From an uncultured bacterium (GTDB taxonomy: Bacteria; Desulfobacterota; GWC2-55-46; JAJCZF01): a DNA stretch of 64,000 bases. Below the pieces are notes generated by a model that saw only the letters and a list, made by a program, of their open reading frames with translations, did not search any database and was not told the DNA's origin. The stretch is taken from the NCBI GenBank assembly GCA_965372515.1, contig CBDVCO010000001.1, forward strand, positions 686 to 64,685. Direction: 5' to 3'. The position numbers and the translations under genes are program-made. Each line of letters starts with the position of its first letter. Positions within the stretch are counted from its first letter, which is position 1. Shown in pieces: positions 1 to 64,000 of the stretch.

Positions 1-442
1 GAAGTAGTAGACCCCCGCGATTATAATAATACCTATGGCAACCAGAGTCAGCGTCAGAAACTTTCTAACCGGATAGGACCTCTCCGCCACATCCAACGAC
101 TTGGGTTTTTTAGCGGGCTCTTCAAACTCGGCTACCTCCTGCAGATACAGCTCGTAGCGAAGTAACGCCTCGTTCCCATCGACCCCGAGATATTTACAAT
201 AGGCCTTGATGAAGCCCTTGACAAAGGCGGTGTGGGGCAGGGCCTGGTAGTCGTCGGCCTCAAGCGCCTTCAAGAGCCTGACAGAGACCTTTATCTCACT
301 GGAGATATCCTCAAGGGAGACCTCCCTTAATTCCCTCTCTCTCTTTAAGTATTCACCCGGACAATCCATACTCACCACTTTTTAGTACTAATCATTATCA
401 ATCGTAGCTTTTCTATTACCGACCTTTATCAGGCAGAGCCCT

Positions 443-1216
443 TTACGGGGCGCTCATTAGGTCCTCTATATAGCGCCTTGCGCTAACGGCCCACGTTGAG
501 CCCGGCGCCGCCTCCATAACTACATTAAACTCCTTCAAGGCCCCGGCCTTATCACCATTCCTCATAAGCAAGAGGCCAAGGTTTAGATGGGCGGGGGCAA
601 AATTCTCGTCTATATTTATCGCGTTCATATAGGCCATCCTGGCCTCCTCATCCTTACCAGCCCTCTCTAACGCCAGACCAAGGTTGTTATATCCCCATCT
701 ATATTTTGGACTTATCTCCACCGCCTTTGTGAGATTTTTCACGGCGCCGTCGGTATCGCCCTTGTTTAACATGCCCCATGCGATATTATTATAGGCGAAC
801 TCCGGCGTCTTATAAAAAACATTCTTTAACGCGCCCTGAGACGCCTCGATAGCCTTATCCCATTCTTTCAATTTCAAGTAGAGGGCGCCAAGATTTACAT
901 ATGCCTCGCTAAACATCGGATCGAGCGCGATCGCCTTTGAAAAGTGCTCTTTCGCGCGGTCATAATGGCCCCTTGCGCCGTAAGCCAAAGCAAGGGCGTC
1001 ATGGAACCTGGCCTCCTCGGGCGCAAGCTCAACGGCCCTTGTAAGAGACTTTAAGGCCTCAAGATATTTTCCGTCATTAAAGTGAACAGAGCCCATCTGA
1101 TAGGCGTTGGTCGCCATATCCATCGTCATCTCCTCCCTGGCCTGCTTGTCCTTGGCGCCGCAAGAGACAAGAAGAGAGAGAAGCATAAAAGCTGCTAAAA
1201 TTCTAAAGGAGGACAT
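443..1216 (-). CDS. TPR-repeat lipoprotein. The ORF track starts at 1276, but the signal peptide with lipobox LLVSCG begins at the internal Met (1216).
   Basis: Signal peptide plus lipobox, then tandem TPR-like repeats (AxxYxxLG patterns) in the translation. Confidence 0.55.
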   Translation of the reverse strand: MSSFRILAAFMLLSLLVSCGAKDKQAREEMTMDMATNAYQMGSVHFNDGKYLEALKSLTRAVELAPEEARFHDALALAYGARGHYDRAKEHFSKAIALDPMFSEAYVNLGALYLKLKEWDKAIEASQGALKNVFYKTPEFAYNNIAWGMLNKGDTDGAVKNLTKAVEISPKYRWGYNNLGLALERAGKDEEARMAYMNAINIDENFAPAHLNLGLLLMRNGDKAGALKEFNVVMEAAPGSTWAVSARRYIEDLMSAP

Positions 1217-1318
1217 AGGCTTGATCAATTGGATACTCACCTGGTTAATGACTGAAACGATACTTTGACAGCGCAATCTCCCCGTATCGGGGACTACGCA
1301 TAACCATTGAATATAATA

Positions 1319-2230
1319 TCATAAATCCTCAAAATGGGTCAACCGCTTAAACTCGCCGTAGCGCTCGTTGATCTCATCCTCAGAGAGCTCCTTTAAGCGT
1401 TCAAGGCTAAAGGCCTCGACATTGAACGAGGCCATGGCGCTCCCGAATATTATGGCCTTACGGATATTGGCCTCGGTGAGGTCGTCGCTCTTGGCGAGAT
1501 AACCCATAAGCCCGCCCGCAAAGCAGTCTCCCGCGCCTGTCGGGTCGAATATATCTTCCAGGGGATAAGCCGGGGCGCTAAAGACACTCGTGCCGTTAAA
1601 CATAAGCGCGCCGTACTCTCCGCGCTTTACGATCAATACCTTGGCCCCAAGATCGAGTATGGTCCTGGCGGCCTTAACGAGGCTCGCGTCCGAGGCGAAC
1701 TCCCTTGCCTCCCCCTCGTTTATCACAATGAGATCGACCGACTTGAAGAGTTTTTTTAGCACTTCGGGCTTACTCTCTATCCAGAAGTTCATCGTGTCGC
1801 AGGCGACCATCTTCGGGCTATCAACCTGCTCCAGGACCTTCAATTGCAGTTCAGGATCGATATTTGCGAGAAACACATAAGGCGCTTTCTTGTAGGAATC
1901 GGGTATGACCGGGTCGAAGTCGCTAAAGACGTTAAGGTGCGTTTCAAGCGTGTGGGCCTGGTTAAGGTCATATTCGTAGCGCCCCTTCCAGCGAAATGTC
2001 TCGCCGGGGACCTTCTTTAGACCCTCCAGGTCGACGCCTTTGTCTTCGAGCACCTTGACGTACTCGTCGGGGAAGTCCTCGCCCACAACGGCTACGAGGC
2101 TTATCTTGGAAAAGTAGCTCGCGGCAACGGAAAAGTAAGTACCCGAACCGCCGAGCACATCCTCGGCCTTTCCAAACGGGGTCTCAACACTGTCGAAAGC
2201 AACGGAGCCAACCACTAAGATGTTACTCAT
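1319..2230 (-). CDS. PfkB-family carbohydrate/nucleoside kinase (ribokinase-like).
   Basis: N-terminal ILVVGSVAFD and C-terminal DPTGAGDCFAGG motifs. The start at internal Met (MSNILVVGS) avoids overlap with mtnP. Confidence 0.7.
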   Translation of the reverse strand: MSNILVVGSVAFDSVETPFGKAEDVLGGSGTYFSVAASYFSKISLVAVVGEDFPDEYVKVLEDKGVDLEGLKKVPGETFRWKGRYEYDLNQAHTLETHLNVFSDFDPVIPDSYKKAPYVFLANIDPELQLKVLEQVDSPKMVACDTMNFWIESKPEVLKKLFKSVDLIVINEGEAREFASDASLVKAARTILDLGAKVLIVKRGEYGALMFNGTSVFSAPAYPLEDIFDPTGAGDCFAGGLMGYLAKSDDLTEANIRKAIIFGSAMASFNVEAFSLERLKELSEDEINERYGEFKRLTHFEDL

Positions 2231-2264
2231 ATAATCCTCTTCTTTATACGGGTTAAAAATCCCC

Positions 2265-3122
2265 TTACAGATATTTTCCAAAGATAAGGTCCACCTTCTC
2301 TCTGGTCTCTTTTCCTATGGTCGAGGGGTCGGTCACAACGGCATACTTCATGGCCTCGGAGCAGGAGCACGCTCTGGGTGCTTCGAGCTTCCCGACCGCC
2401 CCCTTTATAATATCCTTTGAAACGGTTACGTTCTTCTTTATGGTCTCGAGTATCATCTCCACGGTAACAGACTCCTCTGTCTCATGCCAGCAGTCGTAGT
2501 CCGTGCTCAAGGCGAGCGTGGCGTAGCAAATTTCTGCTTCTCTCGCTAGCTTTGCCTCGGGGATATTGGTCATCCCTATAACGCTTACGCCCCATGAGCG
2601 GTAGAGATTCGACTCGGCCCTTGTAGAGAACTGCGGCCCCTCGATGCATACGTATGTCCCGCCCTTGTGGATGGTCGCGCCTACACTCTTGCCAGCGTCA
2701 AAAAGCGCGCCGCTCAGATCGGCGCATACCGGGTCTGCGAACTCAACATGGCCTACGATGCCGGAGCCGAAAAATGTAGACTCCCTCGCTCTGGTCCGAT
2801 CTATAAACTGGTCGACCACGACGATATGGCCGGGCTCGATCTCCTCACGCATGCTTCCAACGGCCGAGACCGATATTATGCGCTCTACCCCGAGCTTCTT
2901 CATCCCGTAGATATTAGCGCGGTAGTTAAGCTCCGAAGGCATGAGCCTGTGCCCACGGCCGTGGCGGGGCAGAAATACCATATCTACGTCGCCGAGCTTT
3001 CCGGTTATATAGAGGTCGCTCGGAGGGCCGAAAGGTGTGTCGACCTTAACCTCACTAACGTCGGTAAGGCCCTCTATCTCATAGAGGCCGCTACCGCCTA
3101 TAACGCCTACAACTGTGCCCAT
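2265..3122 (-). CDS. mtnP: S-methyl-5'-thioadenosine phosphorylase.
   Basis: GVIGGSGLY N-terminus and the PNP/MTAP-family pattern throughout. Adjacent to the PfkB kinase, consistent with a salvage pair. Confidence 0.85.
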   Translation of the reverse strand: MGTVVGVIGGSGLYEIEGLTDVSEVKVDTPFGPPSDLYITGKLGDVDMVFLPRHGRGHRLMPSELNYRANIYGMKKLGVERIISVSAVGSMREEIEPGHIVVVDQFIDRTRARESTFFGSGIVGHVEFADPVCADLSGALFDAGKSVGATIHKGGTYVCIEGPQFSTRAESNLYRSWGVSVIGMTNIPEAKLAREAEICYATLALSTDYDCWHETEESVTVEMILETIKKNVTVSKDIIKGAVGKLEAPRACSCSEAMKYAVVTDPSTIGKETREKVDLIFGKYL

Positions 3123-3267
3123 TCAAAGCTCCTTGAACTTTCCTCTGAAATCAGTGAAAAACATACTTTTTTACCATCAAAAGCGCCCAATGGTCAAGGG
3201 GTTTCCAAACTACGCATAATTTTATCGATTTGGAAGGGAAACTGCCCAGCCGGGATGAAAAAAAGAC

Positions 3268-3304
3268 AAAAAAAAGCCCCTCTCCCGTATAACGGAAGAG
3301 GGGC
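3268..3304 (-). terminator. Rho-independent terminator downstream of cspA.
   Basis: GCCCCTCT...AGAGGGGC 8-bp GC stem, followed on the minus strand by an 8-U tract. Confidence 0.7.
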
Positions 3305-3320
3305 TATATAAATCAAGAAA

Positions 3321-3521
3321 CTAGAGTTCTACTACCCTCGACGCCTGGGGCCCCTTGGGACCTTCGGAAACATCGAACTGAACACGCTGGCCTTCTCTAA
3401 GGGTCTTAAAGCCCTCATTCTCGATGGCGCTGTAATGTACGAATACATCACCGCCGGAATCCTGCTCGATAAAGCCGAACCCCTTGGTCTCGTTAAACCA
3501 TTTTACTGTTCCTTCCGCCAT
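3321..3521 (-). CDS. cspA: Cold-shock protein (CspA family), 66 aa.
   Basis: [18 protein letters not shown] with RNP motifs. A perfect AAGGAGG SD lies 7 nt upstream of ATG 3521. The longer ORF-track start at 3572 is rejected. Confidence 0.9.
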
Positions 3522-3747
3522 AATACAAAACCTCCTTTCTAAAAATTTCATCAGTCCTGGGGTTTTGCACAATCGGAAAGATTATATTGAAAAACCCATT
3601 TTTAAACATAATGATTAGTACCCTTTTACAATCAATTTACAGCAAAGTCAAGGCATTTTGGTCCAGGAATCGACAAAAAATACTCAACAAAAAAGGGCCT
3701 TGAAAACACCCCCGGCCCCACGGCCAGCCCCCTTGTTTGCCGCCCAT

Positions 3748-4782
3748 TTATCGCCCCTTTTGAGAGAGCTGTCCGCAGGCGGCGAGAATATCGGTGCCCT
3801 TACTCGTCCTCACAACCGCTACAAAACCTGCTTTGATAAGTGTATCCTTAAAAGAAAAGATGTCCTCAGGCTCCGGCGCGGCGTAAAGGGAGCCTTTGTG
3901 CGGGTTAAAGGGTATGAGGTTTATCTTGACCCGGATCCCCTTTAAGAGGCTCGCCAACCTCTTTGCGTCGGCACGCGTGTCGTTTACACCCTTTATAAGC
4001 ACGTACTCTATAGTGATGTGGCGGCTCTTGGTAAGCGGGAATTCCTTTAACGCCTTGATAAGTTCGGCGAGAGGATACTTCTTGTTTATCGGCATAAGCC
4101 TTGAGCGTACCTCATCGGTCGTTGCGTTAAGAGAGACCGCCAGGTTGATATTGCTATCCTCGCCGAGCCTCGCTATCATCGGCACGATACCGGCGGTCGA
4201 CAGGGTCACCCTCCTCGGGGCAAAGGCAAGGCCCTTTTGATCTACAAGGAGATTGACGAACTTTATTACCTCATTATAATTAAGTAGCGGCTCGCCCATT
4301 CCCATCAACACGATATTGGTGATCCTGTCATCCTCGTCTATAAGAGCCCTGCCAACGAAGAACTGGGCAGTCATCTCGCTTAAGAAGAGGTCTCTTCCGG
4401 CCCCTCCGGCCCCTGTGAGACAGAACCCACAGCCGAGCGCGCATCCCGCCTGCGTTGAGACGCAGAGCGTCAATCTGCCGTCGTCCTTCATGCTCGGTAT
4501 GACCACGCTCTCAATCCGAGCGCCGTCCTTAAGCTTTAATACGAACTTTATCGTACCGTCTTCGCTACAAAGCTCCTCGCAAAGTTCAGGGGCTTCAAGA
4601 ACGGCACGCTCCTTTAGCTTTTCTCTAAGCTCCTTTGAAAGATCGGTCATGGAATCTATATCAAAAACGCTCTTAGTGTATATCCAGGCGTATATCTGCT
4701 CAGCGCGATAGGCTCGCTCATTAAGCGTGCCTACGAACTCCGTAATCTCATCTTTTGTCATATCGAGTAAGTTTATCATCAC
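3748..4782 (-). CDS. rlmN: 23S rRNA (A2503 C2) / tRNA methyltransferase RlmN, radical SAM.
   Basis: CALGCGFC radical-SAM CxxxCxxC motif and RlmN/Cfr-like overall pattern. Confidence 0.85.
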   Translation of the reverse strand: MMINLLDMTKDEITEFVGTLNERAYRAEQIYAWIYTKSVFDIDSMTDLSKELREKLKERAVLEAPELCEELCSEDGTIKFVLKLKDGARIESVVIPSMKDDGRLTLCVSTQAGCALGCGFCLTGAGGAGRDLFLSEMTAQFFVGRALIDEDDRITNIVLMGMGEPLLNYNEVIKFVNLLVDQKGLAFAPRRVTLSTAGIVPMIARLGEDSNINLAVSLNATTDEVRSRLMPINKKYPLAELIKALKEFPLTKSRHITIEYVLIKGVNDTRADAKRLASLLKGIRVKINLIPFNPHKGSLYAAPEPEDIFSFKDTLIKAGFVAVVRTSKGTDILAACGQLSQKGR

Positions 4783-4945
4783 TTAAGAGGGCACCCTAAA
4801 ACCCTTTGTGGGTTAAAATAGAACGATAAGACTAGGCCCCGGCCTCTTAGGCTAGAACCATGAGAAAACATTAAATCTCAAAAACCTTTACAAATCAAGC
4901 GGATTTAAGCCACTTAAGAGAGCGAAATCTCTTGATTTTTGTTAT

Positions 4946-4953
4946 TGTATACA
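4946..4953. promoter_or_regulatory. Perfect 8-bp palindrome TGTATACA (GT-N-AC core), candidate GntR autoregulatory operator.
   Basis: Lies 15 nt upstream of the gntR start. GntR-family operators have a GT..AC palindromic core. Confidence 0.3.
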
Positions 4954-4967
4954 GTATATATTAATTT

Positions 4968-5669
4968 ATGGGCAAAGAAAACAAGCTGGATTATCCGATA
5001 GAGCGCCACCTTACTCTACGTGAACGGATAGTGGAGTTCATTAAGGACGCCGTTATAAGCGGCTCCCTTAAGCCCGGCGAGCGCGTACCTGAAAGCGAAA
5101 TAGCAGAGCGCTTCGGCATCAGCAGGACCCCCATAAGAGAGGCCTTCCGCCAGCTGGAGAGCGAGGGCTTTTTGATAATGACCCCTCGAAAGGGCGCGGT
5201 GGTAAGCCCCATCACCGACAAGGACGTCCGCGAATTCTACGCCATAAAGAGCCTGCTCGAGGGCTATGCCGCTGAGAAGGCCTGCATGGAGCTAACCGAC
5301 AAGGAGATAAAGAAGCTAAAAGACCTGAACGCGGAGATGGAAAAGAGCCAGGAGAAGGGAAATGTTAAAAACTTCTTCAAGCTCGACAACCAGTTTCACG
5401 AGGTATTCATAAAGGGATGCAGGAACGAAAAGCTATGCGCCCTTATACACCAGCTCGTGGAGCAGTTTGAACGCTTCAGGATCACGGCGCTAAGCCTGCC
5501 GGGGAGGATGCAGAACTCGGTAATGCAGCACAAGGAGATAATCGAAGCTATTGAGGACAAAAAGACCGATCTCGTGGCAACGCTCGTCAGGGCGAACGCC
5601 GAGAGCAACTGTGAAGTCCTTGTTCGCGAACTCTTAAAGGAGAGCGCCGAAACTTCGGCCGACAAATAG
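4968..5669 (+). CDS. GntR-family transcriptional regulator (FadR/FCD-type C-terminal domain).
   Basis: N-terminal wHTH ESEIAERFGISRTPIREAF and a helical FCD-like C-terminus. Confidence 0.75.
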   Translation: MGKENKLDYPIERHLTLRERIVEFIKDAVISGSLKPGERVPESEIAERFGISRTPIREAFRQLESEGFLIMTPRKGAVVSPITDKDVREFYAIKSLLEGYAAEKACMELTDKEIKKLKDLNAEMEKSQEKGNVKNFFKLDNQFHEVFIKGCRNEKLCALIHQLVEQFERFRITALSLPGRMQNSVMQHKEIIEAIEDKKTDLVATLVRANAESNCEVLVRELLKESAETSADK

Positions 5670-5776
5670 AAGGGGGCAGCAAAGAAAGGTCCGCCACCCA
5701 GGACGGATATAGATCCATACTCAACTCAACCGCTCCAAATCTTTCAACCCCCTCCTGCCAGAGGACAAAAAAATCC

Positions 5777-6727
5777 ATGCCGACGAACCACACCTTTACA
5801 ACCTCTGAGAACGACGCCAAAGAGAGGCTCGACATCTTTCTCCATGAGAAACTGCCCGGGACCACACGGTCGAACCTGAAGCATATTATCAGCGAGGGGC
5901 TCGTCAAGGTTGGCGGCAAGCGGGTAATGAAGGCCGGACACAGGCTAAAGAGCCATGAAGAGGTAGAGATCACGCTCCCGGAGGTTGAGACGGACGAACT
6001 CAAAGCCGAACCGATAGAGCTCGATATCCTTTTTGAGGACGACTCTCTTATAGTAATAAACAAAGGGGCGGGGCTTGCCGTCCATCCGGGAGCCGGAAGG
6101 CTCACAGGCACCCTCGCCTCGGCCCTGCTCCACCACACGGAGAAGCTCTCAAGCGTCGGCGGCCCGCTTCGCCCCGGCATAGTACATCGCCTTGATAAGG
6201 ATACCACAGGCGTAATGGTCGTTGCCAAAGACGACGAGACGCACAATAAGCTAGCCAAACAGTTCAAGGAACATACGATCAAACGCAGCTACCACGCCGT
6301 TGTCTGGGGGGTCACGGATGATGACGAAGGAGATATAGATATGCCGCTAGGCCGCTCGCCAAAGGACCGGAAGAAGATCTCTATCGACGCTAAAAAGACA
6401 AGGGAGGCCCGCACGCACTACAAGGTGCTAAAGCGTTTTGACGGATTCTCGCTCCTTGAGCTCACCCCGCACACAGGCAGGACGCACCAGATACGCGTAC
6501 ATCTGGCGGCAATAAACCACCCGGTTGTGGGCGACACTCTCTATGGAAAGAGAAAGATACCGAGCGCGCTCGGTAAGCCCATAGCCGACAGGATAAAGGG
6601 AGTAAAACGCCAGTGCCTGCACGCCATAACGCTTGGCTTTATCCACCCGCGTTCAGGAAAAGAGATGAACTTTGAAGCCCCGTATCCGAGTGATATAGAG
6701 CGGCTTATTGAGGAACTTGGTAATTGA
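5777..6727 (+). CDS. rluD: 23S rRNA pseudouridine synthase, RluD family.
   Basis: S4 domain N-terminus and the HRLDKDTTGVMVVAK catalytic motif. Confidence 0.85.
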   Translation: MPTNHTFTTSENDAKERLDIFLHEKLPGTTRSNLKHIISEGLVKVGGKRVMKAGHRLKSHEEVEITLPEVETDELKAEPIELDILFEDDSLIVINKGAGLAVHPGAGRLTGTLASALLHHTEKLSSVGGPLRPGIVHRLDKDTTGVMVVAKDDETHNKLAKQFKEHTIKRSYHAVVWGVTDDDEGDIDMPLGRSPKDRKKISIDAKKTREARTHYKVLKRFDGFSLLELTPHTGRTHQIRVHLAAINHPVVGDTLYGKRKIPSALGKPIADRIKGVKRQCLHAITLGFIHPRSGKEMNFEAPYPSDIERLIEELGN

Positions 6728-7446
6728 TGACCACAGGCGAAAAGACGTATTTCTTTTCCGAAGTTCTTGACACTCCGGGCGTAAAGCACGCCTTCCTTGG
6801 CAGATTCGATAGCCCCCGGGGGCTTGACGGATCGACCATGGAGATATTCGGCCACCCGTCCAGGGAGGTCATAACAATAGAGCAGGTCCACGGCAACTCT
6901 ATTTTGCTGCTGGACAAGCCGCTTAAGGAAATGTCATTCTACTCTGAGGTTACCGGCGACGCCATAGTGACGGCGCTCCCCGGTCTCCCAATAGCCATAA
7001 GGAGCGCGGACTGCCTGCCGATACTCCTCTATGATGATAGCATTATGGCCATCGGCGCCGCGCACGCGGGATGGAAGTCCACACTGGAACAGGTCGCCAT
7101 AAAGACCGTAGAGGCAATGCAAAAGGAGTTCGGCTCCAGGCCGGAAGATATTAAAGCCGCTTTCGGCCCGCATATAGGGCCGTGTTGCTACATTGTGAAC
7201 CCTGACCTGGCTGAAAAGTTCGACAGGGCAGGCGTTGGCCGAAAAGCTTTTATTACAACAGATGGTTCCACAAGGCTCGATCTCGCGCGCGCGAATATGG
7301 ACCAGCTCCTTCAGGGCGGGCTTAAAGAGGAAAATATCTCAAGCAGGGCCCCGTGCACGAGCTGTAATACCGAACACTACTACTCTTACAGAGTGGAGGG
7401 TGAGAGTGCGGGAAGACAACTTAGTATTATTATGATGGGAGGGTAA
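6724..7446 (+). CDS. pgeF: Peptidoglycan editing factor PgeF (YfiH/DUF152 laccase-domain protein).
   Basis: DUF152 pattern (HAGWKS, CCY motifs). Overlaps rluD by 4 nt (ATGA). Confidence 0.8.
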   Translation: MMTTGEKTYFFSEVLDTPGVKHAFLGRFDSPRGLDGSTMEIFGHPSREVITIEQVHGNSILLLDKPLKEMSFYSEVTGDAIVTALPGLPIAIRSADCLPILLYDDSIMAIGAAHAGWKSTLEQVAIKTVEAMQKEFGSRPEDIKAAFGPHIGPCCYIVNPDLAEKFDRAGVGRKAFITTDGSTRLDLARANMDQLLQGGLKEENISSRAPCTSCNTEHYYSYRVEGESAGRQLSIIMMGG

Positions 7447-7448
7447 CA

Positions 7449-8051
7449 TTGATCATAGGACTAACAGGCGCCATTGCCTCGGGCAAGAGCCTTGTGGCCG
7501 ACGAGTTTGAAAAACTCGGCGCGAGGATCATAGACGCCGACATCATAGCGCGCGAAGTGATCAGCCCGGGCGAGGAGACCTTTAAGATGGTCGTTAAAGA
7601 GTTCGGCGATGATATCCTATCCGATACCGGAGAGATTGAGCGCACAGCACTGGCCGATATCGTCTTTAACGACTGTGAGAAACTCTCAAAGCTCAACCAG
7701 ATCACCCACCCGGAGATAATCAAGAGGATACTCGACCGCATTGAAGAGATCAGAGCAGAGTCCCCGGACGCCTTGATAGTATTAGACGCTCCGCTCCTAA
7801 TAGAGGTCGGGCTCCATGAAAAGGTAGACCGGGTGGTGGTGGTATATGTCGACGACCCGACACTTGTAGAGAGGATAATCGAGAGAGACAAGCTCAATCC
7901 GAAAGAGGCCGCAAAGAGGCTCTCGTGCCAGATGCCGCTTAAGGAGAAGATAGAGTACGCCGACTACGTCATCTACAACAAGGCCACGATCGAAGAGACA
8001 CTCAAGCAGGTTGGCGAAATATTTGCCGATATAAGCGAAAGCCAGGCATAG
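7449..8051 (+). CDS. coaE: Dephospho-CoA kinase.
   Basis: IGLTGAIASGKS P-loop and CoaE-like overall pattern. TTG start. Confidence 0.85.
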   Translation: MIIGLTGAIASGKSLVADEFEKLGARIIDADIIAREVISPGEETFKMVVKEFGDDILSDTGEIERTALADIVFNDCEKLSKLNQITHPEIIKRILDRIEEIRAESPDALIVLDAPLLIEVGLHEKVDRVVVVYVDDPTLVERIIERDKLNPKEAAKRLSCQMPLKEKIEYADYVIYNKATIEETLKQVGEIFADISESQA

Positions 8052-8072
8052 ATCAATACAGCTGACGCGGTA

Positions 8073-8813
8073 CTAGAGGGCCTTGTAGACAAGTAACACG
8101 CCTGAGACAAAAAGAAATACCGCGAAAATCTTTCCGTACTTCTCATTATCGATATTCGTATATACAAATTTATCGATCAGAAAAAATATCACCACACCGG
8201 TCACTAAATATATCACATTCTCCCTATACCTGATGTCCGGGCCGGGTCCGGCTGAGATCAGGGCCGAACCTGCGAGCGTAAGTATTTGAAAGAGAGCGAA
8301 TGTTCCGTAGGAGGCCGCGCAGGTAACCCGGGTTATATCCTTTTCCGGGTAATTCTTTCCATGCACTATGGCCGTAAGCAGTGAGCCACCGAGGTTGGTC
8401 AATCCGTGTATTATACCCATGACGATAAAATAAGTCCTCTCAAAACGCACCATGGACTCGAGTATCCGCTCTATCCTCTTTGAATAGCTCTTGAGCGCGA
8501 CAAATACCAGGAAGAGCCCGATAATAATGCCGATATTAATACTGAACTTTGTTACGAGGAAAAGAAATATGATCACGAACGGAATGGTAAATATGATTAT
8601 CTTCTTATAGAAATCCCTGTCTATGTGCTTATAGTCTTTAATGACCTGAAAGAGATTGATGGTGATCGAAATCGGCAAGAGGATTATCAATGCATGCTCA
8701 AACGGGTAACCCAGGAGCAAGAGCGCCGGTGTCCCGAACAGCAGGACCCCAACGCCGAAGATCGATTGGATCGTCGCGGTGACTATGATTGTCAAAAGAA
8801 TATCTATGGCCAT
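8073..8813 (-). CDS. TauE/SafE (DUF81) family anion exporter-like membrane protein.
   Basis: About 8 TM segments with duplicated Gly-rich motifs (FGVGVLLFGTPALL; GLTNLGGSLL). Confidence 0.55.
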   Translation of the reverse strand: MAIDILLTIIVTATIQSIFGVGVLLFGTPALLLLGYPFEHALIILLPISITINLFQVIKDYKHIDRDFYKKIIIFTIPFVIIFLFLVTKFSINIGIIIGLFLVFVALKSYSKRIERILESMVRFERTYFIVMGIIHGLTNLGGSLLTAIVHGKNYPEKDITRVTCAASYGTFALFQILTLAGSALISAGPGPDIRYRENVIYLVTGVVIFFLIDKFVYTNIDNEKYGKIFAVFLFVSGVLLVYKAL

Positions 8814-8962
8814 AGAAGTAAGGTGCTGTAGTAGAGTCAGCGACTAATATTGCAAAAATACCCTCACCTGTCAAACATTTTATATCCGCACTGGTAGCGA
8901 TTGACTTTCTCTTAACTATGTTATAAATTGGAGCCAAATCCACACCAAATCCGTAGAGAGCC

Positions 8963-9463
8963 ATGAAACTGGATCAGCATTCAAAGATGCTTCGCATATA
9001 TATAGGCGAGGACGACAAGTGCGAGGATCGCCCGCTCCACGAGGTGATAGTGAAGAAGGCCAGAGAGGCGGGCATGGCCGGAGCGACCGTATTTCGCGCA
9101 TTAGGGGGCTTCGGCGCCAACAGCCGCGTGCGCTCATCCGGCTTGCTTGGGCTCTCAAGAGACCTCCCGATAATAGTAGTGCTGGTAGATACCCCCGAAC
9201 GCATTGAGTCCTTTGTCCCGACTCTCGAAGAACTCATCCAGGACGGACTTGTCACTATAGAGGATATAGAGGTCGTCCTCTACCGCTCGGCCTCCATGAA
9301 CAGACTTGAAGAGGGCACTGAAGAAGAAAAGGACGCGGAAATAGAACAGGTGAAGGAAGAGATGAAAGATGAGATCAAGGAGACCATTAAGGAAGAGATC
9401 AAAGAAGAGATCATAGAGGCGGTTATTGACGCGGCAAAAGAAGAGATAGAAGAAGATTTTTAA
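8963..9463 (+). CDS. DUF190 (PII-like fold, COG1993) protein with an acidic Glu/Lys-rich repetitive C-terminal tail.
   Basis: LRIYIGEDDK...PLHEVIVKKAREAGMAGATVFRALGGFG matches the DUF190 signature. The EEIKEEI-type tail is encoded by GAAGAGAT-like DNA repeats. Confidence 0.6.
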   Translation: MKLDQHSKMLRIYIGEDDKCEDRPLHEVIVKKAREAGMAGATVFRALGGFGANSRVRSSGLLGLSRDLPIIVVLVDTPERIESFVPTLEELIQDGLVTIEDIEVVLYRSASMNRLEEGTEEEKDAEIEQVKEEMKDEIKETIKEEIKEEIIEAVIDAAKEEIEEDF

Positions 9464-9481
9464 CGTGGCCCACCGCTCCGC

Positions 9482-9763
9482 TCACCCCCCGCTATCCGCA
9501 TTGAATTTATCCCTGCACTCACTGCCGCAAAAATAATAAGTCTTACCTTCACGAACGACCTTTATCGCGATCTCCTTTGCCACATAACTCCCGCATACAG
9601 GATCGAGCACCGTCTCCTCGGTCTCAAAATCACCGCCGTCGCCAGCATCCCCCTTCCCTGCTTTGCCCCTGTCCCATCTGGCAGGCCCTTTCGTTGAGAC
9701 AAGGATCTTCTTTACCACTACATATACGATATACGCGATTATAATATAGAATAAAAGTCTCAA
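9482..9763 (-). CDS. Small membrane-anchored YHS/TRASH-domain metal-binding protein.
   Basis: N-terminal TM helix, then DPVCGSYV...YYFCGSECRDKF, which is a YHS-domain pattern. Confidence 0.55.
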   Translation of the reverse strand: MRLLFYIIIAYIVYVVVKKILVSTKGPARWDRGKAGKGDAGDGGDFETEETVLDPVCGSYVAKEIAIKVVREGKTYYFCGSECRDKFNADSGG

Positions 9764-9800
9764 ACGAGTCGCCTCCTAAAGAACCCTTTAAAATATCTCA

Positions 9801-11507
9801 TCAAGTGAGCCAGTCAAGTTTCTTGTGGAGCCCGGACCACACATCCGGGGTGCAGATCACCACAACCATATCGCCGGCCACAAGAAGCTCCTTCGAGTTC
9901 GAGAGCAGGAGATCGTCGCCGCGAATTACCGCCACAAGCCCTACTCTATCATTCGGGTCATCAAGAAAAGCCGAGGCAATCGGTCTGTCAACGTAGACAC
10001 TCTCTTTGGAGAGAGGGCTTACATGGAATCGATTTCCCTCCGGCAGACCGAGCGTTATCCCGCTACGCAAAAGCGTCATGAGATCGAATTGATTGAACCT
10101 GCTGTAGCCGCTGACCTTTTGTTGGCGAAGCAGTTTGACCGCTTTTTGCATATGCTCCATCATATGGGCGGGCGAATCGCTCCTCGTATCCACCTGCGAC
10201 TCGAAGAGGGTATCGTGGATCGTCTCGGTCTTGATCTTCGAAGAAATTCCCCTTTGAACGAGGAAGCTTATCACCGCGGCTAGCGATGCGGGTACTAAGA
10301 GCGCGTAGCCCCCTGTCATCTCCGCGACCATCAGTATAGTGGCTATTGGAACACGCCCCGCGCCTGCGAATACAGAAGCCATGCCGACGATCACGAAACC
10401 GGCGGGAGGCAGGTTAAAAAGCTGGGCCAACGCCCCGCCGAGCATCGCGCCGATAAAGAGGGTAGGACCGAATACACCGCCGCTGCCTCCGGAAGAGACC
10501 GTCAGGGTAAACGAAAGTATCTTGGCGAGCATCAAAGCGATCAGAAAGACCACGGTGAAACGCCCGTCGATAGCCTCCTGTATCCATCCGTAGCCTCCGC
10601 CAAGTATCTGGGGTATGGCCATTGCGATAAGCCCAACCGCCAGCCCGCCGATAGCGGGTTTAAAGTGCGGTGGGATTGGGATAGAGACAAAAGCGTCGCG
10701 CACCTTATAAAAGAATATCGGCACCCCGGTCGCCATAAGGCCGCAGGCTACGCCAAGGACCGCATAACAAAAATATTGAAAGAGGCTCGATACCGCGAGA
10801 TCCGGCGGGACCTGAAAGAGCGGCTGCCAGTCGACGAACGGACCGTTTACGGTATAGGCGACGACAGCGGCAAGGATCGCGTAAAGCAGAGCGCGCGATT
10901 CGTACTCCATGTCGCGATAGAGTATTTCGACCGCGAATATCGCCGCCCCGATAGGAGACCTGAAGATCGCGGACAGCCCGGCGGCCATTCCCACCAAGAG
11001 CAAGACCTGCCGCTCCTTTTCACTGCGGCGCATAATAACAGCGTACGCGGAACCGATACTACCGGCGATCAATGTAACCGGGCCCTCCCTGCCCCCTGAG
11101 CCTCCGGAGCCGAGTGTGATGGCGGTAGCGAGAATTTTAAGCGGAGCTACACGGTAACGTATCTTGCCGGCGAAAATATGAAACGCCCTGATGGCCGGGT
11201 CTGTTCCGCCGCCCTCGGCCTCGGTAGCGATACCGTAAACCAAAAATCCGGCAATAAGTCCGCCAAGGGTCGTGACTACGGGGATAAGGAGAAGGCCATG
11301 GGGGCCGATTACCTCCAGGAGAACGCCGCCCTCCCCCGGCAAACCAGGCGCTTGATAACCGGCGATCCTTGACATGAAGAACCATTTCGAAAAGCTCAGC
11401 GTGTAAGTAAAGACCTGCGCGCAGACCGCGCCAAGCACGCCCAAGATCAGCGCATCCAGGACAAGCTTACGCTGACGTCTCTGGTTTACATCGACCTTCT
11501 TTTTCAT
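9801..11507 (-). CDS. CLC-family anion channel/antiporter with a C-terminal TrkA-C-like domain.
   Basis: GSGGSGGREGP (GREGP motif with gating Glu) and GGVFGPTLFIGAMLGG (GxFxP). The first selectivity motif is divergent (GGGTD in place of GSGIP). Confidence 0.8.
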   Translation of the reverse strand: MKKKVDVNQRRQRKLVLDALILGVLGAVCAQVFTYTLSFSKWFFMSRIAGYQAPGLPGEGGVLLEVIGPHGLLLIPVVTTLGGLIAGFLVYGIATEAEGGGTDPAIRAFHIFAGKIRYRVAPLKILATAITLGSGGSGGREGPVTLIAGSIGSAYAVIMRRSEKERQVLLLVGMAAGLSAIFRSPIGAAIFAVEILYRDMEYESRALLYAILAAVVAYTVNGPFVDWQPLFQVPPDLAVSSLFQYFCYAVLGVACGLMATGVPIFFYKVRDAFVSIPIPPHFKPAIGGLAVGLIAMAIPQILGGGYGWIQEAIDGRFTVVFLIALMLAKILSFTLTVSSGGSGGVFGPTLFIGAMLGGALAQLFNLPPAGFVIVGMASVFAGAGRVPIATILMVAEMTGGYALLVPASLAAVISFLVQRGISSKIKTETIHDTLFESQVDTRSDSPAHMMEHMQKAVKLLRQQKVSGYSRFNQFDLMTLLRSGITLGLPEGNRFHVSPLSKESVYVDRPIASAFLDDPNDRVGLVAVIRGDDLLLSNSKELLVAGDMVVVICTPDVWSGLHKKLDWLT

Positions 11508-11618
11508 TTCGCCATGGGGTCCTCTTGTGAAATGTCAAAGCGAGAAAGATGTCACAAAGTAAAAAAGAGGAAGGTAGCGGTTAAGAATAGCACTTTAAGA
11601 AAAAATTCGCAAATAGAG

Positions 11619-12146
11619 CTATGGGGCTTTAATTACGCTTGTCTTGTCGACGGGAGCCACGCTGTCCAGGAGTTCTCTAACACTCTTTTTTAGCTCCGGG
11701 TGAACCGCCTCCGGAGCTATTTCTGAGAGAGGTACGAGGACAAAGGCCCTCTCGTGCATCAGGGGGTGAGGGATTCTAAGTCCTTCCTGCGCGTCCTGCC
11801 CTTTCTGGCCATTCTGATTGATAACCATATCGCCAAAGAGAAGAATATCGAGATCGATAAGCCTCGGCCCCCAGCGCGGCACGCTTGCAGAGTCTGCTCT
11901 TCCCATGCGTCTCTCTATCTCCTTTAGACCGGCTAAAAGCTCAACAGGCGAGAGGGCCGTAGAGATCTCAAGCACGCAATTTATAAATCGCGGCTGGTCC
12001 AGCTTACCCCAGGGCGCGGTCTCATATAACGATGAAGTGGATTTAATCTCGGCGATCTCAGTTAGGAAGGAGGCGGCCTTCTTACAGTTGGCCGCCCTAT
12101 CACCCAGGTTGGAACCGATGGAGATATATACGGCCGTCTCTTTCAT
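11619..12146 (-). CDS. folK: 2-amino-4-hydroxy-6-hydroxymethyldihydropteridine pyrophosphokinase (HPPK).
   Basis: YISIGSNLGDR...ETAPWG...RLIDLDILLFGD HPPK signature. Confidence 0.85.
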   Translation of the reverse strand: MKETAVYISIGSNLGDRAANCKKAASFLTEIAEIKSTSSLYETAPWGKLDQPRFINCVLEISTALSPVELLAGLKEIERRMGRADSASVPRWGPRLIDLDILLFGDMVINQNGQKGQDAQEGLRIPHPLMHERAFVLVPLSEIAPEAVHPELKKSVRELLDSVAPVDKTSVIKAP

Positions 12147-12186
12147 AAGCGCATATCCCCGGGCATTGTCAACAAAGGAGGCGGAG

Positions 12187-13440
12187 CTAAAAACGCAGGT
12201 CGAGAGCCATCAGCCTCTCCTTAAGCTCATTGGCCACCCTGCGCTCGTCACCCTCGCTACCTGCCGCAAATGTAGCGGAAAACCTCAGGAAAGCGCCCGC
12301 GTCATCCCACGGCACGGTGCTTATATGGGCGTTCTTTATCAGATACTCAGAGGCCTCTTCGCCGCTAGAGAAGTTCACATCCTTACCCGCGCCCCTGGGA
12401 GCCGAAACATAGAGGTAGAACGAACCCCCCGGCATGGCGGCCGAAAAACCCGCCTCGCTCAATGCCATTACCATAAGGAGCATACGCCTCTTATATTTGG
12501 CGAGTATCTTCTCTGTTATCTCCGGATGTTGGAGCGCATAGATGCCCGCCTTCTGGATGGCAATGAACTGGCCCGAGTCGTAGTTGTCCTTTACATTGGC
12601 AAAGGCACTTATGACCTTAGGAGAGCCTGCGAGGAAGGCAAGCCTCCAGCCGGTCATATTAAACGCCTTTGAAAAAGAATGTATCTCAATACCAACGTCG
12701 ATTGCGCCCTCAACCGAGAGAAAGCTCAAAGGGGCCTCTCTTAGAGAAAGCGCGGCGTAAGCGGCGTCGTGCACAATGATGATCTCGTTATCGCGCGCGA
12801 AGGCGATCGCTTCAGTAAAAAATTCCTCTGTGGCGCTCGCCCCTGTGGGGTTATTCGGGTAATTAAGATAGAGAAGTTTCGCCGCCTTTCTATCCGCATC
12901 GCTGATTTTACTAAGGTCCGGGAGAAAACCGTTCTCTTCCAATAGAGGCATATCAACTACGTAGCCGCCGCGCCACTTGGCGTGCGTGGCCATGACAGGA
13001 TAACCCGGCACGGTCATAAGGACGGCGTCGCCTTCATTTATGAAGGCGTCGGGCAGCATGGCAAGCGCCGGCTTGGAGCCTATGGAGTGAATCACCTGCG
13101 AGTCGGGGTCGAGGCCTGAGACATAAAAGACTTCGTCCAGGTACTTTACAGCCGCGCGCTTCAATTCGTCTATGCCGTTATCGGCATAACCCCTGTTCTC
13201 GGACTTTCCGCACTCTATCCTCAATGCCTCTACCACCATAGGGAGCGCCATCTCGTCGGGTTCGCCCACGCCGAAGTCGAGCAGTTCCTTATTGGGGTCG
13301 GCCTTTCTGGCGGCCGCCTTCGCCCTCTTTATCTTCTCGAACTTATAGATCGTCGTATCTTTACCAAAGCCGGCTCCGCCGATCCTGTCGGCGAATAGGC
13401 CCTGAATGTAATCGTCGCTCATACTCTTTTTAACCTCCAA
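12187..13440 (-). CDS. dapL: Class I/II PLP aminotransferase, best match to LL-diaminopimelate aminotransferase (DapL-type). The true start may be the Met at 13422.
   Basis: Aminotransferase I/II pattern (NNPTGA, SFSKAFNMTGWR). GFLPDL and YKFEKIKRAK resemble DapL. Confidence 0.55.
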   Translation of the reverse strand: MEVKKSMSDDYIQGLFADRIGGAGFGKDTTIYKFEKIKRAKAAARKADPNKELLDFGVGEPDEMALPMVVEALRIECGKSENRGYADNGIDELKRAAVKYLDEVFYVSGLDPDSQVIHSIGSKPALAMLPDAFINEGDAVLMTVPGYPVMATHAKWRGGYVVDMPLLEENGFLPDLSKISDADRKAAKLLYLNYPNNPTGASATEEFFTEAIAFARDNEIIIVHDAAYAALSLREAPLSFLSVEGAIDVGIEIHSFSKAFNMTGWRLAFLAGSPKVISAFANVKDNYDSGQFIAIQKAGIYALQHPEITEKILAKYKRRMLLMVMALSEAGFSAAMPGGSFYLYVSAPRGAGKDVNFSSGEEASEYLIKNAHISTVPWDDAGAFLRFSATFAAGSEGDERRVANELKERLMALDLRF

Positions 13441-13470
13441 ATAAATACATTCTCTTTTCTGTTGCTGAAA

Positions 13471-14271
13471 CTACTCTGCGCTCACGACATTCACTAAACT
13501 GCCTATGCCATCGATCCTAACCTCCACCTCGTCACCCGGTTTCATCTTACCTACACCAGAGGGCGTACCGGTCGCTATGACGTCTCCGGGCTTTAGCGTC
13601 ATCACGTGAGAGACGAAACTAAAGAGCTCTTCGACAGAGAAGATCATATCGCTCGTCGAAGAGCTCTGCCTCGCCTCAGAGTTAAGAAAGCTCTCGATCT
13701 TTACATCACTCGTATCGAGCTCGGTCTCAATCCACGGACCCATCGGCGCGAAAGTGTCGAAGCCCTTGGCCCTTGCGTACTGCTTATCTTTACCCTGCAG
13801 GTCTCTCGCGGTAACGTCGTTAAAGCAGGTAAAGCCCAGTATATACTCTCTCGTCTCATATGTGGGAATTTTGTACGCTTGCCTGCCAACGACTATGGCC
13901 AGTTCCGCCTCAAAGTCCACCCTGTGGGACATATGCGAGGGATAGATGATCTTATCACCGGGGCCTATAACGGCCGTCGGCGGCTTAAAGAAGAACATCG
14001 GCTCGTCAGGTATCGTGAGATCGAACTCGGCGGCGTGGGCCTTATAGTTTAGCCCGATGGCGACGATCTTTGTTGGGACCGAGGGCGCGAGAAGCTTTAT
14101 ATCCTTCAAGAGATGCGGCTCGCCCTGCTCCTTTGCCATCGCTACAATGCCTGCCACGGCATGTTCAAGGCCCTCGCTAAACGGATCAATGGCGAGCTCG
14201 AAAACTCTGTCGCCCTCAACCACGCCATAGGTTTTTTTATTATCATTGACAGAAAATCTCGCAAGCTTCAT
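13471..14271 (-). CDS. Fumarylacetoacetate hydrolase (FAH) family protein.
   Basis: FAH-fold C-terminal domain pattern (GTPSGVG, metal-binding E/D). Confidence 0.75.
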   Translation of the reverse strand: MKLARFSVNDNKKTYGVVEGDRVFELAIDPFSEGLEHAVAGIVAMAKEQGEPHLLKDIKLLAPSVPTKIVAIGLNYKAHAAEFDLTIPDEPMFFFKPPTAVIGPGDKIIYPSHMSHRVDFEAELAIVVGRQAYKIPTYETREYILGFTCFNDVTARDLQGKDKQYARAKGFDTFAPMGPWIETELDTSDVKIESFLNSEARQSSSTSDMIFSVEELFSFVSHVMTLKPGDVIATGTPSGVGKMKPGDEVEVRIDGIGSLVNVVSAE

Positions 14272-14278
14272 GAGCTCT

Positions 14279-15496
14279 CTATTTCCCTGCCTTGCCCATG
14301 GCCTTAAGCTTCAGCCTGAGGGCGTTTATATTTATAAAACCCTCGGCATCCTTTTGATCGTAAACTACATCCTCTTCAAAAGTGGCAAGCTCCGAGCTAT
14401 AGAGCGTCTTCCTGCCTTTTCGACCCCTTCTTCCAATGACAATGACATTACCCTTATAGAGCTTCACCCTCACCGTGCCGGTTACTCCCTTAGCGGCTTC
14501 ATCAATAAGGGCCTGGAGAGCCTCGCGCTCCGGTGAGAACCAATAGCCGTTATAGATCATCTGCGAGTAGCGGGCAGAGAGTGAATCGCGAAGCTGCATC
14601 ACTTCACGGTCCATGGTGATAGATTCCATAGCGCGCCGGGCAATAAACAAGACAGTCCCTCCCGGGGTCTCGTAAACTCCGCGCGACTTCATACCGACGT
14701 AACGGCTCTCGACCATGTCGACACGGCCGATTCCATTTTTACCGCCAAGCGTATTAAGCCTCGCCAGAAGCCTTGCCGGCGTGTAGGATTTATTGTTTAT
14801 CTTCTTCGGGTCGCCATTAACAAAATCTATGTCGATAGAGGTCGCCTTGTCCGGGGCCTTCTCAGGAGAGACACTTAAGCGGAACATCTCCTCGGGCGCG
14901 GGCGTCCAGGGGTCTTCCAATACGCCGCCCTCAAAGCTCAGGTGAAAGAGGTTACCATCAGAGCTATAGGGTTTTTTCTTCGTAACCGGCACGTGTATGG
15001 AGTGTTTCTTTGCGTACTTTATAAGATCGTCGCGGCCCTTCATATCCCAGATGCGCCAGGGCGCGATGACCTTTATCTTCGGGTTGAAGGCGTAGTAGCC
15101 AAGCTCAAAGCGCACCTGGTCATTGCCCTTGCCGGTTGCGCCGTGCGATACCGCGTCCGCCCCAACGGCCTTGACCACATCCATCTGGGCCTTACTTATG
15201 ATGGGCCTCGCTATCGACGTACCCAGAAGATAGGCCCCTTCGTAGAGCGCCGCCCCCCTTAACATCGGAAAGACGTAGTCCTTGACGAACTCCTCTTTAA
15301 GGTCCTTTATATATATCTTGGACGCGCCGCTGGCTAATGCCTTCTTCCTCAAGGGCTTAATTTCAGCGCCCTGCCCAACGTCGGCTACATAGGCGATCAC
15401 CTCGCAGGCATACTTTTCCTTTAGCCACCGGATGATGACCGAGGTGTCGAGACCGCCCGAGTATGCGAGCACTACCTTCTTTGGTTTTTTAGACAT
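14279..15496 (-). CDS. argG: Argininosuccinate synthase.
   Basis: [14 protein letters not shown]-loop and ArgG pattern throughout. Confidence 0.9.
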
Positions 15497-15499
15497 CTA

Positions 15500-16417
15500 C
15501 TATTCCTCCGGTTCTACCAAAAGCCACTCAAGGATCGCCTTTTGTATATGGAGCCTGTTCTCGGCCTGGTCCCAGACGGCCGATTGCTTACCCTCTATGA
15601 CTTCGTCTGTAATTTCCTCATTCCTGTGTGCGGGCAGGCAGTGGAGCACTATCGCGTCTTTTGCTGCTTTCTTTAAGACAGATGCGTTTATCTGAAAACC
15701 CTTAAAGGCGTTTACCCTCTTTTTCTGCTCTTCTTCCTGCCCCATCGACGCCCACACATCTGTATTTAGAACATCGGCGCCTTTTACGGCCTCTTCCACG
15801 CTCGTCGTTATCGTCACCCGCGCCGCTTTGTCGCTCTTCACCCTCTTTAGTATCTCACCACTTGGCTCATAACCCTTTGGACAGGCGAGCCTTAGCTCAA
15901 AACCGAGCCTCAAAGACGCCTCTATCCAGGAGTTGGCCATATTATTGCCGTCCCCTATCCAGGCGACCTTCACACCCTCAAGCCCGCCCTTCTTCTCAAC
16001 AACGGTCAAAAGATCGGCGAGCACCTGACAGGGGTGATGGAGGTCGGTAAGGCCGTTTATGACAGGAACCGTAGAAAAACTGGCGTACTCCTCTATTGTC
16101 TCGTGGCCGAAGGTCCTTATGACCACGGCGTCCACGTAGCGGCTCATCACCCTGGCGGTATCCTTTATGGGCTCGCCCCGGCCGATCTGCGAATCTCGAT
16201 GGCTTATAAAGATCGCGTCCCCCCCCAGATGGCTCATGGCGGTCTCAAAGGAGACGCGCGTCCTGGTGGAGGGCTTTTCAAATATCAGCCCGAGCGTCTT
16301 GCCCCGCAGAGGATTATACGGTATGCCCGCCTTGTGGCGCTCCTTAAGGGCTCCGGCGCGCGCGATCAGTTCTTCGATTACTTTTTTTTCGAGTTCGAAT
16401 ATGCTTAGAAGATCCAC
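15500..16417 (-). CDS. argF: Ornithine carbamoyltransferase.
   Basis: STRTR carbamoyl-phosphate motif and HCLP ornithine-binding motif. Confidence 0.9.
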   Translation of the reverse strand: MDLLSIFELEKKVIEELIARAGALKERHKAGIPYNPLRGKTLGLIFEKPSTRTRVSFETAMSHLGGDAIFISHRDSQIGRGEPIKDTARVMSRYVDAVVIRTFGHETIEEYASFSTVPVINGLTDLHHPCQVLADLLTVVEKKGGLEGVKVAWIGDGNNMANSWIEASLRLGFELRLACPKGYEPSGEILKRVKSDKAARVTITTSVEEAVKGADVLNTDVWASMGQEEEQKKRVNAFKGFQINASVLKKAAKDAIVLHCLPAHRNEEITDEVIEGKQSAVWDQAENRLHIQKAILEWLLVEPEE

Positions 16418-16445
16418 TTAAAAATCCTTCATAATAAAAAAAAGA

Positions 16446-16859
16446 TTATATCGCCCTGGCCCTCGGCTTAAGGAAGGCCCCAAGGGCCTTATCAACCTTG
16501 CTCACATGATCTACGAGCCAGTCGCAGAGCCTCTCTCTAAGCTCAGTGGTAAGCGCCTCTGTCACGCCTCCCTCCTTATAGGCCGCCCTCAATTCATCTA
16601 TCGCGCGAGAAAAAATATTGTGCTGTTCAATGTGGGCCGCCATATCCGGATATTTATAGACCCCCATGGCCTTCTGTTCCATGGCGAAGTGCGAAGCGGC
16701 GTACTCTTCTAAAAAAACAAAGAACCGCTCTATATGCTCTGAGCTATCGAGAGAATCCATCGCACTAACAAGGTCGTTGATCCTGGCAAACAATACCTTG
16801 TGCTGAATATCTATCTCTCTTACGCCGACAGCGAGTTCCTCTGTCCAGACGAAATCCAA
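16446..16859 (-). CDS. Hemerythrin-like (bacteriohemerythrin) protein 1.
   Basis: IDxQH, EEYxxxHF and HxxQH diiron-ligand pattern, 137 aa. Confidence 0.7.
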   Translation of the reverse strand: MDFVWTEELAVGVREIDIQHKVLFARINDLVSAMDSLDSSEHIERFFVFLEEYAASHFAMEQKAMGVYKYPDMAAHIEQHNIFSRAIDELRAAYKEGGVTEALTTELRERLCDWLVDHVSKVDKALGAFLKPRARAI

Positions 16860-16930
16860 GCGCTGCTCCCATCATGTAAAAATTCAAACTTTTGGTCCAC
16901 AAAAAACTTTTTTCTTTTCAAAGAGATCGA

Positions 16931-17356
16931 TCAGTCCTCTGTAGGCTTATCCTGGAGAAAAGCGCCCAGTTTCCTGTCCGATATTGAGACATGCTCCATC
17001 AGCCAATTGACGAGCTTTCGCTGGAGCATCGTCTTTAGCGAGCTTGTCGTACCCCACCCCCACTCAAGATACTTTTCCTTTAGATAGGTAACGGTCTCTG
17101 AAAAGTACCGATGTTGAGCAAGATGCTCATCATAGAGGGGGTAATCGTGCTTGCGCATAGCACTCTCTTCAGTATTAAAATGCACCCCGACATAGTCCTC
17201 AAGAAAGGTAACGACAGCGGCGAGTTCGTCATTATTGTCGGCGTTCTCAACCGAGTCCAGAAAGGCGTTGACCGCCCTGAATAAAGCCCTGTGCTGGCCG
17301 TCTATCTCATCGACGCCTACACTCAAGCCATCATGCCACTCTACACGTTCTACCAT
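16931..17356 (-). CDS. Hemerythrin-like protein 2.
   Basis: Same diiron His/Glu ligand pattern, about 35% identical to its neighbours. Confidence 0.7.
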   Translation of the reverse strand: MVERVEWHDGLSVGVDEIDGQHRALFRAVNAFLDSVENADNNDELAAVVTFLEDYVGVHFNTEESAMRKHDYPLYDEHLAQHRYFSETVTYLKEKYLEWGWGTTSSLKTMLQRKLVNWLMEHVSISDRKLGAFLQDKPTED

Positions 17357-17378
17357 CTTTCCTCTCCTAAGAGCTTTC

Positions 17379-17837
17379 CTAAGAGCTCTCCTCAGAACTA
17401 TCCGCAGTCTTATCCCTTAAAAACTCTCCAAGCTTCCCATCCACATTCTTTATGTGCGTCATGATCCACGCGGCGAGCTGAGATTGAAGGACCTTCAGGA
17501 AAGGCTCGGTCGCGCCGAACTCCTCGTAACGCTCCTTAAAATTGCCGAGCGTATTCACAAATAACGCGTGCTGGTCCTTATGCGCCTCGGCTCCCGGATA
17601 AGAGAACATATCCATATACTTCTCCTCTTCACCGAAATGCTCGACTACGTAATCCTCAAGAAAATCAAAAGCCATAGCGAAGCACTCCGAATCCTTGCCT
17701 TCGCCTACAAAATCCATAAGGTCGTTAACGAGACATAAGAGCTCTTTGTGTTGATAGTCTATCTTCTCTATGCCGACGCTCATCGAAGGGGCCCAGTGGA
17801 TCTTCTCCTGATTGGCGCCCGGTCTTAATACACTCAC
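17379..17837 (-). CDS. Hemerythrin-like protein 3.
   Basis: Same ligand pattern. The start overlaps the argD stop by 4 nt. Confidence 0.7.
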   Translation of the reverse strand: MSVLRPGANQEKIHWAPSMSVGIEKIDYQHKELLCLVNDLMDFVGEGKDSECFAMAFDFLEDYVVEHFGEEEKYMDMFSYPGAEAHKDQHALFVNTLGNFKERYEEFGATEPFLKVLQSQLAAWIMTHIKNVDGKLGEFLRDKTADSSEESS

Positions 17838-19033
17838 TTCGCACCCACCTCTTCATCAAAGATCGCCGAGAGGATCGAGACCATCTCGTCCACCTCATCA
17901 TTACCTATAATTAATGGCGGCAGGAACCTCAAGACCGTATCGGCGGTACAATTTATAAGGAGCCCCCTGCTAAGCGCACGCTCTACGATCGGCGCGCCCG
18001 GCATCTCTATCTCCATCCCTACGATCAGCCCCATGGCGCGGATCTCTTTTATGAAACCGTAGCGTTCTTTAAGGCCGTTTAGTCTATCCAACAAATAGGC
18101 CCCGGTCTTAACGCAGTTTTCAAGCACCCCCTCATCGAGCATGACCTTTATCGTCGCCACACCCGCGGCGGTGCTGATCGGGTTACCCCCGAACGTTGAA
18201 GCGTGCGTGCCTGGCGTAAAGGCCTGAGCCACCTCGTCGGTCGCGCACATCGCTCCTATAGGCACCCCGTTGGCGAGCCCCTTGGCAAGCGTCATAATAT
18301 CGGGCGAAACGCCGTAATGCTCATACGCGAATAGCTTGCCGGTCCTTCCCATGCCGACCTGCACCTCATCGTATATGAGAAGCACGCCGGCCTCCTTCAG
18401 GAGCGCCTTTAGATCTTTTAAAAAAGAGCGCGGCGCGATATTTACCCCGCCCTCCCCCTGCACCGGCTCAAGGAGCACCGCGGCGGTAGTCGGACCAAGC
18501 GCGCTCTTTACGGCCTCGACATCTCCGAACGGTACATAGGTAAACTCCTCAAGGTGCGGCTCAAAGCCCTTTTGGACCTTCTCCTGCGCGGTCGCGGCGA
18601 GAGCGGCGAAGGTGCGGCCGTGAAAACTCTTCTCCATGCTGATAATATTCGGCCTGTCAATACCCTGGCTTGAAAAGTACCTCCGCGCGAGCTTTATCGC
18701 CGCCTCGATCGCCTCGGCCCCGGAGTTAGCGAAAAATACCTTATCGGCAAATGAGTTCTCGCAAAGGAGCTTCGCAAGCTCGGCCTGCGGGGCTATATGA
18801 TAGAGGTTCGAGACATGAAAGAGCTCACCTGCCTGAGCGCGCACGGCCTCTACCACCTTTGGGTGGCAGTGGCCTAAATTCGTAACCGCAAGGCCGGCGA
18901 CAAAGTCCAGGTAGCTCTTGCCGTCAGCGTCAAAGACTTGGGCGCCCTCGCCCCTGGTAATGGCTATCGGAAAGCGTTTATAGGTGCTCGCGACATACTT
19001 TTCAGTAAGCGCTATTATCTCGCTATTTGTCAC
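17834..19033 (-). CDS. argD: Acetylornithine aminotransferase (class III PLP).
   Basis: Class-III aminotransferase pattern (TLAKGLANG lysine motif). Confidence 0.8.
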   Translation of the reverse strand: MTNSEIIALTEKYVASTYKRFPIAITRGEGAQVFDADGKSYLDFVAGLAVTNLGHCHPKVVEAVRAQAGELFHVSNLYHIAPQAELAKLLCENSFADKVFFANSGAEAIEAAIKLARRYFSSQGIDRPNIISMEKSFHGRTFAALAATAQEKVQKGFEPHLEEFTYVPFGDVEAVKSALGPTTAAVLLEPVQGEGGVNIAPRSFLKDLKALLKEAGVLLIYDEVQVGMGRTGKLFAYEHYGVSPDIMTLAKGLANGVPIGAMCATDEVAQAFTPGTHASTFGGNPISTAAGVATIKVMLDEGVLENCVKTGAYLLDRLNGLKERYGFIKEIRAMGLIVGMEIEMPGAPIVERALSRGLLINCTADTVLRFLPPLIIGNDEVDEMVSILSAIFDEEVGAK

Positions 19034-19073
19034 TGCTAATACCTTAAAAAATCATTTCGATTATTAGTAAAAT

Positions 19074-20006
19074 TTAGGAGAGAGTGGCCTTGACCACACG
19101 GGCTATACGCTGCAAATCATTAGAGTGTTTAATGCCCTTAAAAGAACCGGTCTCCTTAATTAAAGCCTTTACGTCCTTTGCGTGATCAAAGCCGACCTCT
19201 ATCATAAGCATGCCGCCGGGCTTAAGCCAGGTGGAGGCTCCCTTGACGATCTTCTTGATATATTTTAGCCCGTCAGGGCCGGCGACCAGAGCCTCCTTCG
19301 GCTCGTGGTCCTTAATCTCCGGACTAAGCTCCTTGTACTCGGAAGTACTTACATAGGGCGGGTTCGAGACAATAAAATCAAACGCGCCTTTGAGCGAATC
19401 ACCATCTAGCTCGAACCCCTTCTTAATCTTCGTGTTCGGCTTATAATCCTTAAGAGCGCCGAAGAGGTCACCGCTGAGGAACTCTATGCGTTTCGACACA
19501 CCAAGCGAAGAGGCGTTCTCTTTAGCGATCTCTATCGCGTCTTTTGAGATATCCGTCGCAATGAGCGCCGCCTTTGAGATCTCTTTAGCGAGTGTTACGG
19601 CCAGAGCCCCGCTACCTGTACAGAGATCGAGGATCAACGGGGGCCGGCCTTTTTTCCTCGCGTCCTTTAAAGCGCCTTTAACCTCGTCCACCAGAAGTTC
19701 TGTCTCAGGCCTTGGGATCAAAACACCGGGCCTTACCTTGAACTTATGGCCGTAGAACTCCTGCTCGCCGATAATATACTGGATAGGCTCGTACTTGAAC
19801 CTCCTCCTGATAGCGTAGCTTAAGTTCCTGTACTGTGCTTCAGTAATAACATCTTCCCCCTTGAGCCGAAGCTTGGCCGGTTTACAGCCTACATAATGGG
19901 ATATAAGGAAGACGGCCTCCTTCTCCGCTTCCTCAATACCGACGATCTTAAATGATTCGCAGGTCAAAAAAAGAACATCCTTTATTCGTCTATCTTCAGG
20001 ATCCAT
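19074..20006 (-). CDS. prmC: Release-factor glutamine N5-methyltransferase PrmC/HemK.
   Basis: SAM motif LDLCTGSG and substrate motif NPPY. Confidence 0.8.
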   Translation of the reverse strand: MDPEDRRIKDVLFLTCESFKIVGIEEAEKEAVFLISHYVGCKPAKLRLKGEDVITEAQYRNLSYAIRRRFKYEPIQYIIGEQEFYGHKFKVRPGVLIPRPETELLVDEVKGALKDARKKGRPPLILDLCTGSGALAVTLAKEISKAALIATDISKDAIEIAKENASSLGVSKRIEFLSGDLFGALKDYKPNTKIKKGFELDGDSLKGAFDFIVSNPPYVSTSEYKELSPEIKDHEPKEALVAGPDGLKYIKKIVKGASTWLKPGGMLMIEVGFDHAKDVKALIKETGSFKGIKHSNDLQRIARVVKATLS

Positions 20007-20026
20007 TCTTCATTCCTTTTCTATCT

Positions 20027-20908
20027 CTATGACAGGGCTCTATGCCCTAAGTGATACCGGGCACTGATGACCGTACCAATGCCTGAGTCTGTAAAGATCT
20101 CCAGAAGCACCGCGTGTTCAACCCTGCCGTCTATTATATGGGTGTTATGAACCCCGTTATCGAGGGCGTCCATACAACAGTTGAGCTTTGGCACCATGCC
20201 ACCTACGGCTACATTATCTTCTATAAGCTTCTCTGTCTCGGCCCGCGTCATCTCCGATATGAGCTTACCCTCCTTGTCGAGCACCCCCTCGACATCCGTC
20301 AGGAGTATCAGCTTCTCGGCCTTTAAGGCAATGGCCAGCGCGCCCGCGACAGTATCCGCGTTGACATTATACGCGCCCGGGTCCTCGCCATAAGCGACCG
20401 GGGCTACTACCGGAATAAGCCTCTTGTCGTCGAGCCCCTCTATTACCGACGGGTCTATGCTATCGACCTCCCCTGCCCGGCCGAGCGTTTCGCCCTTGAC
20501 CTTCATCGCGCGTGCCCTGATAAGCTCGCTCTTTTTGCCTGCGAGTCCCACGGCCTTGCCGCCGAAATCCTCGATAAGGGCCACTATCTCTTTATTTACC
20601 TTATCTACGAGTACCTTTTCGACAACCGCCATGGTATCATCATCGGTGACGCGAATGCCATCGACAAAGCGGGACTGGATCCCGAGCCTCGTAAGCTCTT
20701 CCCCGATCTGCGGGCCGCCGCCGTGAACTATCACCGGGTTGAGGCCCACGTACTTCATAAGCACGATATCGCGGGTAAAACTCTTCTTTAATTCATCTTC
20801 GACCATTGCGCTTCCGCCGTACTTAATGACAATGGTCTTTCCGTGAAAACGCTTGATATATGGCAGTGCCTCAAAGAGCGTCTTGATCTTCTCTATCTTT
20901 TTTTTCAT
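20027..20908 (-). CDS. argB: Acetylglutamate kinase.
   Basis: [10 protein letters not shown] and the amino-acid-kinase fold pattern. Confidence 0.9.
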
Positions 20909-20935
20909 TTTGAAACGGTCCGCCCTGCCCCTGCC

Positions 20936-22291
20936 TTAAAGTATATACCTGCTGAGGTCTTCGTCCTTTACTATCTCGTCCAAGCGCTCCCTCACGTACG
21001 CGGCGTCTATGGTAATCTCTTTTTCCTTCATATCCGGCGCGTCGAAACTTATCTGATCGAGCATCTTCTCCATTACCGTATGGAGCCTTCTGGCGCCTAT
21101 ATTCTCCATCCTGTCGTTTACGCCTGTGGCGATATCGGCGATCTCCTTGATGGCGTCGTCCGTGAATGTGATCGTAATATCCTCTGTCTTAAGGAGCGCC
21201 TCGTACTGCCTCGTGAGCGCGTTCTCCGGTTCAGTCAGTATGCGGACGAAGTCGTCTACGCCCAGGCTCTGCAATTCGACCCTTATGGGAAAGCGCCCCT
21301 GAAACTCCGGGATAAGGTCCGAGGGCTTGGCCACATGAAAGGCCCCGGAGGCGACGAAGAGTATATGGTCGGTCTTGACCATACCGTACTTCGTGTTGAC
21401 TGTCGAGCCCTCGACTATAGGAAGGAGGTCCCTCTGCACACCCTCCCTTGACACGTCCGGCCCCTGCCCCGATGAACGTCCGGTAATCTTATCTATCTCG
21501 TCTATAAAGACTATGCCCGACTGCTCGACCCTTTCAACGGCCTCCTTAATAACATTATCCATATCGATAAGCCTCTGGGCCTCCTCCTGAGCCATAAGTT
21601 CAAAGGCCTCGGGAACCTTCACCTTCCTTCTCTTCGTCTTCTTGGGCATGAAGTTCGAAAAGAGATCCTTAAGGTTCATATCCATCTCTTCGACACCCGC
21701 GGCGGAAAATATCTCGATATTCGGCATCTTCTGATCCGCGCTCTCTATCTCCACGGTTCTGTCGTCGAGCTTACCCTCTCTGAAGAGCTTTCTTAGCTTC
21801 TGCCTTGTGTTGGCCTGAAGCTCACGGTCCTTCGCGAGATGCTCTTCGTCCGGTTTAGATAGGGGCGAGGCGGTAGCCGGAGGAAGCAGCGCGTCAAGGA
21901 GCCTCTCTTCGGCCATCTCTTTCGCCTTTATCTGCACCTTTATACGCTCTTCGTCCTTGACCATCTTCACCGAGAGCTCGGTCAGGTCCCTTATAATGCT
22001 CTCGACATCCCGGCCGACGTAGCCCACCTCGGTGAATTTACTCGCCTCGACCTTTATGAACGGGGCCTGGGCGAGTCTGGCGAGCCTTCTCGATATCTCG
22101 GTCTTGCCGACGCCCGTGGGGCCGATCATGATGATATTCTTCGGCGCTATCTCGTCACGAAGCTTGGGGTCGACATGCTGGCGCCTCCACCTGTTCCTGA
22201 GCGCTATGGCCACGGCCCTCTTTGCCTCGTTCTGGCCTATAATATACTTATCGAGTTCGCTTACTATCTCTCTCGGGGTAAAACTCTTCAT
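20936..22291 (-). CDS. hslU: ATP-dependent protease ATPase subunit HslU.
   Basis: [13 protein letters not shown] Walker A and HslU I-domain. Confidence 0.9.
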
Positions 22292-22347
22292 CTAAATTCA
22301 CACTCCTATTATTTAAAGCACCTCTAAAAATTAGATATTTTTTCCGA

Positions 22348-22454
22348 GGACGCTCGCGCCGTATTCGAGGCGGAATGAAAATAAAAAGCAAAGCATATAT
22401 GAACATATGTGAGCATTTTTATTTTTATTCCAACAAAGGACGCTCGCGTCGTAA
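22348..22454. repeat. 17-bp direct repeats AGGACGCTCGCG(C/T)CGTA flanking an AT-rich 73-bp segment in the unusually long (184 bp) hslV-hslU spacer.
   Basis: Copies at 22348-22364 and 22438-22454, read directly from the sequence. Confidence 0.6.
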
Positions 22455-22475
22455 AATCGGGAAAAAGAGCAATTT

Positions 22476-23009
22476 TTATAGCTCTTCGACGCTTATCACG
22501 TCGTTAGTGTATATACAAATATCCGCGGCCGTCCTAAGCGCCTCCTCCGATATCTCTTTCGCGCTCATCTTGGTATGCTTCAAGAGCATCCTCGCCGCCG
22601 CCTGCGCGTAAGGGGCGCCGGAGCCTATTGCCGCTATCCCGTCCTCCGGCTCTATGACGTCGCCCGAGCCTGAGACCACAAAGCTGTGGTCCTTATCGAC
22701 CACTATCAAGAGCGCTTCGAGTTTCCTAAGATACTTATCGGTCCTCCAGTCCTTTGCAAGCTCCACAACGGCCCTCATGAAATTCCCCCGAAACTCGTCG
22801 AGCTTAGCTTCGAATTTATCAGAGAGCGTCATGGCGTCTGCCGTAGAGCCGGCGAAACCAGAGAGCACGGAGTCCTTAACGCGCCTTATCTTGACGGCGC
22901 TCTTTTTCATAACCGTATTGCCGAGCGTAACCTGCCCGTCGCCCGCTATGGCGACCTTACCATCACGCCTTACGGAAATAATAGTCGTACCGTGAAAGTC
23001 GTATTTCAA
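22476..23009 (-). CDS. hslV: ATP-dependent protease subunit HslV.
   Basis: [22 protein letters not shown]-terminal Thr protease motif. Confidence 0.9.
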
Positions 23010-23031
23010 GAAGCTACCTCCATCTTAAAAA

Positions 23032-24000
23032 CTACTTGGTGCCTTTAGCCCGCGGATGGCCTTTATCATAACTCTCCATCAACCCCTCTATGCTGACCTT
23101 TGTATACCTCTGGGTGGTCGAGAGGTTCTTGTGTCCGAGCAGTTCCTGAATCGCCCTTAGATCGAGACCCGCGTCCAGGAGGTGCGTGGCGAAAGTGTGC
23201 CTCAGTGAATGCGGCGTAGGGCGCTTATCTATATTACTCTTAGAGACATACTTCTTGACAATCCTCTGGACAGTTCTGGTCGTAAGCCTGCTCCCGGCCC
23301 TTCCGTAAAAGAGCGGGGCTCTACCTTTGGCCGTGACATTACCATTGACAAAAGCCGTGACATTACCCTTGACAAAAACCCTGTCGACCCAGTCATTATA
23401 CGCGCCAATGGCGCCAAGGGCATGCGAGCCCATATAGGCGATACGCTCAACGCCCCCTTTGCCCATCACCCTTAAAGTGCCGCGCTTAAAATCCAGATCC
23501 GCACGGTTCAGGGCGACGAGTTCGCTTACCCTCACTCCCGCCGAGTATAAAAGCTCAAGTATTGCGCGGTCCCTAAGAAGCATCCCGAGCTTTGCCGGAT
23601 TAGTTGCGCCACGAGTAGTAACCCCGCTATCCGGGGACGTTACAAGCTCCTTGGCCTCGTCAACGGTAAGTACCGTCGGCAGGAACTTACCGACCTTCGG
23701 AACGGGCACAAACTCGGCGGGGCTCTTCTTAAGCTCCCCCTTTTTTAAAAGAAATGTATAAAAACTCCTTATGGAAGAGAGCTTTCTGGCTATGCTCGAT
23801 CTCTTAAGACGGCCATGAAGGCTTGCTATATAGTCCTTTACCTGCGCCTCGCCTACGCCTTTAAGAGTAACTGCGGCCCCAATATCCTTAAGAAAAGCCA
23901 CGAATTCAAGAAGGTCTCTCTTATAAGCGGCCCTGGTATGTACTGAGGCGTTTCGCTCGACGTCAAGGTAAATGTCGAATCTCTCTATAGCGCTTTTCAA
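23032..24000 (-). CDS. xerC: Tyrosine site-specific recombinase XerC/XerD (chromosome dimer resolution).
   Basis: N-terminal SAM-like domain, R..HxxR..Y catalytic pattern (HSLRHTFATHLL, RYT). Conserved xerC-hslV-hslU synteny. Confidence 0.8.
   Translation of the reverse strand: MKSAIERFDIYLDVERNASVHTRAAYKRDLLEFVAFLKDIGAAVTLKGVGEAQVKDYIASLHGRLKRSSIARKLSSIRSFYTFLLKKGELKKSPAEFVPVPKVGKFLPTVLTVDEAKELVTSPDSGVTTRGATNPAKLGMLLRDRAILELLYSAGVRVSELVALNRADLDFKRGTLRVMGKGGVERIAYMGSHALGAIGAYNDWVDRVFVKGNVTAFVNGNVTAKGRAPLFYGRAGSRLTTRTVQRIVKKYVSKSNIDKRPTPHSLRHTFATHLLDAGLDLRAIQELLGHKNLSTTQRYTKVSIEGLMESYDKGHPRAKGTK
23330..23377. repeat. Perfect-frame 24-bp tandem duplication (1 mismatch) inside xerC, giving a duplicated GNVTA peptide.
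   Basis: gccgtgacattacc(a/c)ttgacaaaa occurs twice, head to tail. Confidence 0.8.
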
Positions 24001-24063
24001 TAGAGCACCTATAGCGTCAATATTTAATAAGCTTTGTGTTGTGTAAACAGCATCTTATCACAC

Positions 24064-24819
24064 TCAGCGAATGATATCCAAGAACCGCCTGAACCTGATC
24101 GTCGCCTTCACGCTATCCCATGACCAGTATATTATAAGCGCCTTTCCTTTGAGCTCCGAGACAGGCACAGTGATATTCGCCGGATTTTCAAGCCCCCAGT
24201 AGCGGCTGTCATAACTGTTGTCCCTGTTGTCGCCCATAACAAAGACCCTTCCCTCCGGGATGATATAAGGTCCGAAATCCCTTATAATGCTCGACCCCCT
24301 GACATATGGACCCTTAAAGACCGCCTGAGGAGTAATTGCCACTTCACCATTAATATATACTACATCTCTCTTGATCTGGATCGTATCATTAGCGACGGCG
24401 ACTACCCTCTTTATGTAATCCTTGCTCCTGTCGTTAGGATAGCGAAAAACAACTATGTCTCCCCTCTTGACACTACCCCAGATATTATAGAGCTTTGTCT
24501 CAAAGAACGGGATCCTCACGCCAAAGAGCTTGATCATCGCCGGGCGCGGTACCTGCAGGCCGTAAGAGAATTTATTGACCAGAAGGTGATCGCCCACCAG
24601 GAGCGTGTCCTCCATGGAGCTTGAGGGTATCTTAAATGCCTGCAAGACAAAGGTACGTATAAAGAGGGCGAGGATAATGGCTATGATTATAGCCTCGATG
24701 GTCTCCCTTGCCTGCCCCTTCTTTCGCTTCTTACCTTGACTGCTACCCTGACGGCTACCCAGTTCCTCTTCCCCTTTAGAGCCGCCGCCTCCCCCTTTTA
24801 ATATATCGAATATACTCAT
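24064..24819 (-). CDS. lepB: Signal peptidase I.
   Basis: SSSMEDTL catalytic-Ser box and the GDNRDNSYDSRYWG box E. Confidence 0.85.
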   Translation of the reverse strand: MSIFDILKGGGGGSKGEEELGSRQGSSQGKKRKKGQARETIEAIIIAIILALFIRTFVLQAFKIPSSSMEDTLLVGDHLLVNKFSYGLQVPRPAMIKLFGVRIPFFETKLYNIWGSVKRGDIVVFRYPNDRSKDYIKRVVAVANDTIQIKRDVVYINGEVAITPQAVFKGPYVRGSSIIRDFGPYIIPEGRVFVMGDNRDNSYDSRYWGLENPANITVPVSELKGKALIIYWSWDSVKATIRFRRFLDIIR

Positions 24820-25043
24820 ATATTTTCTTGTTACCTTTGGTGGATCTAATTAAAACCGAATCAATAAATTTATTCCTTTAAAGGTCTAAAGTCAAGTACG
24901 CTTACAGGTATTTTACCCCTGCCCGGCGGGACCGGCCTTCTGTATCGTAGCCTATCTTTAAATAACTACGCCGCGTACTGAGGCGGTCCGTATGCTATGG
25001 ATCTTTGCCGCGCGGTATAATACCGGGCTGGCCCGGCAAAAGG

Positions 25044-26843
25044 TCAATCGATCTTCAAGACCGCGAGGAATGCCTCCTGGGGAAGCTCCACATTGCCCAC
25101 CCGCTTCATCCGTTTCTTACCCTCTTTTTGCTTTTCAAGGAGCTTCCTCTTTCTCGTTATGTCGCCTCCGTAGCACTTGGCGGTCACGTTCTTCCTAAGC
25201 GCCCTTATGCGCTCACTCGCTATGACCCTCGACCCTATAGAGGCCTGGATGGCGACGTCGAACATCTGCCTCTGTATGATCTCCTTCATCTTAACGGCGA
25301 TCTCTTTGCCCCTCATATATGCCTTCTCCTTGGGAACTATAAGGCTGAGCGCGTCCACGGGGTCGCCGTTCAGGAGTATATCGAGCTTTACGAGATCAGA
25401 CTCCCTGTAATCGAGATACTCATAATCCATGGAGGCGTAACCCCTGGTCACGGTCTTAAGGCGGTCGTAAAAGTCCATCACCACCTCATTGAGCGGTATC
25501 TCATAGGTGAGCATCACGCGCTCCTCGCTAAGATAGTTTATATCCCTCTGCACCCCCCTTCGCGCTTCGCACAGAGTGATAACCGGCCCCACGTACTCGC
25601 TTGGCAAGTGGAGGGTTGCGAGGATAAAGGGCTCTTCGATCTTGTCTATATAGTTAGCCGCCGGAAGCTCCGATGGGTTATGGACCATCACCACCTCATT
25701 ATCCTGCTTTGTAACCTTATACACAACTGTCGGCGCGGTCGTAATGAGCGACAGGTCGTATTCGCGCTCCAAACGCTCCTGGATTATCTCCATATGAAAG
25801 AGGCCGAGAAAACCGCACCTGAAGCCGAAGCCGAGCGCCAGAGATGTCTCGGGCTCGAAGGTAAAGGAGGAGTCGTTAAGCCGCAACTTCTTTACCGCCT
25901 CCTTCAGGTTCTCATACTGCACGGAATCTGTCGGATAGAGCCCGCTAAAGACCATGGGCATGATCTCCTTGTAGCCCGGCAGCGGCTCGGCCGCGGGGTT
26001 ATCGGCCAGGGTTATCGTATCCCCGACACTCGTGTCGCGCACTTCCTTTATCGCCGCCGTGAAAAACCCGACCTCTCCTACTGAGAGCTCCTTAACCTCG
26101 GTAGCGCCCGGAGAAAAGACCCCGACACTGTCCACGTCAAAGCTCTTGCCCGTAGAAAAGAATTTTATTCTTTGGCCCCTCTTTATCTTTCCGTCGAAGA
26201 CCCTGATCTGTACGACGACCCCCTGATAAGGGTCGTACCATGAATCGAATGCAAGGGCCTTCAATGGCGCGTCCGGGTCGCCTTCGGGAGGGGGTATGCG
26301 CTCGACTATCGCCTCAAGTACATCTTCAATACCTATGCCTTTCTTCGCGCTCGTGAGTACCGCGCTCTCGGCGTCAAGGGCCAAAAGCTCCTCTATCTCG
26401 CCCTTTACCCGTTCCGGATCGGCACTCGGCAGGTCGATCTTATTAAGTACGGGAAAGATCTCCAACCCTACGTCCATCGCCGTATACAGGTGCGCGAGAG
26501 TCTGGGCCTCGACCCCCTGAGAGGCGTCGACGACCAGGACCGCCCCCTCGCAGGCCGATAGAGAACGGCTGACTTCGTAGCTGAAATCAACATGGCCCGG
26601 CGTGTCTATTAGATTTAAGACATACTCCTGACCGTCTCTCGCCTTATAGCTAAGCCTCGCGGTCTGCGCCTTGATCGTAACGCCGCGTTCTCTTTCCAGG
26701 TCCATCTTGTCCATGAACTGGTCGGTCTTTTCGCGATCACTGAGCGCCCCGGTCAATTCCAGGATCCTGTCCGAAAGCGTTGACTTGCCGTGGTCTATAT
26801 GGGCGATTATGGAAAAGTTGCGTATAAGTTTGCTCTGAGCCAT
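25044..26843 (-). CDS. lepA: Translation elongation factor 4 (LepA).
   Basis: [18 protein letters not shown]-domain and LepA C-terminal domain. Start at MAQSK, not the upstream ORF-track Met. Confidence 0.9.
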
Positions 26844-26907
26844 TTCTTTTGCCTTTAGGGGATAATTTAATAGATAAGTATATGGAACTAACCGCACTTT
26901 GTCAAAA

Positions 26908-27246
26908 GAAACCCCGCCAGCGGGGTTTTATACCACGCAACATTACGCACATAACATACGGACCGCCGCACTACGCGGCAACCCCATCTAAAGATCGCCT
27001 GGAGTATAAAAAGAAACCCCGCCAGTCCGCCGGACCAGTCCGGTCTTATACCACGCAACATTACGCACATAACATACGGACCGCCGCACTACGCGGCAAA
27101 GCCATCTAAAGATCGCCTAGAGTATAAAAAGAAACCCCGCCAGCCCGCCGGACCAGTCCGGTTTAATGCCACGCAACATTACGCCCATAGCATACGGCCC
27201 GCGACACTACGCGGCAAAGTCATTTAAAGATTGCCCGGGGTATAGA
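26908..27246. repeat. Three head-to-tail copies of a 105-118-bp unit, each with two hairpins and ending in TATAAAAAG.
   Basis: Copy boundaries at 26908, 27013, 27131. The core CCACGCAACATTACGCACATAACATACGGACCGCCGCACTACGCGGCAA is conserved. The 5' hairpin is AAACCCCGCcagGCGGGGTTT in copy 1 and CCGGACcaGTCCGG-containing in copies 2 and 3. Confidence 0.75.
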
Positions 27247-27281
27247 TTGAAGCCATCCGGTTTTTATGTTATTTCATATCA

Positions 27282-29390
27282 ATGACCTCGATGCCTGACA
27301 AGTACAACGCCCCCGACATTATCAAGGCGCTCTTTATCGTCATAGTGACATTTGTCGTATATATCCGGGCCATCCATGGCGGTTTTATATGGGACGATCA
27401 GACTTTTATCGTAGAGAACAGGTTCCTCCTCGACCTTGACGGGCTTTGGTCCATCTGGTTCACCACCGACCTCTCACACCAGTACTACCCGCTTGCTTCA
27501 ACCATCTTCTGGATAGAACGCCACATATTCGGCCTGAATCCAATTGGATATCACACTTTAAATATCGCCCTTCACTCTATAAACGCCCTGCTCGTTTGGG
27601 TCGCATGCCGAAGGCTAAAGCTTGGCGGGGCCTACGCTATCGCTCTGATCTTCTCACTCCACCCGGTGCACATAGACAGCGTGGCCTTTGTAAATGAAAT
27701 GAAGAACCTCGTCTCAGGGCTCTTCTACCTCTTGGCGCTCTTAAGCTTCCTCACCTTTGAAGAGAAAGGCTCAAAACGCTGGTACGCGCTCACGCTCCTT
27801 GCATTCGTATTAGCGCTTCTCAGTAAGACCGTCGCCGGCACCCTGCCGGCCGCGCTCTTGATAATACGCTGGATGAGACATAAAGATATAGGCCCCGGCT
27901 ACATCCTGAGGCTTGTACCGTTCTTTATTATAGCCGCCGCCTTCGCCGTTGTGACAATAGCCGTTGAGGTGGAAAATACCGGAGTGGATATCGGCATCAG
28001 CTTTGCACAGAGGCTGCTTGTAGCAGGGCGCGCCTCCTGGTTCTACGCGACGAAGCTTATATATCCAATGAAGCTCTCATTTATCTACCCGCGCTTTACT
28101 CCCGATATCACGAGCTTAACCCAATGGGCCTACCCGCTCGGGGTCGTGGCCCTAACGCTTCTACTCTTTGGCTTAAGAAAGAGGCTCACTCGCGCGCCTG
28201 TGGCCGCCGTAGCCTTTTTTCTCGTTACCATCTTCCCGGCCCTGGGCTTTGTCGACATAAACTTCTTTAACTACTCTTACGTAGCCGACCACTTCCAGTA
28301 TCTGGCCAGCCTTGCGCTCATAGCGCTCGCAGTCGGTGTTATTTGCCGCCTGATCAAAAACCTGCCAGGGCCCGTAGCTTACATAACGGCAATCTCAATA
28401 GTCTTTATCCTTGGAGTGCTTACCTTGAGCCGCTTAAGCGTGACCACGAACCACGAATTGCTCTGGAGGGATACCATAAAAAAGAACCCCGCGTCATGGG
28501 CGGCACACAACAATTTCGGCAATCTCCTCTTCGCCCAAAAACGCATACCGGAATCTATAAAAGAGTTTCAAATGTCGATCAGCATAAACCCCTACAGTGA
28601 GAAAGCCAGAGGCAACCTCGCTAACGCCTTGACCGAGACCGGCCGCTTTGATGAAGCGATAGACCAGTACGAAGCGGCGCTAAGGATAACCCCGGACAAT
28701 CCGCTCACGCTTATTAATATCGGCATAAATTACACACTGCAAAACAAATTCGAAGAGGCCGTCCGGAAATTCGAGCGCTCCATAGAGCTAAACCCTTATG
28801 ATTCATACGCTTTTTATAACTACGCACTGGCGCTTACGGGGCTAAATAGAGCAATTGATGCTGAGCGCGCCTATCTAAAGGCCATAGAGCTAAACCCCGC
28901 GGATACGGATTCAAGAAATAACCTGGCCAATATATACATGGACAAAAATGACCTTGACCGGGCTATGGCGCTCTACACTGAGGTGATAGAACTGCTCCCG
29001 ACCCACGCCCGGGCCAATAATAACCTCGGCATTATCATGAGCATAAGAAAAGAATACGAATTAAGCCTCTCCTACTTTGAGGTGGCCATAAAAGCTGACC
29101 CGGAATATGCCGATGCCCATTATAACTTCGCGATAACGCTTGAAGATATCGGCAGGCATAAAGAGGCCCTGGAAAAATACCAGGCGGTCTTAAGGCTTGA
29201 ACCGGACCACGCTGAAACAAATAATAATATCGGCTCCATCCTCTTAAAAGAGGGCGATCACCAGGCAGCGAAAGGATATTTTCAACAAGCGCTAAGGCTA
29301 GACCCGTCAAGCCCGATATACAAAAAGAACCTGGAGATCGCAGATAAACTCACCAGGGGCGACAGGGCCCGCGGCCTTAAAAGGCATTAA
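27282..29390 (+). CDS. TMTC/PMT-like GT-C glycosyltransferase-fold membrane domain (DUF1736-like) fused to C-terminal TPR repeats, 702 aa.
   Basis: About 11 TM N-domain with a loop-1 acidic motif (GGFIWDDQTF), then at least 8 TPR repeats. Paralogue of 41417..43525. Confidence 0.6.
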   Translation: MTSMPDKYNAPDIIKALFIVIVTFVVYIRAIHGGFIWDDQTFIVENRFLLDLDGLWSIWFTTDLSHQYYPLASTIFWIERHIFGLNPIGYHTLNIALHSINALLVWVACRRLKLGGAYAIALIFSLHPVHIDSVAFVNEMKNLVSGLFYLLALLSFLTFEEKGSKRWYALTLLAFVLALLSKTVAGTLPAALLIIRWMRHKDIGPGYILRLVPFFIIAAAFAVVTIAVEVENTGVDIGISFAQRLLVAGRASWFYATKLIYPMKLSFIYPRFTPDITSLTQWAYPLGVVALTLLLFGLRKRLTRAPVAAVAFFLVTIFPALGFVDINFFNYSYVADHFQYLASLALIALAVGVICRLIKNLPGPVAYITAISIVFILGVLTLSRLSVTTNHELLWRDTIKKNPASWAAHNNFGNLLFAQKRIPESIKEFQMSISINPYSEKARGNLANALTETGRFDEAIDQYEAALRITPDNPLTLINIGINYTLQNKFEEAVRKFERSIELNPYDSYAFYNYALALTGLNRAIDAERAYLKAIELNPADTDSRNNLANIYMDKNDLDRAMALYTEVIELLPTHARANNNLGIIMSIRKEYELSLSYFEVAIKADPEYADAHYNFAITLEDIGRHKEALEKYQAVLRLEPDHAETNNNIGSILLKEGDHQAAKGYFQQALRLDPSSPIYKKNLEIADKLTRGDRARGLKRH

Positions 29391-29505
29391 TTCTTGCACT
29401 AAAAGCGCCTTTATAGTAAGAGTTATAATAAAGATATATTCGTCTTTATATAATAAATACCGCCTAAACACTCTATCTTTAGAGTATTAGATCCAGGGAG
29501 CCCCC

Positions 29506-30150
29506 TTGAATAAGCCTGTACGCAAGAGAGTTCTAAAGACAATATTCGCCCTCTTCTTTCTGTGCTTCCTCTCTATTTCAGGATGCGAGAGTTTGAAGGA
29601 GGCGCTCGACCATAAATACTATCCACCCGGAAGCCTTGACGAAGAAGGCAAAGTAAAGACCAGCCAGACCGACAAGACCGAATACTACAACAAGTTCTAT
29701 GCTCAAATAACGCGCAGATTCACTATGAAGCAAGGAGAGATGAGAAATGTCACGCTCGATAGCCTTCCCAAAGGGCACGGAGGAGAGATCAACTGGACAG
29801 CCGCCGTGCTGGAGGGCTATATCAGCCCGCGAGGTTCGCTCGACCCGGACGCTGAAGAGGTACCCCCGCTCGACCTGAATATCTTTATAGAGGCCAAGGT
29901 CCCTCTGATGGCAAATGTGCTGTTTCCCCACTCTATCCACACGTACTGGCTTAGTTGCAACAACTGCCACCCGAAGATATTCATCCCGCAGGCCGGAGCC
30001 AACCCGATCAGCATGAACGAGATCTTCGAAGGCAAATGGTGCGGCCGGTGCCACGGCAAGGTGGCCTTCAAATTCTTTCCCATCGCCAATTGCAGGAGGT
30101 GCCATATCGTCATGAAATATCAATCCCTTGAAGAAGAGCACTTTAGATAG
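29506..30150 (+). CDS. Lipoprotein with a C-terminal triheme cytochrome c7-like (cytochrome c3 family) domain.
   Basis: Lipobox ISGCE. FPHSIH...CNNCH...CGRCH...CRRCH matches the c7 (PpcA-like) heme arrangement. TTG start with an AGGGAG SD. Confidence 0.65.
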   Translation: MNKPVRKRVLKTIFALFFLCFLSISGCESLKEALDHKYYPPGSLDEEGKVKTSQTDKTEYYNKFYAQITRRFTMKQGEMRNVTLDSLPKGHGGEINWTAAVLEGYISPRGSLDPDAEEVPPLDLNIFIEAKVPLMANVLFPHSIHTYWLSCNNCHPKIFIPQAGANPISMNEIFEGKWCGRCHGKVAFKFFPIANCRRCHIVMKYQSLEEEHFR

Positions 30151-30207
30151 GCCCGGGCCTTAAGACCCGTCCCCGGTCAATGGAGAGCACATTGAACGCC
30201 CGCCCCA

Positions 30208-31071
30208 ATGGGCACTATCGGGCCAGCGAGTTTACTAATGATAGATAGAAAAACCCTGGAGATAAGTTCCTTCTCGTTCTTTCTTCTGATTATTATCTCC
30301 ATCTATTCCATTTTGACTTACGAGAGAAACTCCCACTGGGCCGACGAGTTGACCCTGTGGGAGGATGCGCAATTAAAATCACCATCTAAATCAAGGCCTT
30401 ATACCTACGCAGGTGTTGCTTACGCAAAAGATAAACGCCTGAAGGAGGCCTACAATAACCTCTCTCGAGCGGTTATGCTAAACCCGGCCGATATAGAGGC
30501 CAGATATAACCTCTCGATATTATATATGGAGCTTGGGAGATTTGATCTTGCTGAGGTTGGGTTCAAAAACGCCATAGAGAGCAGGCCGGAACTCAAAGAG
30601 TCCTATCTGGCGCTCTTTGACCTCTACTCTAAACAAGACCGCCCCGAGAAAGCGGCCTCCATTCTCGCTAGCGCCCAGTCCATGTGGCCTAATAATATAG
30701 GGATACGCCTGAAACTCGCCACCGCAAACGCCAGGAGCGGAAAGCTAAAAGAGGCTAAAGAGGGATACAATTGGGTTTTAAAGCGCGCTCGTGCCCGGAC
30801 GGAGGCGATAAGCGGACTCGGCAACATATATATGCTTGAGGGAAACTACACCCTTGCGCTCTCATATTACGAAAAGGCCATTGAGCTTCGCCCAGGCGAC
30901 CCGGTTGCCATCTACAACGCGGCACTTGTCTCAGAAAAACTTGGTGATAATGAGAAGGCCCTGAAATTCTACGCTCTCTTCATCAAGGCCGCTTCGGCTT
31001 CTGCCGAGCCTTATAATGAAGCCGTAAGAAATGCAAGGGAACGGGTCATACAAATAAGATCAGGTAACTAG
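30208..31071 (+). CDS. Membrane-anchored TPR-repeat protein (alternative start at 30238).
   Basis: One N-terminal TM helix, then about 6 TPR repeats. Confidence 0.5.
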   Translation: MGTIGPASLLMIDRKTLEISSFSFFLLIIISIYSILTYERNSHWADELTLWEDAQLKSPSKSRPYTYAGVAYAKDKRLKEAYNNLSRAVMLNPADIEARYNLSILYMELGRFDLAEVGFKNAIESRPELKESYLALFDLYSKQDRPEKAASILASAQSMWPNNIGIRLKLATANARSGKLKEAKEGYNWVLKRARARTEAISGLGNIYMLEGNYTLALSYYEKAIELRPGDPVAIYNAALVSEKLGDNEKALKFYALFIKAASASAEPYNEAVRNARERVIQIRSGN

Positions 31072-31225
31072 GTGCTTTAGAAATATGGCCCGGGCCGCAG
31101 TACCAATGGCCGGCACGAAAACCTTGACACCAATATTTTTACTATAGTATCATAAAGAATAGTGCATATAGACAAATAGACGCTATCCTGACTTGATCAC
31201 CTAAAAGAAAAGAGAAAAATTTACC

Positions 31226-32284
31226 ATGATAAAAAATAAGCTCCTAAAGATACTCTTCTCTCTTGCCGTGCCTTTGATGCTCTTCAGCTGCGGAGAGCCG
31301 AAGCTGAAAGAGCTCGTATGGCCCAACCTCCCGGACATACCTAGAATCAGGTACGTAAAGAGCTATCGCGGCCCTTCGGACATAGTTAAGAAGAGTTTCC
31401 TCATAGAGTCCCTGCTTGGCTCTTCAGGGTCGGTACGCTTTAGTAAACCGATGGGCATACTCTACGACGACAAAAGAGACAGGCTCATAATTGCGGACAC
31501 CGCCAAAAAGACCATCTTTATCATGGACAAAAAAAATGAGAGCTATTCAGCCCTGCACATAAGAGGCAGAGAGGCGTTTACTAAGCCGATTACCCCCAGA
31601 CTGGACTCCAAAGGCAGAATATTCGTCACAGACAGCGCCGGCAAACAGGTTTTGATGTTCACCAATGCCGGCAAATACATAAAACATGTCTTCAAGGACG
31701 GCAGATGGACAAGGCCCAGCGGAATCGCAATAGACAAAAAAAGAAAGAGGATCTACGTCTCAGACACGCACAAGCACAGGATTCAGGTATTTGACGAAGA
31801 TAGCCTGAAACTCATCCAGACCATAGGGGGCATACGTGGAACGGAAGAGGGGGAGATGAACTTCCCCACACACATGTTCGTCAATAAAAATAACGGAGAC
31901 CTGCTAGTCACAGACACAATGAACGCCAGGGTGCAGATCTTTGACTACAAGGGACGTTTTAAACTCACATTCGGCCAATTCGGCGACGGGCCCGGATTTT
32001 TCGCTCGTCCCAAAGGGATCGCCGTAGACTCTGAAGACCATATCTATGTAGCGGACGCGGGCTTCAATAACATTCAAATATTTGATTACGAAGGCAACAA
32101 CCTCATGGCCTTTTCAGGCTTCGGACGGGGTAGAGGGGCCATGATCCTTCCTGCCGGGATCTATATAGACGATGACGACATTATCTATGTATCCGACTCC
32201 TTCAATGAAAGAATTAATATCTATGAATTCATGGGGGATAAGTACAAAGAGAGGAAAAAGAAGGGTATAGTCCTGGATAGATGA
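31226..32284 (+). CDS. NHL-repeat (6-bladed beta-propeller) lipoprotein.
   Basis: Lipobox LFSCG. Repeated YV(S/A)D...(I/V)Q(V/I)FD NHL blades. Confidence 0.65.
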   Translation: MIKNKLLKILFSLAVPLMLFSCGEPKLKELVWPNLPDIPRIRYVKSYRGPSDIVKKSFLIESLLGSSGSVRFSKPMGILYDDKRDRLIIADTAKKTIFIMDKKNESYSALHIRGREAFTKPITPRLDSKGRIFVTDSAGKQVLMFTNAGKYIKHVFKDGRWTRPSGIAIDKKRKRIYVSDTHKHRIQVFDEDSLKLIQTIGGIRGTEEGEMNFPTHMFVNKNNGDLLVTDTMNARVQIFDYKGRFKLTFGQFGDGPGFFARPKGIAVDSEDHIYVADAGFNNIQIFDYEGNNLMAFSGFGRGRGAMILPAGIYIDDDDIIYVSDSFNERINIYEFMGDKYKERKKKGIVLDR

Positions 32285-32477
32285 TTTGCGTGCAGGGGCC
32301 TTTAGCGTAATACGGATGCAAATTTACTCCCCGCCAGGTCAATAATAGCGTAACCAACTGTAATATATACACAAGTTCACCTCCACGCAAGCACTTATCC
32401 GGCAAGCCAACCCCGCCTTATCCCCCAATATTAAGAAAAAAATGCACGATATTGATTAAAATCCGTTAATTTTTTCC

Positions 32478-32506
32478 TTGACAGATTTTAATATTGGGTA
32501 TAATAT
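32478..32506 (+). promoter_or_regulatory. Sigma-70-type promoter (TTGACA, with TATAAT at a 15-nt spacer or TAATAT at 17 nt) about 270 nt upstream of the tetraheme cytochrome gene.
   Basis: Consensus hexamers read directly from the sequence. It implies a 5' leader of about 265 nt. Confidence 0.45.
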
Positions 32507-32648
32507 TGGTAGTAACTACGGATCAACATGGCTCATGAAGGGCCCTCTAGCTCCGGAGTACATAGAGGTTATGTACCTGTCGATTCATGACGGATCAGCA
32601 GGTATTAATGGCGATGATGCCGCAATACTGCCTACGGCTGGCAGTTTT

Positions 32649-32677
32649 GAAGGTATTTTTTTATTTAAAATACCTTC
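32649..32677 (+). promoter_or_regulatory. Perfect 11-bp AU-rich hairpin (GAAGGUAUUUU/AAAAUACCUUC) in the long leader of the tetraheme cytochrome gene.
   Basis: Inverted repeat read directly. It overlaps the 3' end of a possible 51-codon uORF. Confidence 0.4.
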
Positions 32678-32777
32678 AAAAGACGACTGACGAGGGTTGT
32701 CTTCCAGATCTACCGTCCCTTTATAGTAAAGAGACGGAGATTAAAAAGATTTAGTTGTTTTTGAAAGGAGTTACACA

Positions 32778-33719
32778 ATGAAAAAGCTACTTACTTTTGC
32801 AGTAGGTCTCGGCCTCGTCTTCGCCGTAGCCAGCACAGCGTCAGCCATTACAAATCCTACAGACTACTCTGATGGCGACATAGCTAACGGTATTGTAAAC
32901 TCAAGGCACAACCTTGGTTCAACAGGCGTTCACTTCAGGGCCGACAACACGAACTCATCAACCGACACTGCTTCAGGCGGCGGCGGCACGAGTGAGGTCT
33001 GTATCTTCTGTCACACTCCTCACCACGGTTCAACCAACGCTCCGTTGTGGAACAAAGGCTCACAGTCTACAGCTAACTACACAACCTACGGTACAACGGT
33101 TGGCGGAACAAGCGCCGACACCACTCCTGGCGCCGCGACACTCGCGTGCTTGAGCTGCCACGATGGTGTTAACACCTTTGACACCATTGTCAACTGGCCT
33201 GGTAAGAGCGGTACGGGTACCAACGATAACGGCGGCGTGTCAACAGACATGGGCTGGTTATTCACCGAAGATGGTAACACCATGAGCGACTACATGACTT
33301 CAGGCAGGTTGAACCTCGGTACCGATCTACGTAATGACCACCCGGTATCCATAACCTACACTGAGGACAGAGCGTCACTCAGGCCTGTAAGCACTCAGAT
33401 CACCAGTGTAACCATGGAGAACGATGTGCTTACCGTTGTAGCGACCACATCAACATCAGCCACGACAACTGAGAACCTGTGGGCTGTAGGTGGTTACCTT
33501 GACGGAACCGCTTCCATTGACGGTATCCTCAGGAACGGTAAGGTCGAGTGTTCTTCATGCCACGACCCGCACTTCAAAAACCAGTCTTGGGATGAAGTCG
33601 CCGGTACATGGGGCGGTGGTAATGTCGTTGATGGTTCAGACGACATGGACGGTCTCTTCCTTAGAAGGGTCGGCGGTAACAGTCTCAGCGGTGTATGCAG
33701 AACCTGCCACAACAAGTAA
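32778..33719 (+). CDS. Secreted Thr/Gly-rich tetraheme c-type cytochrome of the doubled-CXXCH family.
   Basis: Sec signal ending ASA. Four CxxCH motifs (CIFCHTPHH, CLSCH, CSSCHDPH, CRTCH) with the SRHNL...C.FCHTPH pattern. Poly-Thr/Gly linkers. AAGGAG SD. Confidence 0.65.
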   Translation: MKKLLTFAVGLGLVFAVASTASAITNPTDYSDGDIANGIVNSRHNLGSTGVHFRADNTNSSTDTASGGGGTSEVCIFCHTPHHGSTNAPLWNKGSQSTANYTTYGTTVGGTSADTTPGAATLACLSCHDGVNTFDTIVNWPGKSGTGTNDNGGVSTDMGWLFTEDGNTMSDYMTSGRLNLGTDLRNDHPVSITYTEDRASLRPVSTQITSVTMENDVLTVVATTSTSATTTENLWAVGGYLDGTASIDGILRNGKVECSSCHDPHFKNQSWDEVAGTWGGGNVVDGSDDMDGLFLRRVGGNSLSGVCRTCHNK

Positions 33720-33772
33720 TTGTTCTGGCATAAGAAAAAAGAAAACGGTTAGAGCTAAAGATAACCGTTTAG

Positions 33773-33811
33773 AAAAAAAAGACGGGCCGTTCTTCGGCCC
33801 GTCTTTTTTTT
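33773..33811. terminator. Strong bidirectional intrinsic terminator.
   Basis: A8-GACGGGCCG-ttctt-CGGCCCGTC-T8, preceded by a second hairpin at 33743-33770. Confidence 0.8.
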
Positions 33812-34115
33812 ATCTTCTCTTTGCCTTTCTCCGTCAATAACCAGAGAGAGATAAGCCGCGCCAAATTAAAATCTTTTAATAACCGCCTAATCATGATTTT
33901 ATGCTATCCGGTTAAAATAGTGCCAGAATATTAATGTCTTACAGGTACTCGCGGGGCTATATATTTGCAGATCATACCGTTAAAAATATCTTTCGTTCTT
34001 AACGCACTCGAGAATTTATCCTTATTGACAAGAGATAATCGCTACGGGAACCATAACCACCTTGCCACCATTACTTAAACGGGTGTCAAGACAAACTCTT
34101 ACGGAGACAGTCGCC

Positions 34116-35159
34116 ATGAAGAAATTCTTTTCCCTCTCTCTATCTTTCATTCTACTGCTAACCTTATCCATCGGTCTATATATATCGGAGGTCAAGGCTG
34201 AAGAGGGCACATCTGCCGAGCAAACCCCCGCGGATGAAACATATGACCCTGATAAAGATCTCGTGGCAAAGGTAAACGACCATGAGATAACATATACAAA
34301 CTTCCAGATAGCCATAAACAACTTAATGCCAAAATTGGCCTATCATAAGTCAGTCAGTGAAAGACGCATGAAGATGATAGAAGAAAAGGCCCTGAATAAT
34401 CTTATAATGGACCATCTACTCTATGAAGAGGCAATAAATAGATCCATCAAGGTAACCAAAAGAGAGATCAAACAGGCAACAAGAAATTTTCAAAACAAAC
34501 TGCCAAAAGGCACGACTCTTAGAAAGGTATTGAAACAAAGCAATATGACCAGAGATGACCTTAAAGAGGTATTTAGAAGGTCGATGCTGATCCGGAAGAT
34601 CAGAGACGAATCAAACGAGGAATTCAACAAAAAGGTAGAAGAGCGGGTCAACGAAGAGTACATGAAAGAGTACTATGACAATAATCTCGACAAATTCGTA
34701 GAGCCTGAGAAACTACACCTGAGCGAGATACTCTTGAAGGCGGATCCTTCAGGCGGCAAGAGGCACTGGCTGGAGGTAAGGGATCAAACACTCGCCGTAG
34801 AAGCCAGAATTCGTGGTGGCGCTGACTTTGCCGAGGTGGCAAAAGAGGTCTCTCAAGACGCTTATGCTCCCAAGGGGGGCGATATGGGTTGGGCGCACTC
34901 AGGTACCCTGACAGTAGGACTTGAGGAAGCGGCACGAAAGCTTAAAGCCGGAGAGATAAGCGGTCCGATAGAAACACTCTACGGCTATCACATCATAAAA
35001 CTTCAGAAAAGAAAGCCCAAAAAGCTTAAGCCGTACGATGAATTGAATCATGAGAAATTGAAGAAAGAACTCAATATGTCCGAGTATAAAAGGCTAAAAG
35101 ATGAATGGCTTGATTCTCTTAAAGAGAAGGCCGTAATCGTATATTTTGATGATAAATAA
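34116..35159 (+). CDS. Periplasmic SurA/PrsA-like peptidyl-prolyl cis-trans isomerase (parvulin/PpiC type).
   Basis: Signal peptide, SurA-N-like helical domain, parvulin domain (GGDMGW...GYHIIK). GGAGA SD before ATG 34116. Confidence 0.7.
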   Translation: MKKFFSLSLSFILLLTLSIGLYISEVKAEEGTSAEQTPADETYDPDKDLVAKVNDHEITYTNFQIAINNLMPKLAYHKSVSERRMKMIEEKALNNLIMDHLLYEEAINRSIKVTKREIKQATRNFQNKLPKGTTLRKVLKQSNMTRDDLKEVFRRSMLIRKIRDESNEEFNKKVEERVNEEYMKEYYDNNLDKFVEPEKLHLSEILLKADPSGGKRHWLEVRDQTLAVEARIRGGADFAEVAKEVSQDAYAPKGGDMGWAHSGTLTVGLEEAARKLKAGEISGPIETLYGYHIIKLQKRKPKKLKPYDELNHEKLKKELNMSEYKRLKDEWLDSLKEKAVIVYFDDK

Positions 35160-35649
35160 GAATCCACATCTTCTAATTACGGCTTTTACGGCTGCCTTGC
35201 TCCTTTCATTTGCCGGTGGTTGCGGTCAGGATAGGGCTGAGAAGAGTTCAAAAAAAGAACCTCTTGCCGCCAGCACTACCCCGGCCAGCTACGTTAAAGA
35301 GATACCTCCGGCAGAGCCTGGAGATATTGCTCTAGGCAAGCTCGTCTATGAAAAACACTGCCATTACTGCCATGGAAGAAAAGGGCGTGGCAAAGGTGCG
35401 GTCTCAATAGCGGTCGTCCCTAACCCGGCCGATTTTATACGCGACGAAAAACGTATGGCAGTAACCGACGAAGCACTCTTTAAGTCATTGACATACGGGA
35501 TTACCAAGGAGAGCGGCGGACAAAAGCTTGAGAAAGCGCTGGCAATGCCTCCTTTTAAGGGGGTCTTAACAGTCAAAGAACGTTGGGACGTTATTGCCTA
35601 CATAAGGGAGCTTGTCAGAGAATCAGGGAGCGAAAAAAAAGAAAATTAA
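35146..35649 (+). CDS. Monoheme class-I cytochrome c lipoprotein.
   Basis: Lipobox FAGGCG, single CHYCH heme site, distal Met region (LAMPPF). Overlaps the PpiC gene by 14 nt. Confidence 0.6.
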   Translation: MMINKNPHLLITAFTAALLLSFAGGCGQDRAEKSSKKEPLAASTTPASYVKEIPPAEPGDIALGKLVYEKHCHYCHGRKGRGKGAVSIAVVPNPADFIRDEKRMAVTDEALFKSLTYGITKESGGQKLEKALAMPPFKGVLTVKERWDVIAYIRELVRESGSEKKEN

Positions 35650-35683
35650 CTACATTTCTTATTATTTATAAAGCTTTAGACTT

Positions 35684-35692
35684 TGTTATAAT
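35684..35692 (+). promoter_or_regulatory. Extended -10 promoter element (TGtTATAAT) upstream of the cyt-FGE operon.
   Basis: TGnTATAAT read directly, about 107 nt upstream of ATG 35799 in an AT-rich spacer. Confidence 0.3.
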
Positions 35693-35798
35693 GAGGTGTA
35701 TATGATATAATTTCTTTAGCAATTACAATATCTTAAGCAATAGACAACTATAGACTGACATCAGGATTAGACCGGCCTTCTCTCAATATCTTAAATGG

Positions 35799-36818
35799 AT
35801 GGATACCCCAATGAAACATTCAAGTTTTAAAAGATTATCTTCTTTTCTACTCTTTTTCGCCGTTCTCCTAATCTCCATGCCTGCCTTTTCAAACCCGAAC
35901 GATTACCATCCGGAAACCGGCGAGCCCAAGTGCATGAACTGCCATACCCCTGATAGAAAATACTCAATAGATTATACACGCCAGGAGAGTTGCGCCGAGT
36001 GCCACGGATCAGGCTTGAGCGAACGATATCTATCCATAAACGGGCGCTATCAAAAGATAGAGGATCATGCCGGAAACGAGCCCATAATAGTGGCAAAAGT
36101 GAACTCGGCTAAAAAAAATCCAACCAAAGCCTCCACAAAGGAGATGATCCTTATAAAGGCAGGCGAATTCACCATGGGGTCTAACGACTGGTGGCCCAAG
36201 AGCCAACCGGAGCACAAAAGAGACCTGAAAGCATTTTATATAGATAAATTCGAGGTGACCAACCGCCGCTACATGGAATTCGTCAAGGCTACCGGCTACC
36301 CCCATCCAAAACACTGGAGAGGAGGAGTAATACCGCCGGACAGGCTGGAACACCCGGTAACTTATGTAAACTGGTTCGATGCCGATAATTTCTGCAGGTG
36401 GGAGGGTAAGAGGCTTCCCACCGAACCTGAGTGGGAAAAGGCGGCCAGAGGAACCGACAAAAGGACCTTTCCGTGGGGCGATAAATTCGATAAAGAGAAA
36501 GGGAATACGCCGCAATACGGCCACGGCGATACTCTACCGGTTGGGAGCTTTACCAGCGGTGTAAGCCCCTACGGTGCCCATGATATGGCCGGCAATGTCT
36601 TTGAATGGTTAAGCGACTGGTTTCAACCGTATCCCGGGAACAACCACCCGGATGAAAACTACGGCGAGCTGTACAAAATTGTCCGCGGCGGTTCATGGTA
36701 CGACTGCACATATTATAAATGCGGAATCAGCGCGCCTACCTATAACCGTATATTCTTCAACCCCTACACAAAGAACAATAATTTCGGTTTCAGATGTGTG
36801 AAAGATGATAAGAAATGA
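35799..36818 (+). CDS. Exported fusion protein: N-terminal diheme cytochrome c plus an FGE-sulfatase (SUMF1/formylglycine-generating-enzyme family) domain that retains the Cys-x4-Cys pair.
   Basis: Signal peptide, CMNCH and CAECH heme motifs. FGE-family core (HPVTYVNWFDA..FCRW.GKRLPTEPEWEKAARG; RGGSWYDCTYYKCG; FGFRCVKD). Confidence 0.65.
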   Translation: MDTPMKHSSFKRLSSFLLFFAVLLISMPAFSNPNDYHPETGEPKCMNCHTPDRKYSIDYTRQESCAECHGSGLSERYLSINGRYQKIEDHAGNEPIIVAKVNSAKKNPTKASTKEMILIKAGEFTMGSNDWWPKSQPEHKRDLKAFYIDKFEVTNRRYMEFVKATGYPHPKHWRGGVIPPDRLEHPVTYVNWFDADNFCRWEGKRLPTEPEWEKAARGTDKRTFPWGDKFDKEKGNTPQYGHGDTLPVGSFTSGVSPYGAHDMAGNVFEWLSDWFQPYPGNNHPDENYGELYKIVRGGSWYDCTYYKCGISAPTYNRIFFNPYTKNNNFGFRCVKDDKK

Positions 36819-38401
36819 AAAACTCTGAGAGAGAATTAAAAAACGGTGCCAGGTTCTTCGTCTTTACAACCTTTGTAAGCGGTGCCGTTATAATGGTCGT
36901 TGAGTTGCTAGGCTCAAGGATTATCGGCCCTTCTTTCGGAGTAAGCCTCTTCATCTGGACTTCTCTTATAACCGTCACTCTTGTGTCCCTCGCACTTGGT
37001 TACTGGCTCGGCGGGAAGCTCGCCGACCACAAGAGCTCCCCTACCGTACTCTTCACCATCATCCTCGTTGCCGGACTCTCACTCCTGCTGGTCCCGCTTA
37101 TAAAGAGCTTTATAATTTCCAACGCCCTCTTTCTCGGACTGAGGCTTGGCACCCTTGTAAGTTCTTCCATACTTTTCGGCCCGCCTCTCTTCCTCCTTGG
37201 CATGGTAACGCCCTATATTGTAAAGCTCAGCTTCGAGGACAAAACTACAATTGGAAAGACCGTCGGGTGGTTATATGCCATCAGCACGGCAGGGAGCGTA
37301 GTCGGAACCGTCTTAACCGGTTTTCTACTGATACCGAGACTTGGGGTAGACAATATAGTATACCTATCTTCGCTGGTACTTATTTCCTTAAATGCGATCT
37401 ATTGGCTCTTTTTTAAGAATCGATACATCTATCTTTGCCTGATTTTAATTCCTGTTGCGCTGATACTGATGCCTGAGAGACAGTTAAGTGTCTTACGCGA
37501 AGATGGTACCAAAGTCTCTGTTAAAGTTAATAAGGACAGCCCTTACGGACAAATCAAGGTGGTTGATTACTCATACGGCGACACACTTTACAGGGAATTC
37601 CTTATTGAGAATATAATACAGGGAGGAATTGACGTCAACTCCGGGTTATCGATCTTTAAATACCAATACCATCTCGAACAACTCGCGCACGCGTACGCAA
37701 ATGACGCCAGCAATGCATTAATAATAGGGCTTGGCGCCGGAATCGTGCCCCAAAGGTTCAAGCAGTTTTATAATATAAAGAGCGATATCGCCGAGATCGA
37801 CGAGATGGTGGTTAAGACGGCCAAAGAATACTTCTTTTTTGAACCGGATGAAGGCTCTGTCTTTACGCTCGACGGCCGTTACTTTCTACGCTCAACCAAT
37901 GGACGTTACGACATAATAATACTGGATGCTTTCTCAGGGGACAGTCCGCCAAGCCATATGGTAAGCATTGAAGCCTTTGAGCTTATGAAAAAGAGACTCT
38001 CACGAGACGGAGTATTACTCATTAACTTCCTTGGAAGCAATGAGAAAGAGAATACGTTTGTCCTTTCATCACTTGATAAGACACTAAGGGAGGTTTTTAA
38101 CTTTGTCGATGTCTATGTATCGGAAGAGTACTATCATCAATCGGCGCGGATCTTGAATTTTACATTTGTAGCCTATCTTGAAGACAAGAAGAAGGGAAAA
38201 AAGCTATCAATTCGCCCGCCTATACACGCGCAGTTCACCAGGGACCTGGAGGGACTTCTTGACAGACGGATTTTACTTTCCGGCGACGCCATTACACTTA
38301 CGGACAACTACAACCCAATCGACTTCTACGACATGAAAATGAGAGAATGGCTCAGGGAAGAGAGCATAAAAACAGCCGATCGAATGATTGTCGTTCATTA
38401 G
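36815..38401 (+). CDS. Fused multi-TM membrane domain plus spermidine-synthase-like (aminopropyltransferase-fold) domain.
   Basis: About 7-8 TM N-terminus, then a SpeE-like Rossmann core (LIIGLGAGIVP...DIIILDAF). Start overlaps the upstream gene by 4 nt. Confidence 0.6.
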   Translation: MKNSERELKNGARFFVFTTFVSGAVIMVVELLGSRIIGPSFGVSLFIWTSLITVTLVSLALGYWLGGKLADHKSSPTVLFTIILVAGLSLLLVPLIKSFIISNALFLGLRLGTLVSSSILFGPPLFLLGMVTPYIVKLSFEDKTTIGKTVGWLYAISTAGSVVGTVLTGFLLIPRLGVDNIVYLSSLVLISLNAIYWLFFKNRYIYLCLILIPVALILMPERQLSVLREDGTKVSVKVNKDSPYGQIKVVDYSYGDTLYREFLIENIIQGGIDVNSGLSIFKYQYHLEQLAHAYANDASNALIIGLGAGIVPQRFKQFYNIKSDIAEIDEMVVKTAKEYFFFEPDEGSVFTLDGRYFLRSTNGRYDIIILDAFSGDSPPSHMVSIEAFELMKKRLSRDGVLLINFLGSNEKENTFVLSSLDKTLREVFNFVDVYVSEEYYHQSARILNFTFVAYLEDKKKGKKLSIRPPIHAQFTRDLEGLLDRRILLSGDAITLTDNYNPIDFYDMKMREWLREESIKTADRMIVVH

Positions 38402-38436
38402 TAGAGGAACACAAATATAATATGGGAGAAAAATTA

Positions 38437-39243
38437 ATGAATCACCTATTTCATCAAGCAAAGATAAAATCGAAATTCTACCTTCCTCTTATGGCTATCC
38501 TGATCCTTTTATCCGGCTGCTCAAGGCCTCCTGAAGGAATGGTCAATATCGCCGAAGGGGAGACTATTATTGGCAGCAACGAGATAGACGCCGAAGGTAA
38601 GGCCATACAGTACGGTAATAAGAAACCGTGGTTTCTAAACGAACATCCGGAGCACAAGATCATTGTAAAAGAATTCTATATAGACAAGTTTGAAGTAACA
38701 AATAAAGACTATCGGGAATTCGTAGCCGCCACAAATCACAGAGCACCTTCCTACTGGCAACAAGGTTCGTTCCCGTCCAACTTGTCAGACAACCCTGTCA
38801 ACATGATCAGTTGGTTCGATGCAAAGGCGTACTGTAAATGGAAAAACAAGCGGCTGCCAACCGAGGCTGAGTGGGAAAGAGCGGCACGCGGGAACGACGG
38901 AAGAAGATTCCCATGGGGCAACGACTTCGACCTCAAAAAGCTCAATACCATGGGGATGCACGGTGGCACTACCCCGGTAGGGACATTCATGGAAGGCAAG
39001 AGCCCTTACGGTCTCTTTGATATGGCTGGTAACGTTCAAGAATGGACCCTGGACTCTTACAAGGCGTATTCTGGAAACGATTATGAGGATAACGACTTTG
39101 GCGAAAGGTTTAAAGTAGTACGCGGTGGAGGATGGGGCGGCATAGGCCATTACGCTTCAGAGGTATATGTAAGAACCGCATACAGAAACTATGCCCCGCC
39201 GGGAGGTACCTACGATGACGTTGGATTCAGATGTGCATGGTAG
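38437..39243 (+). CDS. FGE-sulfatase-domain lipoprotein lacking the catalytic Cys pair (PvdO-like, probably non-catalytic).
   Basis: Lipobox LLSGCS. FGE core (NMISWFDAKAYCKWKNKRLPTEAEWERAARG; RGGGWGG...VGFRCAW) without the Cx4C motif. GGGAGA SD before ATG 38437. The ORF-track start at 38347 is rejected. Confidence 0.65.
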   Translation: MNHLFHQAKIKSKFYLPLMAILILLSGCSRPPEGMVNIAEGETIIGSNEIDAEGKAIQYGNKKPWFLNEHPEHKIIVKEFYIDKFEVTNKDYREFVAATNHRAPSYWQQGSFPSNLSDNPVNMISWFDAKAYCKWKNKRLPTEAEWERAARGNDGRRFPWGNDFDLKKLNTMGMHGGTTPVGTFMEGKSPYGLFDMAGNVQEWTLDSYKAYSGNDYEDNDFGERFKVVRGGGWGGIGHYASEVYVRTAYRNYAPPGGTYDDVGFRCAW

Positions 39244-39301
39244 TAATTTTAACCTGAATGACAGACTTGAAAATGTCACTTATTGATCGAGGCTCAAAAA
39301 T

Positions 39302-41284
39302 ATGCTCAACTTCAAGAACATACGGACATCTCTCGATTACGCATATTCCAGCCTATCCTCCAGAATACTGTTGTGTGGAGCTATCCTACTCTTAGTCATC
39401 CTGTTTAAACCAACTCTGTCATATAGCCGTTTAGCGCCCTTAGACCCGCGTGATCCGTATATACATAGAACATTGACCCTGGACGTGGGCTTTAATTTTA
39501 GGACCTCTTCATCCAAAATAGGAGACTTTCAGTCAAAACGAAGATGGAGCTTCGGCGAAAGCTATAAAGTATCTATACGCGGCAGCGTGATCGACCCGAG
39601 ATTTATGGTCTACGACTATTATACGTTTTATTCTCAAAGCCGGAATTCCACCAATCAAACTGGGAGCAATCTTGGCCTGGGTATAAAATCAACCATTTTC
39701 AGAAAGTTCAGATTTCCGGTTACCTTATATGAATACCGCTTTTATGGCAAAGATGTAATCAGAGATTCGTTCGGTGCCAGATCGCTCTTAAGGTTCAGGA
39801 GACTTCCTACTACCAGACTAAGAGCAAATTATGACAGGACGGAAACCGACACCAATATCTCCTTCAATTCAAACTATCAATTGAAGATGGATAAGAATAT
39901 TGGTCCAACATCTAATACGTTGAATTACGCTTATTCTATAAATGACAATGGCGCTACGCAATCTAATCTTGCCATAACCAATGGAACGCGTTTATCGCGA
40001 GCCACAAAAATGAACGCCGTTCTAGCTCATAATGTGGCCACTCCATCTGATATATCGGACGAGGACAAAACAAGTACAGGATTTACAATGTCGCTAGTGT
40101 CCAGGACGAGCGATGACTTCAGGCAGTTACACCAATATGCGGCCTACTCAAGCGAAACCACTTCGACTGAAGGAACCGTGACTGTCGATGGACAAAGCTA
40201 CAACGGAGGATGGAATTTTGCATTACTAAAAAATCTATCTACAGGCGGAGGAATATCCGTTTCAGAGAGTAATTCTCATGGCATCTCCAGTGAGAGCACT
40301 TCAGAAAGTTTTTCTGCACACTGGAACCTGAATTATACCATTACCAGGGGACTATCCCTTGTATGGGACTCATCATATCGAAGCACTCGTTCAAGTATTA
40401 TCTCGATATCGACCGACGAATCGAGCAGCGAGTATTTCAATACCAACATGGGCGTTACGTACTCTAGACGGATTCGCTCCGCCTCATTCTCATCAAGTTA
40501 TAGGGTCGGCTATGTTGAAGAGCTCTCCCTGCCTCTTAATGGCGGAGGAACAGGACTACGTCAGGGGATTAGTTTAGGTCTAGGCAACCTACATTATAAA
40601 AAAGTCTACGTCAATACCTCGTACAATGCAAGCCGCGTTGACGTTCTGACTGGCGACATCTGGTCCACATCACAATCCCTATCCGTTACAGCAACACCAA
40701 GATACTGGACAAAATATGGAAGCATAGGCTCTTCATATAGATTCAGAACCTCTAGGAACTGGCGTAACCCTGAAGCGGTCTCATCACATAATTTAAACTT
40801 TAATGCCAGGAGCAGAGAAATAAGAAGGACAAGAGGATCTGCAAGCCAGAACTTTTCAATAGAAAAGTCCGGTCATTTAAGCGATTCTACAAATAAAATA
40901 AGTTCTTCCAGGCTTTCCATTTCTCACAACAGAACAGTCATGGGAGGAAAAACTCAACTTTCTTTCTTAATCAATTATCGCAAGCACGAGCATGGAAGGG
41001 CTCTTAACAAGCGTATAGATGCAAGATTCAAAGCGGGGTACTTTAGGCCACTTTTTAGGCGCGTCGCTTGGCGTTCCTATTTCGACTACTCTAGAGGCAA
41101 AGACCTTAGCAATAACACAAGCCATTCCGATACGAGCTTCGCAAACACTCTCGCATACAATCTAAGGAGTTGGAGCATTTTTGCGGAGCATCAAATTACA
41201 CATTCTTCAAGCAAGCATACCGCTACTATTATTAAAGAACAATTTATGTTAATCTTAAAAAGATCTTTCGTCAGGGGATTCTGA
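39302..41284 (+). CDS. Putative large outer-membrane beta-barrel protein, Ser/Thr/Asn/Arg/Tyr-rich, 660 aa.
   Basis: Signal-like N-terminus. Pervasive alternating hydrophobic/polar beta-strand pattern. C-terminal Phe (VRGF) typical of an OMP beta-signal. Confidence 0.45.
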   Translation: MLNFKNIRTSLDYAYSSLSSRILLCGAILLLVILFKPTLSYSRLAPLDPRDPYIHRTLTLDVGFNFRTSSSKIGDFQSKRRWSFGESYKVSIRGSVIDPRFMVYDYYTFYSQSRNSTNQTGSNLGLGIKSTIFRKFRFPVTLYEYRFYGKDVIRDSFGARSLLRFRRLPTTRLRANYDRTETDTNISFNSNYQLKMDKNIGPTSNTLNYAYSINDNGATQSNLAITNGTRLSRATKMNAVLAHNVATPSDISDEDKTSTGFTMSLVSRTSDDFRQLHQYAAYSSETTSTEGTVTVDGQSYNGGWNFALLKNLSTGGGISVSESNSHGISSESTSESFSAHWNLNYTITRGLSLVWDSSYRSTRSSIISISTDESSSEYFNTNMGVTYSRRIRSASFSSSYRVGYVEELSLPLNGGGTGLRQGISLGLGNLHYKKVYVNTSYNASRVDVLTGDIWSTSQSLSVTATPRYWTKYGSIGSSYRFRTSRNWRNPEAVSSHNLNFNARSREIRRTRGSASQNFSIEKSGHLSDSTNKISSSRLSISHNRTVMGGKTQLSFLINYRKHEHGRALNKRIDARFKAGYFRPLFRRVAWRSYFDYSRGKDLSNNTSHSDTSFANTLAYNLRSWSIFAEHQITHSSSKHTATIIKEQFMLILKRSFVRGF

Positions 41285-41416
41285 CAACGTTAGGACCGAG
41301 CGAAAACAAAAGCATTATAATGCAACATTCCATTTTATTCATATTTCTTATCATTGTCCTTAAGGATGGGAAATAAGGCAAACTCGAATAGAGCATATTA
41401 CTAATATTGCCAAGCG

Positions 41417-43525
41417 TTACCTTCCGGATCTTCCAATGGATTTTGCTCTATTTAGCCTGGCTTTAGCCTCTCTGTAGTCTGGATCGATCTCAAGGACCTT
41501 CTCGAAACTCTCGATTGCCGCCTCGAACTCGCCACTGTCTAAATATATAAGACCCAGATTAAAGTACGCGTCAGGCCCTTTGGGATCAACCATAACTGTC
41601 TCCTTATAGTAGCGCTCGGCCAGGCGAATATCACCGACATAGTGATAGACCCAGGCAAGGCCGTAAAGCGCCCTTGCGTTCTTTGGTTCAAGTCTCACGG
41701 CCTCTTTAAAAGAATTGATCGCACTCTGGTTATCCCCTACCTCCTGAAAACTCCATGCAAGATTATAGTGGGCAATACTACTAAAGGGATTTAACTCTAC
41801 TGCCTCTTTATAAAAACCAAGAGCGGCGGCCGGATTTCCGCTCTGCTTATAGGCCTGGGCGAGGTTGCCCCTGGCCCTCTCGTTTAATGGATTTACACGG
41901 ATTGTCTCCTTATAAAAATGAATCGCCTTCTCAACATCCCCTGCCTGATCATAAATAACCGCAAGGTTAAAAAAGGCCTTGTCGTTTAACGGATTTAATC
42001 TGATTGTCTTCTCATAGTAAGCCGCTGCATTCAATTGATCGTCCATATCATTATAAATAAGAGCCAGGTTATAGTACGGTTTATAGTTAAAGGGCTCAAG
42101 CCTGACGACCCGTTTATAGTACTCGATAGCCTCCTCGTTATCTCCCTGCTCGCGAAAAGCCGCCGCCAGACCCAGATTTACTATCGCGCTTTCAGGGGCC
42201 GAGTTTACCGTATCGGACCAAAGGCTCATGGAGTCCGTCCATACCATACTCCTCCTCACAGTAAAGACTCCGTATAGGGCAAAAATTGCGAGCAAAACAA
42301 TCAAGACGGCCTTTCGCCTCTCTGCGGCTCTCAAAAAAATGGCATGAAATATCACGGCGACTATCATGGCGAACCCGGCCGATGGCAGATAGAGATACCT
42401 GTCGGCAAAGCCGCCCGTCGAAACTACCGGTATATAGAGTACCGGCAGGAGCGGAATAATGATCCATAAAATAGGGAAGAATACGGCGGCCCTTCGCCTG
42501 AACGCCACAAGGAGCAAGCAAATAACAACCATTACCGCTATAGAGAGTAAGACCATAGGCTCGAAGAGCGAATAAAAAGGTTCAAGGACGTAGATGACGC
42601 TTAAGTTAGCGGGCCATAGGAGTTTGCCCATATAACGCAGGATTGCAGGAAAGATATTCACCATGGATCCATAAAGCCCGGTACCGGCCATCTCCTTTTG
42701 CGCAAACCCTCCAAGGGCATATGTACGAAGCACCATATAAATTACAGCCGCAAGAATATATGGGATATAGGTAAGATAGCGCTTTATGAAGGAGCGCCCT
42801 TTTGTCGAGAAGTCATAGCACCAGATAATGAGCAAAAAAGCCATGGCCGTCTCTTTACTGAGGAGCGCTATAAAGAAGAGGATAACAGAGAGAATCGTCC
42901 ATAGGGTTCTGCCCCTTAAGAACGCGTTCAGGTCGAGCCTTATGTATATATAGAAGGCCGCCAGAAGAAAGAGCGTGTATAGAAGCTCCGGAAGAGCAGA
43001 GACCCAGTTGACCACCTCGCTGTTAATGGGGTGAAGCGCGAAGATCAGGGCGGCAACAAAGGCCCAGTACGTAGCGCTTGAAGAGTGCGCCCTCTCAAGT
43101 GCAGCCTCTAGCTCCCCTTCCTGTTCCCCTTCGGACTTGTTCACCCCAAAGCCCATGGACCTAAAGAGCGTCGAGACGACGAGAAAGACGAAAAGGCTGT
43201 TCAGGGAGTGTAGGATAATATTTAAGAGATGAAAAACCACCGGGTAAAAACCGAAAAGATGATACTCGGCCAGAAATACCAGATGCATCACGGGCCTATA
43301 ATAATTTGACCCTGCCGTCTCCTTCATAAACGACCAGGAGGCGGAGAAGAAAATATCACCAAGATGCGCCGTATCGACGATCCAGGGATTGCCGAGCACC
43401 TGCTCCATATCGTCGTATACAAAGCCGTGAAATAGTGTCGGCAGATATACGATACAAGTTACTAGAAAGAGCGTAGCGAACAAAACGTATCCAACGCTCT
43501 TCTTGTGAGTTGGCAATATAGCCAT
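41417..43525 (-). CDS. Second TMTC/PMT-like GT-C membrane domain plus TPR protein, also 702 aa. Paralogue of 27282..29390.
   Basis: Same architecture (HGFVYDDMEQV loop motif, multi-TM, C-terminal TPRs). Confidence 0.6.
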   Translation of the reverse strand: MAILPTHKKSVGYVLFATLFLVTCIVYLPTLFHGFVYDDMEQVLGNPWIVDTAHLGDIFFSASWSFMKETAGSNYYRPVMHLVFLAEYHLFGFYPVVFHLLNIILHSLNSLFVFLVVSTLFRSMGFGVNKSEGEQEGELEAALERAHSSSATYWAFVAALIFALHPINSEVVNWVSALPELLYTLFLLAAFYIYIRLDLNAFLRGRTLWTILSVILFFIALLSKETAMAFLLIIWCYDFSTKGRSFIKRYLTYIPYILAAVIYMVLRTYALGGFAQKEMAGTGLYGSMVNIFPAILRYMGKLLWPANLSVIYVLEPFYSLFEPMVLLSIAVMVVICLLLVAFRRRAAVFFPILWIIIPLLPVLYIPVVSTGGFADRYLYLPSAGFAMIVAVIFHAIFLRAAERRKAVLIVLLAIFALYGVFTVRRSMVWTDSMSLWSDTVNSAPESAIVNLGLAAAFREQGDNEEAIEYYKRVVRLEPFNYKPYYNLALIYNDMDDQLNAAAYYEKTIRLNPLNDKAFFNLAVIYDQAGDVEKAIHFYKETIRVNPLNERARGNLAQAYKQSGNPAAALGFYKEAVELNPFSSIAHYNLAWSFQEVGDNQSAINSFKEAVRLEPKNARALYGLAWVYHYVGDIRLAERYYKETVMVDPKGPDAYFNLGLIYLDSGEFEAAIESFEKVLEIDPDYREAKARLNRAKSIGRSGR

Positions 43526-43686
43526 CTTCTGAGCCTTAAATAATGAGAACGAATTGTTAAATAGGCATAATTAAAGGATTTCCCCTGCAAGGCCTACATC
43601 ATTGGACATTTTAACTCAATTAAGGAGGAATTTTCAAGGCCAAGCATCTACTTGATTTAATTCGTATTTTGCTATAGACTGTATCC

Positions 43687-46422
43687 ATGCTTACCTCCTA
43701 CAACAATGACAAGATATCGCTATTTGCCCCCCTAATAAAGAACAGGGAAGTTTTCCTGAGCGGTATGCCATGGCTACTGGATCCCGCAAAAATTCGCTTC
43801 AAGCTCGGTGAGACCCTCAAGGATCTCAAAGTGCCCTACCACATGGGCAAAGAGGATGAAGCTATTATTGGTAATGCCATCACGAGCCTCGTCTCCCTCT
43901 TACAAACGCGCTATCAAAAGGACTCCCCTGAGGCCGGAAAGAAGAAGCAGAGCACATTCAGCTCAACCCCCACAACAAAGAGCGAACCCCTGATGGATAC
44001 GACCTACTGGCTAGGAGTATTCAAGCAGGATTCTCTCGAGATGAGTCTCGCCAAAGATATACTTCGTACAACACCATTGATTGACAGCGCGATTCTCAAG
44101 CAATGGCTCGATAAGAACGGTAAGGGCGGAAAACTACTTCAATGGACAATGACAATCCTTGAAAAAGCACTTTGCGAGGAAGCAGGAGATGAAAGCGGAG
44201 AGATGACCTCATACATGGTGCTACTGGCCATAATTACGACCATTGTCAAGAAGAAGGAACGGATAAAGGATTTTACAATCAAGGGCGCTTCGCTTGAAAG
44301 GATAGACGTAGCGACCGGTTCCACACTCTTTATGACCATTAAAGCCGCGGTGGAAGAACTCTTTAAAAAGATCAAGACCTCCGAGTCGATCTACTGCAAC
44401 CCGGCGACCGAATCTATTCTTAAAAGCACGGTTATCCCCGAGTCATTCCTGCTGATACCCAGCGTACTCCTTAGTAACTCGCTGAATCCATACGGGATAA
44501 GGAATGAGACGGCTGAGATCATATCCGCGTACACACCCGAGACCAGCCAGTGGCCTGATGATGTCGAAAAACTCATAAATAAATCTTTTAAACAACTCAC
44601 AGGAAATAAGAAGGACAAACAAAAGCTCTGGACTTACTGTCTGATCACCAAGTTCAGGGAGCATATAATAAACTATCTCATGCAATACGACCTGCCGGGC
44701 ACAAAAGGGCACGAGTTATTCTACGACCTCTATCGTGAGGATCGTCATATGCATATACTCGACCCCAAGACGCTCGACTCTTTAAGCTCTCTTTTGGACG
44801 AGTTTACGGACAAATACGGGAAGGATCAGGAAAGGATTGAGAAATTTACTTTATTAAAACACCTGATTGAAATATTAAGAAGTGAAAAAACCATGGCAAA
44901 GGAAGCCAAATCAAAACAAGGCGCCCAGATCATATCCGACATGGTCAGGGGTTTCATAGCTTACAAACTGGACTCACATGCCTCTCAATTCATAGGCGCT
45001 TCGAGAGGGGCCCTCGTTAACAGGCGCGAGAAATACACCGGCGACCTTCTTTTGGAAGAATTCAAAAATGGCAGACTATACAGGTTTTCAAGCGACCGCA
45101 GGGAGATTCTCTGCGGGCTGACCATCAAACAAGAGGGTCAACTTATCATCGACATGAAGGATTTCACAAAAAAGACCTTGAAATTAAAAGAGATCGCAAT
45201 GGCCGACTTTATGAAAGAGAATTTTTATGAACCGATACTAAACGAGGCAAAGAAATACGGGATCGATAAGGGGCTTGTTGACAAAGATGCCGGCATTACC
45301 CTTAACGGCTTGCCTGGAGACGCCGCAATATTCTCAGGCGGCGTCGGCAACCTGATCTCTCTTGCAGAGGATATAAGCAAGGTTATCAAAGACTACCGCG
45401 AGAAGGTAAAAGAGAAATTTCTGCCAAAGCTTGACAAACACATCCAGACGATACATGAAAGATACCTGAGCCAACAGAAACGGGAGGCAGAGGAGAAGGA
45501 AGACTTGAGGGAGTTGATCGGTCTTGATGACAGCCTCGTCTCGCTTGATGACGCAGAGGATATGGTCGAACAAATCACGCGCGATGAGTTGGAAGCCACT
45601 ATCACCGAGGAGATGGATGCCGGCCTCTTCATCTCTTACGGCGTAAAAGCTGAGACAATGCTACTAGAGACTAAAGACGGGACTAATGAGCCTCCCGTCA
45701 AGGTAGCTATCGGCGAGAAGATCAACGAGTCCAGCAGGGGAACGGACCGGAACCTTGCCGTCATGAATAAGAGCGCCGCGCTCCTGGAGGAGGAGAAGCA
45801 TCAAAGAAGTAACGATAGCTTAATCAATCCTTTTGAGGTCCACATAGACAAGATATTCAATATTCGCATACCTGCTGAAATTGAAAATATGCTTGGAAAA
45901 GAATTTCGTGGAGAGGCCAAACACGACACTTCCGAGCTTATCGAAAAGCTTATGGATGAATATTCAAACGACCTTGAAAAAATACGTCAGGATATGCCGC
46001 CTGACTCACTTAAGGCCCTTCACATAAGAACGCAGCTTTACAACAAGGGTCACGCCCTATCCAAAGAAGCGCTCAACGCCTATATAAGAGAGGCGACCGG
46101 CAGGAAGTTCTTCTTTAAAAAAGAACTTCCTGTCACAGATCTTTCGCCAGCCATACAAGAAAATTTCTATTTCCCACGGAATATAAATGAGTTCTGGTTC
46201 AGCGTGGAGGTAAAAAAGGGCGTTGAAAAGGTCGAGCTCTTCTCCAGGGTCGGAGAGATGGTCTTCAAGGGTTTTGAATCCTCTCCGCCGACCGAAATCT
46301 ACGAGATCATCGATCGGGACGGAGAGTTCTTTAAGGCAATTTTAAACGATCACTTCAACGGTTGGTTCAAGGAGGCTCAAAAGGCCGCTAACGTCAAATA
46401 CGAAACCCCGGCCGAGAAATAA
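43687..46422 (+). CDS. Large (911 aa) cytoplasmic hypothetical protein, K/E-rich, with cryptic class-III nucleotidyl-cyclase-like motifs in the central region.
   Basis: No signal peptide or TM helices. Motif series IIDMKDFT ... LPGDAAIFSGG ... GEKINESSR parallels FxDIxGFT / IGDAYM / GDTVNxASR of adenylyl/guanylyl cyclase catalytic (CHD) domains. The region has lower GC than its neighbours. Confidence 0.5.
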   Translation: MLTSYNNDKISLFAPLIKNREVFLSGMPWLLDPAKIRFKLGETLKDLKVPYHMGKEDEAIIGNAITSLVSLLQTRYQKDSPEAGKKKQSTFSSTPTTKSEPLMDTTYWLGVFKQDSLEMSLAKDILRTTPLIDSAILKQWLDKNGKGGKLLQWTMTILEKALCEEAGDESGEMTSYMVLLAIITTIVKKKERIKDFTIKGASLERIDVATGSTLFMTIKAAVEELFKKIKTSESIYCNPATESILKSTVIPESFLLIPSVLLSNSLNPYGIRNETAEIISAYTPETSQWPDDVEKLINKSFKQLTGNKKDKQKLWTYCLITKFREHIINYLMQYDLPGTKGHELFYDLYREDRHMHILDPKTLDSLSSLLDEFTDKYGKDQERIEKFTLLKHLIEILRSEKTMAKEAKSKQGAQIISDMVRGFIAYKLDSHASQFIGASRGALVNRREKYTGDLLLEEFKNGRLYRFSSDRREILCGLTIKQEGQLIIDMKDFTKKTLKLKEIAMADFMKENFYEPILNEAKKYGIDKGLVDKDAGITLNGLPGDAAIFSGGVGNLISLAEDISKVIKDYREKVKEKFLPKLDKHIQTIHERYLSQQKREAEEKEDLRELIGLDDSLVSLDDAEDMVEQITRDELEATITEEMDAGLFISYGVKAETMLLETKDGTNEPPVKVAIGEKINESSRGTDRNLAVMNKSAALLEEEKHQRSNDSLINPFEVHIDKIFNIRIPAEIENMLGKEFRGEAKHDTSELIEKLMDEYSNDLEKIRQDMPPDSLKALHIRTQLYNKGHALSKEALNAYIREATGRKFFFKKELPVTDLSPAIQENFYFPRNINEFWFSVEVKKGVEKVELFSRVGEMVFKGFESSPPTEIYEIIDRDGEFFKAILNDHFNGWFKEAQKAANVKYETPAEK

Positions 46423-46428
46423 AGAGTC

Positions 46429-47322
46429 CTATCCCTCTCCTTCTGAAATATTCAAGACCTCGTTCATACTTCCGGTGCGGAAACCCTGAAGATCAAGGGT
46501 GATATATACAAAGCCGATACGCTTAAAACTCTCGACTATCTCCCTTCTAATATCATCCTTCATCATGCCCGCGATCTCCGCAGGACCCACCTCGATCCTG
46601 GCCGTCTCCCCGTGATACCTGACCCTGAACTCTTTAAAACCGAGCGCCTTGATAACGCCTTCACATTCGCTGACAAGCTTAAGCCGCTCTTCTGTTATCC
46701 GGGTTCCATAGGGAAAACGTGACGAGAGGCACGCTAGCGCAGGCTTATCCCAGGAGCTTACGCCGAGATATCGGCCAAGCTCGCGCAACTCATCCTTAGT
46801 AAGACCGGCCTCAACGAGCGGACTCCTTACCTCCAACTCTTTAGCGGCCTCCATGCCGGGACGATAATCCGTGAGATCGTCCACATTGGTCCCGTCGGCC
46901 ACGAAGGTGAGCCCCCTCTCCCCTGCCCTCGCCTTACAGATCTTAAAGAGTTCGCTCTTGCAATGGTAGCAACGCGACGGCGAATTCTCAGCGAAATTCT
47001 CTATCTCAAGCTCATTTGACTCTACGATAATATGATCTACTTGAATATTTGCGGCAAAGAGTTTCGCCTCTTCGAGTTCACTTTCAAGATATGTAGGGCT
47101 CGTGGCGGTAAGTGCCGAAACTTTGCCTTTAAGCGTAAGCGCGGCAACGTGGAGGAGAAACCCCGAGTCAACGCCGCCTGAGAAGGCGACAAGAAGAGAG
47201 CCCATCTCATTAATAATTCGTCTTAGATACTCGAGCTTGCCTAAAAGCTCCTTTGAAGGTGTCTCCTGATGGACCGTTTCACAACGCGCAACGTGAGCCC
47301 CGCTCTCCTTATTTGTCAGCAT
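46429..47322 (-). CDS. larE: LarE-like PP-loop ATP pyrophosphatase (TIGR00268-type, putative sulfur transferase).
   Basis: SGGVDS PP-loop and LarE-family pattern. Confidence 0.6.
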   Translation of the reverse strand: MLTNKESGAHVARCETVHQETPSKELLGKLEYLRRIINEMGSLLVAFSGGVDSGFLLHVAALTLKGKVSALTATSPTYLESELEEAKLFAANIQVDHIIVESNELEIENFAENSPSRCYHCKSELFKICKARAGERGLTFVADGTNVDDLTDYRPGMEAAKELEVRSPLVEAGLTKDELRELGRYLGVSSWDKPALACLSSRFPYGTRITEERLKLVSECEGVIKALGFKEFRVRYHGETARIEVGPAEIAGMMKDDIRREIVESFKRIGFVYITLDLQGFRTGSMNEVLNISEGEG

Positions 47323-48416
47323 ACATTATACTCCATGATCTCACTCTCACTCTCGCTCTCCTTGCCACTGTGAATGTTGTCGACAAGCTCCACCTCTTTT
47401 GTCTCTTCGCCACATGTAATACGCACCCTGGGCTCAACGCCAGCCTTGGAGGCGCTGTAGCGAATGAGCAGATCGAAAACGAAACGTGCCGTAGCCTCGT
47501 CCCCATTCCAATCCCCATCCAATGGACCGCAGACAACGGCATTCGGGCCCGGAAAGTTCACAGGCTCTATAAGGCTCTCACCCTCTTGAACGAGATTGGT
47601 GAGTCTGAGATTATCGGCCTTGTCCCTGCCGATAACCACCTTCGTACCATTAAAACGAAAGTGCCTACCGGTCTTCAGCATCTGCAGGTCCTTAGTAGTG
47701 ACCGTCTCCTTGTGGTCGAGTAAGTCCCTCACCTTCTTTGAGAATATCTTATCGGTAAGGAGACACCCCCCAGACGGGCACGGGTAGTCGTCTATATCCA
47801 GCTCGTCCGCTTTATCCATTATGGGTCTTCTTCCCCTGCCCGCGACATCCATGAGTTTTTCTCTATCGACCAGCCCCTCTTTTTCAGGAACGGTCTCTTC
47901 GAGATTGAGCGCGCACAGAGGCCTCAAGATCAAACCCTCAAGGCCGCTCTCACGTTCGATAGTTGCAAAATTGGCCCTCCTCTGGCTCATGGGCCTTTGC
48001 CCGACGACCTCACCCGTTATCACGAAAGAGGCCCCTATCTCCTCCATATAACGCCTGGCCGAGCGGAACATAAATATGCGGCAATCGACACAGGGGTTTA
48101 TCCCTTTGCCGTAGCCGTACTTGGGGTTCCTTACGATGTCGATATATTCAGGGCCCTTATTGATAACCTTGATAGGAACGCCGAACTTTTCACTAACCAG
48201 CCTTGCCTGCCCCTTACAGCCCGCCTGCTCACCCTGGATATGGCCGGAGGCGAGCGCTATCACCTCTCCCGCACCCTTCTTCTTTGCCCCTGAATCGCAG
48301 GTACAAAAAGCGGAAGTAAAGTTCAGGGCATATACCTCTATGCCCTGGTCTATCATAAGCTTCACGGCAAGCGTTGAGTCGAGCCCGCCGGAAAGTAGTG
48401 CTATTGCCTTAGTCAT
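47316..48416 (-). CDS. ThiI-like PP-loop ATPase (tRNA-thiolation-type adenylation domain without a THUMP domain).
   Basis: LSGGLDS PP-loop and NPCVDCR...ITGEVVGQRPMSQ resemble the ThiI AANH domain. Overlaps the larE-like gene by 7 nt. Confidence 0.6.
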   Translation of the reverse strand: MTKAIALLSGGLDSTLAVKLMIDQGIEVYALNFTSAFCTCDSGAKKKGAGEVIALASGHIQGEQAGCKGQARLVSEKFGVPIKVINKGPEYIDIVRNPKYGYGKGINPCVDCRIFMFRSARRYMEEIGASFVITGEVVGQRPMSQRRANFATIERESGLEGLILRPLCALNLEETVPEKEGLVDREKLMDVAGRGRRPIMDKADELDIDDYPCPSGGCLLTDKIFSKKVRDLLDHKETVTTKDLQMLKTGRHFRFNGTKVVIGRDKADNLRLTNLVQEGESLIEPVNFPGPNAVVCGPLDGDWNGDEATARFVFDLLIRYSASKAGVEPRVRITCGEETKEVELVDNIHSGKESESESEIMEYNVC

Positions 48417-48588
48417 AGTGCCGTATAACCTCCATATTAGAATTCTTCTTCATTAATATAGTATTATACTTTGAAGCCCGCGATATTGCAATTTCATATA
48501 CAAGAACCCCTCTATTTATGATAGAATTTAAAGGTTTACGGGGTAACAGTATGGATCTTAACCATAAAATTCAAGGCAGGTATGCCGT

Positions 48589-49464
48589 ATGAACGAGACG
48601 AAAAGCCATATAGAAGCGCATAGTAAGCCTAAAGTGCTCGTGCCGATAATTCTCTTTATCATAACGCTCATTACCACTACCACCAGCGGGGCGCTCTACG
48701 AAGGGGAGAACCCGCTTAGAAACCCGATGGGCCTTTTTAAGGGCCTGCCTTTCTCGGCCTCGCTGCTCCTTATTCTTGGTACGCATGAACTCGGCCACTA
48801 CTTCGCGTCCATGAGACACCGGGTAGTGACAACGCTACCTTACTTTATCCCCGGGCCGCCGTTTTTTCTCATGATCGGCACATTCGGCGCTGTCATAAGG
48901 ATAAAATCCCCGATAGAGAGCAAAAAGGCCCTCGTTGATATCGGGGCCGCCGGGCCGCTTGCGGGCTTTGCAGTGGCGATCGTCGTGGTCTTCATCGGGC
49001 TGCACCTGTCCCAGGTGATCCCTGTGCCCGAGACGGTCATGAACATAAATCTCGGCTCGTCGCTGATGTTCAGCTTTATAGAGTATCTGGTATTCGGCCC
49101 GGTAGCCGAAGGGCACGACATCTTCCTCCATCCCGTGGCCTTCGCCGGATGGATCGGGATGCTTGTAACGTGCCTTAACCTCCTGCCTATCGGCCAGCTT
49201 GACGGGGGGCACATCCTCTACGCGATATTCGGCAAACAGCACAGGAGGGTGTCGATAATGATGATCTGCACGCTTCTGGCCTTTGGAACACTTGCCTGGA
49301 AAGGCTGGCTCGTCTGGGGCGTACTCGTAACAATCATCGGCATCTGGCACCCACCGACACTCGATTACGACGTACCGCTCGACCCGAGAAGGAAGGTCGT
49401 CGGCGCTATCACCCTTCTTGTATTTCTGTTGACATTCACTCCGACTCCATTCTATATTAGTTAA
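48589..49464 (+). CDS. Peptidase M50 (site-2-protease-like) family membrane metalloprotease.
   Basis: HELGHY zinc motif in a TM helix, multi-TM topology, LDGG motif. Confidence 0.7.
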   Translation: MNETKSHIEAHSKPKVLVPIILFIITLITTTTSGALYEGENPLRNPMGLFKGLPFSASLLLILGTHELGHYFASMRHRVVTTLPYFIPGPPFFLMIGTFGAVIRIKSPIESKKALVDIGAAGPLAGFAVAIVVVFIGLHLSQVIPVPETVMNINLGSSLMFSFIEYLVFGPVAEGHDIFLHPVAFAGWIGMLVTCLNLLPIGQLDGGHILYAIFGKQHRRVSIMMICTLLAFGTLAWKGWLVWGVLVTIIGIWHPPTLDYDVPLDPRRKVVGAITLLVFLLTFTPTPFYIS

Positions 49465-49468
49465 CGCT

Positions 49469-49717
49469 ATGAGCGAAACGAAAAAATTTAACGAAGAGAG
49501 CCTCTCTGATTTCGACGGCACCGACCCGGATAAGCCTGCCTATATAGCCTATAAAGGAAAGGTCTACGACGTGACCGGCAACCCGCTTTTTGTAGACGGG
49601 CTCCACTTCGAGCATACGGCAGGCATGGACCTGACAGAGGATATGGAAGAGGCCCCGCACACGGACGAGGTCATGGAAGAACTCACTGTGGTTGGCGAAT
49701 ACACAGAGGACGACTGA
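49469..49717 (+). CDS. Small cytochrome-b5-like heme/steroid-binding domain protein.
   Basis: FDGTD...YIAYKGKVYDVTG...H..G.DLT matches the cyt-b5-like domain pattern, with an acidic C-terminal tail. Confidence 0.5.
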   Translation: MSETKKFNEESLSDFDGTDPDKPAYIAYKGKVYDVTGNPLFVDGLHFEHTAGMDLTEDMEEAPHTDEVMEELTVVGEYTEDD

Positions 49718-49727
49718 GGGTACGGCT

Positions 49728-50498
49728 ATGAAAGTCCGTATACTCGGCTCTGGCACTTCCACCGGCGTTCCGGTAATAGGCTGTACGTGCAGTGCGTGTA
49801 CTTCCACCCATCCCGGCAACAAGAGGAGCAGGTCGAGCATAGCCGTTGAGTTTTCCAATAGTACCATCCTCATCGACACATCCACCGACTTGAGAATGCA
49901 AGCGCTCTCGAGCGGCCTTAAAAGGGTCGACGCCGTTTTATACACCCACTATCACGCCGACCATATCCACGGGATAGACGACCTGAGGTCTTATAACCGC
50001 CTGCAGAATGAAGAGACGATCCCCTGCTACGGAGATAAAGATACAATAGAGAGGATCCGTCGTTCCTTTGAATATATATTCGCTACAAGTGGAAGCAAAC
50101 ATGAGGGCGGATGGAAGCCCAACCTCAAAACAGTTGTAATAGAGGCTCCCTTCTCTCTCTTCGATCATGAGATCATTCCCATTAAAATAGAACACGGACC
50201 AAGATCGATCCTCGGCTATCGCTTTGAGAATTTCGCTTACCTGACCGACTGTAGCGGCATCCCCCCCGAGAGCATGGAGCTCCTTAAAGGCACAGAGGTA
50301 CTCATTATCGGAGCGCTCCGGCAAAGGCCCCACCCCTCGCACTTCAGCATCGGGCAGGCCATCGAGGCCTCTGTTGAGATCGGCGCAAAGAGAACGATAC
50401 TTACCCACCTGGGCCACGCCGTTGACTTTGAGGCCGTAAGCCCGACACTGCCGGACGGGGTAGAGCTTGCCCGCGACTCCATGGTGATAGAGCTTTAA
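49728..50498 (+). CDS. MBL-fold metallo-hydrolase (PhnP/GPMC-like).
   Basis: HYHADHIHG metal-binding motif. Start at MKVRILGSG preferred over 49692. Confidence 0.65.
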   Translation: MKVRILGSGTSTGVPVIGCTCSACTSTHPGNKRSRSSIAVEFSNSTILIDTSTDLRMQALSSGLKRVDAVLYTHYHADHIHGIDDLRSYNRLQNEETIPCYGDKDTIERIRRSFEYIFATSGSKHEGGWKPNLKTVVIEAPFSLFDHEIIPIKIEHGPRSILGYRFENFAYLTDCSGIPPESMELLKGTEVLIIGALRQRPHPSHFSIGQAIEASVEIGAKRTILTHLGHAVDFEAVSPTLPDGVELARDSMVIEL

Positions 50499-50618
50499 AA
50501 AAAAATATCCCCTCTCTTTTACTGCCTAAAAAAATATCATCATTTCCCATGATCCTTGATTTTTTTATTGCCTTTATGACGCGGGGCTGTTATGATGCCT
50601 ATTATTTAGGCAATCGAT

Positions 50619-51710
50619 ATGACAACCTACCCTACAAATGAAGATATGATAGAGAATATGAGCGAGGCGATCATAGCCATAGAGCCGTCCGCTTCAATGG
50701 AGGTCGCCATCTTCAACCAGGGTGCGGAGAGAATAACCGAGATGAGCAGGGAGAAAGTCTCGGGAAGGGCTCTTAGCGAGAGCTTCTCGCGCGACCCCTG
50801 GCTCGTTGAGATCGCAAAGGAGACGCTCCGGACCGGCAAGCTCTACAGCGAATACGAGGGGACCCTTCACAGGTGGTTCTCCAGCCCGATACCTGTCGGG
50901 GTTTCAACCAACAGGATATTCGACCCGCTCGGTGAGCTTTCAGGGGCCGCCCTTATAATCAAAGACCTCTCCGGTATCAAGTCGATCGAGGCAGATACCA
51001 CTAGAAAGGACCGCCTCGCCTACCTCGGCACATTCGCCGCAAAGCTCGCCCATGAGATAAGAAACCCGCTTGGCGGGATAAGGGGCGCGGCACAACTGGT
51101 AGACAGGAAGATCGACGACCCGGAGATCAAGGAGTTCTCATCGCTCATTATAAGTGAAGTAGACCGCCTGGCGATCATAGTTAAGGAGATGCTCAACTTC
51201 ACCCGTATTGGAAAGCCCGATACAAAAGGCATCAACATACACATGCTCCTGGATCAAGTGCTCCTCATCCTCTCCAAGGAAGAATCTTTTGAAAAAGTTA
51301 TCAAGGAATACGACCCGAGCCTTCCCCTGATATCAGGAGACGAGAACCAGCTTACCCAGGTATTCCTGAATCTTTTAAAGAACGCCCGCGAGGCCTCAGG
51401 CGACGATAGTGAGATCAAGGTGGCGACAAGGATGGCGACCGACTTTCACCTTTTAAAGGAGGGTAATGTCGGTAGTTCTTTCGCGCTCATCGAGATAAAG
51501 GACAACGGCACTGGCATTGAAGCCGAAGATATAGAGAAGATATTCACGCCATTTTTTACCACAAAGAAGAGCGGGAGCGGGCTTGGCATGAGCATCTCGC
51601 TCAGCATTATAAAGGATCATGGCGGGTTTATGAAGGTTACGTCTGAACCAGGAGAAGGCACCTCCATGCTTGTCTATATACCAACCTTTAAAGAGAAGAA
51701 GGATCAGTAA
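50619..51710 (+). CDS. Cytoplasmic sensor histidine kinase, NtrB-like (PAS + HisKA + HATPase).
   Basis: H-box LAHEIRNPLGGI, N/G boxes. No TM segments. Confidence 0.8.
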   Translation: MTTYPTNEDMIENMSEAIIAIEPSASMEVAIFNQGAERITEMSREKVSGRALSESFSRDPWLVEIAKETLRTGKLYSEYEGTLHRWFSSPIPVGVSTNRIFDPLGELSGAALIIKDLSGIKSIEADTTRKDRLAYLGTFAAKLAHEIRNPLGGIRGAAQLVDRKIDDPEIKEFSSLIISEVDRLAIIVKEMLNFTRIGKPDTKGINIHMLLDQVLLILSKEESFEKVIKEYDPSLPLISGDENQLTQVFLNLLKNAREASGDDSEIKVATRMATDFHLLKEGNVGSSFALIEIKDNGTGIEAEDIEKIFTPFFTTKKSGSGLGMSISLSIIKDHGGFMKVTSEPGEGTSMLVYIPTFKEKKDQ

Positions 51711-53137
51711 TGAAAGAAACTAAAGTACTTATAGTTGATGACGACAGATCGATCCTTCTGGTCCTTGAGCGCCTTTTAACGGACAAGGGACTAAAAACCG
51801 AGACGGCTGATAACGGCAAGAGCGCGGCCAAGCTCCTCGGTTCCGGGCAGTTCACTATCGCGCTCCTTGACATTAATATACCGGGCAAAAACGGCCTTGA
51901 ACTCTTAACGGAGGCCAAGGAGGCCGAAGTCAACACGCAGATCATAATCATGACGGCCGAGCAGACGATGACCAATACGCTTGAGGCTATGAAGAGAGGC
52001 GCCTTCGACTATATAACCAAACCCTTCGACTTAAGCGAGCTGGAGATAATAATCGAACGGGCAATGGAGAACGACAGGCTCATTAAAGAGCTCTCCAGAC
52101 TCAAACACAGGCTCAAGGAAGAATTCTCGAAAGAGACGACCTTCATTGGAAAATCGAGGAAGATACAAAACGTTTTCAAAACGGTAGGGAAGATCGCGCT
52201 CCAGGATGTAACCGTCCTCGTGGAAGGCGAGAGCGGCACCGGCAAGGAGCTGCTCGCAAAGCTCATACACACCAACAGCAAACGCGCGGACGGCCCCTTT
52301 GTAGCGGTAAATACCGCGGCAGTGCCCAAGGATCTTATGGAGAGTGAGCTATTCGGCTTTGAAAAAGGCGCCTTCACGGGCGCTACAGAGAGGACTCTCG
52401 GTAAGTTCGAGCTCGCAGAAGGCGGCACCATCTTCCTCGACGAAGTGGGCGATATGAGCTTAGAGCTGCAATCGAGACTGCTTCGTATTATTCAGGAAAG
52501 AGAGTTCTACAGGATAGGCGGTAAAGAGCCGATAACAATTGATACAAGGATAATCGCGGCCACCAACCACGACATTGAAAAACTGATCGAGAAGAAAAAA
52601 TTCCGCGAAGACCTTTTTTTCAGGCTCAATGTGGTACGGATCGAACTGCCCCCGCTGCGTGAAAGAAAGAGCGATATCGCGCTGCTGGCGGAGTACTTCC
52701 TGAGCCTCTTTAGCGTCGAAATGGGGGTGGAGAGAAAGAGTCTGGCCAAGTCCAGCCTAAAGAGCATGGAGAGCTACACCTGGCCGGGCAATGTCAGGGA
52801 GCTTGAGAATATCTTAAGACGCGCCGTACTCTTAAGCCCGAATATCATGCTCTCCCCCGACGACCTTAGACTGCCGCAAAAGAGGAAGAACAAGGACTCT
52901 CTAGAGGATATCATCACGGAAAGACTTATGGAATTCATGGAGAAGACGCCTGACAAAGGAACTCAAGAGCTATACGATACGATAATCCCCATTATGGAAA
53001 GACCGCTTATCAAACTGGTACTAAAGAAGACACGCGCCAACCAGGTCCATGCGGCACAACTCCTGGGGATAAACAGGAACACCTTGAGAAAGAAAATAAA
53101 AGAACTTAATATAGACCTGAAAGATATAAAAGTCTAG
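51710..53137 (+). CDS. Sigma-54-dependent response regulator, NtrC family (REC + AAA+ + HTH).
   Basis: REC Asp pocket. GESGTGKE Walker A, GAFTGA sigma-54 contact loop, C-terminal Fis-type HTH. Confidence 0.85.
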   Translation: MKETKVLIVDDDRSILLVLERLLTDKGLKTETADNGKSAAKLLGSGQFTIALLDINIPGKNGLELLTEAKEAEVNTQIIIMTAEQTMTNTLEAMKRGAFDYITKPFDLSELEIIIERAMENDRLIKELSRLKHRLKEEFSKETTFIGKSRKIQNVFKTVGKIALQDVTVLVEGESGTGKELLAKLIHTNSKRADGPFVAVNTAAVPKDLMESELFGFEKGAFTGATERTLGKFELAEGGTIFLDEVGDMSLELQSRLLRIIQEREFYRIGGKEPITIDTRIIAATNHDIEKLIEKKKFREDLFFRLNVVRIELPPLRERKSDIALLAEYFLSLFSVEMGVERKSLAKSSLKSMESYTWPGNVRELENILRRAVLLSPNIMLSPDDLRLPQKRKNKDSLEDIITERLMEFMEKTPDKGTQELYDTIIPIMERPLIKLVLKKTRANQVHAAQLLGINRNTLRKKIKELNIDLKDIKV

Positions 53138-53138
53138 G

Positions 53139-53828
53139 ATGATCGATATAAAAAGCCAGAATCAAACGGCCCTCTCCGGACTCTATCCAATCATCGACCT
53201 TGAATACCTCTCCCTCTCTCATGGCAAGGCCGCTCATGCGGCGGGCATTATCCTTGATGCCGGGAAGAACAGAATCAACATCCTCCAGCTTAGAGCCAAG
53301 GGCCAAAGCGCCAATGAAATTTTAAAGGCCGCTAGAGAGATACGCTCTCTAAAAGACTCTTTTGATTTCTTTTTTATAATCAACGACCGTATCGACATAG
53401 CACTGATGAGCAACGCCGACGGCGTCCACCTGGGCCAGGAAGATATACCTTTGAATGAGGCACGAAAATTACTAGGCGACGAAAAAATAATCGGGCTCTC
53501 CACGCACAATGCCACTGAGGCACTAGAGGCTAAAGAGCTCGGCGCAGACTATATCTCGTTCGGCCCGATATTTAAGACGCGCACAAAAAAAGACGCGCAC
53601 AGTCCACGGGGTCTCGATGGACTTTCAAAGGTTACCGGCACGCTAAACAAAGATAAGCTGCCGATAGTGGCGATAGGCGGGATCACAAAAGAGAGTATTA
53701 CAGAAGTGTTGGCCACTGGCGCGTCCATGGCGGCTCTTATAAGCGAGATACTCCTCGCTGAAGATATCGGGAGCGTAGTCAAAGAACTCATAATGGAGAT
53801 AGGCCCTCCCCCTACCCGCCGCCAATAG
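53139..53828 (+). CDS. thiE: Thiamine-phosphate synthase.
   Basis: LYPIID...GVHLGQEDIP...IGLSTHN...IAIGGI ThiE pattern. Confidence 0.75.
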   Translation: MIDIKSQNQTALSGLYPIIDLEYLSLSHGKAAHAAGIILDAGKNRINILQLRAKGQSANEILKAAREIRSLKDSFDFFFIINDRIDIALMSNADGVHLGQEDIPLNEARKLLGDEKIIGLSTHNATEALEAKELGADYISFGPIFKTRTKKDAHSPRGLDGLSKVTGTLNKDKLPIVAIGGITKESITEVLATGASMAALISEILLAEDIGSVVKELIMEIGPPPTRRQ

Positions 53829-53877
53829 GCTGACGAATAGAAGAAGGGCCACTCCCTCACTTAGGGTAAGTAAGTGC

Positions 53878-55206
53878 TCACTTCCCTTTTATCACAAAGT
53901 CGTTGTAAGCGACCATGCCGTGCTCACCAACGTCAAGACCTTCCATCTCTTCATCCGCTGAGACCCTTATACCCTTTACTAACTTTATAACGCCGAAGAT
54001 AATAAAGGCTGTCACAACGCAGAAGACGCCGTAGGCTACGACACCGGCGAACTGCTTGCCCAACTGGGAGGCCCCGGCCATGTCGCCGAAGATTCCAACG
54101 GCGAGCGTGCCCCATATGCCGCAAACGAGGTGCACTGAGATAGCGCCCACCGGATCGTCTATCCGGACGCGGTCGATGGTGATTACCGCGATGACCACTA
54201 TGATCCCTGCGATTGCGCCAATAATAAGGGCGGACCACATGTACATCTGGTCCGCTCCGGCGGTTATACCGACGAGACCGGCCAGTATACCGTTTAGGCC
54301 CATTGAGAGGTCGGGCATCTTGCTGACCGACCATGAGGTAAACATAGCGGCTAAACCGCCCGCGGCAGCGGCAACGCAGGTCGTCATGAGTACCCTGGAG
54401 GTCAGCCCCGGATCTGCGCTCAAGACAGAGCCGCCGTTAAACCCGAACCATCCGAGCCATAATAGAAAGACACCGATGGTTGCAAGCGGCAGGCTATGGC
54501 CGGGTATGGGCCTTATTCCAGCCTTGGTGTATTTACCCAGACGGGGGCCGAGCAGGAGAGCGCCTATGAGGGCGGCCCAACCGCCTACTGAGTGAACGAG
54601 CGTGGAGCCGGCGAAGTCGTAAAATCCCAAAGCGTCGAGCCAGCCGCCGCCCCACTTCCATGAACCCGCGATGGTATATACGAATGTGACGTATATAACG
54701 GTAAAGATCATAAAGGAGCTTAGCTTAATACGCTCGGCAACCGCCCCCGATACGATAGTTGCGGCAGTCGCGGCGAACATCCCCTGGAATAAAAAGTCCG
54801 TCCAGTAGGTATACCCTCCGTCAGCATAGGCGGCGGTAAGTCCTGCCGCGTCGGTCTGCACAAAGACCCCGGGCGCGAGCCCGACCCAACCGTCGATCAG
54901 CCAGGCGTCTCCGGGATACATAAGGGCAAACCCTATAACAGCGTAACTGATCGTGCCGACGCATATGATAAATGTATTCTTAAATAGAATATTCACCGTG
55001 TTCTTCTGCTGCGTCAAACCGCACTCAAGTGTCGCGAAACCGAGGTGCATAATAAATACCAGCCCCGCGGCAAGCATCATCCATATGTTATTGGCCGTAA
55101 AGAGCGCAGCGGAGATATCCCCATCTGCGGCCAACGCCGCTTTCGGAGCCAGGACACCGACAAGCAAAAATATTAAAAGCAACTTTATATATAGAAATCT
55201 CTTCAT
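53878..55206 (-). CDS. amt: Ammonium transporter (Amt family) with signal peptide.
   Basis: 11-TM Amt pattern including twin-His region. Confidence 0.85.
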   Translation of the reverse strand: MKRFLYIKLLLIFLLVGVLAPKAALAADGDISAALFTANNIWMMLAAGLVFIMHLGFATLECGLTQQKNTVNILFKNTFIICVGTISYAVIGFALMYPGDAWLIDGWVGLAPGVFVQTDAAGLTAAYADGGYTYWTDFLFQGMFAATAATIVSGAVAERIKLSSFMIFTVIYVTFVYTIAGSWKWGGGWLDALGFYDFAGSTLVHSVGGWAALIGALLLGPRLGKYTKAGIRPIPGHSLPLATIGVFLLWLGWFGFNGGSVLSADPGLTSRVLMTTCVAAAAGGLAAMFTSWSVSKMPDLSMGLNGILAGLVGITAGADQMYMWSALIIGAIAGIIVVIAVITIDRVRIDDPVGAISVHLVCGIWGTLAVGIFGDMAGASQLGKQFAGVVAYGVFCVVTAFIIFGVIKLVKGIRVSADEEMEGLDVGEHGMVAYNDFVIKGK

Positions 55207-55294
55207 AACTCCTCCTTAAAAATCAAAATCCTGATTTAAAATCTGAAAAAAATTTCAACCCAGACAATCAGAAAAAGAACCTGCCATAGCTTCT

Positions 55295-55657
<363 letters not shown>

Positions 55658-55667
55658 TTAGACGCAT

Positions 55668-55712
55668 AAAAAAAGGGCGCCTTCCTCAATAGAGAAAGGC
55701 GCCTTTGCCTTC
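55668..55712 (-). terminator. Intrinsic terminator between amt (upstream) and glnK, only about 35 nt before the glnK RBS.
   Basis: On the minus strand: extended GC stem around the GGCGCC palindrome, followed by U7. Confidence 0.65.
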
Positions 55713-55783
55713 TTTGAAAAAACTTCTTAGGAAAGTATACTGCCCCGTATACCCCGTTTATATTGCCTTAGCCTGGCACTCCC

Positions 55784-57133
55784 CTAGAGCGAATAACCGC
55801 GCTCTCCGTGCTGGCTTAGATCAAGACCTTCCACTTCCTCTTCATTTTCTACCCTGAGCCCGCATATCGCCTTGACTATCATCAGTATTATAAATGTAGC
55901 GACTACCGCGAGAACAATCGTCGCAACAACACCCACCACCTGTATACCGAATTGCTTGGGGTTGCCGAAGAACGCCCCCTTTGCGCCGACCGAGGCGAAA
56001 AGCCCTGTTGCGAGAGCGCCCCATATGCCGCCTATTCCATGGATGCCGAATACGTCGAGCGAATCGTCATACCCGAGCTTGGGCTTTAGCCAGCTTACGG
56101 CAAAGTAGCAGAGAACCCCGGCTACGCCGCCCATGATAATCGCGCTCATCGGACCGACAAAGCCCGCGCCGGGAGTGATCGCCACAAGGCCTGCCACAGC
56201 CCCTGATACCGCACCGAGGACAGTCGGCTTCCCTGTCTTTATCCACTCCGCACAGGTCCATGTAAGGGCCGCCGCCGCTGCCGCCGTGTTGGTGGTGACA
56301 AAGGCGAGTGCCGCGAGGCCGTCCGCGGCGAGCGCGCTGCCCGCGTTAAAGCCGAACCAGCCGAACCACAGGAGCGCCGTCCCGATCACGGTAAGCGTCA
56401 GGTTATGCGGCATCATCGCCTCCCTGGGATAGCCCTTCCTCTTACCTATAACTATGGCGAATACGAGCGCGGAGACGCCAGAGCTTATATGAACGACCGT
56501 TCCGCCGGCGAAGTCGAGAGCGCCCATAGTGCCGAGCCAACCGCCTCCCCATACCCAATGGCATATCGGGTCATAGACGAATGTCGCCCAGAGAATACTG
56601 AAGATGACGAATGCCGAGAACTTTATCCTCTCGGCAAAGGCCCCTGTTATAAGCGCCACGGTAATGATGGCGAACATGCCCTGGAACATCATAAATGTAT
56701 AGTGCGGTATTGTGCCGCTCGCCTCACTGCCCACGCCGTTAAGCCCGAAGTATGAAAGCCCTCCGGAGAGCCCGCCCAGGATGTCCGTTCCAAAAGAGAG
56801 GCTGTAGCCCCAGACAACCCATTGTATGCTTATAAGGCAGAGAATAAAGAAACTGTGCATTATGGTTGCGAGCACGTTCTTTGTGCGCGCCATGCCGGCA
56901 TAGAAGAGACCGAGCCCCGGGATCATCAGCATCACGAGCGCCGTAGAGATCATTATCCAGGCCGTATCACCGGAGTCTATCTGAGCTTCCCCGGCCAGGG
57001 CCGTATCGGCCAGGGCCAGGACTATCAGGGTAATAATTGCCGGCCATCTTGCCGCCGCGTAAAACTTTCTGAGTATTTCTCTTTTAGTATGCGTTCTTAC
57101 CGGTCGAATCAAAGCACCTAACAACATTGTCAA
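55784..57133 (-). CDS. amt: Ammonium transporter (Amt family), second copy.
   Basis: Amt family pattern; paralogue of 53878..55206. Confidence 0.85.
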   Translation of the reverse strand: MTMLLGALIRPVRTHTKREILRKFYAAARWPAIITLIVLALADTALAGEAQIDSGDTAWIMISTALVMLMIPGLGLFYAGMARTKNVLATIMHSFFILCLISIQWVVWGYSLSFGTDILGGLSGGLSYFGLNGVGSEASGTIPHYTFMMFQGMFAIITVALITGAFAERIKFSAFVIFSILWATFVYDPICHWVWGGGWLGTMGALDFAGGTVVHISSGVSALVFAIVIGKRKGYPREAMMPHNLTLTVIGTALLWFGWFGFNAGSALAADGLAALAFVTTNTAAAAAALTWTCAEWIKTGKPTVLGAVSGAVAGLVAITPGAGFVGPMSAIIMGGVAGVLCYFAVSWLKPKLGYDDSLDVFGIHGIGGIWGALATGLFASVGAKGAFFGNPKQFGIQVVGVVATIVLAVVATFIILMIVKAICGLRVENEEEVEGLDLSQHGERGYSL

Positions 57134-57228
57134 GTTTCCTTCCTTTTAATTATGGCCTCAGCGCCTGCTGCTCAAAAAAGAAAGCCGCTAAATTTTATTG
57201 CTGCCTGTTAAACTACCTATATAAAACT

Positions 57229-57984
57229 CTAGAAACCCACGGAAATACCAATGCCGCCATAGATCACGCTGCTATCGCCATCAGCGTCTATTGCTTTTAG
57301 AGCGTCCTCGGCATCGTCGGAGAGTGCGAAGCTATAAGCTACCATCGGTGTGACCACGATATTTTCATCAAACGGTAAGGCAAAGGGCACGGAGGCCGAG
57401 ACCTCGCCGTTGTAGAGGGCCGTAAAGGCGTTGCCCGTGCTATCGGTGCCCAAGGCGAACTCATTTTCGAAATTCGCGCTGGCCGACGCTCCGAGGCTCA
57501 CAACGATGCCGTCGGCGACCTCCAGATCATGGCCAATGGAAGCGACCGCGAAAGTGCCGCCGGTATCCTGCTCGATATCCGTGTAAATTGTAACGTTCGG
57601 GCTAAGAAAGGTGTCGTAGCCGACGCTTATATATATCTCCTGGGTGTCATCGATCCCGGCACCGGCGAGCGAATAATATATATAGCCCACGTCAATCGAT
57701 ACCTTATCTATGGCACGAGAGTAACTGACCGTAAGGTCGGTCTCGGTATTGATCTGTGTCTCTGTATCGTAATTCGCCCACAGATTTACGGTTATAGGAC
57801 CGTATGTACCCTCAACCGAAGGCTGCAGTACAAATGAATCGTCGCTCAGTTGAGTGCCCCTCCATACGTACTGACTCATGTAATCCACACCGAAACTGGC
57901 CGACGTATCAACGGCCTGGGCCTTAAGCGGAATCAGTGAAAAACCAAATGCAATAATCGCTAAAATTAGAATCCTGATCTTCAT
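57229..57984 (-). CDS. Putative outer-membrane beta-barrel porin encoded upstream of amt.
   Basis: Signal peptide (start at MKIRIL, AGGAGG SD), alternating beta-strand pattern, C-terminal Phe. Confidence 0.5.
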   Translation of the reverse strand: MKIRILILAIIAFGFSLIPLKAQAVDTSASFGVDYMSQYVWRGTQLSDDSFVLQPSVEGTYGPITVNLWANYDTETQINTETDLTVSYSRAIDKVSIDVGYIYYSLAGAGIDDTQEIYISVGYDTFLSPNVTIYTDIEQDTGGTFAVASIGHDLEVADGIVVSLGASASANFENEFALGTDSTGNAFTALYNGEVSASVPFALPFDENIVVTPMVAYSFALSDDAEDALKAIDADGDSSVIYGGIGISVGF

Positions 57985-58143
57985 TCCCTCATCCTCCTGA
58001 AAACATCCTCGGTTAAAAATCCCTAAATTTTCCGATAGCCTCCAGAACGCCGTAAATGCCAAAGACGCTCCTTAATATAGGTCGTTAGCTTAGAGTAACG
58101 GCCTGACATATAAAGGCGCCTTTGCCTTAAAGTCGATAAAAGC

Positions 58144-58176
58144 CTGTTTCATGAAAAAGACCCGGCCACGACCATG
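58144..58176 (-). promoter_or_regulatory. Leader hairpin with an AUGGUC hexaloop followed by a U-tract (terminator/attenuator-like), about 25 nt after the predicted sigma-54 start site.
   Basis: Minus-strand RNA: CCGGCUAC-AUGGUC-GUGGCCGG then UCUUUUUC. The loop has A1/G4 as in ANTAR-target hexaloops. Confidence 0.4.
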
Positions 58177-58210
58177 TAGCCGGAAGTTGCTTTATCTCTT
58201 GATATGTAAA

Positions 58211-58225
58211 GCAACTAACGTGCCA
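58211..58225 (-). promoter_or_regulatory. Sigma-54 (-24/-12) promoter TGGCAC-N5-TTGC directing the porin-amt operon.
   Basis: Minus strand reads TGGCACgttagTTGC, a perfect consensus. An NtrC-type regulator is encoded nearby. Confidence 0.65.
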
Positions 58226-58300
58226 ACACAAAATCTAATTAAAACAAACAGTTAGGGGGTAGGTTTGGAGTAAAAATGCCTTGAATTTAAGCAGGGTTGC

Positions 58301-59011
58301 CTAGATTTCAATCAGGTCGAAGAAGTTTGAGAAGACCTTCTCTCCATAGCCCTTAAGAGGGGGGATATGCGCCCTTGTCTCGCGTATGATAACGCGGGGG
58401 TCAATCTGACCCTTTAATCCGTCCAGCTCCGCCCTGTTAATCTCTATCCACTCCCTTATCATGACATCCATGACCTCGAGGTGGAACTGCAGCGCGTAAC
58501 CGTTTTTTCCGATGCGGATGAGCTGGTTCGGGAAGCGCAGAGACGAGGCAAGGAGTGTGGCCCCGGAAGGAACGTCAAATGTATCGCCGTGCCACTGAAA
58601 TACCGTGAACTCTTCGGGAAGACCTGTAAAGAGCGGGTCTCTTTGCCCATCGCTTGTCAAAGAGAGCCCGTACCAGCCGATCTCTTTTGTCTCTCCCTGA
58701 TAAACAACAGAGCCGGCGGCCCTTGCCATGAGTTGCGCGCCGAGGCAGATGCCCAGGACCGGCATGTCGAGAGCCAGGGCCTTCTCTATCAATTTGAGTT
58801 CCGCAGCTATGAAAGGATATATATTTTCTTCGTAGACGCCCATAGGGCCGCCCATGATTATCAGGCAGGAGTATTCACGAAGCTCATCGGGGAGCTCATG
58901 GCCCATGTAGAGCCGTATATAGTCCGCCTTGATCCTCCTTGAAACAAGCTCGGAAAATATGGTGCCAAGCCCTTCGTGAGCCACGTGCTGCAGTACGAGC
59001 GCCTTTGTCAA
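58301..59011 (-). CDS. Class-I glutamine amidotransferase-like protein.
   Basis: GICLGAQL catalytic-Cys motif and the HLE(V) C-terminal His-Glu dyad. Confidence 0.65.
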   Translation of the reverse strand: MTKALVLQHVAHEGLGTIFSELVSRRIKADYIRLYMGHELPDELREYSCLIIMGGPMGVYEENIYPFIAAELKLIEKALALDMPVLGICLGAQLMARAAGSVVYQGETKEIGWYGLSLTSDGQRDPLFTGLPEEFTVFQWHGDTFDVPSGATLLASSLRFPNQLIRIGKNGYALQFHLEVMDVMIREWIEINRAELDGLKGQIDPRVIIRETRAHIPPLKGYGEKVFSNFFDLIEI

Positions 59012-59031
59012 AGTCTATACCTTTAAGAAAA

Positions 59032-59604
59032 TCAATCCAGCCCCATTGCTGAAATTATGACCTCGGCTATCTCCTTCATGGACTTACGCTTGTCCATGCT
59101 TATCTTTCTAATACGCCCAAAGGCCTCCCTCTCGGTAAGCCCTTCTTTTTCAATAAGTAAGCCCTTGGCCTTCTCTATGATCTTTCTCGCGTCCAGAGCA
59201 TTCTGGAGGTCCTTGTTCTCGTCTATGAGCCTCTTGAACTCCTTGAACCTCGATACGGCAAGCTCTATAGCGGCGTATAGCTCCTCGCTCTTTACAGGCT
59301 TTACAAGGTAGGCCATGACGCCTGCGTCAACGGCGCGGCGGATAGTCTCGTCGTCGTCATTTCCGGTTATGAGCACTACCGGTGTCGGACAGCGGCTGTT
59401 GATATCCTGGGCGGCCTCGATACCGTCCTTACCCGGGATAGTTACATCCATAAGAACGAGGTCAGGCGTAAGCTCACCACAAAGCCTTACCGCATCAACG
59501 CCGTTATCGCTTGATCCGACGACCTTAAACCCCCTATCCTCCAGGAGCCCCTTTACCACGATCATCTGCGCGGGATCATCTTCTATCAAGAGAACGTTCT
59601 TCAT
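59032..59604 (-). CDS. Response regulator with an ANTAR RNA-binding output domain (AmiR/NasT/GnfR-like antiterminator).
   Basis: REC domain (LLIEDD, phospho-Asp in LMDV, K near C-term), then the ANTAR helical domain (ALDARKIIEKAKGLL...EAF..IRK.SM). Confidence 0.8.
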   Translation of the reverse strand: MKNVLLIEDDPAQMIVVKGLLEDRGFKVVGSSDNGVDAVRLCGELTPDLVLMDVTIPGKDGIEAAQDINSRCPTPVVLITGNDDDETIRRAVDAGVMAYLVKPVKSEELYAAIELAVSRFKEFKRLIDENKDLQNALDARKIIEKAKGLLIEKEGLTEREAFGRIRKISMDKRKSMKEIAEVIISAMGLD

Positions 59605-59699
59605 ACTTGCATAACAATAGCAAATATGATGCCATTCTATTAACCTCTTGTTTTCCCTTTATTATCACAATTACCACAAAAAGGTCTACAGAAAAACGC

Positions 59700-61145
59700 C
59701 TAAAGTTTAGGCATATTTTTCAACGCCTGCCTATAAAGCAACTCGTACTCCCCGGCCGAGACCTCCCATGAGAAATCCTCTTCCATGACCTTTCTCATAA
59801 GTTTAACCCACGGAGCTCCCTCCTTATATAAAGCGAGTGCCTCTCTAAGCTTCGCGATTAGCGCCTTTGAAGAGTACTTCTTGAACTTAAAGCCGTTACC
59901 CTTGCCGCCTCTATAGTCCTCAATCGTGTCGTTAAGCCCTCCGGTAGCCCTCACAACCGGGATCGTCCCGTACCTGAGGCTGTATATCTGATTCAAGCCA
60001 CAGGGCTCATAGTGTGACGGCATGAGGAATATATCGGAGCCCGCCTCGATCAAGTGGGCAAGCTCGTTATCATATCCGATCTGTACACCGACCTTGCCGG
60101 GGTTATCGCGCGCCAGTTCCTCAAAGAAACTCTCATACTCGCTATCTCCCGAACCAAGCACTACCAGAGAGAGATCCATCTTCATCAATTCCTTTACAGA
60201 CCCGGCGATGATATCAAGCCCCTTTTGCGGCGCGAGACGCCCGACCATGCCTACTATAGGGGTGCCGGCGGGCGTGGTAAGAGAAAAACGCTCGATAAGC
60301 TCACGTCTGGAGAAGAGCTTACACTTAGGATCAGCGGACGAATAATTGGCCGGGATAAGCGGGTCTGTCTCAGGGTTCCAGATCGAGTAGTCCACACCGT
60401 TCAGGACCCCGAAGAGCGCCTTTTCCCTTAATTTCAAGACCCCCTCCATGCCCGAGCCGTATTCCTTGGTCTGTATCTCCTTACAATAAGTACTACTCAC
60501 TGTCGTAACAATATCCGAGAAATTGATGCCCGCTTTAAGAAAGCTGATACTGCCCCAGAACTCAAGGCCGTCGACGGAGTTAAGCGCCAAAGAGAGCCCA
60601 GTCTCTATAAAACGGGAGGCGTTGAAGATGCCCTGAAAGGCCAGGTTGTGGATGGTAAAAAGAGAGGCGGTCTTATTAAAGAACTCATCCTTAGCGTAGA
60701 TGTCCCTTAGATATGCGGGTATAAGCCCGGTCTGCCAATCGTTACAGTGGATAATATCGGGCTTAAAGCCGACTGCCTTGAGTGTTTCCAGCACTCCTCT
60801 GGAGAAGAAGGTGAACCTACTGAAATTATCAAAATATTCGCCGGACTTCGTGCCGTAGAGATGGGGGCGGTCGAAGAATATGTCGCACTTTAAGAGATAT
60901 ACTGTGACGTTCTCCATGGAAGAGGTAAATATCTTCCCCTCCACCACCCTATCACCAATGGGGACCTTAATGGAAAGGCCGGTCGGCTCGATTACCACTC
61001 CGCTTGAATCGACCTCTCTATAGTAGGGCATAAAAAGAGACGTCTCCATGCCGAGCCTCTTCAAGGCTACGGGCAGGGCGCCCGATACGTCGGCGAGACC
61101 GCCAGTCTTGGCAAAGGGCGTCACCTCGGAGGAGACAAAGGCCAC
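59700..61145 (-). CDS. glgA: Glycogen synthase. A GTG start at 61145 gives a canonical N-terminus; the ORF-track ATG at 61202 would add a Lys-rich 19-aa tail.
   Basis: KVAFVSSEVTPFAKTGGLADV N-terminus, GT-B GlgA pattern, AAAGGGG SD before the GTG. Confidence 0.8.
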   Translation of the reverse strand: MAFVSSEVTPFAKTGGLADVSGALPVALKRLGMETSLFMPYYREVDSSGVVIEPTGLSIKVPIGDRVVEGKIFTSSMENVTVYLLKCDIFFDRPHLYGTKSGEYFDNFSRFTFFSRGVLETLKAVGFKPDIIHCNDWQTGLIPAYLRDIYAKDEFFNKTASLFTIHNLAFQGIFNASRFIETGLSLALNSVDGLEFWGSISFLKAGINFSDIVTTVSSTYCKEIQTKEYGSGMEGVLKLREKALFGVLNGVDYSIWNPETDPLIPANYSSADPKCKLFSRRELIERFSLTTPAGTPIVGMVGRLAPQKGLDIIAGSVKELMKMDLSLVVLGSGDSEYESFFEELARDNPGKVGVQIGYDNELAHLIEAGSDIFLMPSHYEPCGLNQIYSLRYGTIPVVRATGGLNDTIEDYRGGKGNGFKFKKYSSKALIAKLREALALYKEGAPWVKLMRKVMEEDFSWEVSAGEYELLYRQALKNMPKL

Positions 61146-61257
61146 CTTTAACCCCTTTACCCCTTTTGACCCTTTTGTTTTTTTTGCCGCCTTTGTCGCC
61201 ATATGGGGAGCTTAACAAAATAAGAGCCCCTTGCTCAAGGAGTTTTGCCATTTGACA

Positions 61258-62484
61258 CTACTTCACATCGATCCTCTTCACCCCAACAGGCCTCCATGCA
61301 GGGCTTATCACGCCGCTTGGCTCCTTATCATCAGCAAGTACAGCCCATGTAACTGTAAAACTCCCGAAGCGATCGTTTATCGAGTCCATCATCGAAAGCA
61401 GCTCCCCCCTCCTCCTGTCCGTCTCAAAGAGCTCCACCTGAGCGTCGCCCTTGACGAGTTTGCCTATACTTACGCCAATGAGCCTTAGCGCCATGGCGGG
61501 CCTTACCCTATCAAGGATAGAGCGCGCCGCAGAGCTTATCACACGCGCGTCGTCTGTAAACTCAGGGAGCGTAGCCTGTCTGCTGAAGGTAGTAAAATCC
61601 GCGTACCTGAGCGTCAATGCGACCTTCCCCCCCTTTAGAGCGTGGCGCCTGGCCCTGGCGGCGACCATCTCCGAAAGCTTTAAGATATACCTCTCTATAA
61701 GCGCGCGCTCTGAGATATCGCGTGGCAGCGTGGTGGAGTGGCCGATGCTCTTTACCTCTCCCCTATCCTCTTCAGTAGGTAAGAGAGGGGAAGGGTCCAT
61801 GCCGCGCCCCATGAGCGACAATCTCTCGCCGATTATGCCGAACCTGCTTCTTAAGAGCCCCTTAGGGCAAGCGGCGAGTTCGGAACACGTCCTTATATTC
61901 ATAAGGGCGAGCTTTGCACTAAGTTTAGCGCCTATACCGCAGAGCGCGCTTACCGGGAGCCTCCTCAAGGTCTCTTCAATATCGCCCTTTCCTATCACGG
62001 TCAATCCGTCGGGTTTTTCCATGGAAGAGGCGAGCTTCGCCATGAGTTTATTGGGCGCTATTCCAACGGAACAGGTAATGCCCACCTCACACCTGATACT
62101 CTCCTTTATGGCGCGGGCAATATCTTGAGGCTCTTTTAGATTAAGCCCCCTAAACTCCAAAAATGCCTCATCCACCGAATAGACCTCGACCAGAGGGGTA
62201 AAACGCTTAAAGATTGAGAATATGCGTGTGGAGGTGTCCGTGTACTTCCGGTTATCCGCTATAACGAATATAAGGGAGGGGCAAACGCGTCTGGCCTCGT
62301 ACTTGTTCATACCGGTCTTTACGCCAAGCGCGCGGGCTTCATACGAGCAGGTGGTAACGATTGTCCTTTCCCCCGAGCCTACGACCGCTATGGGCCTGCC
62401 TCGAAGCTTAGGGTTACACCTCTGCTCGACAGAGGCGAAAAAGGCGTTCATATCGATATGCATAACGACCCTTGGCATTGCCAT
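61258..62484 (-). CDS. dinB: DNA polymerase IV (Y-family).
   Basis: VMHIDMNAFFASVE N-terminus and the Y-family palm/fingers/little-finger pattern. Confidence 0.85.
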   Translation of the reverse strand: MAMPRVVMHIDMNAFFASVEQRCNPKLRGRPIAVVGSGERTIVTTCSYEARALGVKTGMNKYEARRVCPSLIFVIADNRKYTDTSTRIFSIFKRFTPLVEVYSVDEAFLEFRGLNLKEPQDIARAIKESIRCEVGITCSVGIAPNKLMAKLASSMEKPDGLTVIGKGDIEETLRRLPVSALCGIGAKLSAKLALMNIRTCSELAACPKGLLRSRFGIIGERLSLMGRGMDPSPLLPTEEDRGEVKSIGHSTTLPRDISERALIERYILKLSEMVAARARRHALKGGKVALTLRYADFTTFSRQATLPEFTDDARVISSAARSILDRVRPAMALRLIGVSIGKLVKGDAQVELFETDRRRGELLSMMDSINDRFGSFTVTWAVLADDKEPSGVISPAWRPVGVKRIDVK

Positions 62485-62497
62485 ATATACCTTACCC

Positions 62498-62854
62498 CTA
62501 CTCTATATTCTCAAGCGTCCACTGCATGGTGGCCTGGTTATAGGCGAGCTCATATAGGCTTGTTCCGTCGGTCACCGAGAAATGGGCTATCTTCATAGCC
62601 CCATCGCGGGTCTCCCACGAGTATGTGACCTCTTTGATCGAAAAATCCCTTTCTCGCCACGAGAACTTAACCGGCCTTAGCCCACCAAGCCCGCCAGCCC
62701 CTATATCAAATATAACGGCGACCCTTACGGGGTCGCCAACACTTGTAGACACAAAAAATCTCCGTAGAAACAAATAGTTAGATAGCAGAACAAGAAAAAA
62801 CCCATTTAGGTAACGTTTGTTACCTATTCTACTCATATAGAGCGCGCTTGTCAA
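62498..62854 (-). CDS. Hypothetical small protein immediately upstream of dinB. Start uncertain; possibly only the C-terminal 80 aa are real.
   Basis: ORF only. 14-nt gap to dinB suggests co-transcription. No recognisable motif. Confidence 0.3.
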   Translation of the reverse strand: MTSALYMSRIGNKRYLNGFFLVLLSNYLFLRRFFVSTSVGDPVRVAVIFDIGAGGLGGLRPVKFSWRERDFSIKEVTYSWETRDGAMKIAHFSVTDGTSLYELAYNQATMQWTLENIE

Positions 62855-62886
62855 GAAGGGTATTTGAGGGAGGTTCTATCTTGAGA

Positions 62887-64000
62887 TTAAAGGGGGATCC
62901 TCGTATTGAAGACCGGATAGGCTATTGGCTCAATATTATCATAGCCTATCGCCCTTCTCCGATCTTCATCGAGAAGGTGGTATCGAATGGTAACGTCAAG
63001 GGCTTTGGCAGTATTGCCGTTGTCCTTGAACTGAAAGTTGTATTTCCTCGGTAGGCCGTAGGCAAGGCGCGTGTCCTCGAGGTCAACGATAAAGGGTCTC
63101 CACAGTATCCGCCTCCTCATCTTATAGATTTTTTCTTTGATAAGACCCCCCGCACTGTCGAGCAGTCTCAGCTCAAGGGTAAGGTGTCTGTCCGGCGTTC
63201 CGGTGGGAAGATAATGGGCCGCGCCAGTATTCGTGATCGTAAAGACAAACTTTGTCAGATCCCCGTCTTTGCTGATCTCCTTCTCATATTCGACCTTCAA
63301 GGCATTCCTAACAGTAGCGGGATGATGGCCGCCCCTGAAAAAATGCTTGCGGCCAATGCGTTCTTTCCCTCCCGTCGCCACAGGCCGCCTGACCTCCGGC
63401 ATGTGGCAGCCCACGCAATCCGGCTCTTGCCCGCCTTCTTTTATCTCCGCCACGGTCCCGCACGGTGGAATTCTATAAAATGTGTCCCACCTCTTACCTG
63501 AAACCACGTGACATCTCTCGCAGTACTTCATGCCGCTCCTCATCTGCGGGTCAACAATTACAGCGTGAGGGGCGCTGGTCGTCTCAAAAGGCCCGACAAT
63601 CTTACCTGCCTTTATATGGCAGACGGCGCAGGTCACTCCCTCGTCCCTTAGCGCGCCGTCATAGTTCGGGTTAGGCTCTAGAATTGGTTTGAATTTACCG
63701 GCGTCCTTGAATCCGAGGACAAGCCCTTCCTGTTGGTTGACGAGCGGGGTATGGCAGTTCAGGCATATCTGCTGTGATCCGTCATAAACAAAATCTACCT
63801 GAAAATAAGGGTCCTCCCAGGCAAGCGCGTGCATGGAGCCTGACCATTCTTTGTATATCTCCACGTGGCATGAGCCACACTCCCTGGCGCTTATAGACTT
63901 TAACCCCTCAGGGGTCTCGACCTGAATCGGCATGGAGAAGCTTTCATCTACAACGAAGATATTTATTGGACGAAGAAAACGCCAGCCGAAGAAGGCGACA
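62887..64000 (-). CDS. Multiheme (at least 5 CxxCH) c-type cytochrome, 5' end outside the window.
   Basis: CGSCH, CLNCH, CAVCH, CERCH, CVGCH. The reading frame stays open upstream of Met 63933 to the window edge, and the upstream residues look like the end of a signal/TM segment. C-terminal non-heme domain with a TNTGAAHYLPTG motif. Confidence 0.65.
   Translation of the reverse strand, partial: VAFFGWRFLRPINIFVVDESFSMPIQVETPEGLKSISARECGSCHVEIYKEWSGSMHALAWEDPYFQVDFVYDGSQQICLNCHTPLVNQQEGLVLGFKDAGKFKPILEPNPNYDGALRDEGVTCAVCHIKAGKIVGPFETTSAPHAVIVDPQMRSGMKYCERCHVVSGKRWDTFYRIPPCGTVAEIKEGGQEPDCVGCHMPEVRRPVATGGKERIGRKHFFRGGHHPATVRNALKVEYEKEISKDGDLTKFVFTITNTGAAHYLPTGTPDRHLTLELRLLDSAGGLIKEKIYKMRRRILWRPFIVDLEDTRLAYGLPRKYNFQFKDNGNTAKALDVTIRYHLLDEDRRRAIGYDNIEPIAYPVFNTRIPL

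Follow-up and report, generated by a model that had tools for sequence, protein, structure and literature searches.

Four adjacent same-strand genes from an uncultured bacterium (positions 35,799 to 41,284 of the 64,000-nucleotide stretch analysed here, referred to as the window) raise the question of whether they constitute a system of their own or part of a larger one. A preliminary description presented them as a new kind of functional unit comprising an exported diheme cytochrome fused to a formylglycine-generating enzyme (FGE) domain (P1), a membrane spermidine-synthase-like protein (P2), a second FGE-fold lipoprotein (P3), and an outer-membrane barrel (P4). The layout was confirmed: all four ORFs lie on the + strand, with P1 and P2 joined at ATGA by a 4-nt overlap and gaps of 35 nt between P2 and P3 and 58 nt between P3 and P4. 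The functional unit itself did not hold up, as P2 is missing from five of ten syntenic loci, a monoheme cytochrome c always belongs to the module, and the conserved block is larger. On balance, we favor a reading in which the set is not standalone and makes up the downstream half of a larger conserved locus, of ~12 genes, for an extracellular cytochrome filament of the OmcE type. The features of this locus are as follows.

27282..29390, + strand: polytopic membrane protein, 702 aa; weak PMT_2 (GT39-like) N-terminal domain (1.4e-06), C-terminal TPR repeats (Pfam)
29506..30150, + strand: triheme c7-type cytochrome lipoprotein; PF14522 1.3e-12, three CxxCH, lipobox ISGC
30208..31071, + strand: small TPR protein; Pfam TPR families
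31226..32284, + strand: NHL-repeat six-bladed β-propeller lipoprotein; PF01436 4.5e-31, DUF5128 2.4e-24, lipobox LFSC
32778..33719, + strand: OmcE-like tetraheme cytochrome, presumed filament subunit; phmmer against PDB 7TFS E=1.8e-15, against 9YUQ E=1.5e-11
33773..33811, + strand: strong intrinsic-terminator-like hairpin 3′ of the OmcE-like gene; 17-bp stem, 8 GC pairs, T-run
34062..35159, + strand: SurA-N plus PpiC-type peptidyl-prolyl isomerase (PPIase), periplasmic chaperone; PF00639 6.2e-20, SurA_N_3 1.8e-14
35146..35649, + strand: class I monoheme cytochrome c (His/Met) lipoprotein; PF13442 2.5e-11, lipobox AGGC
35799..36818, + strand: P1, 339 aa, exported diheme c plus FGE-fold protein; PF03781 FGE-sulfatase 1.6e-59, residues 113-335
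36815..38401, + strand: P2, 528 aa, fused MFS/spermidine-synthase-like protein; NF037959 2.6e-74, ~7 hydrophobic segments
38437..39243, + strand: P3, FGE-fold lipoprotein without Cys pair; PF03781 7.5e-56, ORF open from 38347 (298 aa)
39302..41284, + strand: P4, 660 aa, predicted outer-membrane β-barrel (AF2 model)
41417..43525, − strand: second 702-aa polytopic membrane plus TPR protein; TPR families, ~10 hydrophobic segments
43687..46422, + strand: orphan protein, 911 aa, without signal peptide or TM segment

The four genes lie in a putative cytochrome filament locus

Ten independent loci (L001/L002, L003, L005, L006, L007, L085, L086, L087, L088, and the window) contain the four-gene set, with P2 in half of them as noted above, and share the order triheme c7 lipoprotein, NHL propeller, OmcE-like protein, PPIase, monoheme cytochrome c, P1, (P2), P3, P4, and TPR protein. 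All host organisms are uncultured, and those of the ten loci are Thermodesulfobacteriota/"Deltaproteobacteria". The GC content of the cluster is 0.43-0.48, as compared to 0.50-0.55 in the flanks, which bear housekeeping genes. The 27282..29390 protein, which contains hydrophobic segments, lies at the upstream edge of the low-GC cluster and is a paralogue of the 41417-43525 protein; the gene for the latter is convergent with P4 and has orthologues in L003, L005, L006, L007, L087, and L088. The triheme c7 gene opens the block in L001, L003, L006, and L085-L088, and its product scored 63 bits against TIGR04257 (nanowire_3heme), for which the cut-off is 40. In L005 and L007, the small TPR protein has its tblastn match in the gene that follows P4; its place in loci other than the window is directly past the barrel gene. 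The NHL propeller lipoprotein gene is kept in all syntenic loci. At the distal end of the locus, the 911-aa orphan gave zero matches in Pfam, NCBIfam, and PDB; its orthologues in L001, L003, L006, L007, L085, and L088 are 35-46% identical.

The OmcE-like gene is located two genes upstream of the four-gene set. Its product is T/G/S-rich and contains four CxxCH motifs that hold all eight of its Cys residues, and its better match was to PDB 7TFS, the G. sulfurreducens OmcE filament. That this protein forms a filament is presumed from ~30% local homology covering the N-terminal half only. The monoheme cytochrome c, whose CxxCH and Met-Pro ligand motif are invariant in nine orthologues, is encoded next to P1 wherever the nanowire locus occurs, and also in L004, L013, and L018, where the module stands alone. 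Geobacter OmcZ filaments depend on a PPIase of the omcZ operon (10.64898/2026.07.18.739370), and OmcS filaments depend on the PPIase OscH (PMC13194489). The PPIase encoded here may likewise fold the filament subunit.

OmcE loci are known to hold propeller lipoproteins, GT39/TPR genes, and a large barrel to which secretion or anchoring of the filament has been ascribed (bioRxiv 10.1101/2025.10.22.684050). Taking from the same work the definition of a nanowire locus as one cluster with propeller lipoprotein(s) and a large outer-membrane barrel, both are present in our cluster, as the NHL protein (31226-32284) and P4, and are kept in the ten loci. Because the block also has an OmcE-like subunit, a PPIase, an NHL propeller, and TPR proteins, we assign it to the cytochrome-nanowire loci, which are a described kind of system. 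Like the Geobacter/Desulfuromonas OmcE clusters, it encodes a tetraheme OmcE-family subunit, a propeller lipoprotein, and further c-type cytochromes with GT39/TPR genes nearby. A large outer-membrane β-barrel is also common to both, although P4 and the Geobacter barrel are likened by description only. Unlike our locus, the minimal cluster as published does not list a PPIase, FGE-fold proteins, a class I cytochrome c, or a SpeE-like protein (bioRxiv 10.1101/2025.10.22.684050). The OmcE-like protein here is also longer, at 313 aa as compared to 232 aa in known OmcE clusters.

A second relative is the omcS-companion (osc) cluster of G. sulfurreducens, GSU2501-GSU2493 (Shen et al. 2025, Cell Chem Biol 32:239, as cited by later papers). 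The cluster and its PPIase are described in PMC13194489 and 10.1101/2025.11.06.686851. By these accounts, it resembles our locus in having a filament cytochrome followed by a propeller protein, the PPIase OscH, more cytochromes, and an NHL protein, and OscE (701 aa, 76% helical) falls in the size class of the 702-aa membrane/TPR proteins. It differs in that its subunit is the hexaheme OmcS rather than an OmcE-like protein, and these papers point to no FGE-fold gene; the window locus contains a PPIase and an NHL protein but no hexaheme cytochrome. By the sizes and helix contents given there, OscF (169 aa) and OscG (367 aa, ~35% helix) are unlikely to correspond to P1, P2, P3, or the 32-strand barrel, and the OscE/F/G proteins in general were judged improbable counterparts on size and secondary-structure content.

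Taken together, we conclude with moderate confidence that the region from 27282 to 46422 (~19 kb) is a conserved, chromosomally inserted locus whose products assemble and wire an extracellular multiheme-cytochrome filament of the OmcE type in an uncultured member of the Thermodesulfobacteriota.

P1 combines two c-type hemes with a Cys pair in an FGE fold

P1 carries CxxCH motifs at residues 45 and 65 and the loop motif RGGSWYDCTYYKCG, in which C303 and C308 (DCTYYKCG) form a C-x4-C pair within the FGE active-site loop, in agreement with the fusion first described. Translation probably begins at the ATG at 35811, yielding 335 aa as in the public call, and an AT-rich promoter-like stretch (35665-35729) lies 5′ of the gene. 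Two CxxCH and the pair are kept in 118 of 120 homologues, and an alignment of 36 family members shows all eight Cys/His of the CxxCH motifs and the pair to be invariant, along with D302, Y306, and H283. This conservation establishes the fusion as genuine, and not the product of a frameshift or assembly artefact. The periplasmic location proposed for P1 is likewise upheld by its signal peptide and covalent c-hemes. A conserved distal heme ligand was sought in the diheme peptide, and none was found. Apparently, P1 represents a heme-fused FGE relative that has so far gone undescribed.

A functional link between the hemes and the Cys pair had also been suggested. The fetched loci contain 98 FGE-domain ORFs. 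The C-x4-C pair is present in 15, of which 11 have two CxxCH (two more are cut by a contig end and two have no CxxCH), versus none of the 83 ORFs that lack the pair. These counts favor such a link, although the correlation is partly phylogenetic, as the proteins form one clade.

P1 and P3 match FGE structures in the PDB with E values of 1e-25 to 7e-40. The Cu(I)-ligand cysteines are C336/C341 in human FGE and C272/C277 in S. coelicolor FGE. Alignment of P1 to the S. coelicolor enzyme by phmmer puts C303/C308 on the Cu pair, as the preliminary description had it, whereas the alignments to human FGE obtained with hmmsearch, MAFFT, and hhalign place C303 on C341 and C308 on C346, a shift of one Cys. 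Because the methods disagree, the exact match to the Cu positions is ambiguous, and the AF2 model of the loop is unreliable (pLDDT <50 for residues 297-319). Membership in the EgtB/OvoA/SenA sulfoxide synthases, which would call for a DinB-like domain with its 3-His iron site at the N terminus and for a match along the whole profile that exceeds the family cut-off, was rejected: the score was 120 bits against a cut-off of 360, and only the C-terminal FGE-like part matched (profile positions 271-412 of 413). There is thus no support for 'gamma-glutamyl hercynylcysteine S-oxide synthase', the name given in public annotation.

P3 is a paralogue of P1 without the Cys pair

The most likely start of P3 is the ATG at 38437, which has a GGGAGA ribosome-binding site 7 nt upstream and yields a 268-aa lipoprotein (MNHLF...LLSGC) in keeping with orthologue lengths of 263-276 aa; P3 starting there has no overlap with P2. 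The P3 loop (RGGGWGGIGHY) contains no Cys, and WGGMGHY is conserved among orthologues. P3 and the P1 FGE domain are paralogues with 45% identity over 234 aa, the pair having been lost in P3. The earlier assignment as an FGE-fold lipoprotein without the pair thus stands, but its comparison to PvdO (dihydropyoverdine dehydrogenase) does not extend to identity, with scores of 43.8 and 46.8 bits against a cut-off of 500 and absence of the Cys pair as the sole shared feature. P3 also matches GldK (6e-24) and PorK structures (5e-13). In the type IX secretion system (T9SS), PorK/GldK/GldJ are similarly FGE-fold lipoproteins without the catalytic Cys beneath a very large outer-membrane barrel, SprA, which has 36 strands. 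Unlike PorK/GldK, P1 keeps the Cys pair and has hemes; PorK/GldK equivalog identity was rejected at 82.8 and 85.1 bits against a cut-off of 350, and the neighbours examined include no T9SS genes.

Both P3 and the cytochrome c lipoprotein have a non-Asp +2 residue, which fits outer-membrane anchoring. In Nitrospirota, Ca. Manganitrophus among them, the trio of cytochrome c, P1, and P3 is found by itself, with neither OmcE nor the barrel; stand-alone trios in Ca. Manganitrophus and a deltaproteobacterial MAG adjoin housekeeping genes.

P2 is a probable accessory and P4 is predicted to be a 32-strand barrel

P2 scored 250.7 bits over residues 24-503 against NF037959 ('fused MFS/spermidine synthase', cut-off 40), consistent with the multi-TM, SpeE-like fold assigned to it previously. 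The aminopropyltransferase function did not fare as well. In P2, the GGGDG dcAdoMet-discriminating motif reads GLGAG, the catalytic Asp pair of D-x-x-D-P (DSSDP) reads DAFSG, and scores at the SpeE equivalog level are ≤57 bits against cut-offs of 250-537. P2 is probably an optional accessory, and not an aminopropyltransferase.

The AF2 model of P4 (mean pLDDT 89.7) predicts 32 strands over residues 57-659 with no plug and with loops all ≤7 residues. As initially described, the barrel is S/T/N-rich (31.4%) and ends in Phe (...VRGF), and its single Cys lies inside the signal peptide. P4 had no Pfam or NCBIfam match, and its sequence could not be connected to that of any barrel characterised so far; the family is small and occurs only next to P1. 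Its strand number separates it from the 26-strand barrels of porin-cytochrome conduits (MtrAB-C; Geobacter Pcc), as do the lack of a decaheme insert protein and an extracellular partner that is a filament-type tetraheme cytochrome. A circular 32-strand barrel has a calculated width of ~56-59 Å (Cα to Cα). Without a plug, such a barrel would require a permanent occupant, of which the simplest is the filament or its base, and the model points to P4 as a possible outer-membrane conduit or anchor for the filament.

Possible roles of the FGE-fold proteins

We suggest that the cytochrome c lipoprotein, P1, and P3 could together make up a redox module that is complete in itself and sits in the periplasm close to the outer membrane. 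The active subunit would be P1, with its two c-hemes passing electrons between the class I cytochrome c and the Cys-pair site, a candidate Cu(I)-thiolate centre or redox-active dithiol in the FGE loop. P3 would partner P1 as a paralogue devoid of catalytic activity, in the relation that SUMF2 has to SUMF1. Copper FGEs and their inactive paralogue (human SUMF1/SUMF2; S. coelicolor and T. curvata FGE) share with P1 and P3 the same fold (E 1e-25 to 1e-40), with P1 a C-x4-C in the same loop from GGS to a conserved Arg, and, for SUMF1/SUMF2, an active-looking subunit with a Cys-less paralogue. Unlike them, P1 is exported and covalently heme-bound, its loop is two residues longer and of uncertain register, and its partner is a lipoprotein. 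The window also offers no sulfatase substrate: as noted previously, no sulfatase signature occurs in any ORF of at least 80 aa in its 64 kb, and the locus proteins contain no C/S-x-P-x-R motif bar one SFAQR in a TPR protein. FGE chemistry requires O2, which may be scarce in these presumed anaerobes, and this counts against the mechanism.

The original proposal was of an autonomous trans-envelope system, in which the diheme domain supplies electrons to a copper FGE in the periplasm and this enzyme converts a Cys or Ser of a neighbouring secreted cytochrome or outer-membrane protein, with the SpeE-like protein and the barrel completing the assembly. All of its domain calls stand, the hemes are tightly coupled to the Cys pair, and a possible reductant, the class I cytochrome c, is always alongside. 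In our reading, the flank anchors GGS299 = S333, R317 = R349, P322 = P354, and GFRC333 = C365 favor the Cu-pair register with +1/+1 indels only, in line with phmmer and against the other three methods. The proposed substrate was not borne out, as the cluster proteins offer no free Cys or C/SxPxR candidate, and the absence of P2 from half of the syntenic loci and of P4 from the Nitrospirota modules also makes this version rather unlikely.

A non-enzymatic role was weighed as well, in which P1 and P3 are FGE-fold scaffolds like PorK/GldK, forming a periplasmic collar or plug beneath P4, and the P1 hemes, fed by the cytochrome c and the triheme c7 lipoprotein, relay respiratory electrons to the filament base. 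FGE-fold domains are often reused as binding modules, as the PDB matches to PorK and T. denticola variable protein 1 illustrate. A plug-less barrel ~57 Å wide would want an occupant, outer-membrane anchoring of P3 and the cytochrome c is plausible, and both FGE-fold proteins match GldK/PorK models and PorK structures, albeit at GldK scores (83-85 bits) far below the family cut-off. An invariant C-x4-C, D302, Y306, and H283 co-inherited with hemes are hard to fit to a scaffold, however, and the trio survives in genomes without OmcE or P4, so we regard this role too as rather unlikely.

Still less probable is that P1 handles thiols or copper in the periplasm, whether by chaperoning or detoxifying Cu(I) or by serving as a heme-linked dithiol/disulfide oxidoreductase, one that would hold the CxxCH cysteines of apocytochromes in the reduced state while the filament subunit is made in bulk. 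The affinity of FGE for Cu(I) is very high, the Cys pair lies in a flexible loop beside c-hemes, and the subunit has eight heme-binding Cys and a strong terminator suggestive of high expression; yet P1 has no thioredoxin-like fold or CxxC motif, and the stand-alone modules are not beside cytochrome-maturation or copper genes. An ordinary FGE exported by chance, maturing Sec-exported sulfatases encoded elsewhere in the genome, is very improbable: despite PF03781, the Cys pair in the active-site loop, and homologues publicly named 'formylglycine-generating enzyme family protein', the canonical loop CH.SYC.RYR is replaced by DCTYYKCGISAP, no sulfatase or CxPxR was found in the 64-kb window or among the examined genes of the syntenic or stand-alone loci, and the strict tie to cytochromes and a dead paralogue is, to our knowledge, foreign to known FGEs.

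Returning to the redox module, we envision that the nanowire locus recruited the trio to modify or mature an exported component, with a substrate other than a classical sulfatase. The trio could then represent a new class of periplasmic, cytochrome c-wired FGE-like oxidoreductase, in which a heme-to-Cys2(Cu) active site is combined with a pseudo-enzyme partner and which acts on exported proteins. In this tentative proposal, which we consider less likely than not, the modification would be needed here for an OmcE-type filament to be polymerised, anchored, or tuned, the filament passing through a filament-sized, single-chain 32-strand pore.

A locus very probably encoding an OmcE-type filament

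The genes on either side of P1 to P4 form a block (about 27000-46500) that is very likely an OmcE-type filament locus. Its features, with P1 to P4 as an exported diheme plus FGE-fold protein, a membrane protein, an FGE-fold lipoprotein and an outer-membrane barrel, are:

27282-29390, +, polytopic membrane and TPR protein, 702 aa, weak PMT_2 (GT39) match
29506-30150, +, triheme c7 lipoprotein (TIGR04257, 63 bits against a cut-off of 40)
between the triheme c7 and NHL genes, +, TPR protein
31226-32284, +, NHL beta-propeller lipoprotein
32778-33719, +, OmcE-like tetraheme cytochrome, 313 aa
34062-35159, +, SurA-N/PpiC peptidyl-prolyl isomerase (PPIase)
35146-35649, +, class I monoheme cytochrome c lipoprotein
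35799-36818, +, P1, diheme plus FGE-fold (PF03781, 1.6e-59, residues 113-335)
36815-38401, +, P2, fused MFS/spermidine synthase (NF037959, full length, 250.7 bits against a cut-off of 40)
best start ATG 38437, +, P3, FGE-fold lipoprotein (FGE domain 7.5e-56)
39302-41284, +, P4, beta-barrel
41417-43525, -, polytopic membrane and TPR protein, 702 aa, paralogue of the 27282-29390 protein, with which it flanks the block
43687-46422, +, orphan, 911 aa, closing the block

The tetraheme protein resembles two OmcE-type filaments, one being the solved G. sulfurreducens OmcE subunit (7TFS, E=1.8e-15) and the other 9YUQ (1.5e-11). A very strong terminator-like hairpin with a 17-bp stem and a T-run (33773-33811, +) lies 3' of its gene, a placement typical of a highly expressed filament-subunit gene with read-through into assembly genes. 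The PMT_2/GT39 match, together with the T/S-rich composition of the OmcE-like protein, hints at O-glycosylation of the filament. No signal peptide, TM segment, or match in Pfam, NCBIfam or PDB was found for the 911-aa orphan, which could be a cytoplasmic part of the nanowire system; orthologues of ~910 aa with 35-46% identity occur in compared loci from other genomes (among them L001 17618-20329, L003 18655-21146, L085 15624-18365, and L088 18100-20883). An Rfam search of the window returned nothing. The low GC content of the block (43-48%), as compared to flanks of 50-55% carrying housekeeping genes (argG, aminotransferases, hslU, xerC-like, lepA, and amtB), suggests that the entire locus was gained by horizontal transfer.

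Two evolutionary units

The same gene order was found in 10 independent loci: the window, L001, L003, L005, L006, L007, L085, L086, L087, and L088 (L001 is from the complete genome CP129479; L002 is near-identical to it, and the two were counted as one locus). It runs c7 lipoprotein, NHL protein, OmcE-like cytochrome, PPIase, cytochrome c, P1, (P2), P3, P4, and small TPR protein, followed by a HEAT protein, membrane/TPR proteins, and the ~910-aa orphan. Just upstream, on the opposite strand, L001 (2268-4231, -), L086 (2923-4878, -), and L087 (3198-4472, -) encode a ParA/MinD-like ATPase, accompanied in L001 and L086 by a PilZ-domain protein; the window has neither gene. Together, the ATPase and PilZ protein may act in regulation or positioning linked to c-di-GMP.

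In distant genomes, the trio of cytochrome c, P1, and P3 stands alone beside unrelated housekeeping genes (L008 and L004, Nitrospirota; L013, L015, and L018, other MAGs). Its neighbors are UbiA/UbiD and OmpA in one case and PFOR, RecR, and DnaG in another, and OmcE and the barrel are absent from the modules at L008 (9986-11960), L018 (6055-9916), L013 (3914-6806), and L004 (2435-4756). The P1-P3 pair alone was found in L008, from Ca. Manganitrophus sp. GAC4 (CP114561), and in some stand-alone loci a cytochrome c gene was not found beside P1. Extra Cys-less FGE paralogues are present in some of these modules, with three in tandem after P1 in L018. A P1-profile scan of genome contigs gave 80 matches, most of them Cys-less FGE-only genes recovered through the generic D[ML]AGNxxE pattern, and yielded no Geobacter locus. 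Given both the 10-locus synteny and the trio found alone in distant genomes, the evolutionary units are a ~12-gene nanowire locus and a mobile cytochrome c-P1-P3 module. The preliminary description treated P1 to P4 as one exported unit and suggested a trans-envelope assembly. The four ORFs are present as it described and are syntenic elsewhere (10 loci, though P2 in only five), while the grouping did not hold as a functional or evolutionary unit.

The P1 and P2 genes overlap by ATGA. P2 has about seven hydrophobic segments, and its AdoMet-fold motifs align with solved spermidine synthases; its earlier designation as a SpeE-like membrane protein stands with respect to family and fold. GLGAG replaces the dcAdoMet-discriminating GGGDG, DAFSG replaces the catalytic DSSDP, and all SpeE equivalog scores are far under their cut-offs; P2 is unlikely to be an aminopropyltransferase. 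Its supposed place in a core unit was lost with its absence from half of the loci (present in the window, L001, L005, L086, and L087; missing from L003, L006, L007, L085, and L088), and P2 is optional in the locus and not part of the system core.

A conserved heme-FGE fusion and its partners

P1 has a Sec-type signal peptide, CxxCH sites at residues 45 and 65, and the loop RGGSWYDCTYYKCG in its FGE-sulfatase domain; its Cys pair is C303/C308 (C-x4-C). A word-index search returned 7,981 proteins at E <= 1e-10. Among the best 120 of these, which share 53-100% identity mostly across at least 89% of P1, 118 retain both CxxCH sites and the C-terminal C-x4-C, dispelling the concern that the fusion was a frameshift or assembly artefact. 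Residues C45, C48, H49, C65, C68, H69, C199, C303, C308, and C333 are invariant in an alignment of 36 sequences, and the fusion is real and conserved. The hosts of these homologues are all uncultured Thermodesulfobacteriota/"Deltaproteobacteria"/Nitrospirota. Publicly, the homologues are named 'formylglycine-generating enzyme family protein', 'SUMF1/EgtB/PvdO family nonheme iron enzyme', or as an ergothioneine enzyme, and no public record of them mentions hemes. Two homologues, P0083 and P0089, are recorded as 'gamma-glutamyl hercynylcysteine S-oxide synthase'. The ergothioneine name is almost certainly wrong, since the EgtB match is restricted to the FGE-like C-terminal half and reaches 120 bits as compared to a cut-off of 360.

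The comparison took in every one of the 98 ORFs with an FGE domain from the fetched loci. C-x4-C is present in 15, of which 11 carry two CxxCH sites, two are cut by contig ends, and two have none; none of the 83 ORFs lacking C-x4-C has two CxxCH sites. This co-occurrence (11/15 versus 0/83) suggests that the hemes and the Cys pair are functionally linked, although the correlation is in part phylogenetic, as the carriers form one clade.

A misfit of the two Cys with the Cu-binding positions was a refuting condition of the preliminary description, and two registers were obtained for the pair. Using phmmer, C303/C308 fall on the Cu pair (CHDSYC) of S. coelicolor FGE, while the human FGE register (family-profile hmmsearch, MAFFT, and hhalign) equates C303 with C341 and C308 with C346. 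Counting between the fixed anchors around the loop (GGS299/S333, R317/R349, P322/P354, and GFRC333/C365) favors the Cu-pair register, as it costs two single-residue indels rather than gaps of 4, 2, and 4 residues. In that register P1 would differ from P3 in its Cys content by a single additional pair, and the only Cys retained by P3, C163 and C296, correspond to C199 and C333 of P1. Whichever register holds, one or more of the catalytic-Cys positions would be kept and the pair would lie within the active-site loop. The AF2 model of P1 (pLDDT 68.7) is unreliable in the Cys loop (below 50 at residues 297-319).

In the diheme peptide (about residues 32-80), no distal His or Met is conserved. The sole conserved P1-specific ligand candidates, M126 and H283 (within NHPDENYG), both lie in the FGE domain, which suggests that the hemes pack straight onto it. 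The hemes would either take ligands from the FGE domain or be five-coordinate.

A GGGAGA ribosome-binding site precedes the P3 start, giving a 268-aa protein with an LLSGC lipobox (orthologues, 263-276 aa). P3 was correctly described as an FGE-fold lipoprotein without the Cys pair: WGG(M/I)GHY replaces the WYDCTYYKC of P1, a difference kept among orthologues. On this basis P1 and P3 together resemble SUMF1/SUMF2, and SUMF2 (1Y4J) is among the PDB matches. In the adjacent cytochrome c, CxxCH and a Met-Pro ligand motif are conserved in 9/9 aligned orthologues, marking it as a His/Met class I cytochrome. The redox potential of class I cytochromes c is usually high.

A 32-strand outer-membrane barrel

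The large barrel noted earlier is borne out by AF2, which predicts 32 strands with neither plug nor long loops in P4. By standard barrel geometry, a circular 32-strand barrel measures about 56-59 A, C-alpha to C-alpha, whereas MtrB or LptD, with 26 strands, comes to about 46-48 A, and on the model P4 would be geometrically roomy enough for a folded heme protein or filament. P4 identity across loci is 25-28% where that of P1 is 53-77%; P4 is fast-evolving. Word-index searching recovered only three proteins, even with a 47-sequence profile, while a full HMM scan of 1.84 billion proteins found 76 representatives; those with names belong to the uncultured groups that also supply P1, and in the cases examined they share a contig with a P1 homologue. 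We consider it somewhat probable that P4 serves as a filament conduit or anchor.

A model for the locus and comparison with known systems

Two parts of the locus stand out, the 32-strand barrel and the heme-FGE/pseudo-FGE/cytochrome c trio. In the proposed model, the OmcE-like subunit would be exported, acquire its hemes in the periplasm, fold with the PPIase, and polymerize at or through P4. Having neither plug nor long loops, the P4 pore would have to stay permanently filled, most simply by the filament base. The cytochrome c lipoprotein, P1, and P3 would constitute a redox module close to the outer membrane, with P1 as active subunit, P3 as dead partner, and the class I cytochrome, both P1 hemes, and the Cys-pair site exchanging electrons. 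Because the trio also occurs without nanowire genes, it would be a self-contained enzyme recruited to the locus and not a dedicated structural part of a secretion machine. A catalytic role for P1, as a heme-coupled thiol/copper oxidoreductase, is a tentative proposal, with the odds somewhat against it. The observation behind the preliminary description is confirmed, and its interpretation partly supported.

Canonical periplasmic sulfatase maturation by P1 was rejected, as the 64-kb window contains no sulfatase or CxPxR motif, in agreement with the earlier remark that no sulfatase gene is present. As to the suggestion that P1 acts on a Cys or Ser of neighboring secreted cytochromes or the barrel, neither a free Cys nor a CxPxR motif occurs among the proteins of the locus; were one of them the substrate, the chemistry would therefore have to be unlike classical formylglycine formation. 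Among the full texts searched, no paper linked the FGE fold to cytochrome c, to c-type cytochromes in the periplasm, or to extracellular electron transfer.

Nanowire export, assembly, and anchoring are an acknowledged open gap (bioRxiv 10.1101/2025.10.22.684050). For OmcS filaments, the omcS-companion (osc) cluster, GSU2501-GSU2493, is proposed to act through OscH, a PPIase, in folding, OscEFG in secretion, and OscD in shaping (PMC13194489; 10.1101/2025.11.06.686851), and OmcZ also requires a PPIase (10.64898/2026.07.18.739370). P1 to P4 were ruled out as the 'channel-like OscEFG': by the sizes and secondary-structure content in the PMC13194489 supplement, OscE (701 aa, 76% helical), OscF (169 aa), and OscG (367 aa, mixed alpha/beta) are not FGE-fold, SpeE-like, or 32-strand barrel proteins. 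OscE shares its size class with both 702-aa membrane/TPR proteins. The window locus mixes the OmcE-type and osc sets, with an OmcE-type subunit, propeller, barrel, and PPIase.

The locus provides a compact, conserved parts list outside Geobacter, comprising a plug-less 32-strand barrel, a dedicated PPIase, and an unexpected heme-fused FGE-like protein with its dead paralogue. The presence of the trio in Nitrospirota, Ca. Manganitrophus among them, suggests that it has a wider function, so far unnamed. If the model is correct, the exported, heme-linked P1 would carry copper/thiol FGE chemistry into the periplasm, with cytochromes driving it, and the cytochrome c and hemes would be the physiological electron partner missing from cytosolic FGEs.

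Follow-up and report, generated by a model that had tools for sequence, protein, structure and literature searches.

Our analysis supports the assignment of a 911-residue "hypothetical" protein, encoded in the window (the whole 64,000-nucleotide stretch of DNA analyzed), to an undescribed family with a disguised adenylyl/guanylyl-cyclase-type catalytic core. We consider it reasonably likely that the protein is a cytosolic, chromosomally fixed member of what would be a very divergent and undescribed class III-type nucleotidyl cyclase family. It probably makes a nucleotide signaling molecule, the identity of which is not predictable from the residues.

The gene (43687 to 46422, plus strand) is a complete ORF that starts with ATG and encodes 911 amino acids followed by a stop codon; the N-termini of homologues align with that of the protein. 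Lysine and glutamate make up 20.3% of its residues, and the highest 19-residue Kyte-Doolittle stretch reaches 1.58, which does not indicate a convincing transmembrane helix. Both values agree with the earlier note, which described a 911-residue, K/E-rich protein without transmembrane helices. The GC content of the gene equals 46.3%, versus 50.2% for the window. The proposal that the region is AT-richer than its flanks is marginal and does not hold as an argument, as the upstream flank at 39 to 41.5 kb has an even lower GC content (42 to 44%). No Rfam family or tRNA was detected in the window.

The structural model and the alignments predict the following organization, in which three motifs fall within the segments of a cyclase homology domain (CHD).

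43687 to 45021, plus strand: predicted N-terminal all-helical domain (aa 1 to 445), family-specific, a putative regulatory or sensor module
45070 to 45096, plus strand: GRLYRFSSD motif (aa 462 to 470), just ahead of strand beta1, a putative linker
45118 to 45384, plus strand: predicted CHD segment A (aa 478 to 566), beta1-alpha1-alpha2-beta2-beta3-alpha3, based on model secondary structure, hhalign, and Smith-Waterman alignment
45145 to 45168, plus strand: metal-Asp motif IIDMKDFT (aa 487 to 494)
45307 to 45342, plus strand: second Asp motif GLPGDAAIFSGG (aa 541 to 552)
45385 to 45606, plus strand: insertion 1 (aa ~567 to 640), predicted antiparallel long-helix hairpin (model helices 553 to 611 and 620 to 640)
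45607 to 45756, plus strand: predicted CHD segment B (aa 641 to 690), beta4-beta5 and helix alpha4, with N680 and R684 in VAIGEKINESSRG
45712 to 45738, plus strand: Asn/Arg motif GEKINESSR (aa 676 to 684)
45757 to 46017, plus strand: insertion 2 (aa ~691 to 777), predicted helix-strand-helix-helix after alpha4, with putative boundaries
46018 to 46326, plus strand: predicted CHD segment C (aa 778 to 880), beta6-alpha5 (YNKGHALSKEAL), beta7-beta8 hairpin with K861 (FKGFESSPPTEIYEII), and extra strands
46327 to 46419, plus strand: predicted C-terminal helix (aa 881 to 911; model helix 880 to 906)

The CHD (aa ~478 to 880) would thus be split by a helical hairpin (aa ~567 to 640) and an alpha/beta insert (aa ~691 to 777). 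Segment A carries D489 (in IIDMKDFT) and D545 (in GLPGDAA). Insertion 1 is K/E-rich (K+E, 26.7% over aa 553 to 642), gapped, and variable in length among relatives; the model elements of insertion 2 (helix 690 to 707, strand 718 to 726, helices 730 to 740 and 748 to 767) have a pLDDT above 90. Predicted structure and alignment lengths suggest that aa 778 to 880 complete the fold. In the linker, G462 is invariant and Y465 occurs in 87 of 89 relatives. Activity or dimerization may be under the control of the N-terminal helical domain and the conserved GRLYRFSxD linker, and perhaps also of the hairpin.

The cyclase-like motif series that the earlier note had picked out is borne out by comparison with 89 relatives (18 to 86% identity to the query), in which the residues concerned are nearly invariant. 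The three motifs are confirmed to lie far above chance, as no other stretches of the family are equally conserved. Both metal-binding aspartates expected of class III cyclases are present in the register given by hhalign and Smith-Waterman alignment: D489 is found in 88 of 88 relatives and D545 in 84 of 89, preceded by G544 (85/89). The transition-state Asn/Arg pair on helix alpha4 (N680, 80/89; R684, 82/89) is found as well, as is Lys or Arg at the gamma-phosphate Lys position (K/R861, 82/89), a role that motif and structure reasoning suggests for K861. Judging from the fold and these conserved residues, the protein would, like other CHDs, dimerize head to tail and use two metals in catalysis. 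D489 and D545 would hold two Mg2+/Mn2+ ions, N680 and R684 would position the ribose and stabilize the transition state, and K861 would bind the gamma-phosphate. Attack of the 3'-OH on the alpha-phosphate of the NTP would then yield a 3',5'-cyclic NMP and pyrophosphate.

The canonical base-selecting pairs of class III cyclases are Lys/Asp or Lys/Thr for ATP and Glu/Cys-type pairs for GTP. Neither kind occurs at positions 541 and 673 among the 89 relatives. Position 541, four residues before D545, is Asn in 66, Ser in 11, and Gly in 7 of them, and position 673, seven residues before N680, is Val in 80 and Ile in 7. This pair is non-canonical, and the nucleotide used is therefore not readable from the residues.

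Remote-homology comparison aligns the family with CHDs at the motifs. Alignment of the family to a 6-sequence CHD profile with hhalign gave a P value of 2e-4 at a probability of only 47%, and placed D489 and G544-D545 on the two CHD metal-Asp motifs. With the insertion deleted, the N-terminal half reached Smith-Waterman z scores of 5.2 against CyaB and 4.3 against CyaC, in a register that aligns D..FT, GD, and IGxxxNxxSR and sets IGEKINESSR over IGREVNLASR of CyaB. Compared to CyaC TAIGPSVNIAARL, VAIGEKINESSRG is identical at 7 of 13 residues. The profile similarity of the C-terminal third to CHDs is not significant.

Standard searches did not recover this relationship. The gathering score of PF00211 was not reached: there was no match by the whole protein at E≤1, among 28 insertion-deleted cores at E≤10, or among 10 distant full-length relatives at E≤0.01, with control cyclases scoring 197 to 226 bits in the same library. 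The whole protein returned nothing meaningful from Pfam, NCBIfam, PADLOC, or the PDB (phmmer and profile), and no cyclases were among the PDB profile matches; weak matches to exopolyphosphatase, SUMO, and RecX (E values of 0.04 to 0.4) were rejected as noise. After deletion of the hairpin, a profile restricted to the core had no PDB or Pfam match and, in a homologue search, retrieved family fragments alone, with no bridge to canonical cyclases. All the ways in which the earlier note had allowed for its reading to fail were followed up, and the outcomes favor the core cyclase interpretation. In particular, homologues are not annotated to another family: the named ones are all "hypothetical protein," and none has a Pfam domain.

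The protein is not an orphan in the sense of lacking homologues, as had been proposed. The family comprises 272 representative clusters (defined at 50% identity) at E≤1e-3 and 156 at E≤1e-30, and most of the listed members are 800 to 1,040 aa long. Among GTDB species representatives, 77 loci were found, all in MAGs and labeled Deltaproteobacteria or Thermodesulfobacteriota, with a few labeled only "bacterium," Proteobacteria, or Myxococcia/Myxococcales. Every member derives from an uncultured organism, and a description of the family was not found in the literature.

The start region contains two promoter-like elements.

43652 to 43657, plus strand: -35-like hexamer TTGATT, read directly, within a conserved cTTGATTTA
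43673 to 43678, plus strand: -10-like hexamer TATAGA, 15 nt past the -35-like box and 8 nt ahead of the ATG at 43687

This arrangement matches the promoter reported previously. A generic sigma-70 scan did not report the site, because the 15-nt spacer and the final A lie outside its rules. An upstream start is excluded by an in-frame TAG at 43675 to 43677, and no SD-like tetramer precedes the ATG of the gene, including in the gap between TATAGA and ATG. An AAGGAGG sequence is located at 43622 to 43628, and the sole start codon between it and the gene's ATG is a TTG at 43652, which it does not serve because the 23 nt between them is too far. AAGGAGG thus has no start codon of its own, as noted before. 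Across homologous loci, TTGATT-N15-17-TATAnn-N6-13-ATG recurs in 10 of 71 (chance expectation for TTGATT, ~0.7), and any SD-like tetramer is present in only 13 of 71. The position of TATAGA, 8 nt before the ATG, implies a putative transcription start that would give a leaderless or near-leaderless mRNA, and the recurrence of the arrangement in the 10 loci lends comparative support to the leaderless mRNA suggested earlier. The gene would be transcribed alone, and part of the family would use a conserved promoter abutting the start codon to produce a leaderless mRNA.

In the window, the gene is flanked upstream by a divergent TPR protein gene and downstream by convergent genes for LarE-like and ThiI-like proteins. 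This convergent pair lies downstream in 46 of the 62 loci with sufficient flank, where the syntenic slot is kept at only 35 to 45% protein identity. De novo neighbor clustering of 83 loci revealed no conserved co-directional partner, in line with the earlier remark that no partner effector gene is adjacent, and the gene has no demonstrable link to a cNMP receptor or phosphodiesterase. Glycogen genes (GlgA, GH57 branching enzyme) are directly downstream in two loci and were set aside as not general in the 83 loci. Separately, a downstream MBL hydrolase was considered as a possible cyclic-nucleotide phosphodiesterase, a homologue having a precomputed Anti-Pycsar Apyc1 entry. On rescanning, Apyc1 matched only at E values of 0.0075 to 0.027, and the NCBIfam cyclic-nucleotide phosphodiesterase model, which has a cutoff of 400 bits, gave 24. 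The top-scoring model was "GPMC system MBL" (344 bits, just under the 360-bit cutoff); no other GPMC families lie near the hydrolase, and no literature was found.

The stable slot among housekeeping genes argues for second-messenger signaling and not for mobile anti-phage defense. The earlier note had offered both a divergent signaling cyclase and a Pycsar-like defense protein. The former fits better, given the lack of an effector partner and of a PADLOC match and the stable chromosomal position. Pycsar systems are operons of two genes, one for the cyclase and one for the effector, that reside in defense islands. The family resembles the Pycsar cyclase PycC (a cCMP/cUMP synthase; 7r65, 8jsz, 8jsf) in its CHD fold, non-purine-type specificity residues, and cytosolic bacterial nature. 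However, its structural scores are lower to PycC than to purine cyclases, an adjacent co-transcribed effector gene (TM or TIR) is absent from the window and unconserved in the 83 loci, and its distribution is not patchy or island-like, with the same housekeeping slot in 46 of 62 informative loci. An anti-phage cyclase that responds to infection with cCMP or cUMP synthesis, the product activating an effector that is either encoded elsewhere or part of the N-terminal domain, is highly improbable. A palm-domain enzyme of other chemistry on the same fold, be it a di-/oligonucleotide cyclase or nucleotidyltransferase (GGDEF, Cas10-like) or a GTP cyclohydrolase III-like hydrolase, is very unlikely; the combination of GG[DE]EF hairpin motif and top structural match to GGDEF domains that marks diguanylate cyclases was not found. 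Somewhat less remote, if still unlikely, is a pseudo-cyclase, whose CHD-like domain would bind a nucleotide or nothing and serve as a regulatory or scaffold module without cyclization. Non-canonical specificity residues also occur in such non-catalytic proteins, and precedents exist in AdvA/DUF4175 of Acinetobacter and in a P. aeruginosa regulator whose ATP-binding domain is class III AC-like. However, the family does not conform to the AdvA/DUF4175 type, a CHD-like fold in which the AC/GC residues for catalysis and the dimerization arm are missing.

For the preferred reading, a divergent class III-type cyclase, the closest systems are bacterial class III CHDs (PF00211) such as those of P. aeruginosa CyaB (3r5g), Synechocystis Cya2 (2w01), S. 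platensis CyaC (1wc1), and M. tuberculosis Rv1900c (1ybt). In contrast to these, the family escapes PF00211 and PDB sequence profiles, its domain is broken by a ~75-residue helical hairpin and a ~90-residue alpha/beta insert, its base-selecting pair is Asn/Ser/Gly plus Val/Ile instead of Lys/Asp(Thr) or Glu/Cys, and its CHD has, in place of a known sensor, a fused 445-aa helical domain that is family-specific. Bacterial cyclase-like folds missed by routine annotation have been described in DUF2652 (Ramakrishnan et al. 2016, PMC4886424) and AdvA/DUF4175 (PMC13060281; PDB 7sua), which, like the present family, are recognized only via remote-homology or structural methods. A bolder extension, to which we give little credence as a whole, is an active cyclase whose Asn/Ser/Gly plus Val/Ile pair would produce a messenger other than cAMP or cGMP (a cyclic pyrimidine or other modified cyclic nucleotide), for housekeeping signaling and not defense across a clade of uncultured Thermodesulfobacteriota, with a helical sensor domain of a new type and the inserted hairpin controlling its activity.

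Bacteria and eukaryotes make cAMP and cGMP mainly through class III cyclases, censuses of which depend on PF00211-type sequence models. Such models miss entirely this conserved family of ~270 clusters, which keeps the full catalytic machinery in a split domain behind a 445-residue helical module. For leaderless translation in this lineage, the conserved promoter abutting the start codon provides a compact example based on comparison, and the unusual specificity residues make the product directly testable. If active, the family would constitute a hidden branch of cyclic-nucleotide signaling in abundant uncultured deltaproteobacteria of groundwater and sediment.

The cyclase-like gene (43687..46422, +) is an uninterrupted ORF with an ATG start that encodes a 911-aa protein. 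Its product is K/E-rich (K+E, 20.3%) and has no segment hydrophobic enough for a transmembrane helix, both as described in the earlier note. That note also aligned short motifs with those of the cyclase-homology domain (CHD, Pfam PF00211), the catalytic domain of class III nucleotidyl cyclases. These motifs were located in the protein as follows.

Motifs, proposed catalytic residues (relatives with conservation) and insertions of the cyclase-like protein
aa 487-494, motif IIDMKDFT
D489, proposed metal-binding Asp 1 (88/88)
aa 541-552, motif GLPGDAAIFSGG
D545, proposed metal-binding Asp 2 (84/89)
aa ~567-640, insertion 1, K/E-rich antiparallel long-helix hairpin of variable length
aa 676-684, motif GEKINESSR
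N680, proposed transition-state/ribose residue (80/89)
R684, proposed transition-state residue (82/89)
aa ~691-777, insertion 2, helix-strand-helix-helix
K/R861, proposed gamma-phosphate residue (82/89)

The protein was previously labeled an orphan, a term that does not hold. A word-indexed search retrieved 27 relatives of approximately 905 to 915 aa, with identity down to 25%, and a profile run exhaustively against 1.84 billion cluster representatives yielded 272 at an E value of ≤1e-3 (156 at ≤1e-30), the listed full-length members being mostly 800 to 1,040 aa. Those of the 27 that carry a name are all "hypothetical protein," with no assignment to another family, and Pfam domains are absent from all 27 as well as from ten of the most divergent family members. 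Scanning GTDB with one genome for each species identified 77 loci, all of them in metagenome-assembled genomes. Their labels are Deltaproteobacteria or Thermodesulfobacteriota, except for a few that read only "bacterium," Proteobacteria, or Myxococcia/Myxococcales; the two loci of the last group belong to the most distant members (25 to 29% identity). Searches of Pfam, NCBIfam, PADLOC, and PDB sequences gave no credible match, either with the single protein or with family profiles, including a core-only profile without the central insertion. PF00211 of the same library does recognize three canonical cyclase domains used as controls, at 197 to 226 bits.

Profile-profile alignment of the family with a small CHD profile built from six sequences, three verified in PDB and three validated by Pfam, gave a P value of 2e-4 and placed D489 and G544-D545 on the two CHD metal aspartates. 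Smith-Waterman alignment of the N-terminal half, with the insertion deleted, scored z=5.2 against CyaB of P. aeruginosa and z=4.3 against CyaC of S. platensis, pairing D..FT, GD, and IGxxxNxxSR; it was not significant for the C-terminal 206 residues alone or for an N-terminal control segment. In the helix motif VAIGEKINESSRG, 7 of 13 residues are identical to those of CyaC TAIGPSVNIAARL. The motif residues D489, D545, N680, and R684 are each kept in 80 to 88 of up to 89 relatives. In contrast, the two sites responsible for base selection in canonical enzymes are occupied by other residues here: 541 is Asn in 66 relatives, Ser in 11, and Gly in 7, and 673 is Val in 80 and Ile in 7 (n = 89).

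In a full-length AlphaFold2 model built from 23 sequences, aa 1-445 form an all-helical N-terminal domain and the C-terminal part is alpha/beta; both are modeled with confidence and are separated by a low-confidence middle. When aa 445-911 were remodeled using 89 diverse relatives, the mean pLDDT rose to 90.2 and pTM to 0.87. In this model, D489 lies at the end of beta1, G544-D545 in the beta2-beta3 turn, and N680 and R684 in the short helix after beta5, each where the corresponding CHD motif is expected. The top Foldseek TM-score was obtained with Rv1900c of M. tuberculosis (TMt 0.75), over 403 columns, the length of 478 to 880; shorter alignments of approximately 210 columns (TMt ~0.5) match the length of 478 to 690. 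In addition, YNKGxALSxEAL is similar to the CHD beta6-alpha5 motif and FKGFExxxPTxVYEIL to the beta7-beta8 motif, with G788 and G856 invariant and N786 and E873 nearly so. Based on these alignment lengths and motifs, the predicted CHD would span aa ~478-880, split by the two insertions, an extent that is partly inferred. Since profile comparison of the C-terminal part carrying these motifs was not significant alone, aa 700-905 may instead form a separate subdomain.

The start region contains promoter-like boxes but no Shine-Dalgarno-like sequence before the ATG.

Elements upstream of the cyclase-like gene
43652-43657 (+), TTGATT, -35-like box, 15-nt spacer to TATAGA
43673-43678 (+), TATAGA, -10-like box, 8 nt before the ATG

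An in-frame TAG at 43675-43677 excludes an upstream start. The AAGGAGG at 43622-43628 (+) indeed has no start codon at ribosome-binding distance, the nearest being TTG 43652, 23 nt downstream; this perfect copy falls within the divergent intergenic region, which is 161 nt long, and its counterpart in the closest relative, L001, is AAAGAGG. Among the 71 homologous loci whose 5' end is intact, 10 have the arrangement TTGATT-N15-17-TATAnn-N6-13 directly before the start codon, compared with approximately 0.7 expected by chance for TTGATT alone, and any SD-like tetramer occurs in only 13. As the -10-like box ends 6 to 13 nt before the ATG, transcription would begin at or very near the start codon. 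This recurrence supports the leaderless mRNA proposed earlier, for that subset of loci. Many loci without the ATG-adjacent box (e.g., L007, L016, L023, L027, L037, and L075) have instead a conserved TATAAGCT or TATAAACT element ~40 to 55 nt upstream of the start; most of them also lack an SD-like sequence, and the element may represent a second promoter configuration.

The gene lies in ordinary chromosomal gene content, and no RNA genes were found in the window.

Neighbors of the cyclase-like gene
41417-43525 (-), TPR protein, divergent, upstream
46429-47322 (-), LarE-family PP-loop sacrificial sulfur transferase, convergent, 297 aa (TIGR00268, 312 bits)
47316-48416 (-), ThiI-like PP-loop protein, convergent, 366 aa, NFACT-R_2 RNA-binding domain

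An M50 peptidase and then an MBL hydrolase follow; across the wider region there are genes for multihaem cytochromes, TPR/PMT_2 and FGE-sulfatase-like proteins, an NtrB/NtrC-type pair, a TMP-TENI (thiamine monophosphate synthase) family protein, and an ammonium transporter. The gene is slightly AT-richer than the window (GC, 46.3% versus 50.2%) but, contrary to what was claimed, not than its upstream flank, which is lower still in GC; its composition is therefore not island-like. Of the 62 loci with at least 2.5 kb of flank, 46, including L001, L003, L005, and L007, have the LarE-like/ThiI-like pair of PP-loop ATPase genes directly downstream in convergent orientation, and the identity of both products across loci (56 to 65%) exceeds that of the cyclase-like protein (35 to 45%). 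Inherited synteny may account for this, as may a functional link. When all neighbors were clustered de novo, no conserved co-directional partner emerged. Given this synteny and lack of a partner, the gene behaves as vertically inherited, monocistronic, and chromosomal.

Several other features of the neighborhood were recorded. The MBL-fold hydrolase (49692-50498, +), syntenic ~3 to 5 kb downstream in 31 to 35 loci, reaches 344 bits on NCBIfam NF038231 ("GPMC system MBL fold metallohydrolase"; cutoff, 360 bits) and only faintly matches cyclic-nucleotide phosphodiesterase and Anti-Pycsar Apyc1 models; it is a possible cNMP-degrading partner, and no further GPMC-system families were found near it. 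A 660-aa ORF (39302-41284, +) has no Pfam, NCBIfam, or PADLOC match; its relatives (23 to 28% identity) lie upstream of the cyclase-like gene in 12 to 18 loci, often adjoining FGE-sulfatase-like genes. The ORFs at 27282-29390 (+) and 41417-43525 (-) are both 702 aa and rich in C-terminal TPR repeats, the former with an additional N-terminal PMT_2 glycosyltransferase-like region, and are possibly paralogues bracketing a block of cytochrome, NHL-repeat, SurA-like, and FGE-sulfatase-like genes. In L002 (10794-12254) and L006 (7254-8987), the co-directional gene directly downstream belongs to glycogen metabolism, encoding a GT5 glycogen synthase at one locus and a GH57 branching enzyme at the second, a linkage that is absent from the window and not general across loci.

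The CHD-expected positions of the motifs, the match to the CHD profile, and the conserved catalytic residues uphold the cyclase reading. A pseudo-cyclase, with a CHD-like domain devoid of catalysis (compare AdvA; PMC13060281), is disfavored by the full conserved catalytic set. The Pycsar-type defense role raised earlier is disfavored as well: the adjacent genes are the TPR, LarE-like, and ThiI-like ones, with no effector among them as was first observed, PADLOC gives no match, and the synteny is stable. A palm enzyme with a different chemistry is disfavored by the lower structural scores and by the CHD-specific motifs.

No published description of the family was found in the literature, and the published "cryptic cyclase-like" families DUF2652 (PMC4886424) and AdvA/DUF4175 (PMC13060281) are different proteins. 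The family clearly shares with canonical CHDs the fold, as seen in the predicted structures, and the catalytic residues. However, it differs in escaping recognition by sequence models, in its two large inserts, in noncanonical specificity residues, and in a new N-terminal domain. The evidence best fits a class III-type nucleotidyl cyclase that is divergent but catalytically competent, in which the new helical N-terminal domain would regulate the CHD and the putative product would be a cyclic nucleotide of unspecified base. By analogy with established CHD enzymes, the protein would dimerize, use two-metal catalysis, and act through this product in signaling.
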